64,000 nt of DNA, from the NCBI RefSeq assembly GCF_902652985.1, contig NC_047031.1:8680001-8744000 (forward strand), written 5' to 3'. The translations under genes and the position numbers were made by a program. The notes under the pieces were generated by a model that saw nothing but the letters and a program-made list of their open reading frames with translations, did not search any database and was not told the DNA's origin. This stretch comes from Pecten maximus (taxonomy: Eukaryota). Positions 1-64,000 of the stretch are shown here, piece after piece. How positions within the stretch are numbered: the first letter of the stretch is position 1; each line of letters starts with the position of its first letter.

Positions 1-156
1 CTCCACACGGTTCATCGACGAATGCCGACGACCAGAGCTTACAGCGACCGTCGGCCGACGCTACAAACAGTTCGTAACACTTGCACGTGGACTGACAACC
101 AGCAAACGGTGACATGCATTTGGTCTGGATGTCACATTGGTCTCCTATTCGGCTAG
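1..156 (-). CDS. Gene A exon: paired EB/EGF-like Cys modules, unit 3 (truncated by window edge)
   Basis: Acceptor tctctgttttcag at 157-158, phase 1. Translates (A)SRIGDQCDIQTKCMSPFAGCQSTCKCYELFVASADGRCKLWSSAFVDEPCG, clearly paralogous to exons 2291-2587 and 18132-18431. Confidence 0.9.
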
Positions 157-450
157 CTGAAAACAGAGATCCACATTGGTATTTGCTAAAGTCTTTAATA
201 AATGTACGAACAATTAAAAGAAAAAAAAACGAGAAATGGGGACAAACACCGTTTTTGATGCGTATGACAAATGCATCGGCGATCATAGATCGTATCCATT
301 GTAACCTAACGCAAAATGCAAGCCTTTTATTAAATCCGAGTAAAATACAGATCATAATTTCATTTTACACAATAAAAACGAGGCGTTGACCGGTTGTGTC
401 ATTTAAGTCTGATCTGAAAAAAAATTCTGGTAAAATTTGAGTACACATAC

Positions 451-820
451 CTATCATACACTGTGAATTGTCCGCTGAACTGAGATATCCCTCCTTGCAC
501 AGGCAAACAAATCCTTCACATGAGTTAGGACGACATCTTGAGTTGTCCGGACAGTCCTCGTGTCTCGTGCAGCGGTCAAAGATATTGACCTTCATGCGCT
601 CTGTAGTTGTTGTTTGAACGTGTTGTTGTAGTTGTTGTTGGCGGTGTTGTTTTCAGCGTAGTTGGTGTTGCTGCTTCTGTTGTTGTTGTTGTTGTTTCCG
701 GAGTTGTGGTTGTGATGACGATAGCCGTTGTTGTTGTTGTTGTCATTTGTGTTGTCGTTTGTGTTGTTTCCGTTGTTAATTCAGCTGTTGTTGTTGCTGT
801 TGATGTCGCTGTTGTTGGTT
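451..820 (-). CDS. Gene A exon: Thr-rich tract plus 7-Cys EGF-like module, with an apparent 1-nt frameshift near 613-615
   Basis: Acceptor ttttag 821-822, donor gtatgt 445-450. The Thr frame (EPTTATSTA...TTTRS) and the Cys frame (ERMKVNIFDRCTRHEDCPDNSRCRPNSCEGFVCLCKEGYLSSADNSQCMI) differ by one base; exon is 370 nt (3n+1). Confidence 0.8.
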
Positions 821-1394
821 CTAAAATTCAGATAAATACAAAATAAAAAGTGATTAGGAAATATCTTCATGGATTAAAACAATTAAGCTCGAGGAATAGC
901 TATGTATTCAATATTTGGTCGATTTATATGTCGCATACACATATCCATTGATCTAAACACATTTCACCTACTTGTAAATGAATCTAACCATCCTAAATTT
1001 ACTAACTTAATGCGTTTATCTACTTTTTTTCTTAAACCAAACTAAAAGTCACTCATTCTGTGCTTTAAAATTACCGAAATCACATGATAGGTAGAAAAAT
1101 ATAACGTCTTATTGAACTTACAACGTATTAATTTTTGATACAGAAAAAAATAAACTAATGATTTTCAGTTCAGTCTATGTTTGTGAATTAAATTATTGTG
1201 TTATAGGTTTTCTCATTGTTTTTCCACATGAAGAACAAACCTTATAGATGTAACCTGTAGACAATTTTGATTTTTTTTTTGATAATTTCAGCAAAAACGT
1301 AAACACGTCTAGTAACATCAGTTATTGTGAAGCGATGGGAAATGGAAATTTATTCAAGAAATTTACTGATATGGTCAAAGTAGTTTCAACTTAC

Positions 1395-1460
1395 CAGTTG
1401 TCGTTGAGGTTGTGGTGCGCAGTTCTTCTGGGATATAGATCATACTACCGTTACATTTCC
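1395..1460 (-). CDS. Gene A exon: CNG linker and start of Thr tract (unit 2)
   Basis: Acceptor ttttacag 1461-1462, donor gtaagt 1389-1394, 66 nt, phase 1-1. (W)KCNGSMIYIPEELRTTTSTTT parallels (H)TCNGTDIEIPPGLLPTTT at 17894. Confidence 0.85.
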
Positions 1461-2290
1461 CTGTAAAATAACCAACACATTTCTGATTATTGTTTAAAGA
1501 TCATGAAAGAATTGACGGAAATTATACCATTAATGTACTGGTGGCTCCTGTTTAAAAGATATTTTGTTAGTTAGACATACATGTATCTTTTAAATACAAC
1601 TCATCATGATTGTTGGATAACATTTCAGTTACCTTGTCACACTGATCATCAATAATTTTTTTTTTATCTCATATTTATTGCTTGTTAGCTTGTGTTTATT
1701 TTATTTCTTTATTATTTTTTTTTTTTTTTTTTTGCGTTTTTGTTTTTGATTTTTTATTGATTCTTTTTCTTTATTTTTATTTTTGTTTTTGTTTCTTGCT
1801 ATTTTTGGAGTGTTTTTCTGCTTGTTTGCTTTTTTCCCTTGGTTGTAAGCACATTTACACACTACGTCATGTCTTTGTTATCGTGGCGTGACATCACATG
1901 TTTGGAATCTAATTATCTCAGTTTCATATTTCAACAAGCTAATCAAACTGTTGTTTCAGGACCATTATTCATATACTACTATAACTGTGCGATAACGATA
2001 CTTAATCTTACACCGCTTCTGCTTCAACAAAAATATTGTTGAGGTCGCCAGAGCTGACATGATTAAAATAGTCAAAGATTTGTATCTATAATAATGCATT
2101 GCCTCAAAATTATATCATTATATACAAAAGTAAATGTTTATTGTTAATCTTCAAAATAACCAATGTATTGATATTATCAGGTTCATAATCAAATTCAGAA
2201 GAAAAACAAAAATATATGCTTTTCCTCACAATGACTGCAAATGCTAAAAATAAATGTATTTTATATAAAAAAAAAGTTTACTTTACTTAC

Positions 2291-2587
2291 ACAAAGAAAA
2301 GTCCTCTCTTTGACATTGCATAGTCACTAAAGGGTTTACCCAGAATTCCTCTTCCGTCATAGACCGGAAGGGAGGCATGCATATACAGGTTCCTGCCATA
2401 CACTTAGCGGGATATTCGCATCCCATTGTTCCACATGGTTCTCCAACAAAACTGGTTGAGGCTAGTCGGCATCTTCCGTTGGGTGTCGGAATGAAGGCGT
2501 CATAGCAACGACAAGTTTCAAGGCAGCCGGAAAATGGCGATATACACCGAGTCTCTTTGGGATCGCACGATTCGCCAACTCTTGAAG
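2291..2587 (-). CDS. Gene A exon: paired EB/EGF-like modules, 12 Cys (unit 2)
   Basis: Acceptor tttag 2588-2589, donor gtaagt 2285-2290, 297 nt, phase 1-1, inside ORF 2283..2624: ASRVGESCDPKETRCISPFSGC...EEEFWVNPLVTMQCQREDFSL. Confidence 0.92.
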
Positions 2588-3763
2588 CTAAATTGAAAAT
2601 ATAATGCAAGTGTGGATTAATCATACAAATATCTAATTAGTTACTAGCAAGCAATAGTTGATTATTTGGATCGAAACAAACACATGTTTTCTCTTATCTC
2701 GTCATTTTGAATAGGGTTGGCATATGAAGGATAGCTATGTAAGAAAACTCTACCATAGCGATTCACACGAGAGGAATAATCTGCAGGCAAAGGGGACAAC
2801 GGCGCCTGCTCGTGTTTACATTTGTCATGTGTCAACATCGTATCAGCAAGCAACGAGAAAGTCAAAATCTAAAATGAGGACTTTAGTAAAATATAAATAT
2901 GTACCGAGCATAAGTCGCTTTTAACCAGCAATAATCCTATATAATTACCCGGTTATAAAATAAAACAAGCTAATCTTAAACAATAAGTTGATGACATATA
3001 TATATATGATTTATATTCACTGGGCATAAAAATATATTGACAGGCAAAGAAAAATATGTATATCATGTTGTCAAACTCAAAAACCGAAATAAATGGTCCT
3101 AACCACGTGATCATAGAAAACTTCCATTTCTATTCATTGTAACTTATTATGTGTTTTTGTGTAGAGTTGCAGCCACGTTAACTGTCACATTTCTAATTAT
3201 TATCGTCATCGACGATGGAAGCACAGGGGTTCGCAAATCCCTGTGATAAGAAGAAAAATGTGTTCTTCCGTCACCTTCGCCGTTCCAGCAAGAAAACACT
3301 TGTAAATTTCTGTCACAGATAAGGTCTGATACATCCGATCGTTTCAAATCCCCTGTTCGTTCAATCAACAAATCTGTATAAGTATTACTTCAAATTCTCC
3401 AGCACCGAGAGCGGATAGTCTTTAACTATGATTGGAATTCCAATGACAGTGATGACGTCATACAATGACGTTGTATGCAAACTTAGAATTTTTGAAAAAT
3501 GCGTATGATCTTTCGGAATAATTTAATTTTTGTTATGAACTTCAGATAAATTAAGAAAATAGATAGCTGGAAAGACATTTTACCAGAAATGTTTGTACTG
3601 AACAGAAAAATAAGAGTGCTTGTAGGATTGGAGTATTCAAATAATCAGGTGAAATATCCTACATACAAATTTGATAAAAACAAGTATTATCTTCATACTT
3701 TAAACCGTTGAACTTTTGTTTACAATATAAAACGGTAAAAAAAATTATATCATATTATCTTAC

Positions 3764-4855
3764 CTTTTATGCACGAAAATGAATCTTGAGATACCATGTA
3801 CCCCACGTCACATAAACATGTAAATCCATGACAAGCATTCGGGCGGCACCTGGACTTCGGTGGACACTGACTATGACTGGTACATGAGGTATAAACAGGG
3901 AGAAAAGGAGAGGTAGTTGTTGATGTTGATGTTGGTGTTGTTGTCGTTGTTGTTGGCGTTGTTGTGGTCGTGGTAGGCGTGGTTGTTGTCGTGGTAGGCG
4001 TGGTTGTCGTTGTGGTAGGCGTGGTTGTCGTTGTAGGCGTGGTTGTAGTTGTGGTAGGCGTGGTTGTGGTCGTGGTAGGCGTGGTTGTAGTTGTGGTAGG
4101 CGTGGTTGTGGTCGTGGTAGGCGTTGTTGTCGTTGTGGTAGGCGTGGTAGTTGTCGTGGTAGGCGTGGTTGTTGTCGTGGTAGGCGTGGTTGTAGTTGTG
4201 GTAGGCGTGGTTGTGGTCGTGGTAGGCGTTGTTGTCGTTGTGGTAGGCGTGGTAGTTGTCGTGGTAGGCGTTGTTGTCGTTGTGGTAGGCGTGGTAGTTG
4301 TGGTAGGCGTTGTTGTCGTTGTGGTAGGCGTGGTTGTCGTTGTGGTAGGCGTGGTTGTTGTCGTGGTAGGCGTTGTTGTCGTTGTGGTAGGCGTGGTTGT
4401 CGTCGTGGTAGGCGTGGTTGTCGTTGTAGTAGGCGTGGTGGTTGTCGTTGTAGGAGTGGTGGTTGTCGTTGTAGGAGTGGTTGTTGTCGTGGTAGGCGTG
4501 GTTGTTGTTGTGGTAGGCGTGGTTGTTGTTGTGGTAGGCGTGGTTGTCGTTGTGGTAGGCGTGGTTGTCGTTGTGGTAGGCGTGGTTGTCGTCGTGGTAG
4601 GCGTGGTTGTCGTTGTAGTAGGCGTGGTGGTTGTCGTTGTAGGAGTGGTTGTTGTCGTGGTAGGCGTGGTTGTCGTTGTGGTAGGCGTGGTTGTCGTTGT
4701 GGTAGGCGTTGTTGTTGTCGTTGTAGGCGTAGTTGTCGTTGTGGTAGGCGTGGTCGTCGTCGTGGTAGGCGTGGTTGTCGTTGTTGTTGGCGTAGTAGTT
4801 GTTGTAGGTGTAGTTGTGGTGGTAGTAGGCGTTGTAGTAGTCGTCGTAGGAGTTG
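3764..4855 (-). CDS. Gene A exon: (PTTTTTT)n mucin tract plus 7-Cys EGF-like module
   Basis: Acceptor tttcatag 4856-4857, donor gtaaga 3758-3763, 1092 nt, phase 1-1. Ends SPFLPVYTSCTSHSQCPPKSRCRPNACHGFTCLCDVGYMVSQDSFSCIK. This frame is absent from the ORF track. Confidence 0.9.
3930..4855 (-). repeat. Coding 21-bp tandem repeat, consensus ACG CCT ACC ACA ACG ACA ACC
   Basis: Roughly 44 copies visible, with occasional 18-bp units. Confidence 0.95.
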
Positions 4856-7673
4856 CTATGAAAGCAAATCAAACAAAATGTTTTCTACAGTTTAAGAGTG
4901 GTTTTATCAAAGCTGTCACCAAATATGATTAATATATGCAATGGGTAGCAATTGTATTAATATAACAAATTGTTGTACAGATTGCATATGTATATACAAA
5001 TATCAAAAAATGTTAAAGGTGACAGAAATATAAAAAAAAGATGTAACGCCTTGGATTGTCAATTACTATGTATTTATATACATACAAAAAAATGTATATA
5101 CATACGTTTGTATTGTCAATATGCAGGTTTAGATAACTACGTTTACATATTTAAAATATGTGCTTTATTTTTATAGAATTTGACACTTTTACTGCATACT
5201 GCTACAACAGAGAAAGCGTTATGAATTTCCAACTAGATAAAAAGAGAAAATATGAAAGTGCTTGAATTGATACCAACATATCAAACTGACGTGATTCATA
5301 TTTATATTTGACATTTTCCACATTACAAAATATTAGCCACGGTAGTTTATATGTCTGAAAGAGCATTTCCATATTCTTTGAAAAACCTTAATAATACAGA
5401 TATGACATTTTGAAATTCAATTGAAATTTTGAAGTTATTGAATAATTGACATTTGGCATCACCTCATTCAGTTTTGAAATTTATTTTCCAACCTATATCG
5501 TGTGCTTGGGAGCCTCCTATAATCGAAATATTATGCCTTCAGTATCACGGATGAGACTCAGAGGGATGAAACAGCTCTATGATGCAATTTAATTCATTTT
5601 TGCTCTACTGTATATATTAACTCTCGTTTGGTTTTGAAATGTGTCAATATCTATCTTTTGTACAATTCATTTGGATAATACACTTGATCAATCTTTATTA
5701 TCGTCACAAAGAAGTCATATAAAGATCGCACAACTAAACCTTTGGACTTTCTGACCGATGATGGATGGTAAACTGCCCCATTCAGTTGTTTCATATTTTA
5801 ATGGTCACTTAGTGGTGTCAATGCACAACTGGTTAGAAAAGAATGAGTAATAATACACCAAAACATTGCTAACCTTTAGAAGAGGAATTAGAATATAGAG
5901 CATAACGCAAACATCGTGATCTCCTTTCACATTTACCTCTTTAGATAATGTTTAAAAAGGGGGGGAAATAAAACAAACTAGAACAAAATGAAACATGAAA
6001 AAACAAATCAGTTTCCAGATCATATCATTCCTGGAGGTTTTGTTGCTAGTCATGTTTTAAGAGTGCTGCGTTGATTAGCCTATTATAACAGGATTGTTGT
6101 ACTGTAGTGAAAGATATATATATGATTGGTTTTAATGTTGCGGGAGATACACATGATTTGTTTATTCTATCAACGCTAAGCCCGGGAAGTCAGCGAGACG
6201 TTTTAATGACGAAATGAAAGAATGGCCAACAAACACATCAATACAATGAAATCCATTTGAATATGAAGTAATCTTTTGATGAAATTTTAATGCAGACATA
6301 TACATTTTTTTCTGCTGTTTCTATTTCAAAAAGATGTGAGGCATTGTCTAAAACCTAAAACAAAATGAACAAACAAGAATCAAATACAAACTATATGACT
6401 ATATATAGTTTGTTATGTGATTAACGTGTTTTATAATGACCTTGTAATGATAATCGAGATGAACATTAGTCATATAAACATGCTTTACGCCTACAGGTCT
6501 TTCGACTGTACTTGTCTTACAAAAGAAGAACCGACACCAACAACAGTTCCAATGGAACGCAAACAGTTTTTATTTGTTAAAAAAACATTTTTTGTTAGAA
6601 ATGTGTATTTTTTACAGAACAAAATTTTAAAAAACTGAATCTACATGGTGGTTCTATACAAAATCTCTTACAGAGAAAGATATGATGCAAATAAATTATA
6701 TAAAACGGCTCACACTAAAATCATAAATAAATAAAAACTAATGTAGATTCCCGTCGGAATAAACATCGATCTTATTCTTTCATCATAAAGCAAAACCAAT
6801 AATGAGATGGCAGTTCCCCGTCGACAACATGTGAATAACGTCACAGAGATAATACGATGACGTCACACCGACATCTTTATTATGACGCCATAAAGTGTAT
6901 CAGTTGGTTTTTTCCTACCGCATGAGTAAATTATCTTATCTCATAAAGCTCACGGGGCGATCCTTTGGTAGTTATTGATGGGATAACTCATTGCTACTAG
7001 GGTAGGGAAAGACTGTTGACATCTGCCTACTTAAAAAAGAGTAGCGTCATCATTTTATGTAGCGTAACCATGCCGTCAATTGATGACGTCATCAATTTCG
7101 ACATTGATGATGACACGAGGAAAAGGTTTCAAAACAGTTTGCAAATTGATGCTGTTTTGAAGTAAGCGAAACCAAATAATTCAAACATGGGTCCGTTCCG
7201 TGGACAGGGATATTTCAACCCTGGTGTAAGAGCATAAATGGTCAGCACGAGACTGAATGCTGATCATACAAACGCTTACACACGTCTCCATGTTAAAATT
7301 AACATGTCAAACCAACATTATGATGTTATGTATGGGAAACGCATAAGAACTTTATAATATGCAAAGGTTTCTATATTTAACCCCTATGAGTACATGGCAG
7401 AATGATGAGGGACAATGAAAGAAACAAGAATATTCCCCAGAACAATTCTTTTGAGCAAAATATATACTGAAGAAATCCTGCTCCCAACAACTTAAAAAAA
7501 AACTTGAGACAAATTCAATTTATTGCACTTGTGACTATAATTAAGCAATATCATTCAAACAACCAACAAGTATTTACCCATAAATCGGTATTGAAATTAA
7601 AAACATCAGCATGTAGATTCGAATAAGGAAATCTACTTGGGGGTAGTAACGATAGTTTTTTTATGTAACGTTA

Positions 7674-8117
7674 TAGAGGTTGAAGGGATGTGAAAAGTGT
7701 CATTTTCATTGTTTAATTTACGTTTGAAACCACTATCAGCATATTAGAGGTTGAATGGGTGTGGAGAGTGTCATTTTCATTGTTTTATTTTCGATTGAAA
7801 CCACCATCAGCATATTAGAGGTTGAAGGGGTGTGAAAAGTGTCATTTTTATTATTTTATTTTTCATTTGAAACCACTATCAGCATGATAGAGGTTGAAGG
7901 GGTGTGAAAAGTGTAATTTTCATTGTTTTATTTTCGTTTGAAACCACTATCAGCATGATAGAGGTTGGAGCAGTGTGAAAAGTGTAATTTTCATTGTTTT
8001 ATTTTCGTTTGAAACCACTATCAGCATGATAGAGGTTGGAGCAGTGTGAAAGGTGTAATTTTCATTGTTTTATTTCGTTTGAAACCACTATCAGCATGAT
8101 AGAGGTTTGAGGGGTGT
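7674..8117. repeat. ~71-bp minisatellite, ~6 copies
   Basis: Unit tagaggttgaaggggtgtgaaaagtgtcattttcattgttttattttcgtttgaaaccactatcagcatga starts at 7674, 7745, 7816, 7888, 7959, 8030, 8100. Confidence 0.95.
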
Positions 8118-8750
8118 ATCACGTTATACACAAGGTGTCCTGTAATCTAGCTATGACGCGATTACTCAGTAATAGATCGGTAAAACAGCCGACATTGATG
8201 TGTCTATGCAAACTCTAAAGTATCTATTTCAGAGAACTTACAAAATATTAAACATATCGGACCAATAACAAATTGCGCGCCAACCGTACTTTCCTTATAA
8301 CAAATATAGTTATACTGCATTTAACTTCAACTATGATTAAACGGAAGACTTTCAACGCGAAACGCGTTAAAATAATATTACCGCAAAGATATGTATTGTG
8401 CATTTATAATAGCTTACAACACTTTTGTTGCCTCTGTTCTAATGGTATATGGTGCATACAATATAAAGTCAATCTATTTATCGTGACATTAATCGTTACA
8501 AGCGATAAATATTATAAAAATATCGTTATAAACATATTTTTCAATAAAGACCCTGTAAGTTGTTATTGGTAATGAAACATAAATATTAACACAAAGGGTA
8601 GTAAAATCGGATAAGTCTTATATAGTATGTACATTAAAGAATAGTATATATGCCACGTCTGATAATTCATATTTAAATTATGGATGGTTAATTCACTCTT
8701 TGCATATACATGTATGCATGTATATATACATGTATATGCAAACCTGGTGC

Positions 8751-8756
8751 TTTATT
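8751..8756 (-). promoter_or_regulatory. Candidate polyadenylation signal for the membrane-form terminal exon
   Basis: First minus-strand AATAAA I found downstream of the stop at 9659-9661 (~0.9 kb). AT-rich context, so weak evidence. Confidence 0.3.
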
Positions 8757-9658
8757 AAATTGTATATGATTATTTTGTATAACTGGTTCAAATGTATAAA
8801 CTTTATAAAATAATGAAGATGATGATAACAAATGTACGCGGCAAACTTTTACATGTCTCGTTTCGATATGTTGCATGATACCTGTTTAACATATGTGATT
8901 TTAATTGCATCTACACAAATCTCTGTTTTCTCACTTTCTACATGCAAAGGTCAAAACAAAATATATTGATTGTAAGGGCATATAAGGAAACATCTGCTTC
9001 AGTTTTCAAACCACTCAGGGATTATTGCCCTTGAAGCATGACTACTCATATTCAATTTTGATAACTAAATCTATTTTCATTGCAATTATATCTGATTAAT
9101 CCAATATCCAACGATCATGATTTGCTTATCAAGATGTCATAGGAAAACGAAAGTGACGTTTGCAACAAACTTGTATGCAAATTCACTTTTAATGACACTT
9201 TCTACTTTCTAGGTAATTGATAAAACGCAGATTTGGCATAATACATGTATATTGATACTGTTTGGTACACTCCAAAAAGTCTAATATAACGATATTATAG
9301 ATGTAATTTATGGATATAGCAATGCATCTTAACTCATAATCAGAGGGGTTAACAGTATTGAAGACTGAACCACGTGACCACTAATGAAAACTATAAAACT
9401 ATGAGTAAAACTGATATACACTGTATACAGTTTTCAAAAAAAAAACAGAATATAAAATTGAAAAAGTAAAACATATTTACAGAAATCTCAAATGTTTGGT
9501 GACGACAAAGCAGGTATAGAACAAAAAGGAACTATTAAAATGAAAAGGGGTGTTTGCAGTTGCTATTTGAATTTGAGCATTTTCCTAGAAATCCGGGTAT
9601 TTTTTTTCTTTTTTTTTTAGATGTTTCGTTCTTGAACATATTCTTTCTCTTGGCACAT

Positions 9659-9926
9659 TCATCCTGTAGCTTGTTTCTCCCCGGAATTTCTCTCTTGTTC
9701 CTTGTCAATCTCTTCGTACATAACCTCGTCACCATTTAATGACATGACGGAGCCGTAGTAGGGACTGAATGATGAAAATGAGGAGCCCCACGTGCTATAA
9801 TCGTTAGTATATATAGGTGTGGTCAGACTGGGACGGGGGATTTTGAAATTGTTCAACGACTCATTGTCGGGTTTTACAGTGTTCTCGACCGGCTTCTGAG
9901 CTGGAGTTTCTGCATCTTTCGCTGCT
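9659..9926 (-). CDS. Terminal exon: cytoplasmic tail with Tyr motifs and stop
   Basis: Poly-T-cag acceptor at 9927-9928, phase 2 matching exon 11601-11700. (R)AAKDAETPAQKPVENTVKPDNESLNNFKIPRPSLTTPIYTNDYSTWGSSFSSFSPYYGSVMSLNGDEVMYEEIDKEQERNSGEKQATG*. Confidence 0.85.
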
Positions 9927-11600
9927 CTGAAAAAAAAAGTTATGTATAAGTATAAATATAAACCAATGACAATATGGTCATTAAATAGTCTTTTTCATTT
10001 AAAGATTGGGTATTCTTATCAAATCATATGATACCCTCCACGAAATTACCAAATGAACGTTAAAAATACGTATATAGTCATACGATCAGTGTTTATAGTG
10101 ATAATAAGAAAAGTCATAATTAAATGGATATTCCTTTGTTTGAGTAAGGTTTAGGTCTTCAAAATCTAACCAAGTAGTAAAGGTTATAATCTTTACATTT
10201 TTACGGCAGTTTTACTCCCGAGATAAACCAAAGTTCTTCGAGTATTAAGGTATGAATATTCTTAATTCGACCAAAAGTATCACTTATTTAACCGCAAAGA
10301 AAACAATTGTATACAGTACGCATTTTTTCCTGTTCATTTCGGTGTTTATTTCATTATTTGTAGGCACAAACACTCATATAATCATCGTTCGGACATAAAT
10401 TCCATCAATAGAAATTGTGTATGTTTCTGATGTCCGAACGAAGTAATACCCCCTTTAACTTTTCGCACTTAAATATTGTCAATATGTAGCAACGAGCAAT
10501 TAAATAAAGCAAAAATAGACTATCTAACGAAATTTATTGTATTTTTCGTTTTGCTTTGAAATAATACTCCGAAACTATTGTTCGGTCTAACAAGTCACTA
10601 ACTACCACAACTTTAACTGTTGTTACTTCCTAGTACAGACAAAACTAATAATGATAATAGACATCTAGATAAAACTTAATATAACTCACATTTTATGTGA
10701 AATATTCCATTGATAAAACTTAGCTCTATATTTGTTTAATTAGACAAGATAATGACAAAGCTCGCCAGCCCCATCAGGATCTAAACTAAACCTGATGTTG
10801 ATGATTTGCTAGCAATGGGATAGAACATGTACAAGTATTTTTTATTTATTTTTTTTATTTTCCTATGTTTATGATTACTCTATTGTTGTTATCAATGTAA
10901 TGATATTAACGTGAGTAAATGAAATATACAGGAACATTTTAAACTGAGATGTGCCTTTCGTTAACCAAGTTCACATGTTAAATTGGGTAAAAGTTGATAT
11001 CGCTACCATTGCCGTTATTCTAACTTATATGATGATGTATTCTTTCATTTTCAGTAACATACAACATTGAATTGTAAAACGTCCTCGAGGTTTGCCAAAA
11101 TAGGTATGCCATGTTTTAATTAATTTAAATAATGAAACGGCACAGAATATACACTGTACACACATGCTTTTGATGTTCTTTGAAATTCAAAATTGAAAAT
11201 GTTGAAATTAATTAAATTATAGAACTATTGCTAACCCCCTTCTCGATTTTGATATTTCGTTCGACCTATTTTAATATCTTCAGTTGCCTTCTAATTATAA
11301 ACCTTTTAGTCATTAGCATCATTGACGAGCCTTTGAAGAACAGTTGTATGATGCAATTGATAAATTCATTTTACTCTACTGTATCGCACTCTTAGTTTGT
11401 ATTAATGTTTATAAATTGTGTGTTTTTGTACTTCTTTACGACAAGTGAAAATATCTAATGGAAAATAAACAAAACACACCAGGTTTCTACGAACCAGGCA
11501 TCTGGCAAGGATATTAATCAACATTTTCAATTTTTGATATTGGCTGCATAAATATATTTTACCTATATACATTTAATGTCATTATTACAAAAAGGCTTAC

Positions 11601-11700
11601 CGCTGTTTCCTCCTTTTCTTCCTCCCACAGGTCAACATGACCAGACAAAGCATGTTTACAAGGAATACAAAGCCAGCCACTGAAGGAATAATGAATATTT
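11601..11700 (-). CDS. Transmembrane exon with basic stop-transfer segment
   Basis: Acceptor tctctttcag 11701-11702, donor gtaagc 11595-11600, phase 1 to 2. (E)IFIIPSVAGFVFLVNMLCLVMLTCGRKKRRKQR. Confidence 0.88.
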
Positions 11701-11963
11701 CTGAAAGAGAAAACAGTCCTTTATTTTATTTTCAACAACCATAATCCACACCTGTTGCACTGGGAAGGGAACTTAGTAAACGTGACTTATCTATTATAAT
11801 ACATACTTTGATCAATCTCTAGGTTATTCAACTTTCAATAAAGTTATTTTGTAGCGAGATAAATTTTATACAAAAAATGTAGTTACGCCCAAATCCTACA
11901 CATCTGATAAATGTTCTAAAATTAACATTGTACAAGTTATTTATAATTAATGGTATCACTTAC

Positions 11964-12026
11964 CAAGTCCTCCATTCTGCACAGATGATATATTTGATGC
12001 AGATTCACTTCCGGTTTCGTTTAGAG
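11964..12026 (-). CDS. Short extracellular juxtamembrane exon with two N-glycosylation sequons
   Basis: Acceptor ttttctttaaag 12027-12028, donor gtaagt 11958-11963, 63 nt, phase 1-1. xLNETGSESASNISSVQNGGL (NET, NIS). Confidence 0.75.
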
Positions 12027-12391
12027 CTTTAAAGAAAAAAAATGCATTCTTGTCAGAAATATAATACTTTCACATATACTCATTCTTAAAGTCCAATTAT
12101 GTTTGTTGGCATAACAAAGTTCCATTGGAAGTAAATAAACATGCGTGTTTTGCTAATATTTGCATAAACTTAGTCAATTATCTGTCTGAACAATTTTAAT
12201 ATCTGACACCTCTAGACATTTGATTTTCAAATCGTTACAGCTTGAAAGATATTCTCTATTGAAATAGTTTGTATGCTGAATCGACGAAGCATTCAAGCGT
12301 TTGTTTTTTAAAGCGGAAATGTTAATATTATAGGAATTATATATATATATATATATGGTATATTACATAACATCAGTAGAAACAGCATTAT

Positions 12392-12449
12392 CATATACTC
12401 TCATATTCTCCATATACTCTCATATTCTCCATATACTCTCATATTCTCT
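12392..12449. repeat. 19-bp tandem repeat x3
   Basis: catatactctcatattctc repeated three times. Confidence 0.85.
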
Positions 12450-15400
12450 ATTTTCGTGAAATCTGACAGAGTCATCACATATCATAGTATCTGCTAAAAG
12501 AGAAAATAATGTATATCGATCGAAGCATTATTAAATGTAAGTTGGTTATCGTTTTATAACGGATTTTTTTTAACGCATATTGGTTTATAATATTTCATAT
12601 TTTGGTATATCAATTCTAGTAAAATAACCTTTTTTGAAATGATGTAAAACTTTTGAATATGTCTTGAGGCTAAGACGCGATTTTTGAATTTCGCTAAAAC
12701 TTTCCATATTAGCCTAGTAGAAGCTCGTTCATCTGCAAAATTTCCCTGACTAGTTTCCTTATACTGAAGTGATAAGGAACCGCGTACATGTGTACGTAAA
12801 TAATGATATTATATATATTCCAAAGGATTGTTTTTTCGTGAAATGCTGTAGGGTCTTAACTCTCGCTATGATAAATTGTGCTATACATCACATGTATACA
12901 CAAGTTTTTTTCTGTATTTAGAAATACATGTACAATAAATGTATATAAATACCTCGAAAAAATTGTTACAATTTGAGAAGTAGAGCATTCATATTCCAAA
13001 TACTACTGAGAATATATGTACACATAGAACATTACTTCGAGAAGTTTATTACAGATATTTTTATGTCGTCACTTTCTATCATTATCTAAGTAAATAAGAG
13101 GGATATGTCTGCAAACTAAATGATATTTTTACCTGAAACATGGCAATTCAATTTTATAGTTTCTTAATATGAGACACCTTACCATTTATTTAGTATTAGC
13201 CTGACTATATATCATTTTATTTTGTTAACGATTATGTGTATGATACTTTGTTGTTCAAGAATATCTAAACCTTGACGTATTCCAAATTTTAAATGAATAA
13301 TCACCATGAGATTACTTCTAGTATAATCATGATTCACACGATACATTGTAACACAACGGTGGCCAATCTGATAGAATGAAGTGATATTCTAAAGTCGAAT
13401 TAAACTTTCTGCATTTTGGCTCCAACTCTGTCTAGTATTAAAAGTGAAAACTGTTTCTAAATATAACAAATATATTACTGCAGTCTTGATTCGGGTTTAG
13501 ATAATGTTGGACTTTAATAATTACGCATTTCAAATCACTTACATCAGTACGAAACCATATTACTAATATAAAACACTAGTGAATATTTTATGACTTCCAG
13601 AAACCCTGACAATTGAAACGAAATTTTGAAGTTGGCTTATAAAAACCCTAGAAATGATATGTCTGTAGATTAGTGTAACAATCATTGTTAGCACGCATAA
13701 CAATGTAATTAAACAACAATGAATTTTACATGCTAAACAATAAACTTAAGATAAATGTGCAGGTATTATAGGATATTAGTACAAAATGTTACTATAAATA
13801 GGTACAGAATATGGGTTAAAGTGTGATAACCTCATGCATCATTTTATGTCGATTAGATATAGAACAGCACGGAACGATAGGCAACAAGTTTTGTTAGTCG
13901 TGAAAACATATTACGTATCACGTGATTTCCTGTTTAGAAGTTGATGTCTAAATATACACATTATTATAATATTGAAAACATATCTTATTTGATAAATTTT
14001 CCCTTTTTAATTTAAATATGGGGCCAGTACATGTCCTTCTCGATATGTTATTTGTTTCGTAACATTTCTTGATTCTTCCTCTAACATCACTGCGTGGGGT
14101 TATTTCCATATGAAGAAAATATATGTAAATTTACCTCGGGCGTATATTTCCACATTTGCAGTACAGACCAATATATCACTATAATTGTGGCAAATCACAC
14201 GAGAATAGTCAGAGAAGTATATACAAATGCAGTGTCATTATCAAAGTAGCGAAAAAAAACCAATTGTATATCTTTTTAATATTGCATTAGTTTCATATAA
14301 TTTCATATCTTAATATAAAAAAAAAATTACTAAAACATTCAATTTTAACCTCTGCCACTATTCATTATACGTACTAAATCCGGAAAATGATTTGCAGTCA
14401 ATTTATTAATATTTAAGACGGATCAACATCATTAAACAATCACTCATCAGGTAGAGACGGTTTGTGTCAAGTTAACTGTAACCTCCACAAAATCCATGCG
14501 GTTAGGTGCGGCAACATGTACCACTAACACAGGGCGTGTTAAAAATATCGTGGTTGATCAGTCTGTGACAGGTCACGTGACTGGGTGTGCGTGAAATGAA
14601 TATGCATGTTTTGCATCAAGCAACATGTTGGGTGTACTTTGGTGCAAATGTATAATTAATATTTTTATTTATAAGGAAATATGTTAATACAGTTTACATG
14701 AATGGGTCTTCGTCACGCTGTGGACCACAAATTTTAATCGTCATAATTATCACAGGTTCATCTTTTAACAGGATGTACCCTTTTTTATAAAGGGTCGCAA
14801 GGTGTGAATTAACCAACGAAAACATCAGTGAAATACACAATCGAACAAACGTTTTTGAGATGAGTTTATCAAATATAGTTATCCTGATAATGTCACCCAA
14901 ATATTACTGCTTTTTGACAATAAAGCAAAGTAAACTAGGTTGAGATTCTAAAAGAATCTGCAATAATAAATACAGACATTGGTTTTTTTCGGAGGTGATG
15001 AAGTCGACCCATTTTCTCTGTTGTCTGGAGAGAACACATCGTGGAGTCACATAGCGACATATAAAGCAGCGTGCGCATGTGCATTAGCTAATACGATGAC
15101 GTCATTATATGGAACATCAACTTACCTTTCATTTGAAGTTTTTTATTCGTTACAGAAACGATCCGAAATTCTTTGTAGGAATGATGCTTTCCCTTAGCTG
15201 TTGTTTTAGTTGTTGTAGCTTCATTTATGCAAATTTGTTTTATCTTCCGACATTTGAAATTCGCTATTTTATTTCACCAAAAACAAAACCTTTTCTAAGG
15301 TTCACGTGATGAACGGATACTCGTATACATTTATCTAGACACATACACTATTCGGATATATGGACCATATTCGGATCTTTGAGTATTGTAATCATATATG

Positions 15401-17075
15401 TGTATATAGGTAAACAGTTCACAATCTTCGTGTACTCTAGTCAAATATATCCCATACAAAAATAATGAGTCTTTAACACAAAATCAACCTGTTATCAAGT
15501 GAAATCGTCCTGAAATCGATCGTGACGTCATATTAATAACAATTACGTTACGTCATGAATTAAACATGGCGAAACAATATGTCTGCCTCCGTTTGAACCA
15601 CCCTACACACTTTGACATAAAACTTGTCAAAATGTCATATCCTTCGTTATGTGATAAAAAGTATCTTAAATTTGTTTTCTTTTTCATATGAGACTTTCTG
15701 AAACTCGCCAGGCATACATTTTTTTTTTAAATCTAGAACTTTTTCATAAAATCACATCTCCTTCAAGATCTTATGCAATTTTATTCTATGGTCATGAAAT
15801 AAAACAAGCTCTAATACATGACTGTTTCAAATTCTTTATCGGATTGACTTTCCTCAAATACTAAACAATTATTTTATGGCATGCTGTAAACATATAAAAA
15901 CCTTTTTCTATAGCATTTGGACACACAAAAATAAAATTATCCTATTTTGATAGAATGAATACCAAAATTTCCTTAAAATATGCCATTTACTTGTCAAAAT
16001 ATCAAATATATAGGCTATATTCTTATATACGGTAACGTAAAAGTTTGAATGTAAGAAAAAGCGTATGTTACACGAGAGCCAGTAGTCATTTTAGGGTTCA
16101 CATATTAGACAGCAGGGAGGATGTCAGTGCGGGGTTCACACACGAGACAGCAAGGGTTGGTCAATGAGGGGTCCACACATTTGATTAGATAGCAAGCTAA
16201 GGGAAATGACATTTCGGAGTGCACACCTGAAACAGGGGGTTAATAATTTGGGGTTTACACATGAGAACGCAGGGAGGGGTAAGACTGGGGATGACACATT
16301 AGACAGCAGGGGTGGTGTCTTTGTTTACAAGATTTCCAAAGAGTTGTTTTATTCGCCACGTAAATCACGAAAAATCGAACGGTTACCATGTGTGTGTAGG
16401 TATTTCACAATAGGTTGACTTCGACGAAAAACACTAATCATGCTTCTCACCTGAATGGTTATATTCAATTAAAATCACTGCCTGAACTAATGTTAATACT
16501 CTTATCTCTTTATCTTTAAGTTAAGAGATTCAATACATTGTTAATTATTTACAATCAGTAGACTAAGGATAAGAAAAAAAGTATATATACTACAAATCAC
16601 TTACATTTCGTAAATACATAATACTTCGCGAGCTTGCCTTTTCAGACACATTCGCGATTACCTGATTTCGCGAACATTGATCTGGATATAGCTTTAAATT
16701 CGCGCATGATGAGCTATTAGAGACATGAACTCCGCAAGGCTACTATTTCGGTATGAAATAGCTTGGTCGCCATCCAAATTTGTTATATAATTTTCGTAAA
16801 AATAATCGCGAATAATTTGAATTCGCGAATAACTCTTCTCTCGCATTAACACGAATATAAATGTAACGCGAAATAAAGTGATTTACATGAGTATTACAGA
16901 CATTTATCTTTGGTTTCTAAAACAGAAATACTTGATATTACAAAGGGAAACAGAACGGTTCCTTCGACTTCGACTATGAAGGGAAAACTGTTATAGAGGT
17001 CATGCTGGGAAAGATCTCTACTTCGTTAATAGAAACTAGTAGTAAACACACAAAACAAATCAAGATAAAACTTAC

Positions 17076-17894
17076 TTGTAGTTGTCGGAGTTGTGGTCGT
17101 AGTTGTTGGAGTGGTAGTTGTAGTTGTTGGTGTAGTTGTGGTGGTTGGCGTGGTAGTTGTGGTGGTTGGCGTGGTGGTTGTGGTTGTAGGAGTGGTGGTC
17201 GTAGTTGTAGGAGTAGTGGTTGTAGTTGTAGGAGTGGTAGTTGTAGTTGTTGGTGTAGTTGTGGTGGTTGGCGTGGTGGTTGTGGTTGTAGGCGTGGTGG
17301 TTGTGGTTGTAGGAGTGGTGGTTGTAGTTGTAGGAGTGGTAGTTGTAGTTGTTGGAGTGGTCGTTGTAGTTGTTGGAGTGGTAGTTGTGGTTGTTGGAGT
17401 GGTAGTTGTAGTTGTTGGTGTAGTTGTGGTGGTTGGCGTGGTAGTTGTGGTTGTTGGAGTGGTGGTCGTAGTTGTAGGAGTGGTAGTTGTGGTTGTTGGA
17501 GTGGTAGTTGTTGTAGTTGGAGTGGTGGTTGTAGTTGTTGGTGTAGTTGTGGTGGTGGTTGGCGTGGTGGTTGTAGTTGTAGGAGTGGTGGTTGTAGTTG
17601 TAGGAGTGGTGGTTGTAGTTGTAGGAGTGGTTGTTGTAGTTGTTGGTGTAGTTGTGGTGGTGGTTGGCGTGGTGGTTGTAGTTGTAGGAGTGGTAGTTGT
17701 AGTTGTTGGTGTAGTTGTGGTGGTGGTTCGTGTGGTTGTCGTTGTTGTAGGAGTAGTAGTTGTTGTTGTAGGTGTGGTAGTTGTAGTTGTTGGTGTTGTG
17801 GTTGTTGTTGGTGTTGTGGTTGTACTTGATGTTGTAGTTGTCGTCGTTGGTAAAAGACCAGGAGGTATTTCAATGTCCGTTCCGTTACACGTAT
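17076..17894 (-). CDS. Gene A exon: CNG linker plus (PTTTTTT)n mucin tract (unit 1)
   Basis: Acceptor ttaaag 17895-17896 after a pyrimidine tract, donor gtaagt 17070-17075, 819 nt, phase 1-1, frame of ORF 17026..17928. Confidence 0.9.
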
Positions 17895-18131
17895 CTTTAA
17901 TCCAGAGAGAAAAAGAATTGGTTAACATTGATGAGTCAATATAGAGTTTGCTACTTTTGTTTCAAAGAGAAAGTCATTATAGTATTGTATGTATGTCATT
18001 TCTTATTTGAATATGGAGTTGAATCAAACAAAACAGGAACATAAGTCAATTGTTTCATCTGAGACTTACCGAAAATAGATATTTGTCCAAATTAAACCTT
18101 TACTAATGGAATAGATGATATTATGACTTAC

Positions 18132-18431
18132 GGATGGAATAAGTGATGTTATGACACTGCAGGGGACTAATAGGATCCAACCAAAATTCCTCTTCGGAAA
18201 TTTCCCTGTATGGGGCCTCACACACACAGCGGCCATTTTTACACACTGACGGATACAAACATTCTCGTATTTCTCCGCATGCTTCTCCCATGTAAGCTAC
18301 ATCCGGCAATTTACACCTGCCATCATCCGTCCGCAGGAACACCTCAAAACACTCGCATGTATCCCGACACAGGGAGAAAGGTGACATGCATTTTGTTGTA
18401 TACCAATCACAAGTCTCGCCCATACGCTTCG
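18132..18431 (-). CDS. Gene A exon: paired EB/EGF-like modules, 12 Cys (unit 1)
   Basis: Acceptor gttacag 18432-18433, donor gtaagt 18126-18131, 300 nt, phase 1-1. AKRMGETCDWYTTKCMSPFSLC...EEEFWLDPISPLQCHNITYSI. Confidence 0.92.
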
Positions 18432-18613
18432 CTGTAACAGATATAGAGAGATCAATGGTTGACATTCAGTTAGCACAGTGAAATCTCTGTTGTTTTATGT
18501 TGATTAAGTTGCTTTATTGACATTAAGTTATAACTGTTGCTTTGTTTCACTACGGCCTTTGTAACTGAAAAACAGGATATCTGCTTATTACTATTAAACG
18601 ATGCCTTGCCTCT

Positions 18614-19018
18614 GTAACGTTTTCGGCATCAACGCCCCTGCGACCTACGTGGTATGAACTTATCCGGACTTTCCTTGATTTGACCAAGATTTGCCCAGTT
18701 GTTTTTTGGGTTATTTTTTATTGATTTGACAAAGATTCAACTGGAATTCACCCAGATTGACCTAGATTTGACCGAGATGAACCTGGACTTTACCCGGATT
18801 TACCATGATTTGACCCAAGCTTTCCGTGATTTCAACCAGATATACCTAGACTTGGCCCATATTGCCCAATATTTGACCAAGATTTTTCTTTATTTGGTTC
18901 AGATTGACCATGACTTGACCAAAATTAACTGGACTTTACCTGGCTTTCCTTGATTTTACCCAAATTGTCCTTGATTTGAACCAGATTTACCTGGACGATG
19001 ACGCAGAAAACGGTTACC
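18614..19018. mobile_element. Putative MITE with internal degenerate ~21-bp repeats
   Basis: Ends gtaacgttttcggcatca / gatgacgcagaaaacggttac are imperfect inverted repeats. Interior consists of gatttgacccagatttacctg-like units. Confidence 0.45.
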
Positions 19019-21196
19019 CTATTGGTCTATACAGTCTTCTTCTCATTGTACGTTTCAGCTTTGAAGCTTATTTATTATTATAGGAATAGTTTCCCCCGAG
19101 GTATTGATTATGTGTTAGAAGTGAGAGTCTAGTACTCCCAATTCTAGTTACTGTCTTGACATAACCAAAGTCCATATCATGTAAAAGTAGAGATATATGT
19201 GAGAGTCAGTACTGTTTTTATGACGTTCTTTAATTTTAACATTAAAATATTCATTGTAAAAATCAATACTTTTCTTTTGTCAAGATTCTTTCTTATGCAT
19301 CAATCAAAGAATATCGCTTTGGTAAAGACAGATCAGAAAAAAAGAAATATTGACCTCGGCTCTCTCTTAGTCAACGCTAACTCCCTAATGTCTATACTAG
19401 TACAGATCTACTCTTCTACGAAAGTCCCTTGTTGGTAAGTAATTGTAAAAATATCCGATGTACTTACTTAAATAACTTACAAAGGTTTATCATCCAGAGA
19501 ATAATGTGATAGTTAACGTTAAACAATTAACAAATTATCGCTTACTTCAGAGTCTATTTCTCGAGTTTCATAACGTTTATGTCTCTAGATAACTTGCCAC
19601 GTGATATAAACGCTAATGCTGTAAACAGGCGTGGCTGGTATTGATGATTATCAACAACATATGTCTTATACAGAAATCATACGATATTTACAGCGGCTAT
19701 GTTAAACAATTATTGAAACAAAAATACATTTCGTGGTTTGCAATTCATTCAAATATAGTTATGATAGAACAGGAAAATCATTAATCATAATTGAAACATT
19801 TTAAGATATGTGATAACTTGGACAGAAATCTATTCAACGTCACTAAAGATATGAATACAATTAGGAAATTAATAAATTATTTATACATATCAGGCATATC
19901 ATTAGATATAGTATCAATAGACATCAAGGCAAGGGTTAGAATGGAATAAAAGGAAATAGTACGACGTTTGAACAGATAGTACACAACCTCTTCCATATAT
20001 TTAAATGGAAATATTCTAAAAAGTGTAAAAAGGTAGTACCAAATGCCCTTTATAGACAAAATATTCTAAATTAATGCGCGACATGTACGTACAGAACGAG
20101 AAATGTCTAAAATATGTCTTAATTGATTAAAAATGTATCATTATAGGCGCGGGGAGTTTTGATGGTAGATGATGGATCATATGAATAGCAATGAATATCA
20201 ATTGAAGTCAGCTAAAACCTTAGCTTGTATAGGATATGTGTTACAGTAAAGACAGTCGATTTATCTACATACTATAATAAAATGTAGTATACAATACAGT
20301 AGACGTGTGTAGGTTTTTCTACTGATGGGAACTTTTAGGAATAACTATTTTCTAGTGATAAAACACATATGTGATTTTAATACATGTGGTATCAACAGGG
20401 TCACATATAAAAGTTGAACTTGACTAGGGTTCAAGAATACTGTTTTTCATGTTCAAATAAGTCTGATGAAGCTATGTCATTTTAGATTAGGTTGCCTTAT
20501 TGGCATTGCATAACTTAGGCCCTTAGCATTGTGACGAGTCACAAAAGGACGACACAGCAATTTGATTCAATTTTTACTCTACTGTATCTGACCCAAATTT
20601 ATATTGAAATGTGTTCATATTTTCTGGATCTTTTGCACAATACATAGACATGCAAGGAAAACGATATCAAACGAACGGGTAACCGAAAAGATAATTTATA
20701 CTTTCTTTTGTCTTTTTATTTATTTGTTATTTTCAATCTTGATATGCTCACTAAATTCGCAGATATCAGATACACACAAAGAGACACGATATTCTTTGTT
20801 TCAGATTTTTCTAATAGTTGCTAGATATTCATTTTTGCAATATATTATAACAAAATAAATTTTAAAAAAAAATTTGCAGCAATTATTCATCTTGAGAAAA
20901 TAAAAATTCTCAACATTTTGTTCCCAATATTTTTTTTCCACTCGAAATATACTATGCTTATTGTAATGACTACCTATTAGGGAGCATGTCATTAAAACGG
21001 TTATAATGATGTTGTTGTTTTTTGTTTGTTTTTTTTTTTTGCTTTTTTTTTTTTTTTTTTTTGTTGTTGTTTTGTTGTTTTTTTTTTTGTTAATATTACT
21101 GCAATGCACAGATAAATGACTATTGCGATTAGGGTCAACACTAAAGGAATCGTAAGTAAACAAAATAAATAAGAAATAAACTATTTGCAAACATAC

Positions 21197-21340
21197 CTGC
21201 TAAACATCTGTCTCTGTCATCACTAGCAACGTAACCCTCTATACATCGGCACGTGTACCCGTCGCACGCACTGGGTTGGCATTGGGCGTGGTCTGGACAC
21301 TCGGAATGGGACGAACATTTTTTATATATCTTTAAAGTGC
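21197..21340 (-). CDS. Gene A coding exon 2: first 7-Cys EGF-like module
   Basis: Acceptor ttccag 21341-21342, donor gtatgt 21191-21196, 144 nt, phase 1-1. (C)TLKIYKKCSSHSECPDHAQCQPSACDGYTCRCIEGYVASDDRDRCLA; same Cys spacing as the modules at 3764 and 451. Not in the ORF track. Confidence 0.9.
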
Positions 21341-22437
21341 CTGGAATTGTAACAAAACACCAGAGTAAGTATCACGTCAATATCATTGGTTAGCAGTAAT
21401 TAGATATGTTTGAGACAGAATCCAGTATCACTGATAACTGTTTGATACTAGAACACTGAATTCTAGTATCTAGCTATGCGATATTTTAATATTTATTTTA
21501 TTTTATTATTTTTCACATAAATGTATTTTATTTTTATTTTTAAACTGAGTTTTATTTGTCAATTTACATTTAATAATATATATATACAACATATAAATGA
21601 TAATAAAAAAAGGAATTAGAAGCAAGTGTCAATAATGATTGCCTCTAGAATAATTACTCTTTCGTACTTTATAGAGCAAACACATAAGCCAATATATGTT
21701 ACGAGAATATTATATTTCTCAGCAACTATAGAATACATGTTCAGAAGATATCTCGCTTAATGCGGAGTTTTTTAAGCTAAATGGAAACTTGGAAATGTGA
21801 ACTACAGAAACAAACACAGCATACCGCAGAAGAATAAGACTCAGTATACCGAAGAGTAATTTCAATTTTTCAATTTTTGTTTTATTCTATATGCATCAGC
21901 ATATAGGATTATAATATACATACAAATTATAACATATTCAATTTTACAGGATGTTATAGCCTTTTGAGACCTCGACGATACCAGTCATACTGTCGTTGCT
22001 TTGGCAAATGCCATTAAGAAATGTTATGCAAAAAATGCCACCTGGTCTCGCCTTCTCTTTTCATATTTTATTTTTGCTTTTTTATTTTTCTTCTCCTTCT
22101 TTTGAAACTTGTCATTAAAATACAGGTATATGCAAATCCCATTAAAAGAGTAACATAAATTTAAATAAATCTAAAATTCGTGTTTCATACAGCTCATTAA
22201 TTATTATGTCATCGTGTTATTAAACTAATTGCCAATCACCGTGCTTTGATCAACGACGTAATACAATGACTCTGTCAACAGAGACTTGTCACTATCCTAC
22301 CGGAAGTAGGCTGTTTTTGACGTAGAGTCGACGTTGATAAATATTAACTGTATGGTAGGGGCGTATAAAAGTATCAATTAATCAATCTGGCTCTTACACA
22401 ACGTCAACACAAATACATGTACAGAATCTAACATGGG

Positions 22438-22630
22438 TTGAAATGCTCTACAAATAAAACAAGTTACAATAGTTTACATATTTAAAAAGCTATCCACATC
22501 TCAGAATTTAAAACAATTTGAAATGCTCTACACATAAAATTAACTACAATAGTTTACATATTTAAAAAGCTATCCACATCTCAGAATTTAAAACAATTTG
22601 AAATGCTCTACACATAACATTAACTACAAT
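22438..22630. repeat. 80-bp tandem repeat, ~2.4 copies
   Basis: ttgaaatgctctac... starts at 22438, 22518 and 22598. Confidence 0.9.
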
Positions 22631-23808
22631 ATATTCATGTATGATTCACAAATCGTGATTTAAATCCTAATATGGCAATCACCAGGCTTTGTTGACTTGA
22701 TAAACATAAATAAAAACGTGTGATGCATTCTCAAACAACAATCAGGATTAACGTCAGAAATCATATTGTTAAAATAACACCAACAACAAAACGAGAAGGC
22801 AGAAAATGTCAACATAAAACTAAACTCTAAACGTGATTGTGAGTTTCTTACATACGATTAAATAACCATGCAAAATTTTTGAACTGAATTAAATAATATA
22901 CGGAGATGTTTGATGTGCAAAGAGAACTCAATTAAGTAACCGAAATCTTACAACTCAAAATCGGAAAAACGAGAGAATGTATAAGTAAACTATAGATTTA
23001 TAAGACACTAAAAAAAATTTAAAAAAAAAGAAACATACAAAAATAGGAACATGTGTTCCGGAATGATAAGCGTCCTCTGTATTATCGATTTTGATAAAGT
23101 GTGGATTAAATCAAGATGATGCCATGATTTCAAAACAAGAACAATGGCAGTGACATTTGAACCATCATATATGTGGTAAGCGAACACGCCGCATGTCACA
23201 ACAGAAATACATAATCCCCGTTGAGATAATGGTTTTGACTATTTACGATTATATTTATTGCCCTACATCTCTAATGAAAGATGTCGGAGCACATTGATAT
23301 TGATAAACAATATCTTAACAGGTCTGTGTAATACTAAAAATAATCCAACTTGTCTAAAATTTGCAGATTCTATATGATGCATGTAATTTATAAGAAGGAG
23401 GTATTATAACGGAATGGTTTTATGTCCTCCACAGACATAGGGAAACTGTCAACCAAACCTGAACAATCAGTTGTTCTCTTCTTACGTCATGCAGTAAGAT
23501 AAATAACTATTTATGTAGGTATATGTTTTTGATTTGGAGAAACATTCTTGATCTTTATTGGTTATAATACTGTTAGAAAAAACACAGAAAATATATCAAA
23601 AACCTTCATCAACCAGCGATTACATCAAACAATTATCCATAGGCATATGAATGCGCATGCCCACTAAAGAAAAATTACATGAAACCGCGCAGTTGTTTTA
23701 TGTCAAATACAGTAGTTTGAAATGAACATCAACGATGAAAACAAAATCATTACGAAATATGCTTATGTAGAGGTGTAAGACGACAATGCTTTATTGCATG
23801 TAATTTTA

Positions 23809-24280
23809 CAGGGTTCATACGGATTATGTCAAACCAAATTCAAGGCCTTTGGATGGCTTTTTCGCTGTCTTTATTAAATACCCAAGGCCCGTTTTACCTG
23901 TCGTCCAAGTCAGCTTGAGAGGAACTATAAGATCAAAACATCAATTCAAAACTGTCCACTTGATCCAAATACAACTTGATATGGTTATTATTCTTATCAA
24001 ACATTCATAAAAACAGTAACGTCAGTAGGGGAGGCGGTAAAGACAAAATTGAATCAAACTGATCAGTGGCCAGGGTTTCACTTATCCTTATAAAACCTTA
24101 ATATGCAAGTTTTCAAGGCTGTAGACCATTTTTCAAGGCTTTTCAAAGCCCAGAATGAAATTCAAGGCTTTTCAAGGCCCAATGTGTTGTTCAAGGCTTT
24201 TCAAGGCCCAAGGTGGACTTCAAGGCTTTTTAAAGCTCCGAATGAAATTCAAGGCTTTCTCAAGGCCCGTGCTAACCCTG
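23809..24280. mobile_element. Non-autonomous DNA transposon/MITE with TTCAAGGC subterminal repeats
   Basis: Termini cagggttcatacgg ... ccgtgctaaccctg are imperfect inverted repeats; many (t)tcaaggct(tt) motifs at 24110-24268. Confidence 0.6.
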
Positions 24281-24853
24281 TTTAAGCTGGAGGTAGTGAC
24301 ACACAGTTACTGCGATAAAGACACAGTCAACACAAGGTAATCATATCTATCCACTAAGTTAGATATCTGAAGTAGGAAGCAAACTATAGTATACTTATAT
24401 ATCAAGTAGGCAGTGTTTCGAAAAGACAGATGTTTTAATGTACTTGATAAAATTTCGGATATTTCATATTTGTCGTCTTAATGTTCCCCCTAACTTTAGA
24501 TAAATGATCCGTTAACATGGCCATGACTCAAGATATTTTAATACGCACTACTTTCCGCCGTATACAAACAAACCTTGAGCGCGTGTGGCTGAAGGGATTA
24601 AACTGATTCATAACAACAGTCCGTCATGCCATGATTTAACACAGAAATCACCTGTTAATGACAATTATTACCTAAATTCCACAAACGTAACACGCTGGTG
24701 TGAGACCATCTATTATAACGAAATTTACTGTATAGTGTTATACTTAACAATGGGCTAAGATAATAGCGTACGTATTCAATGTATGTATATATATATACCT
24801 GTACAACAATAGTGATGATATCTTACAGCAATAGTGACTATATTAAAATATAC

Positions 24854-25393
24854 TTTATCACTAGCAAATAAAGGAAGGAAAGATTTGTTATCAAATTTCA
24901 TTCTTTATCACTAGCAAATGGACGAAGGAAAGATTTGTTATTAAATTTCATTCTTTATCACTTCCAAGTAAAAGAAGGAAACATTTGTTATCAAATTTCA
25001 TTCTTTATCACTAGCAAATAAAGGAAGGAAAAATTTGTTATCATTTCATTCTTTATCACTAGCAAATAAAGGAAGGAAAAATTTGTTATCAAATTTCATT
25101 CTTTATCACTAGCAAATGAACGAAGGAAAGATTTGTTATCAAATTTCATTTTTTGTCACTAGCAAATGAACGAAGGAAAGATTTGTTATCAAATTTCATT
25201 TTTTATCACTAGCAAATGAACGAAGGAAAGATTTGTTATCAAATTTCATTTTTTATCACTAGCAAATGGACGAAGGAAAAATTTGTTATTAAATTTCATT
25301 CTTAATCACTAGCAAATAAACAAAGTAAAAATTTGTTATCAAATTTCACTTTTTATCACTAGCAAATGAATAAAGGAAAGATTTGTTTTCAAA
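24854..25393. repeat. 50-bp minisatellite, ~11 copies
   Basis: Head-to-tail unit tttatcactagcaaatgaacgaaggaaagatttgttatcaaatttcattc, no unique spacers. Confidence 0.95.
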
Positions 25394-26290
25394 TACATTC
25401 ATTTTCAACTTATTGAATTAACAATATATAATTGTTATTGATCTTTAAGACGGCTATAAGAATTATTATGTGGAAAGTAAATGTATGTGTTGACAGTACG
25501 AACTATTTTGTAAAATGAATGATTGATTATGTAAGAGTGAGTGTCTTGTCCTTTATGTACTGTATATACTATGTTATCCAATCGGAATGAAGTTAAAATT
25601 GAATTGAATATCCCATACAGATAATGACAATATAAAAGTGGATTATTTTGCTCTCTATGAACGTCTATTATAATGTTGTATAATGTATTTGTTAAATAAC
25701 ATCTTAAAAATTGATATATATTTTCAGTTTCAAAATATTTTATCGTCAACACAAGAAGTATAATAACAGGGTTTGGTTTTTTTTTTACATAGAATATCAT
25801 AAAGATTTGGTGTTGGCAAAAGGGATTGGACAACAGGCTCAGCCTATATTAGTCCTTTCCTATAAAATTGATATATATAATTTTTCGTTGTATAAATAAT
25901 CCTAGACGAAAACACTGCCGTTTTTTTTGACATGATAGTTAACGGTATGCAGACCTTCGTTTTATATCGACTCTAAATCATACCTGACCTGAATATGACA
26001 AATTTGTCAAAATCAAACGTACTTAACATATAAATGCCCATGTTTATGTAAGTTACTCAACACAGCCTTCATGTAAACCTGTACTACAACATAATAATAA
26101 TGAGGTAATCAACTGCCTGCTTTAGCAAATTTTGACCCATTGTTTTTCTTTTGTTATATGCTATTGTTCTTTACACAAATCAACACCAATCATTTATATG
26201 TTTCTCTCTCCAAATTTTCAAATCAGCAGCATTATTCCTATTGTATTATTAAACTTTGAATTAGTTGCATTTTTCAGAGAGTGAGATAGA

Positions 26291-26486
26291 GTTTGTTTTG
26301 TTTTTGTTTAACGTCCTATGTTAATAGGGTCATTTAAGGACGTGCCAGGTTTTGGAGGTGGAGGAAAGCCGGAGTACCCGGAGAAAAACCACCGGCCTAC
26401 GGTCAGTATCCTGGCAACTGCCCCACGTAGGTTTCGAACTTGCAACCCAGTGGTGGAGGGCTAGTGTTAAAGTGTCGGTACACCTT
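26291..26486 (-). mobile_element. tRNA-derived V-SINE-like element (5' truncated)
   Basis: Reverse complement of the family at 37983 and 42827: B box, TTTTCTCCGGGTACTCCGGCTTTCCTCCAC core, (AAAC)n tail. Confidence 0.85.
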
Positions 26487-27655
26487 TAAGATAAAGAGAT
26501 TGGAGTTTTCTCAATAACGAAACAGCTGTGAGATGTATAGGTTTATTCATTATTCAAGAGATAATGTACTGAATTAAATTCAAATTAATCAACTGAGTAT
26601 CTTTGTACAAGTATTTTAAAAATTTCAAATGTCCTTCAAAGCATTAAAATGTAAATGCTTTAAAATTTGATTAATTCACCAAATTCATGAACGAGAAAAG
26701 ATAAGTTTGAAAGATGTGACAACATCGTACTGAAACAATCTCTGGTATTAAGATGAAGCATATATTATCATATAATTCATATATAAATTCAATTAAATGT
26801 CAAATGAATTAATTACAAAACATTTGGCAAAGATGAAATCTTTTATAAGGAATTTAATTTCAAAGTATAATTGGAACAATGTTTATACATGTACTAATAT
26901 ATAATGAGTAATGATAGTGATATATATACTGGAAAATAATATTATTTTCGTGGGGTTTTATTTTAGCTTTTAATGAATTAAGAAACTTTTGGAGCCTGAC
27001 ATAGAATTTCAATGTTACTGCATTTCGAGGATAATTGATTCTTCAGGAAGCTAATATGTACTGCCTACAAAAGTATAAACTACGAAATTGGAAGTCCCAC
27101 GAAAATGTATGATACGACAGTATAAACTACGAAATTGGAGTCCCACGAAAATGTATGATATGGCAGTATAAAACTACTGATTAATGGACATATTCATCAA
27201 ATGTCACTCTTTCCATTTAAAAAATGAAATAAACAAGGCAAACCAAAGTGAATAAGGAATGATAAAGAAAATTTACCATCTGATAAAGTTAATCTTAAAA
27301 TGTAGTAGGCATGCAAGTTACATTTATTCTAAATTCACAAATAATATAGAAGAAAACTTAATCAAACGTAAATTATTTACAGAAAAAATGAAGTGATAAT
27401 AATCATCATAATACATTTAACTTATCAACTCCTTATATTGATCAAGTATATCCGACATTAATGATCAAATTAAGAGAATTTGCGCATTAGCGTATAATTA
27501 GTACATTTGTATTAATACATATTCTGACAAACAAACAAATAAAAATATTATTAATGATTTAACCTCAACTCCATCAATAGGTAAAGACAATAAAATGTTG
27601 ACAGACAGTATATATACAAATGTTTATATAATATATGTATATATATAATACTTAC

Positions 27656-27716
27656 ATTGAACAGGTAAAGCGATAACCACCAAGACAACGAGAGCCCATA
27701 ATACATCTCTGGGCAT
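27656..27716 (-). CDS. Gene A first coding exon: signal peptide
   Basis: cttcctcacag|ATG CCC AGA...CAA T|gtaag gives MPRDVLWALVVLVVIALPVQ; 61 nt, phase 1, joins exon 21340 to give ...VQC-TLK, a plausible cleavage site. Confidence 0.8.
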
Positions 27717-29194
27717 CTGTGAGGAAGAAAGAAAGATAATTGATTAAAATGAAAATATGTGACAGTTTGTGTATGTACATTTCACTACAACAATAGGTAA
27801 AATAGAAAATTCCTTTAATCTGATTCTACTGATGAACTTAATCTCGAGGTTTCTATATCAAAAGATACTGTAGTCTTGCTCAAGTCCTATATGTCTGAAT
27901 TCTAGAAGTGTCTGATTACTGACTTACATTCGTTCTGTTAGTATGTTTGAAGTGCCGGGGAAGAACTTAAATGTTTACATGTTACTTACTTACTTACAAT
28001 AGAGGTCTTCTGGTAGGCTTGGAAGCCTCTCTGAACCATTTGGCTGTTTTAAAATTTACTTTAAAAGGCGGTGATGTCTGTGACTTATATCATGGGGGAG
28101 GCAGTTTTAACAAATATCATGATATTTATGTCAAAGTTTGTGGCGTTTTTAGAGTGAATATTCTCGTCTTCATATTTCGGTGCACTTATGCATCTTATAT
28201 ATGAGATGTTTTCAAGATATACATGTATCCATATGCATTCACAACGCATATTCTAATTATTGGTATTTCGACTATCAAATACATATACTCATTTCCGACA
28301 AAATGATATATGTGTGCTGTTTATGCCAAATGACCATAGCAGAAAATTACCCGTTCGAGTACCTGCGGGCTGTTAACTGCCATTAAACCTATACAATAAC
28401 ACCTTTCCCGGGTAGCGAAATTCAAACTTGAATTTGATATAAAGTCCATATCACTTATACTTCAAATGAGCGATTGAGGGGAGGGAGTCTCTAGTAGTAA
28501 TATATAGTATCGTATACAGAGTACATGTATTTAGCTATGCGAGTCATTACCATGAAAATGAGTTGTGGAGTTATATATATATATATATATGTAGTGATAC
28601 ATTCTGCGATCACTGTGATAAGTCTGAGTTTCGACAGATGAGAGATTTTCGATATTCCACAATTTTTCCAAATATCATTTTCGTGATAGATATCCACTAC
28701 TACTCAAGAAATATCGTGCAGGCTTTAAATATCAAATGTTTTTCCTCGTCATCATCGCGATTTCGATGATAAATACCGCCTGCAAACGGCAACTACGTTT
28801 GGGAATCCTAGATTTCGATACAGTGTGTGTCATTTATGAAATAAAGGACGGTTACTGTGTCAGAGAAGTTGACCTTATTATGGAACATTGTAGAGGCTTT
28901 TACGTTCGTCTAGATTTTGTTAATTCATGCATAAAACAGCTTTAGTGTTTTGTTTATCTGGGGGTTTTTTATTCTAAATTTTTGTTTTTGTAGATGTTCC
29001 CTTTAAAAGAAAAGAGAAAAGAGCAGGTCAGAAAATTTCATATTGTCTTTCCTTGTTGTTAGAAAGTGGCTTTATTTGTATTTATTTTATTTTTCAAGTT
29101 TTTCAGCATAGTGCATTGTATAATACAAAAATATAACACATACACTTACACTCGAACATAAAATCATAATCACATCACATATATGATATCATCA

Positions 29195-29199
29195 TCAAT

Positions 29200-29243
<44 letters not shown>
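29195..29243. repeat. (ATC)n microsatellite; second tract at ~29359-29393
   Basis: Direct reading. Confidence 0.9.
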
Positions 29244-29899
29244 TTAATATATCATTTTCATGCTATACATTCACTTACATGCGCTAATTAATAATTATTT
29301 CACATATAATGATACATAATTACTATCGTCATCACACCTTTGCATACATAATAAAGGCATCATCATCATCATCATCATCACCATCGTCATCATCCACACA
29401 CGATATATCACCAAGTCATTCTTAATGATATGGAGACTACCCGTCGGCGTACTTCCTGTCGAGTCCATTTTTGAATTCAAATCAATTTCATTGTTAACAA
29501 TACAAAAAATGATTGGACACAAATTATCACAATATACCAATGTCTTCTACGTAATACACTTATACATATGTAAAACTTAGCAATGACCTAATGATAAACA
29601 GCATATCATAATTATGATATAAAATCTCAAACAGAGCCGGAAAAAAAAGGAAAGGGGAGGATAGGGGAAGAGAGAGAAAGAAAGATACTTGTAGGAATGA
29701 GAATACATTGTAAAAGATAACTGCAGGCAGATGACATTAAGAACATTAAAATGCATATTGAATTGTACACGTACTTATATATATATGTCGTTATCAACAA
29801 TAAAGTTTTGAACATGCTTCGTTTGATTTTATATCTAAGGAATTATCACCATACATAAGGCTTTCGTTTACATGTAGTATTTCTATACCATGGTAGATG

Positions 29900-30400
29900 T
29901 CTAAAAATTGTATTTCTTTGTACATTATAAAATTGGCAATCAAATGTTTTCCGTCTCTACATCATGTCCACATCGACAGGACGGACTGTCAATTAGGTTA
30001 ACACGGAATAAATCATTATTAAGATTACTAACATTATTACGAATACGACAATGTAAAATGTTTACTCTCCTTTAAAAACTTTTTTTCATATGAGTGTAAT
30101 TTAGAACTTTTGATTGATCTTTAAAACTACTTTAAAGTGTTAATATTACCTTGTTCCAGCGGCAGGTTATTCCATAAATTACGGGTAGTATGCATAAAAG
30201 AACACATAGACAGACTATGGCGAAAATGCGGAATTTAATATTCATCTCTATTTCTGAGATTATAAGCAGATAGATTAAACACTTTCGGGTGAAAAAGACA
30301 CACAAGATAGTTTGGGAAATTCCACGACTGAATGCTATAAAAAAAAGACTGAGTTTTCCTATATCTCTACGTTCTTTTAAGGATTGCCACTTCAATTGAA
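29900..30400 (-). mobile_element. Decayed CR1/L2-group LINE, ORF2 C-terminal fragment
   Basis: Frameshifted minus-strand pieces KWQSLKERRDIGKLSLFF, YNLRNRDEY*IPHFRHSLSMCSFMHTTRNLWNNLPLE and NILHCRIRNNVSNLNNDLFRVNLIDSPSCRCGHDVET match the recalled C-terminal motif series of CR1-type ORF2. Confidence 0.75.
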
Positions 30401-30809
30401 GCTCTTTTGAAGTTAATCAGAACACATATATGGGTGATGTTCAGAGGGATATACACTTTTTATATATAAAGAAGAAGCAAATCAAGTTTGTAAGAGTGGT
30501 TTCTGCAGTCATGTAATGAAATAAATAATAAATGCATGCTTATATATAGTTCCTATGACATAAACGTATTGACAGATATATTAGTTGTCATGTACAAGTA
30601 TTGTGCATAAAATGCATATGTTAACTTTACATGCAAAATTACACAAGTCGCGCTATAGATTGATATTACGTATGTTATTAATTGATTTCAATGAAACTCA
30701 TATACATATATCAGTATAAATAATAAATACGATTTTGTTATGATTATTATTTGAAATCAAAAAGGCGTGTTTCTGTTAAGGATTTTTTTTAGATATATAC
30801 ACCAATACG

Positions 30810-30899
30810 TCTACCTTGAAACTCGGTTAACTCGAAGACTCGGATAACTCGAGTTTTTTCACGATCTCGATGACTTCGAGTTAACGAGGTTTGGCTGTA
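30810..30899. mobile_element. Tc1/mariner-pogo-like MITE remnant
   Basis: gaaactcggttaactcgaa ... ttcgagttaacgaggtttggctgta inverted ends, terminating in CTGTA. Confidence 0.5.
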
Positions 30900-31206
30900 T
30901 TTGTTATATTAACATTTTGGAGACCTTTGATAATTAAATGGTTTTGGTTTACATTGTCAATGAAATAGAGTAGCTAAACTGTGACTGAGGCTATTTATAA
31001 AAACCTTGGCCCAAGCAGCCTTAATGTTCAGTACGCGTACACGAGTTGTGATATTACTAAGCATAACAGACACTACCAAGATAAAGAGGTTGATGAAAAA
31101 GTAATATGATGTATCATTTTCGGGGGCGTCTCAAAAGTTAATAAGTCACAGAGTTCACCTATCCGAGCAAGGACAGAAAGAACGTCGCTCTTTCTGAGAT
31201 AAAGGC

Positions 31207-31856
31207 AAAGAGTGACAACTAGTAAAGGGTGACAACTAGTAAAGGGTGACAACTAGGAAAGAGTGACAACTAGGAAAGGGTGAAACTATTAAACGGTGAC
31301 AACTTGTAAAGGGTGACAAATAGTAAGGGGGGAGGGGGGGGTAACTAGTAAAGGGTGACAACTAGTAAAGAAATCCAACAAGTAAAGGGTGATAACTAGT
31401 AAAGAATGCCAACAAGTAAAGGGGGGTAACTAGTAAAGGGAGACAACTAGTAAATGATGATAACTAGACTAAAGGGAGACAACTAGTAAAGGGTCACAAC
31501 TAGTAAAGGGAGACAACTAGTAAAGGGTCACAACTAGTAAAGGGAGACAACTAGTAAAGGGTCACAACTAGTAAAGTGAGACAACTAGTAAATGATGATA
31601 ACTAGTAAAGGATGGCAACTTGTAAAGGGTCACAACTAGTAAAAAGTGACAACTAGTAAAGGGTCACAACTAGTAAAGGATGACAACTAGTAAAGGAGGA
31701 CAACTAGTAAACGATGACAACTAGTAAAGGAGGATAACTAGTAAACGGTGACAACTAGTAAACGGTGACAACTAGTAAACGGTGACAACTAGTAAAGGAT
31801 AACTACTTTTAAAGGGTGATAATAAGTAAAAGGTCACAACTAGTAAAGGGTGACAA
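31207..31856. repeat. 17-bp minisatellite, ~38 copies
   Basis: Unit gggtgacaactagtaaa and variants. Confidence 0.95.
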
Positions 31857-32450
31857 TTAATCTTAGTCGAATCATAACAGAAACGTTTCATTTTAATTCA
31901 AATCTTTGACGAATCCATTCACCCAGCAATATTTATCAGATAACAAGTCTTCTTTGCCATATAACACGACCTTGTCATAAATACCATGAGACGTGTGTGT
32001 TTAAGCGCTAGTATGACGTCATGAAAATTAAAGTTATAATTATCTTGGTATTGGTAAATCGTCCGAGACGGAGTAAACCTTTAAGGGAATGCAGTGCGTG
32101 GAGATTTTTTGTTAGTTGAAATGTGATGTGTGTGTTTGTGAAAACATAATTTCACAATCGTGATAGTTGAAACTTGTAAAATAATCAGATATGTAAGAAG
32201 CCTTTCAGGTTATTGAATCCGTCAATTAATACAACATTACACTGACATCCATATAAGGTAATGCCCTCTATGTTTCCAAGTACATTAGGATTGACCAATA
32301 GAAAAGCTGCTTTCACGAACAGATATTTACCATTGTATGGCACTGCCACTATATAACCCTACCAATTCAGTTGCGAGTTCACCAGCTTATGAACTGCCAA
32401 CTGAAATTTGAATTTGAAAATTTCAAAAAAAAAATCGCAGATGGTAAATA

Positions 32451-32547
32451 TAAGCATTGAACGGCTTTCAGTTGGCATTCATAGTCAATATGAATGCCAA
32501 CTGGACAGAGGCAAATTCCATGAAGCGCGCTAGCCGTTCAATGCTTA
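32451..32547. repeat. Short palindromic element with nested hairpin
   Basis: taagcattgaacggct...agccgttcaatgctta encloses cagttggcattcata-gtcaa-tatgaatgccaactg. Confidence 0.7.
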
Positions 32548-33352
32548 AGTGATGTCATCGACTCGGTAATATGCATATGGATTACAGGCGGGTAATATTG
32601 GGCCTACGTAAAATCTATATTATCTTCGTATGACTAACAATTTAACGTCACATAACACATCAACAAAAAGCCAATGATCTCTTTGTGTGGAATAAGATGT
32701 GTGCACGGGCATTTCCCTCTGAAAACCTTGATTTCCTCGATGCTTCACCATACGCCGTCAAATGGAATATAAACATGTCAGAAAAAACGATATTTTACGA
32801 TCCGCCCGAGGTTTTATTTATGTCACTTCCGGTGTATTTGGTCAAGCACTGATTGTCCTTAAGGAAATCATGGTCATTTAGTCATGGCCATAAAACTGAC
32901 CAAGTTTACACGCTCTATAGTGACCAGACAATAAACTGAGGTAAGTATGATATCAGTATATATGAATAGGTTACTAACACTTCATCCCGCGCGGAAATAT
33001 AGATATATAGATAATGATTCATCTGTTTACCGTACTTTGGGATATTTTGGCGTCGCCAAAATTTGACGGTTTTTTTGCTCAAAATAAGGTGGTTAAATAT
33101 CGGTGCGTCAAATTTTGGCGTTTACCATCATGTGTGTTACATTCTGGCACTTACCTGTAGTTATGAAATTGATATGTTTGTTCATTACGCTACGAAAGTC
33201 TACATATTGATTTATGATTCTAAATCCTTACGAAAATAAAGCGTCTCAGTCACCCTAATTGCACCAGATACGATTGTCTTTTACGGGACATGTTAATCTT
33301 TATTTTTCATTTTATTTATTTGTTTATTGGACTCTACATTTTTTTTATTATA

Positions 33353-33386
<34 letters not shown>

Positions 33387-35164
33387 TTATTTTTTTTTAT
33401 TATTCTACTTTTTTTTCTACATTTCCCAACTACGAACACACACCATCCAAGTATACGTTTGAAGAACCTGCATTCCTAACAGCATGAATTCGCTACATGA
33501 ACTTTCGAAATCAAAGTTCCACTCGTAATGCATGTAGAATTGCGATACTTTGGTGATGAGTAACAAACGTGTTTACCCGAGAGACATTAAAAGTGCAGTC
33601 ACAGTGCAGACATCAATATATTATTTCAAAGCTAGACAAAATCTGTCAAATTTCTTATTATATTTTCTGAATCTTAATCAGCAATGCTGTATTTTAATTT
33701 TTGTATATCCGCGTCTGTTTTGTAATTTGTAATCATTTTATCAAACAATCAATATTCTGGGAGTGTGTATTTTAGCGCGCATCAATCATACATATTTATA
33801 TATATATACCTACACGTAATATACAAGTATACTTATGTGTAAGACGCTCTTGTCACTAAAGGTAATTTATATCACGGAGCAGAACATTACATGAACTGTA
33901 TATATACCGGAACATATAGAAAACACACCGTAGAACGGACTAGATGACCCTATGACTGTATATCGAATACACGACGAATGTCAACTGTATATAACCCAAC
34001 GTATCGAACGATCACAGCGGCTCACAATTTCGTACTACAAAAATGTATTTTAAAACTAGAAAATAATTTTGAAACAGAGCCCAACTTATAAAAAATTCAC
34101 AGCGGCTCACAATTTCGTACTAGATTAAAACTAGAAAATAATTTGAATATCCCAACCTATCAAACAATCACAGCAGCTCACAATGTCTAAAACTAAGAAA
34201 AATTTTGAAAACAATTCTTGTTTTTAATTTTTTTTAAGAAAAATCCAATAAGTACCATTTTGAACATGTATATGAGACAATAGATGTCGCTATATGTTTT
34301 CTTAACATAAAAGAAAGATATTTTTGATTGAAATGTATTGCATGAATAATCTTTGCACCTGTCAATCATTACGTAACCGTCATTCAAAACTCAACTCTCT
34401 TTGTCTCATTTACGAATTGCGTTTAATGCGTGGGCACGGTAGGGTTATTTCAGGAGAATGGTGACGTCACTGAAACAAAATTCACCACGAATAGAAACTA
34501 ACCACAGACGTTACATGATTCCTCGTGATTTTTATATAACAGTGTCATTGATGACGTCACGAAAGCATTCTGTGGGAAATTAATCCCGAGACGGCTAGAT
34601 TGGGAAATATGACCAACGCTCTTGATCAGAAATATATAATCAGAATTTGTGCTTTAACCCTATAAGTACAAGAGTTTTCCTTTTTTAATTCTTCTCTTTT
34701 TATTTAATTTCCCTATTTATTTATTTCTATTATTAATTTATCTAGGTTTATCTATTTGAATTCTCACGGATGTGTTGTCAGTTATTGGCCATATAGATCT
34801 AAGCTACTTTTGATTATGCCGATACCAAACAGAATTATTCATATAATAATATTACTACAATGTAGTTACAAAGGCATAACGCATTATGTAATACAACATT
34901 CGTTACACTTGGACAGCTTGATTTATGATACATATCAAAACAAAAATTGTAAATGGCTTCCACTTGATACGGTGTACCACATCCCGTCACATCTCTGCTT
35001 CACATAAATTTTGATCAGATTTCATCCAATGCCTTAAATCACAAGCGTGTTCAATGACGGCTGCAAAGAATAATTTATTTAGATTTAGTTGCTCGCCGTA
35101 GGATATTCATTACGTAAAAATACATGTTTTATATTGTGTTTATAAAGCGTTGTAATATTTAAAG

Positions 35165-35400
35165 GATTTGTTTGTTTGTTGGTTTTATCGCCCTGTGAAC
35201 AGACATTGTCATTTTGAGGCGGAGTCTCCTTGTAGTAGTTGGTGACTACCTCACTGAACAACATACGGGAGACCCGTCGCATGCCAACCAAGGAAATAAG
35301 AGTAGCGAGTCTTGCCCAAGGACAAAACAATAATAGCACAGCTAGGCAAGTTTTTCATCTTTCCGAGAATTTCAAACCGACATGAGTAGGAAGCGTCCTT
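35165..35400 (-). mobile_element. CORE-SINE-like copy (related partial copies at ~39140-39330 and ~40205-40385)
   Basis: Shares ttgtagtagttggtgactacctcactgaacaacatacggg and tcttgcccaaggac with 45482-45786. Confidence 0.7.
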
Positions 35401-35571
35401 TAAAGGGACTCTTTTGTGAAATGCATCAGACATTGAAGTAATAAAACGTTGTAAATTCGTCCAAATTATAATTCTATTTCATAATTTGGCATGTGACTAT
35501 GCATAACGTTCTTCTGCAAGTTAAAGAAGTGATTATTCACATTTGTGTTACAGCGTCAATTCTAAAACCGA

Positions 35572-35713
35572 GTTTGTTTGTTTGTTTGTTGTTTTTGTTT
35601 TTGTTTTTTTTTTAACGTCCTCTATATATATTATAAACAGCCAGGGTTATTTAAGGACGTGTCAGGTTTTGGGATGGAGGAAAGCCGGAGTGCCGGAGAA
35701 AAAACACCGGCCT
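35572..35713 (-). mobile_element. V-SINE-like 3' fragment
   Basis: (gttt)n tail followed by ttaacgtcct...taaggacgtgtcagg...ggaggaaagccggagt. Confidence 0.8.
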
Positions 35714-37982
35714 ATATAAATATTGAGTGTAAAGTATATAACTTTTGGAGGTGATAATAGAGTAAAGTATGTTACTTTTCGAGGGTGGTAATAGTGTAAA
35801 GTATGTAACATTTGGTGGGTGGTAATAGTACTAGTGTAAAGTTAGTGTAAAGAATGTATATTTTGCTACGGTATATAACAGCCTATCATTCAATGAAATG
35901 TAATTCAGTGCACCTTAAGTATCTACTCAACTCACCCAGCCACCCAAATTAAAGAACTGGCGACGCGCTTTGTTTCCAGGGAAGACTGACAACGACAAAT
36001 GTTATTAGAATAATTAATGCATGACACCGCGTGACGTACACGTTACGTAAATCCGGATAATCTAGACCGACTCCGATAGTATAATTAATCAGTGATTAGG
36101 GCCGAAATTTTACATGCCAGATTTATCATATCTAATCTTGTCAAAGTCTCATCCCGATTACCGGGCATCATTACATCCTTATCATAATTGCAATATAAAC
36201 ATCCTTTGTTAAGACCTTCTAATGCGCGAGGTCACGTGGGCCCGTAACCAGCCAACCCAAATCTCTATAGGGTATCAATTGTCTCTAGGGTTAATTATAA
36301 TGTCTAAGTCGGCGCCGGGCCAGCGTCAGTTTGAAGTGTTCTGGTAGAGAACACCGTACACCCCATCCAAAGTATTGTGAAATGATAGGACCAAGGATAA
36401 TATAATCGTAATCCTAAGTTGTTAATAACCGAGGTAATCAAAATGATAATTAAGTTTAAAAGGATGTGTAATACAAAAAAAAAATGGGCTAAAAAGTAAA
36501 AGATAAAATTAAACAATTTTTACTTTTATATCTATTTCAAAAACATATTTTACGCTTCTGCAAATATTTTGTTCTTCGAAATTATTTTTCCCTCCATACT
36601 GTGCGTCCGAAAATAAAAATTGTAGTTGTATCACAGACAAGAAAACAATGACTACTATAGGATATACGGCTCGTGTATTTCGGAATATAATATATTATAC
36701 GCTTCAGTAAATATTGTGTTATTCAAAATTGTTTATGGTTCGTTTCATTTAACACGAATCGTGTTAATAAGTACAGTAGATAGTTATCTACAACTCTCGT
36801 GGTTTTTTTTAACCAATCATAAGAAAGCATGGATTCGCCCCAGCCCTGACTCAGTATAACAAAAAGATCACACGATTAATTTGGGAGGAAAAACCGAACT
36901 CAAGACAAATAACAATTAGTTAAATGTCACATTAAACGTGTTTACCTTGATTTATTACCTAGAAATTGACACATTTAACAAAAACAAGCTTGTAAACAAG
37001 TCGTCAACAACTTGCAGTTTTTATACACCGCATTGTATGTGTAGCTAAGCTGTACGTTTCACAAAGTGAAATTTGATTTCGTTCTTTGTTCGACATGGTT
37101 GGCTTTGTTTCCTGAAAGTGACCCAAGAATTACTGTATGTGTAACTCGTTGTACAGCTTTTTCACGATAAAAAAAACTTTTGTTATTTATCAAAGTCGAC
37201 AATGAGGCCCATTACGTAATGTGTGTGTTCCTATACATTCCGACTGACGAGTGATTGACAATCAACAAGACATATTATACCAACATTTGCGCATGTGTAT
37301 ACCATCCATGTGGTGAATATCAAAGATCAGAGGCGCACATGTTGCTTTACGTATTGATAGGAAACTTTGATGAATTATACGTGAAAATGTATTGTAAGAA
37401 ATGAAGGGGAAAATAGGCAGTAGGGATTTTGTTCCTCTAATAAACCTTACACGGGCATCAATATATTGCGATCTTTTTCTCTTAAAACAAACAAACAAAC
37501 AAACCAAACCAAACAAGAGAAAGAAACCAGAAATGTACACAAAACAATAATAACGAATTATCAAAAAAAAAAAGGAATCACACATGACCCTTGAAAAAGT
37601 ACCAGGTGTGTCAGACCAGGCGTCCCGGAATATTAAGAATACTTTGCTTCGTCGACGTCCTCGCCATGCTAATCAAGGTCAAATCGGGACAATGTAACGT
37701 TTCTGAATTGAGAACTGAGGTAGCGATGCCACCAGGCTTACCAAAGAGCACGAATACGCGTGCGTCAAATTTATATCGCAAAGGAACCGAAAATTACCAA
37801 TTGAATCATATATTCACCATAAAACTTCCCCATACTCGAAAATCTTAACCATCTTTCAAAACTTGAAAGTTTTGCAAATCATCGACATTATTTCCGGAAA
37901 TCGTCAATCTTATATCAAACAAATTAAAGGAAAAGCAAACTTTATCAAATGTAATACATTCAAATAGCATCTTTAAGTGAAA

Positions 37983-38202
37983 GGGGCCGCGGTGGCCGAG
38001 TGGTTACAGTGTCCCGAAATTTTATCACTAGCCCTCCACCTCCAGGTCGCGAGTTCGAAACCTACGTGGGGCAGTTACCAGGTACTGACCGTAGGTCGGT
38101 GGTTTTTCTCTGGGTACTCCGGCTTTCCTCCACATCAAAAACCTGGCACGTCCATAAATGACCCTGGCTGTCAATAGGACGTTAAACAAAATAAGCCCAA
38201 GC
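37983..38202 (+). mobile_element. Full-length tRNA-derived V-SINE-like element with TSD
   Basis: A box TGGCCGAGTGG, B box GTTCGAAACC, V-domain-like core GGTTTTTCTCTGGGTACTCCGGCTTTCCTCCAC. Flanks TCTTTAAGTGAAA (37970-37982) and TCTTTACGTGAAA (38203-38215). Confidence 0.88.
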
Positions 38203-40410
38203 TCTTTACGTGAAATGTCATATTGCTGGAGTGTATGAACATCAGTACATGTATATTCCGTAAAAAATTAATAATGCAATTTTAGAGGTGTAAACCATTT
38301 TTCAATGTAAACTTATTTCAACATTTATTCATAAAATATAGGATTAAACACCGAAGTTAATCTGTCATGTCTTTCTATAATAGACAAATGTACAAGTTGT
38401 TCTATTTTAGGAATGCTGTCAATTAACAACGCTTGAGCACCCAATCATAAAATGTTTTATAAAATATTCCTCCTCACACATATTCAGGCTATTAAGCGAT
38501 ACTATTAGAGTGTTTTATTTCACAGAAAGATTTATTAGACCAAGTTATATGTGACGCCACTTAATAATGACAAAGTATCGGGCTAGTATAATGTTAAAAA
38601 ATATCTATACATAAAACCATGTCACACAGTCAACTTCCTAACCAGAAGTTTTCTATTTACATCCACACCAAATAATGACTGCATGCGTAAAAAATTACAT
38701 TTTCTGTTTTCTTGTTTTTCATTTTTTTTTTTTTTTTTTATCTATATTTTTTCACAAATGTCTAACATTTTTTAACACTTTAAATCATTTTTTTTTGGGA
38801 ATGCAAAATATAGCGTTTCTTTCTAGGTCACCAAAAACAGGCAGAAATATCGCTTGGAAATTTAGTTATTTAAGACATTTTAAAATATTTAACAGCTTAT
38901 AGATTATTAGATATACCTATTACAGTTTTACCATTGAAATACCAGATATTATCAACTAAATTTTGTATATATAAAATATATTGTGTTTATGAAAAACTAT
39001 ATACTGGTACATGTACCGTATTAATATATATGTCACGCATACGTATTTAGATATAATATTGATATACAGAGTACTACATATCATTAAAGTAAACTTTGTT
39101 TTCTCCTTGGATAATGTACCATGTATCACATGTATATATTCAGTTTAGTTCCGCCAGCAGACAGGTTGATTTTGTGGAGTCAGATTGTAGTAGTTGGTGG
39201 CTACCTCACTGACTACCATATATAATTTACGGGATACCATATCAAGGAATGTTAGTTAGCATAAAGAGCCCATGGACAGGAACGCGACATGACTGGGGAG
39301 GATAACCGATTATTTCCGCTTCCTGAGAAACCATTAACACCAATTACTAGGACAATGTGCAGTATGTAGCATACAACCTTAACTCAAACACATGTCGTAT
39401 GTTTGATGTATTTATTGTAGACGTACGTGTAGATTCCAAATACACACGGTGACAACACACGATGACACGTGTGTATTACAAACGTGTGTATTGGGATCTG
39501 GATGTAGACATGGCACACCTACATACACTTATGTCTATAAACAACTTACCTTTCACAGAAGCACGTGTATCGTAAGTAAAGATTTGTGTCTACATGTGTA
39601 AATGTTTGTTGGTACATCTGCACATTTGTCAAATATAAAAAAAAAATGTATATATATATATATATAGGCGGTATATGTATTAATCATGATTAAAGATACT
39701 ATTGGAGACTGTGTTTCGTTCATAATTGTATCCAATAAATATTGAATAAAACATCTATATATGTATACAACAAAAACCTTATCTCCCTCCCCAACGACAA
39801 ACTCCACAATATAGACATCGTAGGTCACAACTCACAGAATGCATTTGATGATTTTTTATAAGACACACAGGAATGTCATAGCTCGTCAGTAATGGACGAA
39901 CTGTTAATACCCATGTCAATAGATATATAGTATACGGTAGCTGGTGTGAGCGTTGAAAAGACAATCATTCTGTAATTTAATTTTATATACAAAGTGCCTT
40001 TTAAACCTATGTACAGGTACTTTACAAAACTATTGTTTTGTAGTTTTGAATCTTGCGGAAGAATTACATCTGATATCATAACACCATATTTCGGTCAATA
40101 TGGCGAATCTTCCACACAGTTATTCTGTCTAAATTTAACAAACTCTTCAACATTACACTTAAGAGAAAAAATAAATATCTCATTTTCCTAGACTTATTTG
40201 CTTCTTAGTTGGTTTTATGCCTTAATTACCAGCCTGGATAATTTTGATGGGTGTTCTCCTTGTAGTAGCTGGTGACTACCTCGCTGAACAACATACGGAA
40301 GACCAGTGATACTCAAAGAAATGGGAGATGTATTGGTGTAGACCGTGGTCTGTCTTGACTTCATTTCCTGAGAATCTCAAACCACCATGTTAGGGAAAGA
40401 TCGGGATCGG

Positions 40411-40520
40411 ACCCACCCCCGGCCTACTCCCCACCCCCGGCCAAATCCCCACCCCCGGCCTACTCCCCACCCCCGGCCAAATCCCCACCCCGGCCTACTC
40501 CCCGGCCTTATCCCCACCCC
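40411..40520. repeat. 18-bp C-rich tandem repeat, ~6 copies
   Basis: Alternating ccccacccccggcctact / ccccacccccggccaaat, flanked by gaaagatc on both sides. Confidence 0.9.
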
Positions 40521-42448
40521 GAAAGATCCGTGGTTTTAATTCAATCAAATATCGAGCATACAGACGTGTGAACTATTAATGAACACATGCATGTATAGAG
40601 ATGTACAACGGGTTTTTTGTAAAAATTTTGTTGTCCTGTTAAATTTTGTGACGTCATAAACATTAACATTATAGATAGATAAATAAATAAATACATATTA
40701 TAAATAAGTCTCTGAAGAATCAACATTAAAATTTGAAATACTGTGATGATTTTTCAGTAAAATTTTAAAGAAATTAATGAATATTCGTTAGTTTATCTAT
40801 GGTTTTGATTTTCTATGTTTTATTTTATTTCCCATAGAATTGTCGTTTTATTAATAACCTGAAGATACACTGCCTTACTCCTATCTAAAACCTCTTTTTA
40901 TCATAGAAGCTGATAAATAAAATTGAACAAACTTCTGTTATACTGGACAAATACATATATTTTGACAAGCTCTAGTGACAAAGATTTCTTATTTTACGCA
41001 TATGTACATATTCATATAAAGCAGAGTTTTTGTGAAGTGTGATAAATCTCCTATGTAGATTGAAAGTCGGTCGTTAAAATATTGTTTCATTTTTTCCAGA
41101 GACGTGTATATTTTTTCCCTAATTATTAATGTATGTATTACAATTGATAGCATGCTCACTATTTCTCTTTTACTTTTAGAAATACTTACCTTTAAAATTG
41201 AAACCTCCAGATATCTTTCAGAATACCCAATTCCTCCTTTTATTGAGTCTATGCCGGATCGAGCGAAACTGATCTTCCAATTTACATTCGTCCCGGGAAA
41301 AATAAATATATCCAAAACAAGAATTAGAACACCTACATCTTATGAAAAAATATCACAAGTTCACAAATATCGAAAATCACTTTTCCGAGCTCAGTAATCC
41401 AAAATGCATTATCCCAATTAGTTTAACATCAAACGTGCTTCGCTTTCCACGCCTCCGATTTCACCGAAGCACTGATCCGTCTCATCGAAGATTGTCTGGG
41501 GTAACCTGAACAATACCAACGTGATTAAGAGTTACGTCTTTGCGCGAAAGGCGTGTTGTGTTCTCGGCGTTAAGAGAAACAATTCACCCCCTTCACACAT
41601 AGGTAAAGTTTTTACTATAGATCAAGGATAGCTACTCATCAGTTCTCGTGGCAAAAAACAAGTTTTAAATTAAAAAAATATATGAACAATTTGTGGAAAT
41701 AACCCTTTCATACACTATTATGGAATCTGTGTTTAATGCTAAGCGTTTATTGAATAATTAACGACGCGTCTTGGAGGATAACGTCCGATTATTCAGGTTA
41801 GATTTGGAAGGCGACAAAGTGTGTGATTGTCTTTAGCGACGTTGGGTGAAATCGGCACCGCCTGTTGATTGTCCTGGCTGTCAGCCTGTCAGAAATTGAC
41901 AGGATTACGATGTCTGTGATGTTGTCGGCCATGGCGCTGTTCCTACGTAATGTCAGGGCGTTTTAGAGTAAAACGTAGATATAAGTATTTGTGATTGGCA
42001 GGTTACCTCTACATATACCTCACATGTACGTTTAATTGTTTGCTTTGATATATACCGTGATGGTTACGATAATAATATATGTTTATTGAACTTTCTTAGA
42101 AGTTGACAGGCGATATAAGGGTAAAGTTTGTTTAATATACCCATTTGAACAGGGACACATAACAAGATATGTCCCTTGTTTGAATAACGTAATTTTTGAA
42201 TATATCTTTTTAAATTAAGTATTTTTTGCTATAAAAATTGTGAGATTGCATAAAACTAGAACTTGTGGATGTATACATTTCCCGCAGTTTCCATCTTGTC
42301 AGGAAACCTTGCGAACATCATGTAACATTCGGTCAGCAGTTTCCACTTTTCCACCTTTGCTATATTATACCAGTATTTCATGTAGTTGTGACTTTAAAAT
42401 TTTCCTTTGTATTTTTCCGCCTTATATAAATTTAACTCACATATTAAC

Positions 42449-42706
42449 TTATTAGTCCCCTACAACGGGGTTGGGAGGCACAATATGCTTCTTCTTCGCT
42501 CGTCTTGTATGTACAAAACCCCAGAGATTATCAGCGATCTAACGGCGATTTCAAACAAACTTCACGCAATGATAAAAGACATTATCATGTCAGACAAGTT
42601 CGAGTTTCAGGGGTTGTCGGATCAAGTTCAAGGTCACAGCTACTGTTTTTTAGCGGACGGGGATGGCTATAGGCGATATGTATTGCTTTAGCAATATTCC
42701 TCTTAT
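42449..42706 (+). mobile_element. Probable Helentron-associated (HINE-like) non-autonomous element
   Basis: Starts ttattagtcccc with a short cccc...gggg hairpin, has internal caaacttcac and caaggtcac motifs, and ends in hairpin tattgctttagcaata before a T-rich site; structure recalled from bivalve HINE elements. Confidence 0.5.
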
Positions 42707-42798
42707 CAATTCCTGATAATCTTTTCTTGTTACACATCATATTAGAAATTTTGATACAATATGATCATATGTGACTGAATTTGGTAAATTGATAAACA

Positions 42799-43140
42799 GG
42801 GGACGCGATAACTCACTCGGTTAGAGCTGCGGTGGCCGAGTGGTTAAGGTGTCCTGACACTTTAACACTAGCCCTACACCTCTGGGTTGGGAGTTCGAAA
42901 CCTACGTGGGGCAGTTGCCATGTACTGACTGTAGGCCGGTGGTTTTTCTCCGGGTACTCCGGCTTTCCTCCACCTCCGAAACCTGGCACGTCCTTAAATG
43001 ACCCTGGCTGTTAATAGGACGTTAAACAAAAACAAACAAACAAGGTTAGAGCGCCTGCCACATAGTCTTAGCTGAAGATCCGAAGTACAGGGTTCGACAC
43101 GCCCTACCCGTGTCGACTTCCTCGGGAAGCTGAAACAGAC
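42799..43140 (+). mobile_element. 5' tRNA-like head of a CORE-SINE-family copy, interrupted by a V-SINE-like insertion
   Basis: Joining 42799-42826 to 43052-43140 restores ggggacgcgataactcactcggttagagcgcctgccacatag...ggttcgac...cccgtgtcg, similar to the head of the 45482-45786 copy. Confidence 0.7.
42827..43043 (+). mobile_element. Near full-length V-SINE-like element with 8-bp TSD GGTTAGAG
   Basis: A/B boxes, V-like core, (AAAC)n tail; GGTTAGAG at 42819-42826 and 43044-43051. Confidence 0.9.
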
Positions 43141-45393
43141 ACTCCCAGCAATACATTCTGTGTTTATATAAATTCAGAAATGGCAAAAGTGAAACGAATG
43201 CCATTTTACATAGAACAAGTACACATTCATCAGACATTTTACTGGATTTGGTTCTCTTGACAAATTTATACTCCAGATTTAATCATAATTTAGGCGGAAT
43301 ATTCTATGAAGTGATTATAGCTTATCTTATTAAAACATCGCATTTTATGTTAATATTGATGTACGAATCGGATATTTTAAAAATGAAATCAAATCATCAG
43401 CCCTATCAAATAACTAAAACCTTCTAAATTTATTTAGATTGAAAATCATTTCAATTCAATTAACAAAAAATTCCTTATGAAATATAAAAATTAAAAACGC
43501 ACTGCCTCGCGATCACGTCTGCACCAATAAGAGCTTTACAAAAAGTGAAATGTGTCAAATGAAAATATGTGATTCCGTGAAGGAATGAGCAGACGACAAG
43601 ACGGATCACAACAATCTGACCTACAGGAGTTACTTCCCTTCAATCACTCTACTACGCGATACGTTTACGAACATTAACTTAACCAACTGCAACCGAGAAG
43701 ATTTAAGATAACAAGAATGAGAAATGAGAAGATGAGTTAAAATTTTCAAGGAAAAAATCAACCATTTTTCATATTATAATGACACCAAACTTCCCTTTAT
43801 TGCGATGTTCAGTGACTGGTCTTAAAATTTACAACAGAAAACTTATAAGAGTTACCTCCCTTTACATATCGTACACAATCATGCATAAGACGAATTCAAG
43901 AAGTGATCTTAATAATAATCTACATAGAATAGATCCTTCGACTGGAATTTTGTTGTCGTTACTTTATAGACCTATAAACATTGAATAATCTTGTCTTTGA
44001 TACAGGTTTGGTATTTGTTGAACTAAACATGTTATGCTTAAGGAAACTTGATTGAGAAGAGGATTTCGTTTGGACGAAGCATGAATAAGGTACATTGTGT
44101 ATATATACTGAAATATTTTAAAGTTTTAACATTTTTAGTTGCAAATAATTCAGTAAAGTTGAATACCGAACGGCGATGATAAAAACACGGCTTGATATGA
44201 CGAGACTCTTGTTTGAACGAGAAATTATAGAAATCGTCATGCATGTAACTTTATTTTTCCCTGTAAAATACGGGGTTGAAAGATCATGCGTTTAAAACAA
44301 CAAACATGGAAGAGTTACACAAGTTTAGTAGATAAACACAGAAAAGTATCGTTCTGTTAGTGTTAATGGTCCCCTCGGTCGATAACTAATTCGCCGAGGG
44401 CCTATTGTAATTAATAAGAAAACATATCAGGTGCACGTGGTGTATAGCCGGGAGAAATAAATAAATAAATAAGCAGACAGAATAAAAATGTTAAACAAAA
44501 TAACAGCACAAGTTGATTCGGTGTGATGGCAGCGCGTGCTCTGTAGCAAATGTTTTTGTTTATCTTCGCAGTTGGTTCATTTCATCCCACAAAACTTAGT
44601 CCAAGCTGCGGGCATCGGACAGCAATGCCAATTATGGGTGGCAAATCCCATATTACTGAAGAAAAAGGGTTTGCAATTTACGTAAATTGAATATGTATCT
44701 CAAATATCTAAATACTTTAAAATATTTATATAGAAAATGCGTAATTTGAAATTAATTGAAAGTGCGGTTGTATATATATGCATTGTATCACAATATCATT
44801 GTAAATACTAATAAACTTTCTTTATATGCATGAATTAACTTGGTTGAACACCGAGATTTTATACAGAATACATTAACGTATACATATACATATTTAATTA
44901 GGTTTCAACCATAATTTTGCTAGTTTATGTGAAGTTTGATATTATCATGCATATTGCAAAATAACTAATGCAGACGAAGTCTCCATCTTCAGTAAATATA
45001 TTGTATGATGGTTATACACACTGTGTCTTTATTTGTTTCTATAAGGTTCATTAACTTAAACCGCCCAGGTGTAGCTAGATGATATAATATACAGCATTTA
45101 AACCGCCCGGGACCGAATCCTTCAACAAGTTGAACATGATAAAGATATTTTAAAACAATTTTCCTATCAACCTGCCACGTGAGGATTTATGCATGAATAA
45201 AATATGAACTCGTTGACATCTCGATAGGACAACCAGTTGGTGTCGTAGAACTGGAAAGTTGGTGACAGAGAACACATTGACTGTCATCATAGACATCTAG
45301 TAGGACAACCAGTTGGTTTCGTTGTATTGGGACATTGGTGATATAGAACACAGTTTCAGTACCGAAATCATAAACATCTACACGGAACACAAA

Positions 45394-45439
45394 ATGGACG
45401 TCGTGCTGTTGGTGACATTATGGACGTCTCTCCTGCGAG
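45394..45439 (+). CDS. Gene B exon 1: signal peptide
   Basis: caaaATGG context, MDVVLLVTLWTSLLR, donor G|gtaaaa, phase 1 matching exon 47310. Confidence 0.75.
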
Positions 45440-45481
45440 GTAAAACATATTGTTCTTATGACTTATATCTCTTGAAATCTG

Positions 45482-45786
45482 GGTTTGTTAGTTTATTTAC
45501 CGGATTTATCGACACGTGAATGACCAGGGACCTTTTAGGGGAAGGGTCTCGTTGTAGTAGCTGGTGACTACCTCGCGGAACAACATAGGGTAGGACCGTT
45601 ATGTTACCTAGATCACTTATGGTAAAGTGTCTTGCCCAGGGTTACAACCAGAACAGCACAGACCGGCCTGTTTCTCAACTTTCCTAGAAACACACCAACA
45701 CGGGTTTGGAGCGTTGAACCATGTGCCTCGAATCTTGACCTCGGGTTACGTGGCAAGCTCTCTAACCGACAGAGCTATCGCGGCCC
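45482..45786 (-). mobile_element. Near full-length tRNA-derived CORE-SINE-like element in gene B intron 1
   Basis: Minus strand gggccgcgatagctctgtcggttagag... head, CORE-like ccctgggcaagacactttacc motif, A-rich tail. Confidence 0.75.
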
Positions 45787-45870
45787 TGTGTTAACGTCGA
45801 TGTCCCGATATCACAAATACTGCTATAACAAAGTTTATACACGAATATGATAATATTTTTAGGTTTTTGT

Positions 45871-46240
45871 TTTCGGCATAGCCGTATAATATTCTTTTAG
45901 CCCCGGATATGACGCGACAGGTGGCGTTACTGGTCAAGATGAAGCGTGTGATTGGTTGATGTAGCCGTAAATGCAAAATGCAGATATACAGTTAAAACAC
46001 GAAACAAAGTTAAGATTAAATGCAAACTGAATAAGTGGGTGTAGCTTTCAAATGACACATTGATGAAATTATATTCCTGATTCAAATGCAGTCTTCTTAT
46101 CACCAAAATGATTCAAACTGACACTTTTTTTTAATTGTGTTATCCTGCTGAAACGCATTAATTCGCTAATTAATTTCACTAGCAGTTTTACATTATAACC
46201 ACCAATGCTGTTTATCTTTGTTAGAGATATTTCTTGTTTA
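45871..46240 (+). repeat. ~370-bp segment directly repeated at 47537-47910
   Basis: tttcggcatagccgtataatattctttt...ccggatatgacgcgacaggtggcgttactgg...ttacattataaccacca shared, with scattered substitutions and indels. Confidence 0.9.
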
Positions 46241-46755
46241 AAGGTAAAACGCAAAAAGTGTTTATATTTACAATAAATTATACATTAATGAAAGAGATGA
46301 AACAAAAACAAACAAATAAACCGAAACATCAATAAAAAAGAATATATCAACAAAAAAGTCAGGGGAAATAAAACCAGGCGCTTCATAAGAGAAGGCGTCA
46401 TTAACCATACGCATCTTTGATAAATCCGAGTTAAGTGTCAAATAGATTAGAGTGGCGATCATTGAATCAGTCTGCTTTTAAAAGCAGGAAGAAGAAAAAT
46501 CGTATTAGATCATGATGTGCTATAATCCATGATCTTCATCAAATGGTATTCCTCTAACCCTTGTGTTGTTAATTTCTCTGTCAGTGGTCGACACCTTCCC
46601 GGATATTATGATCAGGGAAACATATTAGAATATCGAAACATATGGAGCATGTTAACAGCATCTATAGGGGATGTAGGGTGTAGCTATCAAGAAAGGGAAC
46701 GTACAGTTTGAGAATAATTAAAATCGTTACGTCTAACATACTACTTAGTTACCAG

Positions 46756-46999
46756 GGCCTAGTTGTTCAAAAGATGATCAGGCTAATCACATCTTAACAA
46801 CATTTTTCAAATCCTGATACATTGTATAATGATTTCTGGTAAAACTAACTTGTCAAAACTTTATAAAATTCTATAGTTCTTAATTTTCTTCTATCTGACA
46901 TAATTTTAAGACGATATACTTGCATATTTTGCAACAAATGATAAATGAAATTTTCACTAATAATGTGATTAAGCTTATCAGCTTTTGAACAACTGGGCC
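46756..46999. mobile_element. PIF/Harbinger-type MITE
   Basis: ~37-bp TIRs ggcctagttgttcaaaagatgatcaggctaatcacat / atgtgattaagcttatcagcttttgaacaactgggcc with 3-bp TSD CAG (46753-46755, 47000-47002). Confidence 0.75.
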
Positions 47000-47309
47000 C
47001 AGATCGACATGTTCAATAAGAAATGCATGTATAAGAAAGTGTATTAGCATTTGTTCATTTGTACATTTGTCACGGATATCATGATAAGGGGAACACATAT
47101 TTGAATATCGAAAAAGACGGGACCATGTAAATACCATATTCTGGGGAAGCGTGGCTGTAACTATCCAGAAAGGGAAATATACAGTTGTGGAATCCAAATC
47201 ATTACGTGTATCATACTTCTTAGTTATCAGTTTGACATAGTAAACTTAATAAGAAATGTATGGAAGTATCTATGATTTATTTGTTTATTTGTACCCTTTT
47301 AAACATCAG

Positions 47310-47472
47310 AGGGAATGCCTCTCTTCACGGATCTGATGCTTAGTTCACGATCCATGACTTGGACAGACGCCATGGAATACTGTGAGAAATGGAACGGTCG
47401 TCTTATTGTGCTAGATAGTCAGGGAAAGTGGGACTACTTCACGGCTCACAGCAAATACCAGGAATATCGACT
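47310..47472 (+). CDS. Gene B exon 2: N-terminal half of C-type lectin-like domain
   Basis: Acceptor catcag, donor gtaagt, phase 1 to 2. (E)GMPLFTDLMLSSRSMTWTDAMEYCEKWNGRLIVLDSQGKWDYFTAHSKYQEYRL contains the TWxxAxxYC..xGxL CTLD signature. Not in the ORF track. Confidence 0.88.
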
Positions 47473-48445
47473 GTAAGTTTATTCTATCTTAATTATGATA
47501 CTGAAATGTAAAGGTTCCAACTATTTCAAATGCTTTTTTCGGCATAGCCGTATAATATTCTTTTGGTCCCGGATATGACGCGACAGGTGGCGTTACTGGC
47601 CAAGATAATGTATGTAATTGGTCAATGTAGCAGTAGATGCATGATGCAGATACGCAGTTAAAAACGAAACAAAGTTAAGATGAATAAGTGGATGTATCTA
47701 TTAAAATGACACATCAATAAAATTATATTCCTGATTCAAATGCAGTCTTATTATCACCAAAAATGATTCAAACTTATATGATTTTGTTATCCGTGCTGAA
47801 ACGCATTTATTGATATGTTAGTTAATTTATTTCACCTGCAGTTTTACATTATAACCACCAGCATTAAAACTATGCCGTTTATCTTTAAAAAAAATATATT
47901 TCTTGTTTGTTTTACTGTGTCATCAAATTATCCTATTGAAATGAGCAGGCAATAAATATTTTGTTGGTTTTTCCCTTAAATGTTGCCAATAAGTTCCCCC
48001 TCACACATAGATCTATCCTAAAGTGTACCAGCGAAAAGACGGCCAAGCTGGCAAATTAAAATCATTGTCGTTATCTACAAAAATTGAAGGTTGATACTTG
48101 TTTATGCTAGGATAGAAATATGGACAATTATCACGTGTTTTGTGTTTGTCAAGGTAATTATACATATGTCTTATCACCATGATTAGGTTATAAATTGATA
48201 TACTGTTTTATTATATAATAAGCACATACATATTATAGCTCAGCTGTGGTTATATGATGATGTTGTCAAAATTACATAGCTTCACAAATGATAAGTCATT
48301 AATCAATTAAAGAATAAATATATTTGGATATATATGTAACAATGGTCGTGATATATGTTATTGTTTAGTGCAGAAACAACATTTTTTTGGTTTGAAGAAA
48401 TCACATGATTTCAGTGAAGTTTACACATCGGTCATTGCTTTTCAG

Positions 48446-48672
48446 GAACGAAACTGAACAGTGGATTGATATGAAATTTAATAACACTTTTACGTGCGAA
48501 ACGCAAGGTTTGGCAAAACTTTGGGCCTATAGTGGATGGAGCAGGTGGGGCAAGTGGACTCGGCTGATTGTAGAGCCTGATGGTTGTCCCGAGCAATCAT
48601 GTGTTTTACTTCGAGACAATACGATGTTCACCGATTTGTGCTATCACCTCCACCAAGCTCTTTGCGACACTG
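48446..48672 (+). CDS. Gene B exon 3: C-terminal half of C-type lectin-like domain
   Basis: Acceptor cttttcag, donor gtaatt, phase 2 to 1. NETEQWIDMKF...WTRLIVEPDGCPEQSCVLLRDNTMFTDLCYHLHQALCDT. Confidence 0.88.
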
Positions 48673-48886
48673 GTAATTATTTAATTTCTTAATATTAACA
48701 TTATTGTTACTCTGTACTGATCAACTTTGGAGACACCTGTCATATTCAGTCAAGGGAAAAAGTTAAAATAAGATTCCAAAAAAATTCAAATACAAATTTA
48801 GGTGTTGGCGTCACAAATGCTTGACCAAAAACGCCATCTCCGTACATCATATATAAATATATAATAAAGATATTTCTTTTTATCAG

Positions 48887-49860
48887 ATGTTTCACTCATC
48901 ACGTCGGGGCAAACAAGGTCTATAGAACAGACAACGCCATCTGAAATGGAGGCAGCTTATGTGGAATCGACGGTTTCATCGTCACGTTTCAGCAAAACCA
49001 AGACTGGCGTGTCGTCTGCCAACTCCTCTACAAGGTCCACACCAGAATCAGACGTGTCGTCTACTGTTTCCTCTACAAGGTCCACATCACCATCGGACGT
49101 GTCGTCTGCTACCTTCTCTACAAGGTCCACACCAGAATCGGACGTGTCGTCTGCTACCTTCTCTACAAGGTCCACACCAGAATCGGACGTGTCGTCTGCT
49201 ACCTTCTCTACAAGGTCAACACCAGAATCAGACGTGTCGTCTACTGTTTCCTCCACAACGTCCACACCAGAATCGAACGTGTCGTCTGTTACCTCCTCTA
49301 CAAGGCTCACACCAAAATCGGACGTGTCGTCTGCTGTTTCCTTTACGACATCCCCTATCTCCTCCACGTCATCACAAACAGAAACTGATATGCCGTCTAC
49401 AACTTTATCCACGCCATCAACGCCAGACACGAAGGAGACGGCTACTGTTTCCCCTGCGACTACAACGACTGAAGCAGAAACTATGACGTCATTTGATCCG
49501 CCCACATCTACCACGCCAGTCATTTCAACCACTACCGCTCTGATTATTTCTGGCGTAGAAAATGACACTTGCAGTAGATGTTGTCTCCTGAAAAACCAGA
49601 CAAAACTTAACCAGTATGAGCTTGAAGAGATCCTTCGTTTGTTGAGGCTGCTGTTGGCTGTAAACAAAAGCACACTATCTGTCCAGAGGCGTAAACTCGT
49701 GAGCGTGTATGACCCCCGTCCGAGTAGCGTTGCCATGGGAGGCGTGGCTTACGTCATCCTAGCCACGGTTCTCGGAGTGATCATTGTACCTGATGGAATC
49801 GTCTTTGCTAGGTTCCTGTACAAACGCTTTCGGCCTCAGCAAAAAATGTTGGCTATATAG
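48887..49860 (+). CDS. Gene B exon 4: Ser/Thr stalk, helical juxtamembrane segment, TM helix, short tail, stop
   Basis: Acceptor tttttatcag, phase 1, in frame with ORF 48946..49860. Total CDS 1410 nt = 469 aa plus stop. Confidence 0.9.
49005..49345 (+). repeat. Coding 45-bp repeat (STRSTPESDVSSATF), ~7.5 copies
   Basis: Direct reading of DNA and of the ORF translation. Confidence 0.92.
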
Positions 49861-50485
49861 TTTGATTGTAGATTGGAACTAGGTCATTACTTGGTTTCCA
49901 AACTACTTTCATGCTGATTGAAGATAAATCGCCCTTGAATTACAAAAGATACTTACATTCTGATTGAAGCTAGGTCATCACCGAGTTAAGAAAGGCACTT
50001 TGGATTTTGACTGAAGCAAGGTTTTCACTATTTGCTGTTCCCTGTATTATCAGACAGAACTTGATCTACATGACCTTGAAAAGATACCACGTGTGTCGTG
50101 TCTTCAGTTAGCAGTGGAACCAAATTATCTGCTCGGTGGCTTAAAATCCTCAGCGTTTATGCATGATGGCATACCTTTCGATAGGCCTCTGTACATTCGT
50201 TTTCACCAGTAGCACAAAACTGTGGCTGTACAGCCTGCATATGCTTGTATTTTGGCCATACGGGACAGATAATTTACCTAATCTGACTTAAACACTGCAG
50301 CTCGAGACAATTGCTGAGTTGAACTTAGATTAACTATGAAAGACGTGAAATATTAATGATTTTGATCAATAGAGTACATGTATTTGTTCTCTTAACAAAG
50401 TAAGTGTAGTCAAGAGATGATGTTTATCATGTTTAAAAACTGTATAGTTTTATATCGGCGTGTCTCACATCGGCATTGTGGCTTA

Positions 50486-50985
50486 NNNNNNNNNNNNNNN
50501 NNNNNNNNNNNNNNNNNNNNNNNNNNNNNNNNNNNNNNNNNNNNNNNNNNNNNNNNNNNNNNNNNNNNNNNNNNNNNNNNNNNNNNNNNNNNNNNNNNNN
50601 NNNNNNNNNNNNNNNNNNNNNNNNNNNNNNNNNNNNNNNNNNNNNNNNNNNNNNNNNNNNNNNNNNNNNNNNNNNNNNNNNNNNNNNNNNNNNNNNNNNN
50701 NNNNNNNNNNNNNNNNNNNNNNNNNNNNNNNNNNNNNNNNNNNNNNNNNNNNNNNNNNNNNNNNNNNNNNNNNNNNNNNNNNNNNNNNNNNNNNNNNNNN
50801 NNNNNNNNNNNNNNNNNNNNNNNNNNNNNNNNNNNNNNNNNNNNNNNNNNNNNNNNNNNNNNNNNNNNNNNNNNNNNNNNNNNNNNNNNNNNNNNNNNNN
50901 NNNNNNNNNNNNNNNNNNNNNNNNNNNNNNNNNNNNNNNNNNNNNNNNNNNNNNNNNNNNNNNNNNNNNNNNNNNNNNNNNNNNN
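50486..50985. other. Assembly gap (500 N)
   Basis: N run; the round length suggests a fixed-size scaffolding gap. Confidence 0.99.
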
Positions 50986-51249
50986 TTTGGGCCCCTCTAA
51001 AAATATTTTTAAAGTTTTAAAAAATAACTTTTTTTTTTGGAAATTTTGTGTGCGCTAACAATATAGAATCTAGTATATCGTTCAGAACCTAATTGGATCT
51101 TAGGAATGCTAGTCAGACTATACATTTACTTTAATCGCAATGATATTACAACAGGTACTCAATGCTCAAGGCAACCCGCATATCCCATCGAACACGTTCT
51201 GCATCTGTAATTTTAACCATTTTGTTTAAACAATGTATTTTACAATACG

Positions 51250-54200
51250 CGAACATTTGTCATTAACAGGTCGAGGATTTGCAGTCCCTTTCCTTTTAAC
51301 TTATTCACACATTTATACTTGGTCATTTCTTTCCATGACGACCAATTGTATCAATTAACAAAAATGCAAGAATTAGATCTCTCACCCGTGTAAACTATTT
51401 ACATGTATTACTTTTTTTCCGTTTCCCTGGTGTTACCTTGGATAAACCCCAAAACGATATATGCTTGTAATCCCGTACCTTCTTTGAATATACTTAGAAC
51501 CGCAGAATCTAGATGATCAACTCTTGACGCTTGTAACACTATGAATCATTTCAACACTATTGGTTCTCTATATGTCCATATCAAGGACAAAATCGCAATT
51601 TCGTTGACCGACTACCATAGACGGATAAAGGTTAGTGCTAAAATTGGTATTGATTACCGAGTTGGAAATCTTGTCATGATAAAGAAAATCATGTTTTACG
51701 CATTACTTTTGCGAGACTCTTTGTCGATATCGTTGTCGTTCAATTGGTATAGCACCAGCTATGTTCAGGTCGATTGAAGGTCGCCCACTTTTCTCTTTTG
51801 ACGTATCTTGGAAAATTTCCTTCATATCGACTGAACAAGGTTGATTCAAACTTCCCATAGATTAAGCGCAAAGAAAAAATGTCATATCAAAACAGCCAAA
51901 AGGATAGCATGTTGTCAATGGCTTCATCCAAACTTGGTTGACACATAATCCCCCGCAATCACATTGGGTTCTTTAAGCTTATGTTTCCGTAATTCTTGCT
52001 GACTCAACCTGTAATTACCACTTTGTGGATTCAATTAACAAAACGTTATCGCTCAGCATGAACTCTCTGACGTCCTGCTTCATGTTTTAAACCGGTGTTA
52101 CGTCAAATCACATACTCGTATTAACATCACAGAATGTCCCCATGTTCAACAAAACGAAAGTTGTCACCTTAAGTGTATAGAACCCTAGGGAAAACATAGT
52201 AATTGTATGATATTGTCACTAGAGGAAGGAGAAAAAATGAGTTTAGGAAGATAAACAATCCGTATTTTACCCGTAATTTTTTTTTTTTTTTTTGGGTAGA
52301 TTTTTTTAATCGCAAGCATACCATATAATACCACACTCCTGTTACGTATTCCTTCTCGGATTCGTGTCTATCATTATTTCGTTTGTTAAGCATTGAAATT
52401 GGTAAGTATGCCAAGTCATACTCTATTACAAATGAAGAGCATTGGAACCTCATAATAGACTAAAGTTATTTCAACATATTTCCAAAATAAAGAACAAGCA
52501 GAATGAAGATAATAGTGTCAAAGATCAATAAACTGGGTTAATCTCTCGGTGATGTTATATTTAGCTTGGTTTCCAAATTTTGGGATTCATGTTTTAGATC
52601 AACCCGAATTCACTGAGCCCATTGTAACTAATCTTACCGGGATATATCAGCCGCATTCGTATACTCCGTTACTTCGTCGAAAGCCAATCATAACAAAAAT
52701 CCGTATTCCAGAGCTCACTAATTAGTCGGTAGCTTTTCATTGAAAATTTTTATCAATATCCATGTCATCCTCATTCGTTTTCGACTAACGCATCGAAGAA
52801 AATTATTACCGAAGTAACCATGAAAATAATATCCATCAATAATATCTAAAGATACTGTTTTGATCAACTAAGCAGAATAGAATTATATCAGTTTTACAGG
52901 ATATCGAAACTATTCATTCAATCCGCGATGAATTTTATTTCTGTTTTAATTTTTTTTTTTTTTTTTTTTTTTTGTGTGGGTGTGTTTTTGTTTTTCAGTC
53001 ATAAAATATAAAACAAAAAAATACCTATGCAACACAACCAATAGAATACGGCTACTTTTCTCGTAGAATATGCTCATTCATTTCATTTCTTGGTTTTAAC
53101 CATTTCGAGTGAATCTATGTTACCTGAGGTATTGAATAAGTACTCTCATTATCAACGTGGGGGATAGGAAAAGAATCAACCGAAATAATAGGAACATAAA
53201 TAGTAGTATTGGTCGAACATATTTATCATAAAAAAATTATCTTACAAACAGAATAAAGAAAAAGACAGAGATGTACAAAGATAGACAATTTTATGAAGGT
53301 GATATTAAAATTCTTCTTGATTTTAAAATATCTTAAAAGCATTTGATACATTTGGCTTATTCATTTGTTGAGTTAACAAAGACAATGAAATGAACGGTAG
53401 ACCATCATTGCTGAATCTAGATCGAATATCCGACTGGTAGACCATCATTGCTGAATCTAGGTCGAATATCCGACTGGTAGACCATCATTGCTGAATTTAG
53501 ATCGAATATCCGACTGGTAGACCATCATTGCTGAATCTAGGTCGAATATCCGACTGGTAGACCATCATTGCTGAATTTAGATCGAATATCCGACTGGTAG
53601 ACCATCATTGCTGAATCTAGATCGAATATCCGACTGGTAGACCATCATTGCTGAATCTAAATCGAATATCCGACAAGTAGACCATCATTGCTGAATCTAG
53701 ATCGAATATCCGACTGGTAGATCAACATTGTTTAATCTAGGTCATATGCCAAACTCATAGAATAATTAACCTTCTCCTTCATGGCATTTTAACTTTGAGA
53801 AAAACTGTAAGGAGAACTTACCTTTGCTTCAATTTATAAACTTGAGCGCCTCTCTCTCTTCAATGGTTTCCAGCTGTCAATATTCTCGCTAACGCTCATA
53901 TGATTGTCGAACGAAGTTTATTGTATTTTATACCAAATGCTTCATTGATTAACATCCCACCCATTTCCAAAGCCAATGACAGATGTTTTAACCAATTATA
54001 ATGCTCTTAACATTATATTTCGCAACCATATCTTGATTATAATCAAACATACAGGAACTATGTAAACAGACAGGTGTTTGTAAAATGTCCTTTGGTTCGT
54101 CAGTTAAAGTGGAATGTAAACGTGCTAAATTATTGTATGAAAGGACTATTAATGTATGTAAGCGCTTCTTTACAATGCATATTTTACAATGGATCCATTA

Positions 54201-54600
54201 ACACGAGACCATCCTTTATTGTTAAACTTATTGATAGCCATGAAAACGTTTTCTATTATAATAATGAAAAAGTCGTCAATAGGGAAACCACCTTACCATG
54301 TCCTACCAAATAAATAAACATCGAAGTCGTCTCGTCTCTCTATCTCATCGCTGCCATCAAAAATTCAGGCATGTTCGCCGAGAAGGATTTGTTGTACTGA
54401 CGACATCAAAAAATGTTGACTGTTGGTTATCACCAAAAGTAACAGTGCTGTTTTTGGTTTGGTTCACTTGGTAGTCGTTCGGCGGCCAGAGAAGTTGGGC
54501 TGGGGGTGTTGTTGGTGGTGACGAGATGGGGGCTTGGGAGGGGGGGGGGGCTTGTACGGTTATACCAAAATAATCAACGCTATTCACGAAATCGGAGGGG
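51250..54600 (-). mobile_element. Possible heavily decayed Ty3/Gypsy gag-pol relic
   Basis: Broken minus-strand peptides in expected order: MPEF/FDGS (~54350, gag-like), ETIEEREALKFIN (~53850), YFGNNFL (~52810, protease end-like), YIPVRLV (~52640), IDLNIAGAIPIERQRYR (~51750, RT start-like). Many stops; no LTRs seen. Confidence 0.4.
53396..53743. repeat. 40-bp minisatellite, ~8.7 copies
   Basis: Head-to-tail unit ggtagaccatcattgctgaatctagatcgaatatccgact. Confidence 0.95.
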
Positions 54601-56280
54601 GAATAGAAGACAACATTACAAAAATGACCTCATTAAGCATAGCAGCGGTTTTACAATCGATACTTGATACAAATGTGACGTAATCTACCTTGACACGATT
54701 CATTTGTTAGCCATTGCGTATATCCAAGTTGAGCAAATAACGCGTTTATAAAGTTCAGTCACACGAATATATATAGTGAGATCGATGTTGCTTACCTTGA
54801 AAACAAAAACCCTCATTCAAAGATTTATTTTGTCTACGCACTATCATGCGTGAATTATGCTGTATTCATGTTAATACAACCACAGCATGTATCACATGAC
54901 TAAATCACATGAATTTTCATGTACATTTGTATATTCAAATTACTCTCATAAACAAAATGGCGTCCAATATGACGCTATTCACTACTGGTGTAGGAGGACC
55001 GTTCTCTTATAGCTCATCAAATATTTGAAGTGACTCCTGGAGCAGCGATTGAAAAATCATGTATTCCCGTATTTGTCTGAAAATGTACGTTCGCGAAATA
55101 AAATATTCACGAACTAATCTAAGTGGTTTACAGTAATATTGTGGGACATTGGTCCCTTTCGTAACATCAATTTTACATTTAAACAAATAGTCGCCATTTT
55201 CTTTCCTCTGATTGGTCGAAATTTAAATATTGTTCGATTTCGATGAAATTTGGTGTTCACGTCTATTATGGGAACCAGTCACTGTCATAAATCCATTTTC
55301 ACATTTTTATAAAGTGGTCACTATACTCAGGTATCTGGTTGGTCGAAATGTAAATATTGTCCGGATTGAATGCCATTTTGTAGGTAGGTGTGGTATGACA
55401 TCACGAGCTTCTGCATTAATTAGGTCAATACGTGTGATTTATATGTGTTGATATAACTTCTTTCGTAATTGTTGTAAAATAAATAAAGTTTACCTTTAAT
55501 GAGGTCAATCAATGTAGATTAGCAGACTTGCGGTGGGCATGGAGTGACTTCCGCTAGTGCTCGTAATCGCGATTCTAGTTCTTTTCTATTTTCCGGCCTT
55601 GGTCCACGGCTAGAAAAATACCCGTGCCATTCTCAAGACACTTAATTAAGAATTTTAGTCTTTTTTCTTCTGGCTCTTCTTTTCGAAAGTTTTAAGATGG
55701 CCGCTGCGATATCTGATTACCAAAAAATCAAACTGAATTGGCCTAATAAGAAGTGAAAATGCAGTATTCTTTTAGTTTTTACGCATTTAGTACGAACCGG
55801 TTTAAATTAAACCATGGGTAATACATAACGATATAGGTGTCCACTGAGCACTGTTAGTGCTGTCAAGTCGTTGAAGCGTGACACGCGTACAGGTAAGTTT
55901 TAATAATCACCGTCATGTGTCGACAGGTGTTCGCTGTTAATACATGTACATGGTATATTTTACTCACAGGGGAGGGGGATGAACAAATTAGAATGACCCT
56001 GTAAAAACGTTTGTTTTCGTTCATTGATATGTTTTTTACACCAACACAGGGTGCCCTATTGAGACAATTTCGATAAAACAAACATATCTTTCTTTGAATA
56101 TAACATTTGTGTCTTTCGCAATTAAACACGTGGGCGTATTGTCATGCATTCGAACAGACTTTAACATATAAAAACCAGTATCATACCTTTATTTGTGATA
56201 CATTTATTCACACTGTGTTATGTATGACACTTTTAAAATATATTTAGTACCTATATATCGTACACCAAGCGCGTGAGAAG

Positions 56281-56456
56281 NNNNNNNNNNNNNNNNNNNN
56301 NNNNNNNNNNNNNNNNNNNNNNNNNNNNNNNNNNNNNNNNNNNNNNNNNNNNNNNNNNNNNNNNNNNNNNNNNNNNNNNNNNNNNNNNNNNNNNNNNNNN
56401 NNNNNNNNNNNNNNNNNNNNNNNNNNNNNNNNNNNNNNNNNNNNNNNNNNNNNNNN
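56281..56456. other. Assembly gap (176 N)
   Basis: N run. Confidence 0.99.
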
Positions 56457-57097
56457 GAGTCTGTGTCAATTGCATGCACTAAAGGCGTTAGCAAAAAAGA
56501 GAAAAGGGTAGGAGTCTGTGGTATGGCCGGGCAAAGGAAGACGGGATGGGCTGATTCTATGTGGGAGGGTGGGGTAGCGATGGTAACGTGATCACAAATT
56601 GACTTGGTGCATGCAAACTTTGTTCGTGTACATCTTATGAACTTATATAAAATGTTTTGCGGTGCCAGCTATGTAATATGAACGATACTTCGAAATGCAA
56701 TCAAGTCTATATAGATCGCTCTGTTCGACTGAGGGAATATGAGGACACAAACACTTTAAATAGACAACCCCCGCGCAATGATACACACTAATTGAGGTGA
56801 TGAGTCCTGCATGATGGCGTGACGTTTTACCTCTCATTAACATTTTATAGCTTTCTCTGGATATACACGAATAAAGCACATCGGGTCACATTACTTTGTT
56901 TGAGGACGAAAGGAGGACTATCGTCTAAATAATTATTTCTGAAATATACGTATATATTTACATTTGCTCCGAATGTCCACATTGAAACAATGCTATGAGG
57001 CAGTTGCCACCATACGCCTATAACACCCACGCGGGATTTTTTTTGTGTTGGTTTAGTTTTTTTCAAAGATGACGAAAATAGCAAGACAATGTAAATA

Positions 57098-57263
57098 TAA
57101 GTATTGAACAGTGGTTTTAATGTTTATATAGCCGATATGGCAGCAAGATGTATGGTGGGAAAATGTAGCATGGAAAATCTAACGGGTGCCCATGCCATTT
57201 GCCCACCATACATCTTGCTGCCATATCGACTATAACAACATTAAAACAAATGTTCATTGCTTA
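57098..57263. mobile_element. Foldback/palindromic MITE, ~70-bp arms
   Basis: taagtattgaaca...atagccgatatggcagcaagatgtatggtggg...cccaccatacatcttgctgccatatcgactat...tgttcattgctta. Confidence 0.75.
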
Positions 57264-58141
57264 AATATGGCTCTGGTTAAACAATACTAAACCCAATTAT
57301 ACGTGTCGTCTAGTTGAGAATCTTGGTGCACACACTTTCCCGACAAAAATGTTATGTGTTAAGAATAATAATTGGTAGTGTTACAGAGACTAAATTGTTA
57401 GATTTTCATTTAATAAAGTTTAAAAACAGGTATAAGAATCTAAAGTATATAAAAGTTATTAAATATGTGTTAATTATACAAGTTTAAAAGTGTCCGTTAC
57501 AATTTTCAAATCAGGAAAAAATTAAATAAAATAGGAACGACCTGGTCACTATTTCATATCATTATCTTTCGGCGAGTGTAAAAAATGGCTTTGCGCATGC
57601 GCGATGCGGGAAATTGAAAACATCATAACAAAGATGGCGACAGTTGCAGCTTCCAGTGTTGTTCATCGATATCTTGAAGTTGATAAACATTGTCAATATT
57701 TCACTAGAAGTGCCATAATTTTGTAAAAAGTCTAATTTCATGTATCAGTATCACAACGCTTTCCGGAAATCAAATGCATGAAGAAAGGATTGAAATCTAA
57801 CCATTTAGTCCCTTTAACGGTGAAATGTAAATATGTGAAACGGAAACTATTTTATTCTCAATATATAAAGTGTATATCAAAATCTCGTGATATAAGAAAC
57901 ACAGAAATCAATCAAAATCTTATTCATGTTATACAGGTAAATAAGAAAAATTGTCCTCTGGAATAAGTCTATAACACAATATTTCTCGATTTTCTTATTC
58001 TTTTACGATGCGATACAGGAAAAAGGCAAAAAATGTTTCCGCAAGAATAAAAACAACAAAACAATACATTACAATTTCTGAATTGTTTTAACATGATATC
58101 AGGAAATGTTGATTGTACTCCATTGATTACCCAACCGTTAG

Positions 58142-58232
58142 GTGCCCTGCGACTTGGGGACGACGTGGTGATTTATTCTTCAAATTTAACACCGAGAAGA
58201 AAACATGGGCTGAAGCCAAGGCATTGTGTACA
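58142..58232 (+). pseudogene. Isolated C-type lectin N-terminal exon or fragment
   Basis: After ...ccgttag: CPATWGRRGDLFFKFNTEKKTWAEAKALCT fits CPxxW...F....TWxEAxxxC. No strong donor or partner exon found. Confidence 0.55.
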
Positions 58233-58309
58233 AATATCTATTGTGATTTTAAGTGTTTGAATAATATATATATTTATATGCATGTGTATGTAACATAGAA
58301 CACAATTGA

Positions 58310-58467
58310 CTAAGGAAGGCAACTTTATGTCTCGTGCCCTGACCGGGCCTCGAACTCACGATATACGGCACCCAATCGCCTAGCCAGAAATACCCGCAGC
58401 TTATACCACGGCACTCAATCGCCTAGCCAGAAATACCCGCAGCTTATACCACTGCGCCACATCGGCG
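58310..58467 (-). mobile_element. Head of a third tRNA-derived SINE family with an internal ~43-bp duplication
   Basis: Minus strand A box TGGCGCAGTGG and B box GAGTTCGAGGCC; caatcgcctagccagaaatacccgcagcttataccac occurs twice. Confidence 0.7.
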
Positions 58468-58821
58468 TTATCCTCCAATGAGCCCCCTCCCTTAGTACCG
58501 TATTTATCCTCCAAAATACATATATAATAAGTGAAGAAAAGTCATTGCGAAGGATGAATATAAGAAAAATAAAACAAAAACCAAGATCAATTATAAAACC
58601 TTTCTGCCCTCTTCGGCCTCTTTCAAATTTGTGATTCTAGCTTCCCAGGATTTCTGCGCCAGTACTGCAGCTGAACTGATGACATTTGATTCAATGGATC
58701 AGTATTTTAAAATTACATATGGCCTGGATCAGTTTCCGGATGTCATTTTTCATTATGTACAATTTAGCAGTACGAGATGAATTTATTTTTAAATATTTAA
58801 TAAATAAGTAACTGGTGTAGT

Positions 58822-60976
58822 ATGGTATTTTAAATCATGGTGAAATGACCCCGGGGTCAAAATAACATTCTGGTGAAATGACCTCTGGGTCAAAATAACA
58901 TTCTGGTGAAATGACCCCGGGGTCAAAATAACATCATAGTGAAATGACCCCGAGGTCATTTCACCAGAATGTTATTTTGGGTGTATCTCTGAACGGGTGT
59001 ATCTCTGAACGCCAACATTTTGAATTTACCTGTAGGGCAGTTTGTTTTGATAGCGATTATAGTCTTTTCCCTAAAAGTAGTCTCAATGCCAACAGGTCAT
59101 TTACCTGTAAAAATTACCAGTTGATACTACCTGTAGGTGAAATTAATGATTTATAATTAAATATCATGTATTTATATGTATATCAAAAATATTTATTTTA
59201 TTTGATATCTAGTTTCAAATTTAAAACGACAATACAATATTTTTTTGCTTGAAAATTATCTTTATGTTCAAAATTATGATTTTATTTTATCTTATTAAAG
59301 TCTTAAAAAATCATTTATGCTCATTTTTAAAATATATATACATTTGCATTTAGATAAATCAAATGGTTTAACTCTCTCGTTGCAACATTAATTTCCATAT
59401 AGGCATATGGATAATTTGAATTAATTGAGACTAATTTCACTACTTTAGAAAGTTTGATGATAATATATACAGCTACATAAAAGTCTGCACAAACAGCAAT
59501 ATACCTGAAAATATAACTTTCCAAAACTTGAATGTTCCATTGTACAACCAGGTACACATTTAATAACTACTAATTACTACTTTGGTCGCATGTTATTGAC
59601 TACCTCTCAATACAGGACTTGAACATTTGACATATTGCAAAGAGTGATATTCATCTTCTATGTCACCAGAGCTGCAAACTCTACACAGGCGTTCACTTAT
59701 ATCGACGAATTTCAATATTCAGAGTATGCGCTGATAAACGTTTTCTACTCAAAGCAATTATTGTACGTTTTGGTATATATTTATATAGATAACGTTGTAG
59801 TGATATATAATCTACTAAATAATGTAAACATATCTTGTCGTGCATTGTCAATAATACATTTTAATACTAAAAAAGTATCTCAATGCAGTTCTTAGTACTA
59901 AATAGCTTTAATCAATACTTAATTACATTATAATACTGGGTATACACAATTGGGAAGAAAACCCGATTAAGTTAATTTCTATTTTCTTTCCGTCAAAAAA
60001 TGCATTTCGTAAAAGGCCTCCATTTCCACCAGAGTCCAATACCATTGTTAAAAATAGTAAGCAAGGCTTGATTTACGAAATCTTCGTTGTAATATTGAGA
60101 CTGTCAATGCCGTATGCCTTCAGAAGCTTTATAGCACTTTTAAATTCATCCGTAGATAGATATCACAGTCAAGCTCCAAAAACAGAGATCTAGAGTCCAT
60201 ATCAACATGTAAATCAGTATTCTGCTAGACATTATCAGAATGGGGTTTGTTCTTGCATTATAACGTGGATTGGTTTTCCATAGGTGCTTCCTATATTGCC
60301 TTTGTTGAGAGGTACATGTACATGTATGTGTGTCCAGTCATTTTCAACTTTCTATATGCATATTTTGTAATGTAATGTAATATCATGTAAGTTTTTATTT
60401 CAGATATTCTTACTTTCTCTATGTAAGGCTTTTTATTATATATATTTAATCATTTCCATTTGAATATTAACATGCATTGTTCATTTAACATATTAATATG
60501 TATTTTATGTGTACAATATTAATAAATAAGTATAGATTTCTTAGTGCTGAGATTGGTGAAATAAACTTTTCAAGTAATTAGTTAGCAAAAACTATTCAGT
60601 GCTATGATGGAACTGTAAGTGGCAAATATAAGTACATTTATGAACAAATGTTGTTATTACATAGATTTGTTGCTATTTTTTAAAACTATATATGTTCTAT
60701 ATTACTTAATTGCTCATTTTGTTGAATGCATACATGTGTGTTCTAAGAAAATGGGGGAAAAAACAAATACAATTCTACTGTATGATTTGTAAAACACAGG
60801 TAAATCTCAAGTGACTGTACAGGTAAAAAAAAAGACAGCTTATATGAAGCAGTATATAATTACCCTCCCATTGTTTCCTGAAACAACACCTACCTATTGT
60901 TAAATAAAATGTTGGCGTTCAGAGAACACCCCGTTATTTTGACCCCGGGGTCATTTCACCATGATTTAAAAAACCA
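58822..60976. mobile_element. Palindromic MITE built from 32-bp units, split by a nested insertion
   Basis: Left tggtattttaaatcatggtgaaatgaccccggggtcaaaataac is the reverse complement of right gttattttgaccccggggtcatttcaccatgatttaaaaaacca (60933-60976). Confidence 0.8.
58979..60931. mobile_element. ~1.95-kb non-autonomous TIR element, 8-9-bp TSD (Mutator-like by TSD)
   Basis: TIRs gggtgtatctctgaacgccaacatttt / aaaatgttggcgttcagagaacaccc; flanks tGTTATTTT (58970-58978) and cGTTATTTT (60932-60940). Confidence 0.72.
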
Positions 60977-61469
60977 TTGCCGTTGCCAGCAACCCCCCCA
61001 CACACACAGACATGCAAAATGTGAATATTTCAGACGATAATGAGGTACAGTCAGTATGTGTCTCTGGTCGATAAAACCATATATCGACCGAAATTAAAAT
61101 AATGTTCATACTAACTATGTCGATATTTTATAGTTAAAATGGTTTCAAGAAGACTAATTCGTAACAATGACTAATCCTAATGTATATCTAATCATAATGT
61201 ATATCTAATATTCAATAAAACTAATGTATTGGCTATAAAGTATTGCCGATCTCCGTTACACCGCCTTAATTAAACTTATCTGTGTATTGTGGTTGTAGTC
61301 ACATTCGACGCAATTAAAAGATGTTGCTCGTTAGATAGACTCTTGCCCGGGCAACTTCAACAGTTTTTATCAATTTCTTCTCAAAACTCCACTGCTATAG
61401 TTAACAATAACTGAATTTGTGTATCGACACTGAAATCTTTGAATGCTAAACGCTATACCCATTTACCTG

Positions 61470-61939
61470 TACATGTAGGCCGAGATTTCATAGAAGTTGT
61501 ACCACTTTGTCTTTACATGTAGGCCGAGATTTCATAGAAGTTGTACCACTTTGTCTTTACATGTAAGCCGAGATTTCATAGAAGTTGTACCACTTTGTCT
61601 TTACATGTAGGCCGATATTTCATAGAAGTTGTACCACTTTGTCTTTACATGTAGGCCGAGATTTCATAGAAGTTGTACCACTTTGTCTTTACATGTAAGC
61701 CGATATTTCATAGAAGTTGTACCACTTTGTCTTTACATGTAGGCCGATATTTCATAGAAGTTGTACCACTTTGTCTTTACATGTAAGCCGATATTTCATA
61801 GAAGTTGTACCACTTTGTCTTTACATGTAGGCCGATATTTCATAGAAGTTGTACCACTTTGTCTTTACATGTAGGCCGATATTTCATAGAAGTTGTACCA
61901 CTTTGTCTTTACATGTAGGCCGAGATTTCATAGAAGTTA
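61470..61939. repeat. 44-bp minisatellite, ~10.7 copies
   Basis: Near-identical copies of tacatgtaggccgagatttcatagaagttgtaccactttgtctt. Confidence 0.95.
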
Positions 61940-63687
61940 TAACCCTTTACGCATACATGATTTTTGTAAACATTACATCATGCATGGTACAATTCATCAA
62001 CGATGCTGAAGGTGTAAACATGGACTGACTCAAACTCGCTCTATAACCGGGACGAACCAATACAATAATTAAACTCATTTTCAAACCGGGATGAGGGGGA
62101 TACAAAAATCAAACTCTGTTTTTAACCTGTAAAAGATAATACTAAAATCAAACTCAGTCTTAAACCGGGAAAAGATAATATTGAAATCAAACTCGGTCTT
62201 AAACCGGGTCCGGAGGGGGGGGGGGGGGGGGGGGGGGTACAAAATTCAAACTCTTTACGAATGTTTAAATGGAGAATTTGTAATGAGTCTATTGTTTAAA
62301 AAAATGTGAGCATTTAATTTACTTCAAAATATGTCATTTTCATTAACTTGATTCTCATTATCAGATGTGTCGGTTGTGATTGAACATTTGCGAACTCCAC
62401 TATCACTGTAAACGCATGTCAACAATGTCTTAACACAAGGACATTGGAACAAATTTATAAATAGTGTCGTAATATTGGCTATCTTTGTCTATAAAAAGGT
62501 TTATGGTGTTTGATAGAACTGACAGGACTGGAGTTGATAACACCAGATAATGAAACACTTAAGAATGAAAATACTGGGTGACAACCACGTGGTATTTTAA
62601 GGGAAAGAGCGAGGATTTCAACAATGAAAGATAACCGCCTATTGTTTTATCGAAAACAGCTGCGATGTGAATCTTTGTTAAATAACGAAACATTTAATGT
62701 GTTACATCAGTAAATTTCGAGAGAGCGCTGTGATATAGATTATTAGCTCTTACCATTTAGGGCGATTTAAATTCCGTGTATATGTATATCAATAAAAACA
62801 AAACGCCATTGATAATTTCGAAATATAAACATTGATATTTCAATATATTAATATGTCACATGTTGCAACTCCAGCTGTTATATCAACGCTTAATCTAAAA
62901 AAAAGAAATTTCTCACACTAAGCATAGCACTCACAAAGCAGTATTAAGTCTCTGAATGGAAACTTGTTTTTTTTTATGTATTTATTTATTTATTTTTAAT
63001 TTATTTATTAAGAGGAATGTGGATTAAGTAAATGTGATATTCGAATCTAAAAAAATACAGATCAGATCATGGTAAAGCGAAAATTGATTTTCATAAGAGA
63101 CACATCAAAATATTGAAATATGAGTGAAACTGTAAATAAAATTGATTGATACAATCTTTAAGTTCAACCCACTTGCTTTAAAGGCATTGCAATTAAAGTA
63201 TGTTAAAATATACTATTGGTTTGGAATGCTAATACTTGTGACTGTTGTAGGTATTTTTTTTATTATTTCATTGATATGGTGAAAGACATACATTGATCTT
63301 TCACTATAAATATCTTCATTATTCATATCTCAAATATTACATATTTGTGTATGTTGTGAATGTGACAACAAAACTTAAATAAAAAAAAGAAGTTTGATAT
63401 AAAATGTCTACAATATGTAGGACATAGAAGAGAAAACTGAAATGGGTCATGCCATTGGTTGTATTTATTTTACATATATACAAGTACACAATATGTGTTA
63501 CGATAATATCTGTCAAACACTCAATTTTGTCATATACACAAATGAAATGTCAACTTTCAAATACATGTACGTCCTGAAAACAAAACATGGCAATTCCAAA
63601 TGTGTAAAAAGTAAATATTTGGACAAACCATTCGTGACATGCTTGTTTGTAAACAATAATTCGCCATTTTTTGTATATCATTGACGA

Positions 63688-63866
63688 TTTGGTTTGGTGT
63701 ATTTTGTTTAACGTCCTATTAACAGCCAAAGTCATTTAAGGTTTAGGGTTTTGGAGGTGGAGGAAAGCCGGAGTATTCGGGGAAAAAAACATCGGCCTAC
63801 GGTCAGTACCTGGCAACTGTCCCACGTGGGTTTCGAACTCGCGACCCAGAGGTGGAGGGCTGGAGG
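63688..63866 (-). mobile_element. 5'-truncated V-SINE-like element with 10-bp TSD
   Basis: Same family as 37983; TCATTGACGA at 63678-63687 and 63867-63876. Confidence 0.88.
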
Positions 63867-64000
63867 TCATTGACGAATACATAATGTTGTCTAAGTCATT
63901 ATATCATGCAATCTTGATAAGATATAGATGTTCAAACAACATCCCATAAGGGGTCACGTTCTGATGACCTTTGTGATATGTGTATTTAATTAACTTTCAG

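Follow-up and report, generated by a model that had tools for sequence, protein, structure and literature searches.

Type I membrane proteins in which a Pro/Thr tandem-repeat stalk is combined with one transmembrane (TM) helix and a short tail carrying tyrosine motifs are represented in vertebrates by CD164, endomucin and MUC1. Regarding transcript structure, the secreted and membrane forms of IgM, as well as calcitonin/CGRP, arise from alternative terminal-exon or poly(A) choice, and tandem genes on the same strand give rise to read-through ("conjoined") transcripts, which are usually rare. The locus described here lies in a window of 64,000 nucleotides of the Pecten maximus genome (NC_047031.1, positions 8,680,001 to 8,744,000), where all the features discussed are on the minus strand; positions are those of the window unless stated otherwise, and runs of N occupy 50486-50985 and 56281-56456. 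The reading to which we incline, on balance, is that this locus consists of two head-to-tail paralogues from an uncharacterised family of bivalve type I receptors, namely a self-contained gene 1 and a gene 2 that runs from position 4855 leftwards.

Gene 1 and its transcript

Gene 1 was assembled from seven exons (27716-27656, 21340-21197, 18431-18132, 17894-17076, 12026-11964, 11700-11601 and 9926-9659), with AG/GT flanks at every one (minus strand, n=7) and phases 0/1/1/1/1/1/2. The exon borders given in an earlier note on this DNA were all found with canonical sites. The coding sequence computed from the joined exons is closed, with 1755 nt, 584 aa and no internal stops, and its product is a type I receptor with a putative signal peptide, an EGF-like domain, an EB module, a PTTTTTT stalk, a TM helix and a cytoplasmic tail. 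The start codon and the signal peptide would be supplied by exon 1 (27656-27716), which encodes 20 aa, has 1 nt left over and ends in phase 1 at a GTAAGT donor; its leader, assigned by sequence, is textbook hydrophobic and in the correct phase, and no other strong signal-peptide-like phase-1 exon was found upstream of 21340. The 7-Cys EGF-like domain is encoded by exon 2 (21197-21340), which lacks a Thr-rich lead-in and for which every match to a Pfam EGF or EB family remained under its cut-off, while the 12-Cys EB module of unit 1 occupies exon 3 (18132-18431) and matched Pfam EB (PF01683) at 18429-18133 with 28.8 bits, above the gathering cut-off of 24.3. Exon 4 (17076-17894) contains the CNG motif and 31 PTTTTTT heptads, and ends in the donor A|GTAAGT at 17076; its terminal 20 nt are unique in 94 kb.

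The remaining exons correspond to a juxtamembrane linker with two N-glycosylation sites (exon 5, 11964-12026, phase 1-1), the TM helix with the basic stop-transfer RKKRRKQ (exon 6, 11601-11700, phase 1-2), and an 88-aa cytoplasmic tail, hereafter tail A, with FKIPRP, YGSV...YEEI and the stop codon (exon 7, 9659-9926). The splices 17076>12026, 11964>11700 and 11601>9926 were present in RNA-like contigs from three studies. The two junctions of exon 5 were recovered directly, both with GT..AG ends: joint 12026/17076 in X3 and X1, and joint 11700/11964 in X3, X7 and X1. Moreover, X7 and X1 each showed an overhang before 11601 that corresponded to 9897-9926, that is, to the start of exon 9926. Sequencing depth in X3 and X7 fell on the exons and the end of the array, as well as on a small number of contigs that were of low depth or derived from repeats, and no expressed first exon was seen among the RNA-like contigs in 12027-17075. 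One mRNA thus links the Pro/Thr repeat stalk to the TM exon and the cytoplasmic tail exon, and the "cassette" at 12026-9659, which had been described as nested inside a mucin intron, is the ordinary final three exons of gene 1. The splice from 17076 to 12026 and the 584-aa type I receptor proposed in the same note are likewise confirmed by the contigs from the three studies and the closed 1755-nt coding sequence. Regarding loose ends near the donor, the one at 17081 in X3 had no match in the 94 kb examined and was taken as belonging to another mucin gene, and in X1 a loose end of 10 letters at 17076 corresponded to an internal unit of the array.

The transcript appears to continue into a 3'UTR (8098-9658) of at least ~1.56 kb, past the AATAAA at 8756 and into a 71-bp tandem repeat that spans 7673-8117; a 2023-nt X3 contig contains 1829 nt beyond 11601, corresponding to 268 nt of tail exon plus ~1561 nt. 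The poly(A) site of gene 1 would accordingly be expected inside this repeat or directly ahead of it, rather than at 8756. Tail A is encoded by a single-copy exon, no second copy being found in the source genome, and shows 81% identity to its counterpart in Argopecten. A search of tail A against 5.8 billion proteins gave zero candidates within the lengths permitted, a result that carries no information. Its tyrosine motifs are arranged as YGSV, nine residues and YEEI; since the first of them ends in Val, the canonical ITAM (YxxL/I, 6-12 residues, YxxL/I) is not matched and the tail is merely ITAM-like. A single YEEI is the optimum of Src-family SH2 domains. As predicted from its sequence, the product of gene 1 would be located at the plasma membrane and present one EGF-EB head on a stalk that is heavily O-glycosylated, and phosphorylation of the YEEI tyrosine could allow its tail to signal.

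Gene 2 and the bivalve receptor family

The first recognisable exon of gene 2 (3764-4855, phase 1-1) encodes 41 PTTTTTT heptads and a 7-Cys domain. Both this exon and its acceptor flank are conserved in Argopecten, in contrast to the remainder of the intron. It is of an "internal" type (Thr-rich plus 7-Cys) that elsewhere in the family always follows a CNG/Thr exon. Unit 2 comprises an EB-module exon (2291-2587) that is 82% identical to that of Argopecten and 43% identical to unit 1, with a Pfam EB score of 19.4 bits, under the cut-off; a CNG exon of 66 nt (1395-1460); and a Thr-rich plus 7-Cys exon (451-820) whose 370 nt break the frame, for which an alternative acceptor at 600 would give an in-frame exon of 150 nt instead. 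The three-exon unit recognised earlier at 2587/1460/820 is genuine, and it recurs again at 156, where the EB-module exon of unit 3 (1-156) is cut through by the window edge. Gene 2 extends 17 kb to the left of this edge (loci L003-L005), with six EB units and its own TM segment and tail, located in genome coordinates of the same assembly (G000, contig C17) at ~8668469-8668552 (TM-B) and ~8667250-8667910 (tail B). TM-B shares 39% identity with the TM exon of gene 1, and tail B is homologous to tail A, with IPRP...W...PY...YEEI in common. In the sequence to the left of the window, where the earlier note suggested looking for the C-terminus of the long form, the distal part thus proves not to be a mucin devoid of a TM segment.

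A second disruption of the frame, a 1-nt insertion within the unit-3 7-Cys domain, was detected at ~8678518 (contig C17), where there is no long homopolymer. Both disruption sites are in frame in the Argopecten orthologue, and the remaining exons of gene 2 (~20) are open, with 60-85% protein identity to Argopecten. Given the two frame disruptions in the assembly, gene 2 may be decaying in the species or in the individual sequenced.

Gene 2 was colinear with proteins from two other scallop genera, Argopecten irradians P0001 (1544 aa, GCA_041381155.1) and Mizuhopecten yessoensis KP79_PYT23123 (P0005, 1172 aa), with exon identities of 60-85% to these orthologues, which are modelled apart from gene 1. 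Like gene 2, P0001 and P0005 present EB units u3-u6, a stalk rich in Gly and Ser, TM-B and a tail with YEEI and two copies of the IPRP motif, and unit u2 sits a short way upstream of where the P0001 model begins. Neither public model includes a signal peptide; each begins inside the gene, so that neither fixes the 5' end. The stalk repeat in Argopecten is a PTTTTT hexad, in contrast to the heptad observed here. Regarding conservation of the nested arrangement, a check suggested with the initial proposal, the tail-A exon was found to be kept in Argopecten, ~5 kb upstream of the Thr/7-Cys exon, with the rest of Argopecten gene 1 falling outside the locus examined. An Argopecten model of 287 aa that begins 115 nt past the tail-A stop was considered an ab initio artefact, as the 10 aa of its start exon do not form a signal peptide and are not conserved in Pecten. 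In the domain tree, u2-u6 formed one clade (support 81/91), each unit placed beside its Argopecten orthologue, and the unit of gene 1 fell outside it.

At a broader scale, a set of bivalve EB-module/EGF mucin-stalk type I proteins (P0003, P0007, P0039, P0025, P0026 and the L009 locus of GCA_021869535.1) had in common a signal peptide, the 7-Cys domain, the 12-Cys EB module and the CNG motif, as well as a Ser/Thr-rich stalk, a TM segment and a basic stop-transfer. A cytoplasmic (F)KIPRP...Y...W motif was shared by P0003, P0007, P0039 and the L009 gene; the first three, which include single- and two-unit members, combine a signal peptide, stalk, TM segment and IPRP tail, and P0025 and P0026 show the same layout with a short tail lacking IPRP. 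The presumed plan of the family would begin with a signal peptide, followed by a unit of 7-Cys EGF-like, 12-Cys EB and CNG elements, present once or several times, and then a Ser/Thr-rich stalk, a TM segment and an IPRP tail. The number of units ranged from 1 to 6, gene 1 being a one-unit member. Apart from the L009 tail, YEEI was found in the scallop tails alone, and P0007 carries an extra LDL-receptor class A module. In the more distant L009 locus, the CNG, Thr-rich and 7-Cys parts form one continuous exon. Protein searches with P0001 (whole, and residues 560-960) retrieved only proteins from Argopecten, Mizuhopecten and Pinctada, with no model from the source genome, and a literature search found no published function for the family. 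For P0002 and P0006, the sources are short contigs (DNA or metagenome) that provide no genomic context.

Relation between the two genes

In the interval between the genes, the sole clearly alignable piece was a conserved single-copy non-coding block at 6628-6705, with 77% identity over 78 nt between 6705-6628 and Argopecten L007:5754-5831, which is a possible regulatory element of gene 2. No RNA structure signal or Rfam match was obtained for this block, and Rfam gave zero matches over 3000-19000. A sequence search of 4856-9658 and of the orthologous Argopecten interval gave no convincing signal-peptide exon; weak signal-peptide-like candidates at 6256-6211 and 6053/6023-5975 have poor donors (GTTTTA, GTCATT) and no clear cross-species homology. 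At the DNA level, the region of the gene 1 signal peptide (21341-29000) showed no similarity to 4856-9658 or to 12027-17075. The earlier note had likewise reported no signal-peptide or start exon by which either part would be a separate gene, adding that a search by hand might miss one; the intervals of two species gave only weak candidates. As gene 2 is intact in Argopecten, its signal peptide must come from somewhere in that genome.

The donor at 17076 is in phase with the acceptors at both 12026 (CT...) and 4855 (CA...), and the PTTTTTT array is unbroken across 17076>4855. This junction was not seen among the listed joints and loose ends of four runs, in which RNA contigs omit rare forms. 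The X3 junction contig enters the array by 31 nt with no competing branch, and that of X1 contains 29 array letters instead of 30. Following de Bruijn logic (k=31), the latter might hint weakly at another path that starts with C and a non-T after 17076. Exon 4855 itself begins with CA, a start of that kind. Of the isoform switch originally proposed, the proximal choice 17076>12026 is present in RNA; the distal one was not observed, and beyond it lies a paralogue of six units that has a TM segment and tail of its own.

These observations can be accommodated in several ways. The two-paralogue reading is supported by the closed and RNA-backed frame of gene 1, by gene 2 having the full architecture of the family, with its own TM segment, tail and orthologues, by the family members with one or two units found elsewhere, by the clade that u2-u6 form apart from the unit of gene 1, and by the unbranched junction contig of X3. 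Under this reading, gene 2 would have a 5' exon of its own, unrecognised so far, for which 6.7-5.9 kb is the best candidate region (block 6705-6628 and the ORF at 6053/6023-5975), and any 17076>4855 product would be a minor read-through transcript rather than the outcome of a regulated switch. Against a clean two-gene picture stand the internal type of exon 4855, its conserved acceptor and the missing signal-peptide exon. The same three features, the last in two species, would be expected if one promoter and one signal peptide served both parts, with 17076 usually joined to 12026 in transcripts of the one-unit receptor that end past 9659, and otherwise, after skipping of the cassette and its poly(A) site, to 4855, giving a seven-unit receptor with TM-B and tail B (truncated in unit 3 in the present haplotype). 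We regard this as possible, if rather unlikely. It is favoured as well by the phase match and continuous repeat at 17076>4855, by the conserved and intact gene 2 frame in Argopecten, which needs a signal peptide, by the Argopecten tail-A exon still lying ~5 kb upstream of the Thr/7-Cys exon, and by the 29 versus 30 array letters of X1, which would fit a competing path starting CA. However, the junction is absent from the joints and loose ends of the four runs and the donor is unbranched in X3; the phase match says little, as all exons here are phase 1-1; the gene 2 units form a separate clade and have their own TM segment and tail, as expected for a duplicated gene; two frame disruptions lie downstream in the assembly; and a junction at low level would fit read-through chimeras of tandem genes equally well.

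The frame disruptions also raise the possibility that gene 2 is a copy, 5'-truncated or otherwise disabled and lacking a working first exon, that is turning into a pseudogene, and that only gene 1 makes protein. The out-of-frame 370 nt of exon 820-451, the unit-3 insertion away from any long homopolymer, the intact state of Argopecten at both sites and the very poor donor of the best signal-peptide-like ORF in the source genome would agree with this, but the ~20 other open exons and their level of identity to Argopecten would not, use of the acceptor at 600 restores the frame at one of the two lesions, and the insertion could be an assembly error or be restricted to a single allele; we consider such decay to a pseudogene improbable. 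A still far smaller likelihood, close to nil, is given to the cassette being a separate nested gene that starts inside 12027-17075 and is unrelated to the upstream EB exons, since RNA contigs join 17076 straight to 12026, the intron holds only short low-depth or repeat-derived contigs in X3, X7 and X11, and a signal-peptide-like phase-1 exon with a good donor is absent from it.

Significance and comparison with known systems

The analysis provides a gene model, backed by transcripts, for one of the members of a bivalve receptor family that has yet to be characterised and that combines an EGF-like plus EB head with a stalk expected to be O-glycosylated and an IPRP/YEEI tail; the public models retrieved from scallop relatives (Argopecten, Mizuhopecten and the L009 genome) are fragmentary. 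A further lesson is that what looks like a nested cassette in a single window can be the ordinary terminal part of a gene that has a paralogue behind it. A more speculative proposal, which we hold to be doubtful, is that across scallops the one-unit gene and the six-unit paralogue, the latter having lost a signal-peptide exon of its own, constitute one transcription unit, in which 17076 chooses between tail A and tail B. If so, the receptors made from a single promoter would differ in their cytoplasmic tails and in having one EB head or seven. Were a cassette-skipping form to prove real and abundant, it would clearly exemplify two paralogues that share one promoter and one signal peptide by means of alternative terminal cassettes.

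Compared with the vertebrate membrane sialomucins and mucins, to which no homology was detected, the product of gene 1 lacks a SEA domain and its head consists of an EGF-like domain and an EB module. If 17076>4855 were used, the locus would resemble IgM and calcitonin/CGRP in that one donor faces a proximal terminal cassette with a poly(A) site and a set of distal exons. In contrast to those systems, the proximal choice alone has been shown here, and on the distal side there is not just an exon or two but the entire body of a paralogous gene. Each of the two products would be a membrane protein: the distal part, having its own TM segment and tail, does not provide the TM-less product by which an IgM-like switch changes anchoring. 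The junction would also resemble those of conjoined transcripts, in which a donor upstream of the terminal exons of the first gene is joined to the first internal acceptor of the second. Unlike the usual transcripts of that class, it would keep the frame and join two similar mucin arrays, and the chimera could be translatable as a sensible protein.

The membrane cassette is the constitutive 3' end of gene 1

All features at issue lie on the minus strand. For gene 1, encoding the mucin-stalk receptor, two upstream exons that followed from the length given in the earlier note were located, at 27716-27656 (MPRDVLWALVVLVVIALPVQ; donor GTAAGT) and at 21340-21197. The three exons read there as a membrane cassette held up, each with AG and GT borders: a linker with two N-x-S/T sites (12026-11964), a hydrophobic helix followed by RKKRRKQ (11700-11601), and an 88-aa tail followed by TGA (9926-9659). 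The stalk-exon donor at 17076 reads ...ACTACAA/GTAAGT, and the single base carried over makes up a Thr codon whether it is followed by CT (12026) or by CA (4855). Joined by script, the seven exons gave a reading frame of 1755 nt (584 aa) free of internal stops, as had been claimed for a 17076 to 12026 splice; the protein contains 23 Cys, 239 Thr and five N-glycosylation sites. The 12-Cys exon was assigned to the EB module family of Pfam, with unit 1 scoring over the cut-off, and the proposed three-exon unit was found again at 2587/1460/820 and at 156.

Contigs from four studies, one run each (X1, X3, X7 and X11), were aligned to positions 11141-17140 of the window. All were Logan contigs, not raw reads, placing expression levels, transcript ends and rare forms beyond their reach; their RNA nature was a guess of the tool, backed by exon-centred depth and GT..AG joints, and the listing of their loose ends omitted 35. 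Depth in X3 was centred on 11541-11740, 11941-12140 and the array end, and the intron held a few contigs that were of low depth or derived from repeats. One contig of X3, 2023 nt long, comprised 31 nt of the array, a 5049-nt skip to 12026-11964 (CT..AC ends, that is, GT..AG on the minus strand), a 263-nt skip from 11964 to 11700-11601, and 1829 nt past 11601. The 11700/11964 joint was also present in X7, and X1 had both this joint and 12026/17076; in X7 and X1 the overhang before 11601 was the exact complement of 9897-9926. On the basis of these joints and overhangs, an mRNA running from stalk through linker and TM to tail therefore exists in three studies. For this 584-aa type I mucin-stalk receptor, the cassette forms the constitutive 3' end.

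Intron coverage in X1 was of lower depth than that of the exons, so that this run resembles deep RNA that includes pre-mRNA; the X1 contigs matched the assembly throughout the intron, which argues against the misassembly that the earlier note had allowed for. A separate nested gene in 12027-17075 was contradicted by the joining of 17076 to 12026 and by the intron contigs of X3, X7 and X11, which were only short, low-depth or repeat-derived. Many unrelated contigs from all four runs aligned at 15646-15684 with loose ends on both sides, and this segment is probably a dispersed-repeat fragment. Elsewhere in the window, two N runs (50486-50985 and 56281-56456) represent assembly gaps or masked sequence.

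Of the 1829 nt past 11601, the tail exon accounts for 268 nt, leaving about 1561 nt; the 3'UTR therefore appears to continue beyond the AATAAA at 8756 as far as roughly 8100. The place where the X3 contig seems to stop is occupied by a 71-bp tandem repeat (7673-8117; 6.3 copies, each with AATAAA on the minus strand). Such a repeat would be expected to break k-mer assembly near 8100, and the true poly(A) site or sites may lie within it rather than at 8756.

A conserved six-unit paralogue lies downstream

The 30 kb left of the window were searched with exon translations (negative positions lie left of the window edge). EB exons were found at 2585, 151, -2287, -4630 and -7709, with 7-Cys and CNG exons in between, followed by a long Gly/Ser-rich exon, a TM exon (-11448 to -11531; 39% identity to the cassette TM) and a 190-aa tail exon with two IPRP motifs, ending ...NHTYEEI. 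The alignment between the gene 1 tail (tail A) and this tail B spans IPRP...WG...PY...YEEI (pair E = 0.003). The distal part therefore carries a TM and a tail of its own and, rather than being the TM-less long mucin that had been proposed, is a six-unit relative of gene 1, conserved as a paralogue.

The unit-1 EB exon, queried against 1.84 billion representatives, gave 40 matches. Two of them match the downstream gene colinearly up to the tail and are its orthologues: a 1544-aa protein of Argopecten irradians (P0001) and a 1172-aa protein of Mizuhopecten yessoensis (P0005). Both models start inside the gene and have no signal peptide. In a maximum-likelihood tree of 30 EB domains (12 P0012 domains were left out as distant), units u2 to u6 formed one clade (support 81/91), each paired with its Argopecten orthologue, with the gene 1 unit outside.

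In this assembly, two sites of the downstream gene are disrupted. Exon 820-451 measures 370 nt, the other exons measured in the repeat units being multiples of three, and its Thr-rich and 7-Cys parts lie in different frames; an acceptor at 600, the position at which the 7-Cys exon of gene 1 starts, would give an in-frame 150-nt exon. The unit-3 7-Cys domain carries a 1-nt insertion at about 8678518 of the contig (CGTCCCGAAT here vs. CGACCTAAT in Argopecten), outside any long homopolymer, which causes a stop. Both sites are intact in A. irradians. The remaining exons are all open and 60-85% identical to those of Argopecten. Decay of this copy in the species would account for both disruptions, and we regard it as quite improbable.

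Both genes encode the heptad PTTTTTT in their stalk arrays, with 31 copies at 17076-17892 and 41 at 3764-4853. The first array uses mostly CCA/CCT for Pro and much ACT, the second CCT and much ACG, and the Argopecten orthologue of the second (L007:7890-8530) encodes a PTTTTT hexad; thus the period is kept within species at the protein, not the DNA, level.

One gene or two

The earlier note had proposed that the 17076 donor switches between a receptor and a long mucin. The receptor form was recovered in RNA contigs of three studies, while the other form, having its own TM and tail, is not TM-less; a switch would have to be amended to one between two membrane proteins. We favour, with modest confidence, two genes, with any 17076 to 4855 product being minor. 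Both parts show the full family architecture, the downstream units form a clade of their own, tandem paralogues are the common case, and no competing branch at the 17076 donor was present in the X3 junction contig. Against a clean two-gene view, neither 4856-9658 nor the orthologous interval of Argopecten yielded a convincing signal-peptide exon, and exon 4855, Thr-rich plus 7-Cys, belongs to an internal type that a CNG/Thr exon always precedes elsewhere in the family. Contig ends in X1 follow a k-1 = 30 overlap rule; the unspliced contig begins with 30 array letters and the spliced junction contig with just 29, which implies a competitor whose first letters after 17076 are C and then a letter other than T. 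Exon 4855 starts with CA, and within the 94 kb examined the final 20 nt of the array exon occur only once. This faintly hints at a further path from the donor, but a cryptic acceptor or an alignment quirk would explain it equally well. The amended switch seems to us rather unlikely.

Within the interval, the candidate signal-peptide ORFs were T-rich with poor donors: 6256-6211 (MDFIVLMCLLAILSF, donor GTCATT), 6053/6023-5975 (...MIWKLICFFMFHFVLV, donor GTTTTA) and, in Argopecten, 6745-6841 (donor GTTAGT). Both of the latter overlap a colinear match that is weak (E = 0.07), and their distances from the acceptor are alike, at 1.12 and 1.05 kb. The sole clearly conserved piece is a single-copy 78-nt non-coding block at 6705-6628, 77% identical to L007:5754-5831, the rest of the interval not aligning. 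It has a Kozak-like ATG immediately followed by a stop codon in both species, and TATATAA in this genome, and could be a promoter, 5'UTR element or splicing element of the downstream gene.

Relatives and known systems

The earlier note had asked whether orthologues keep the cassette. The Argopecten locus L007 (GCA_041381155.1) has a tail-A exon with 81% identity. The Thr/7-Cys exon follows about 5 kb downstream, and its acceptor flank is also kept; the arrangement is therefore older than the split of these genera. Downstream of the Argopecten pair lies an EGF-repeat gene with teneurin/Jagged-type EGF matches (L007:32051-37017), and in the present genome EGF-like matches occupy the equivalent position, some 21 kb left of the window edge, suggesting conserved synteny. 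Public annotations of relatives split these genes: in the GCA_021869535.1 locus (L009:25944-27858) a linker-TM-tail cassette is annotated as a separate 144-aa gene, and at L007:3147-8719 the Thr/7-Cys exon is annotated as a gene of 287 aa whose 10-aa start is invented, the unit-2 exons being unannotated.

Among the further matches are full-length proteins of one or two units, built from a signal peptide, an EGF-like domain, an EB module, the CNG motif, a stalk and a TM. An IPRP tail closes P0003, P0007 and P0039; the tail of P0025 and P0026 is short and lacks IPRP. The more distant L009 holds a two-unit gene whose last exon resembles tail A (FKIPRP...YEEIDKK) and in which a single continuous exon combines the CNG, Thr-rich and 7-Cys parts. 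Mucin-stalk receptors in a tandem pair are a known kind of object; this particular family is uncharacterised.
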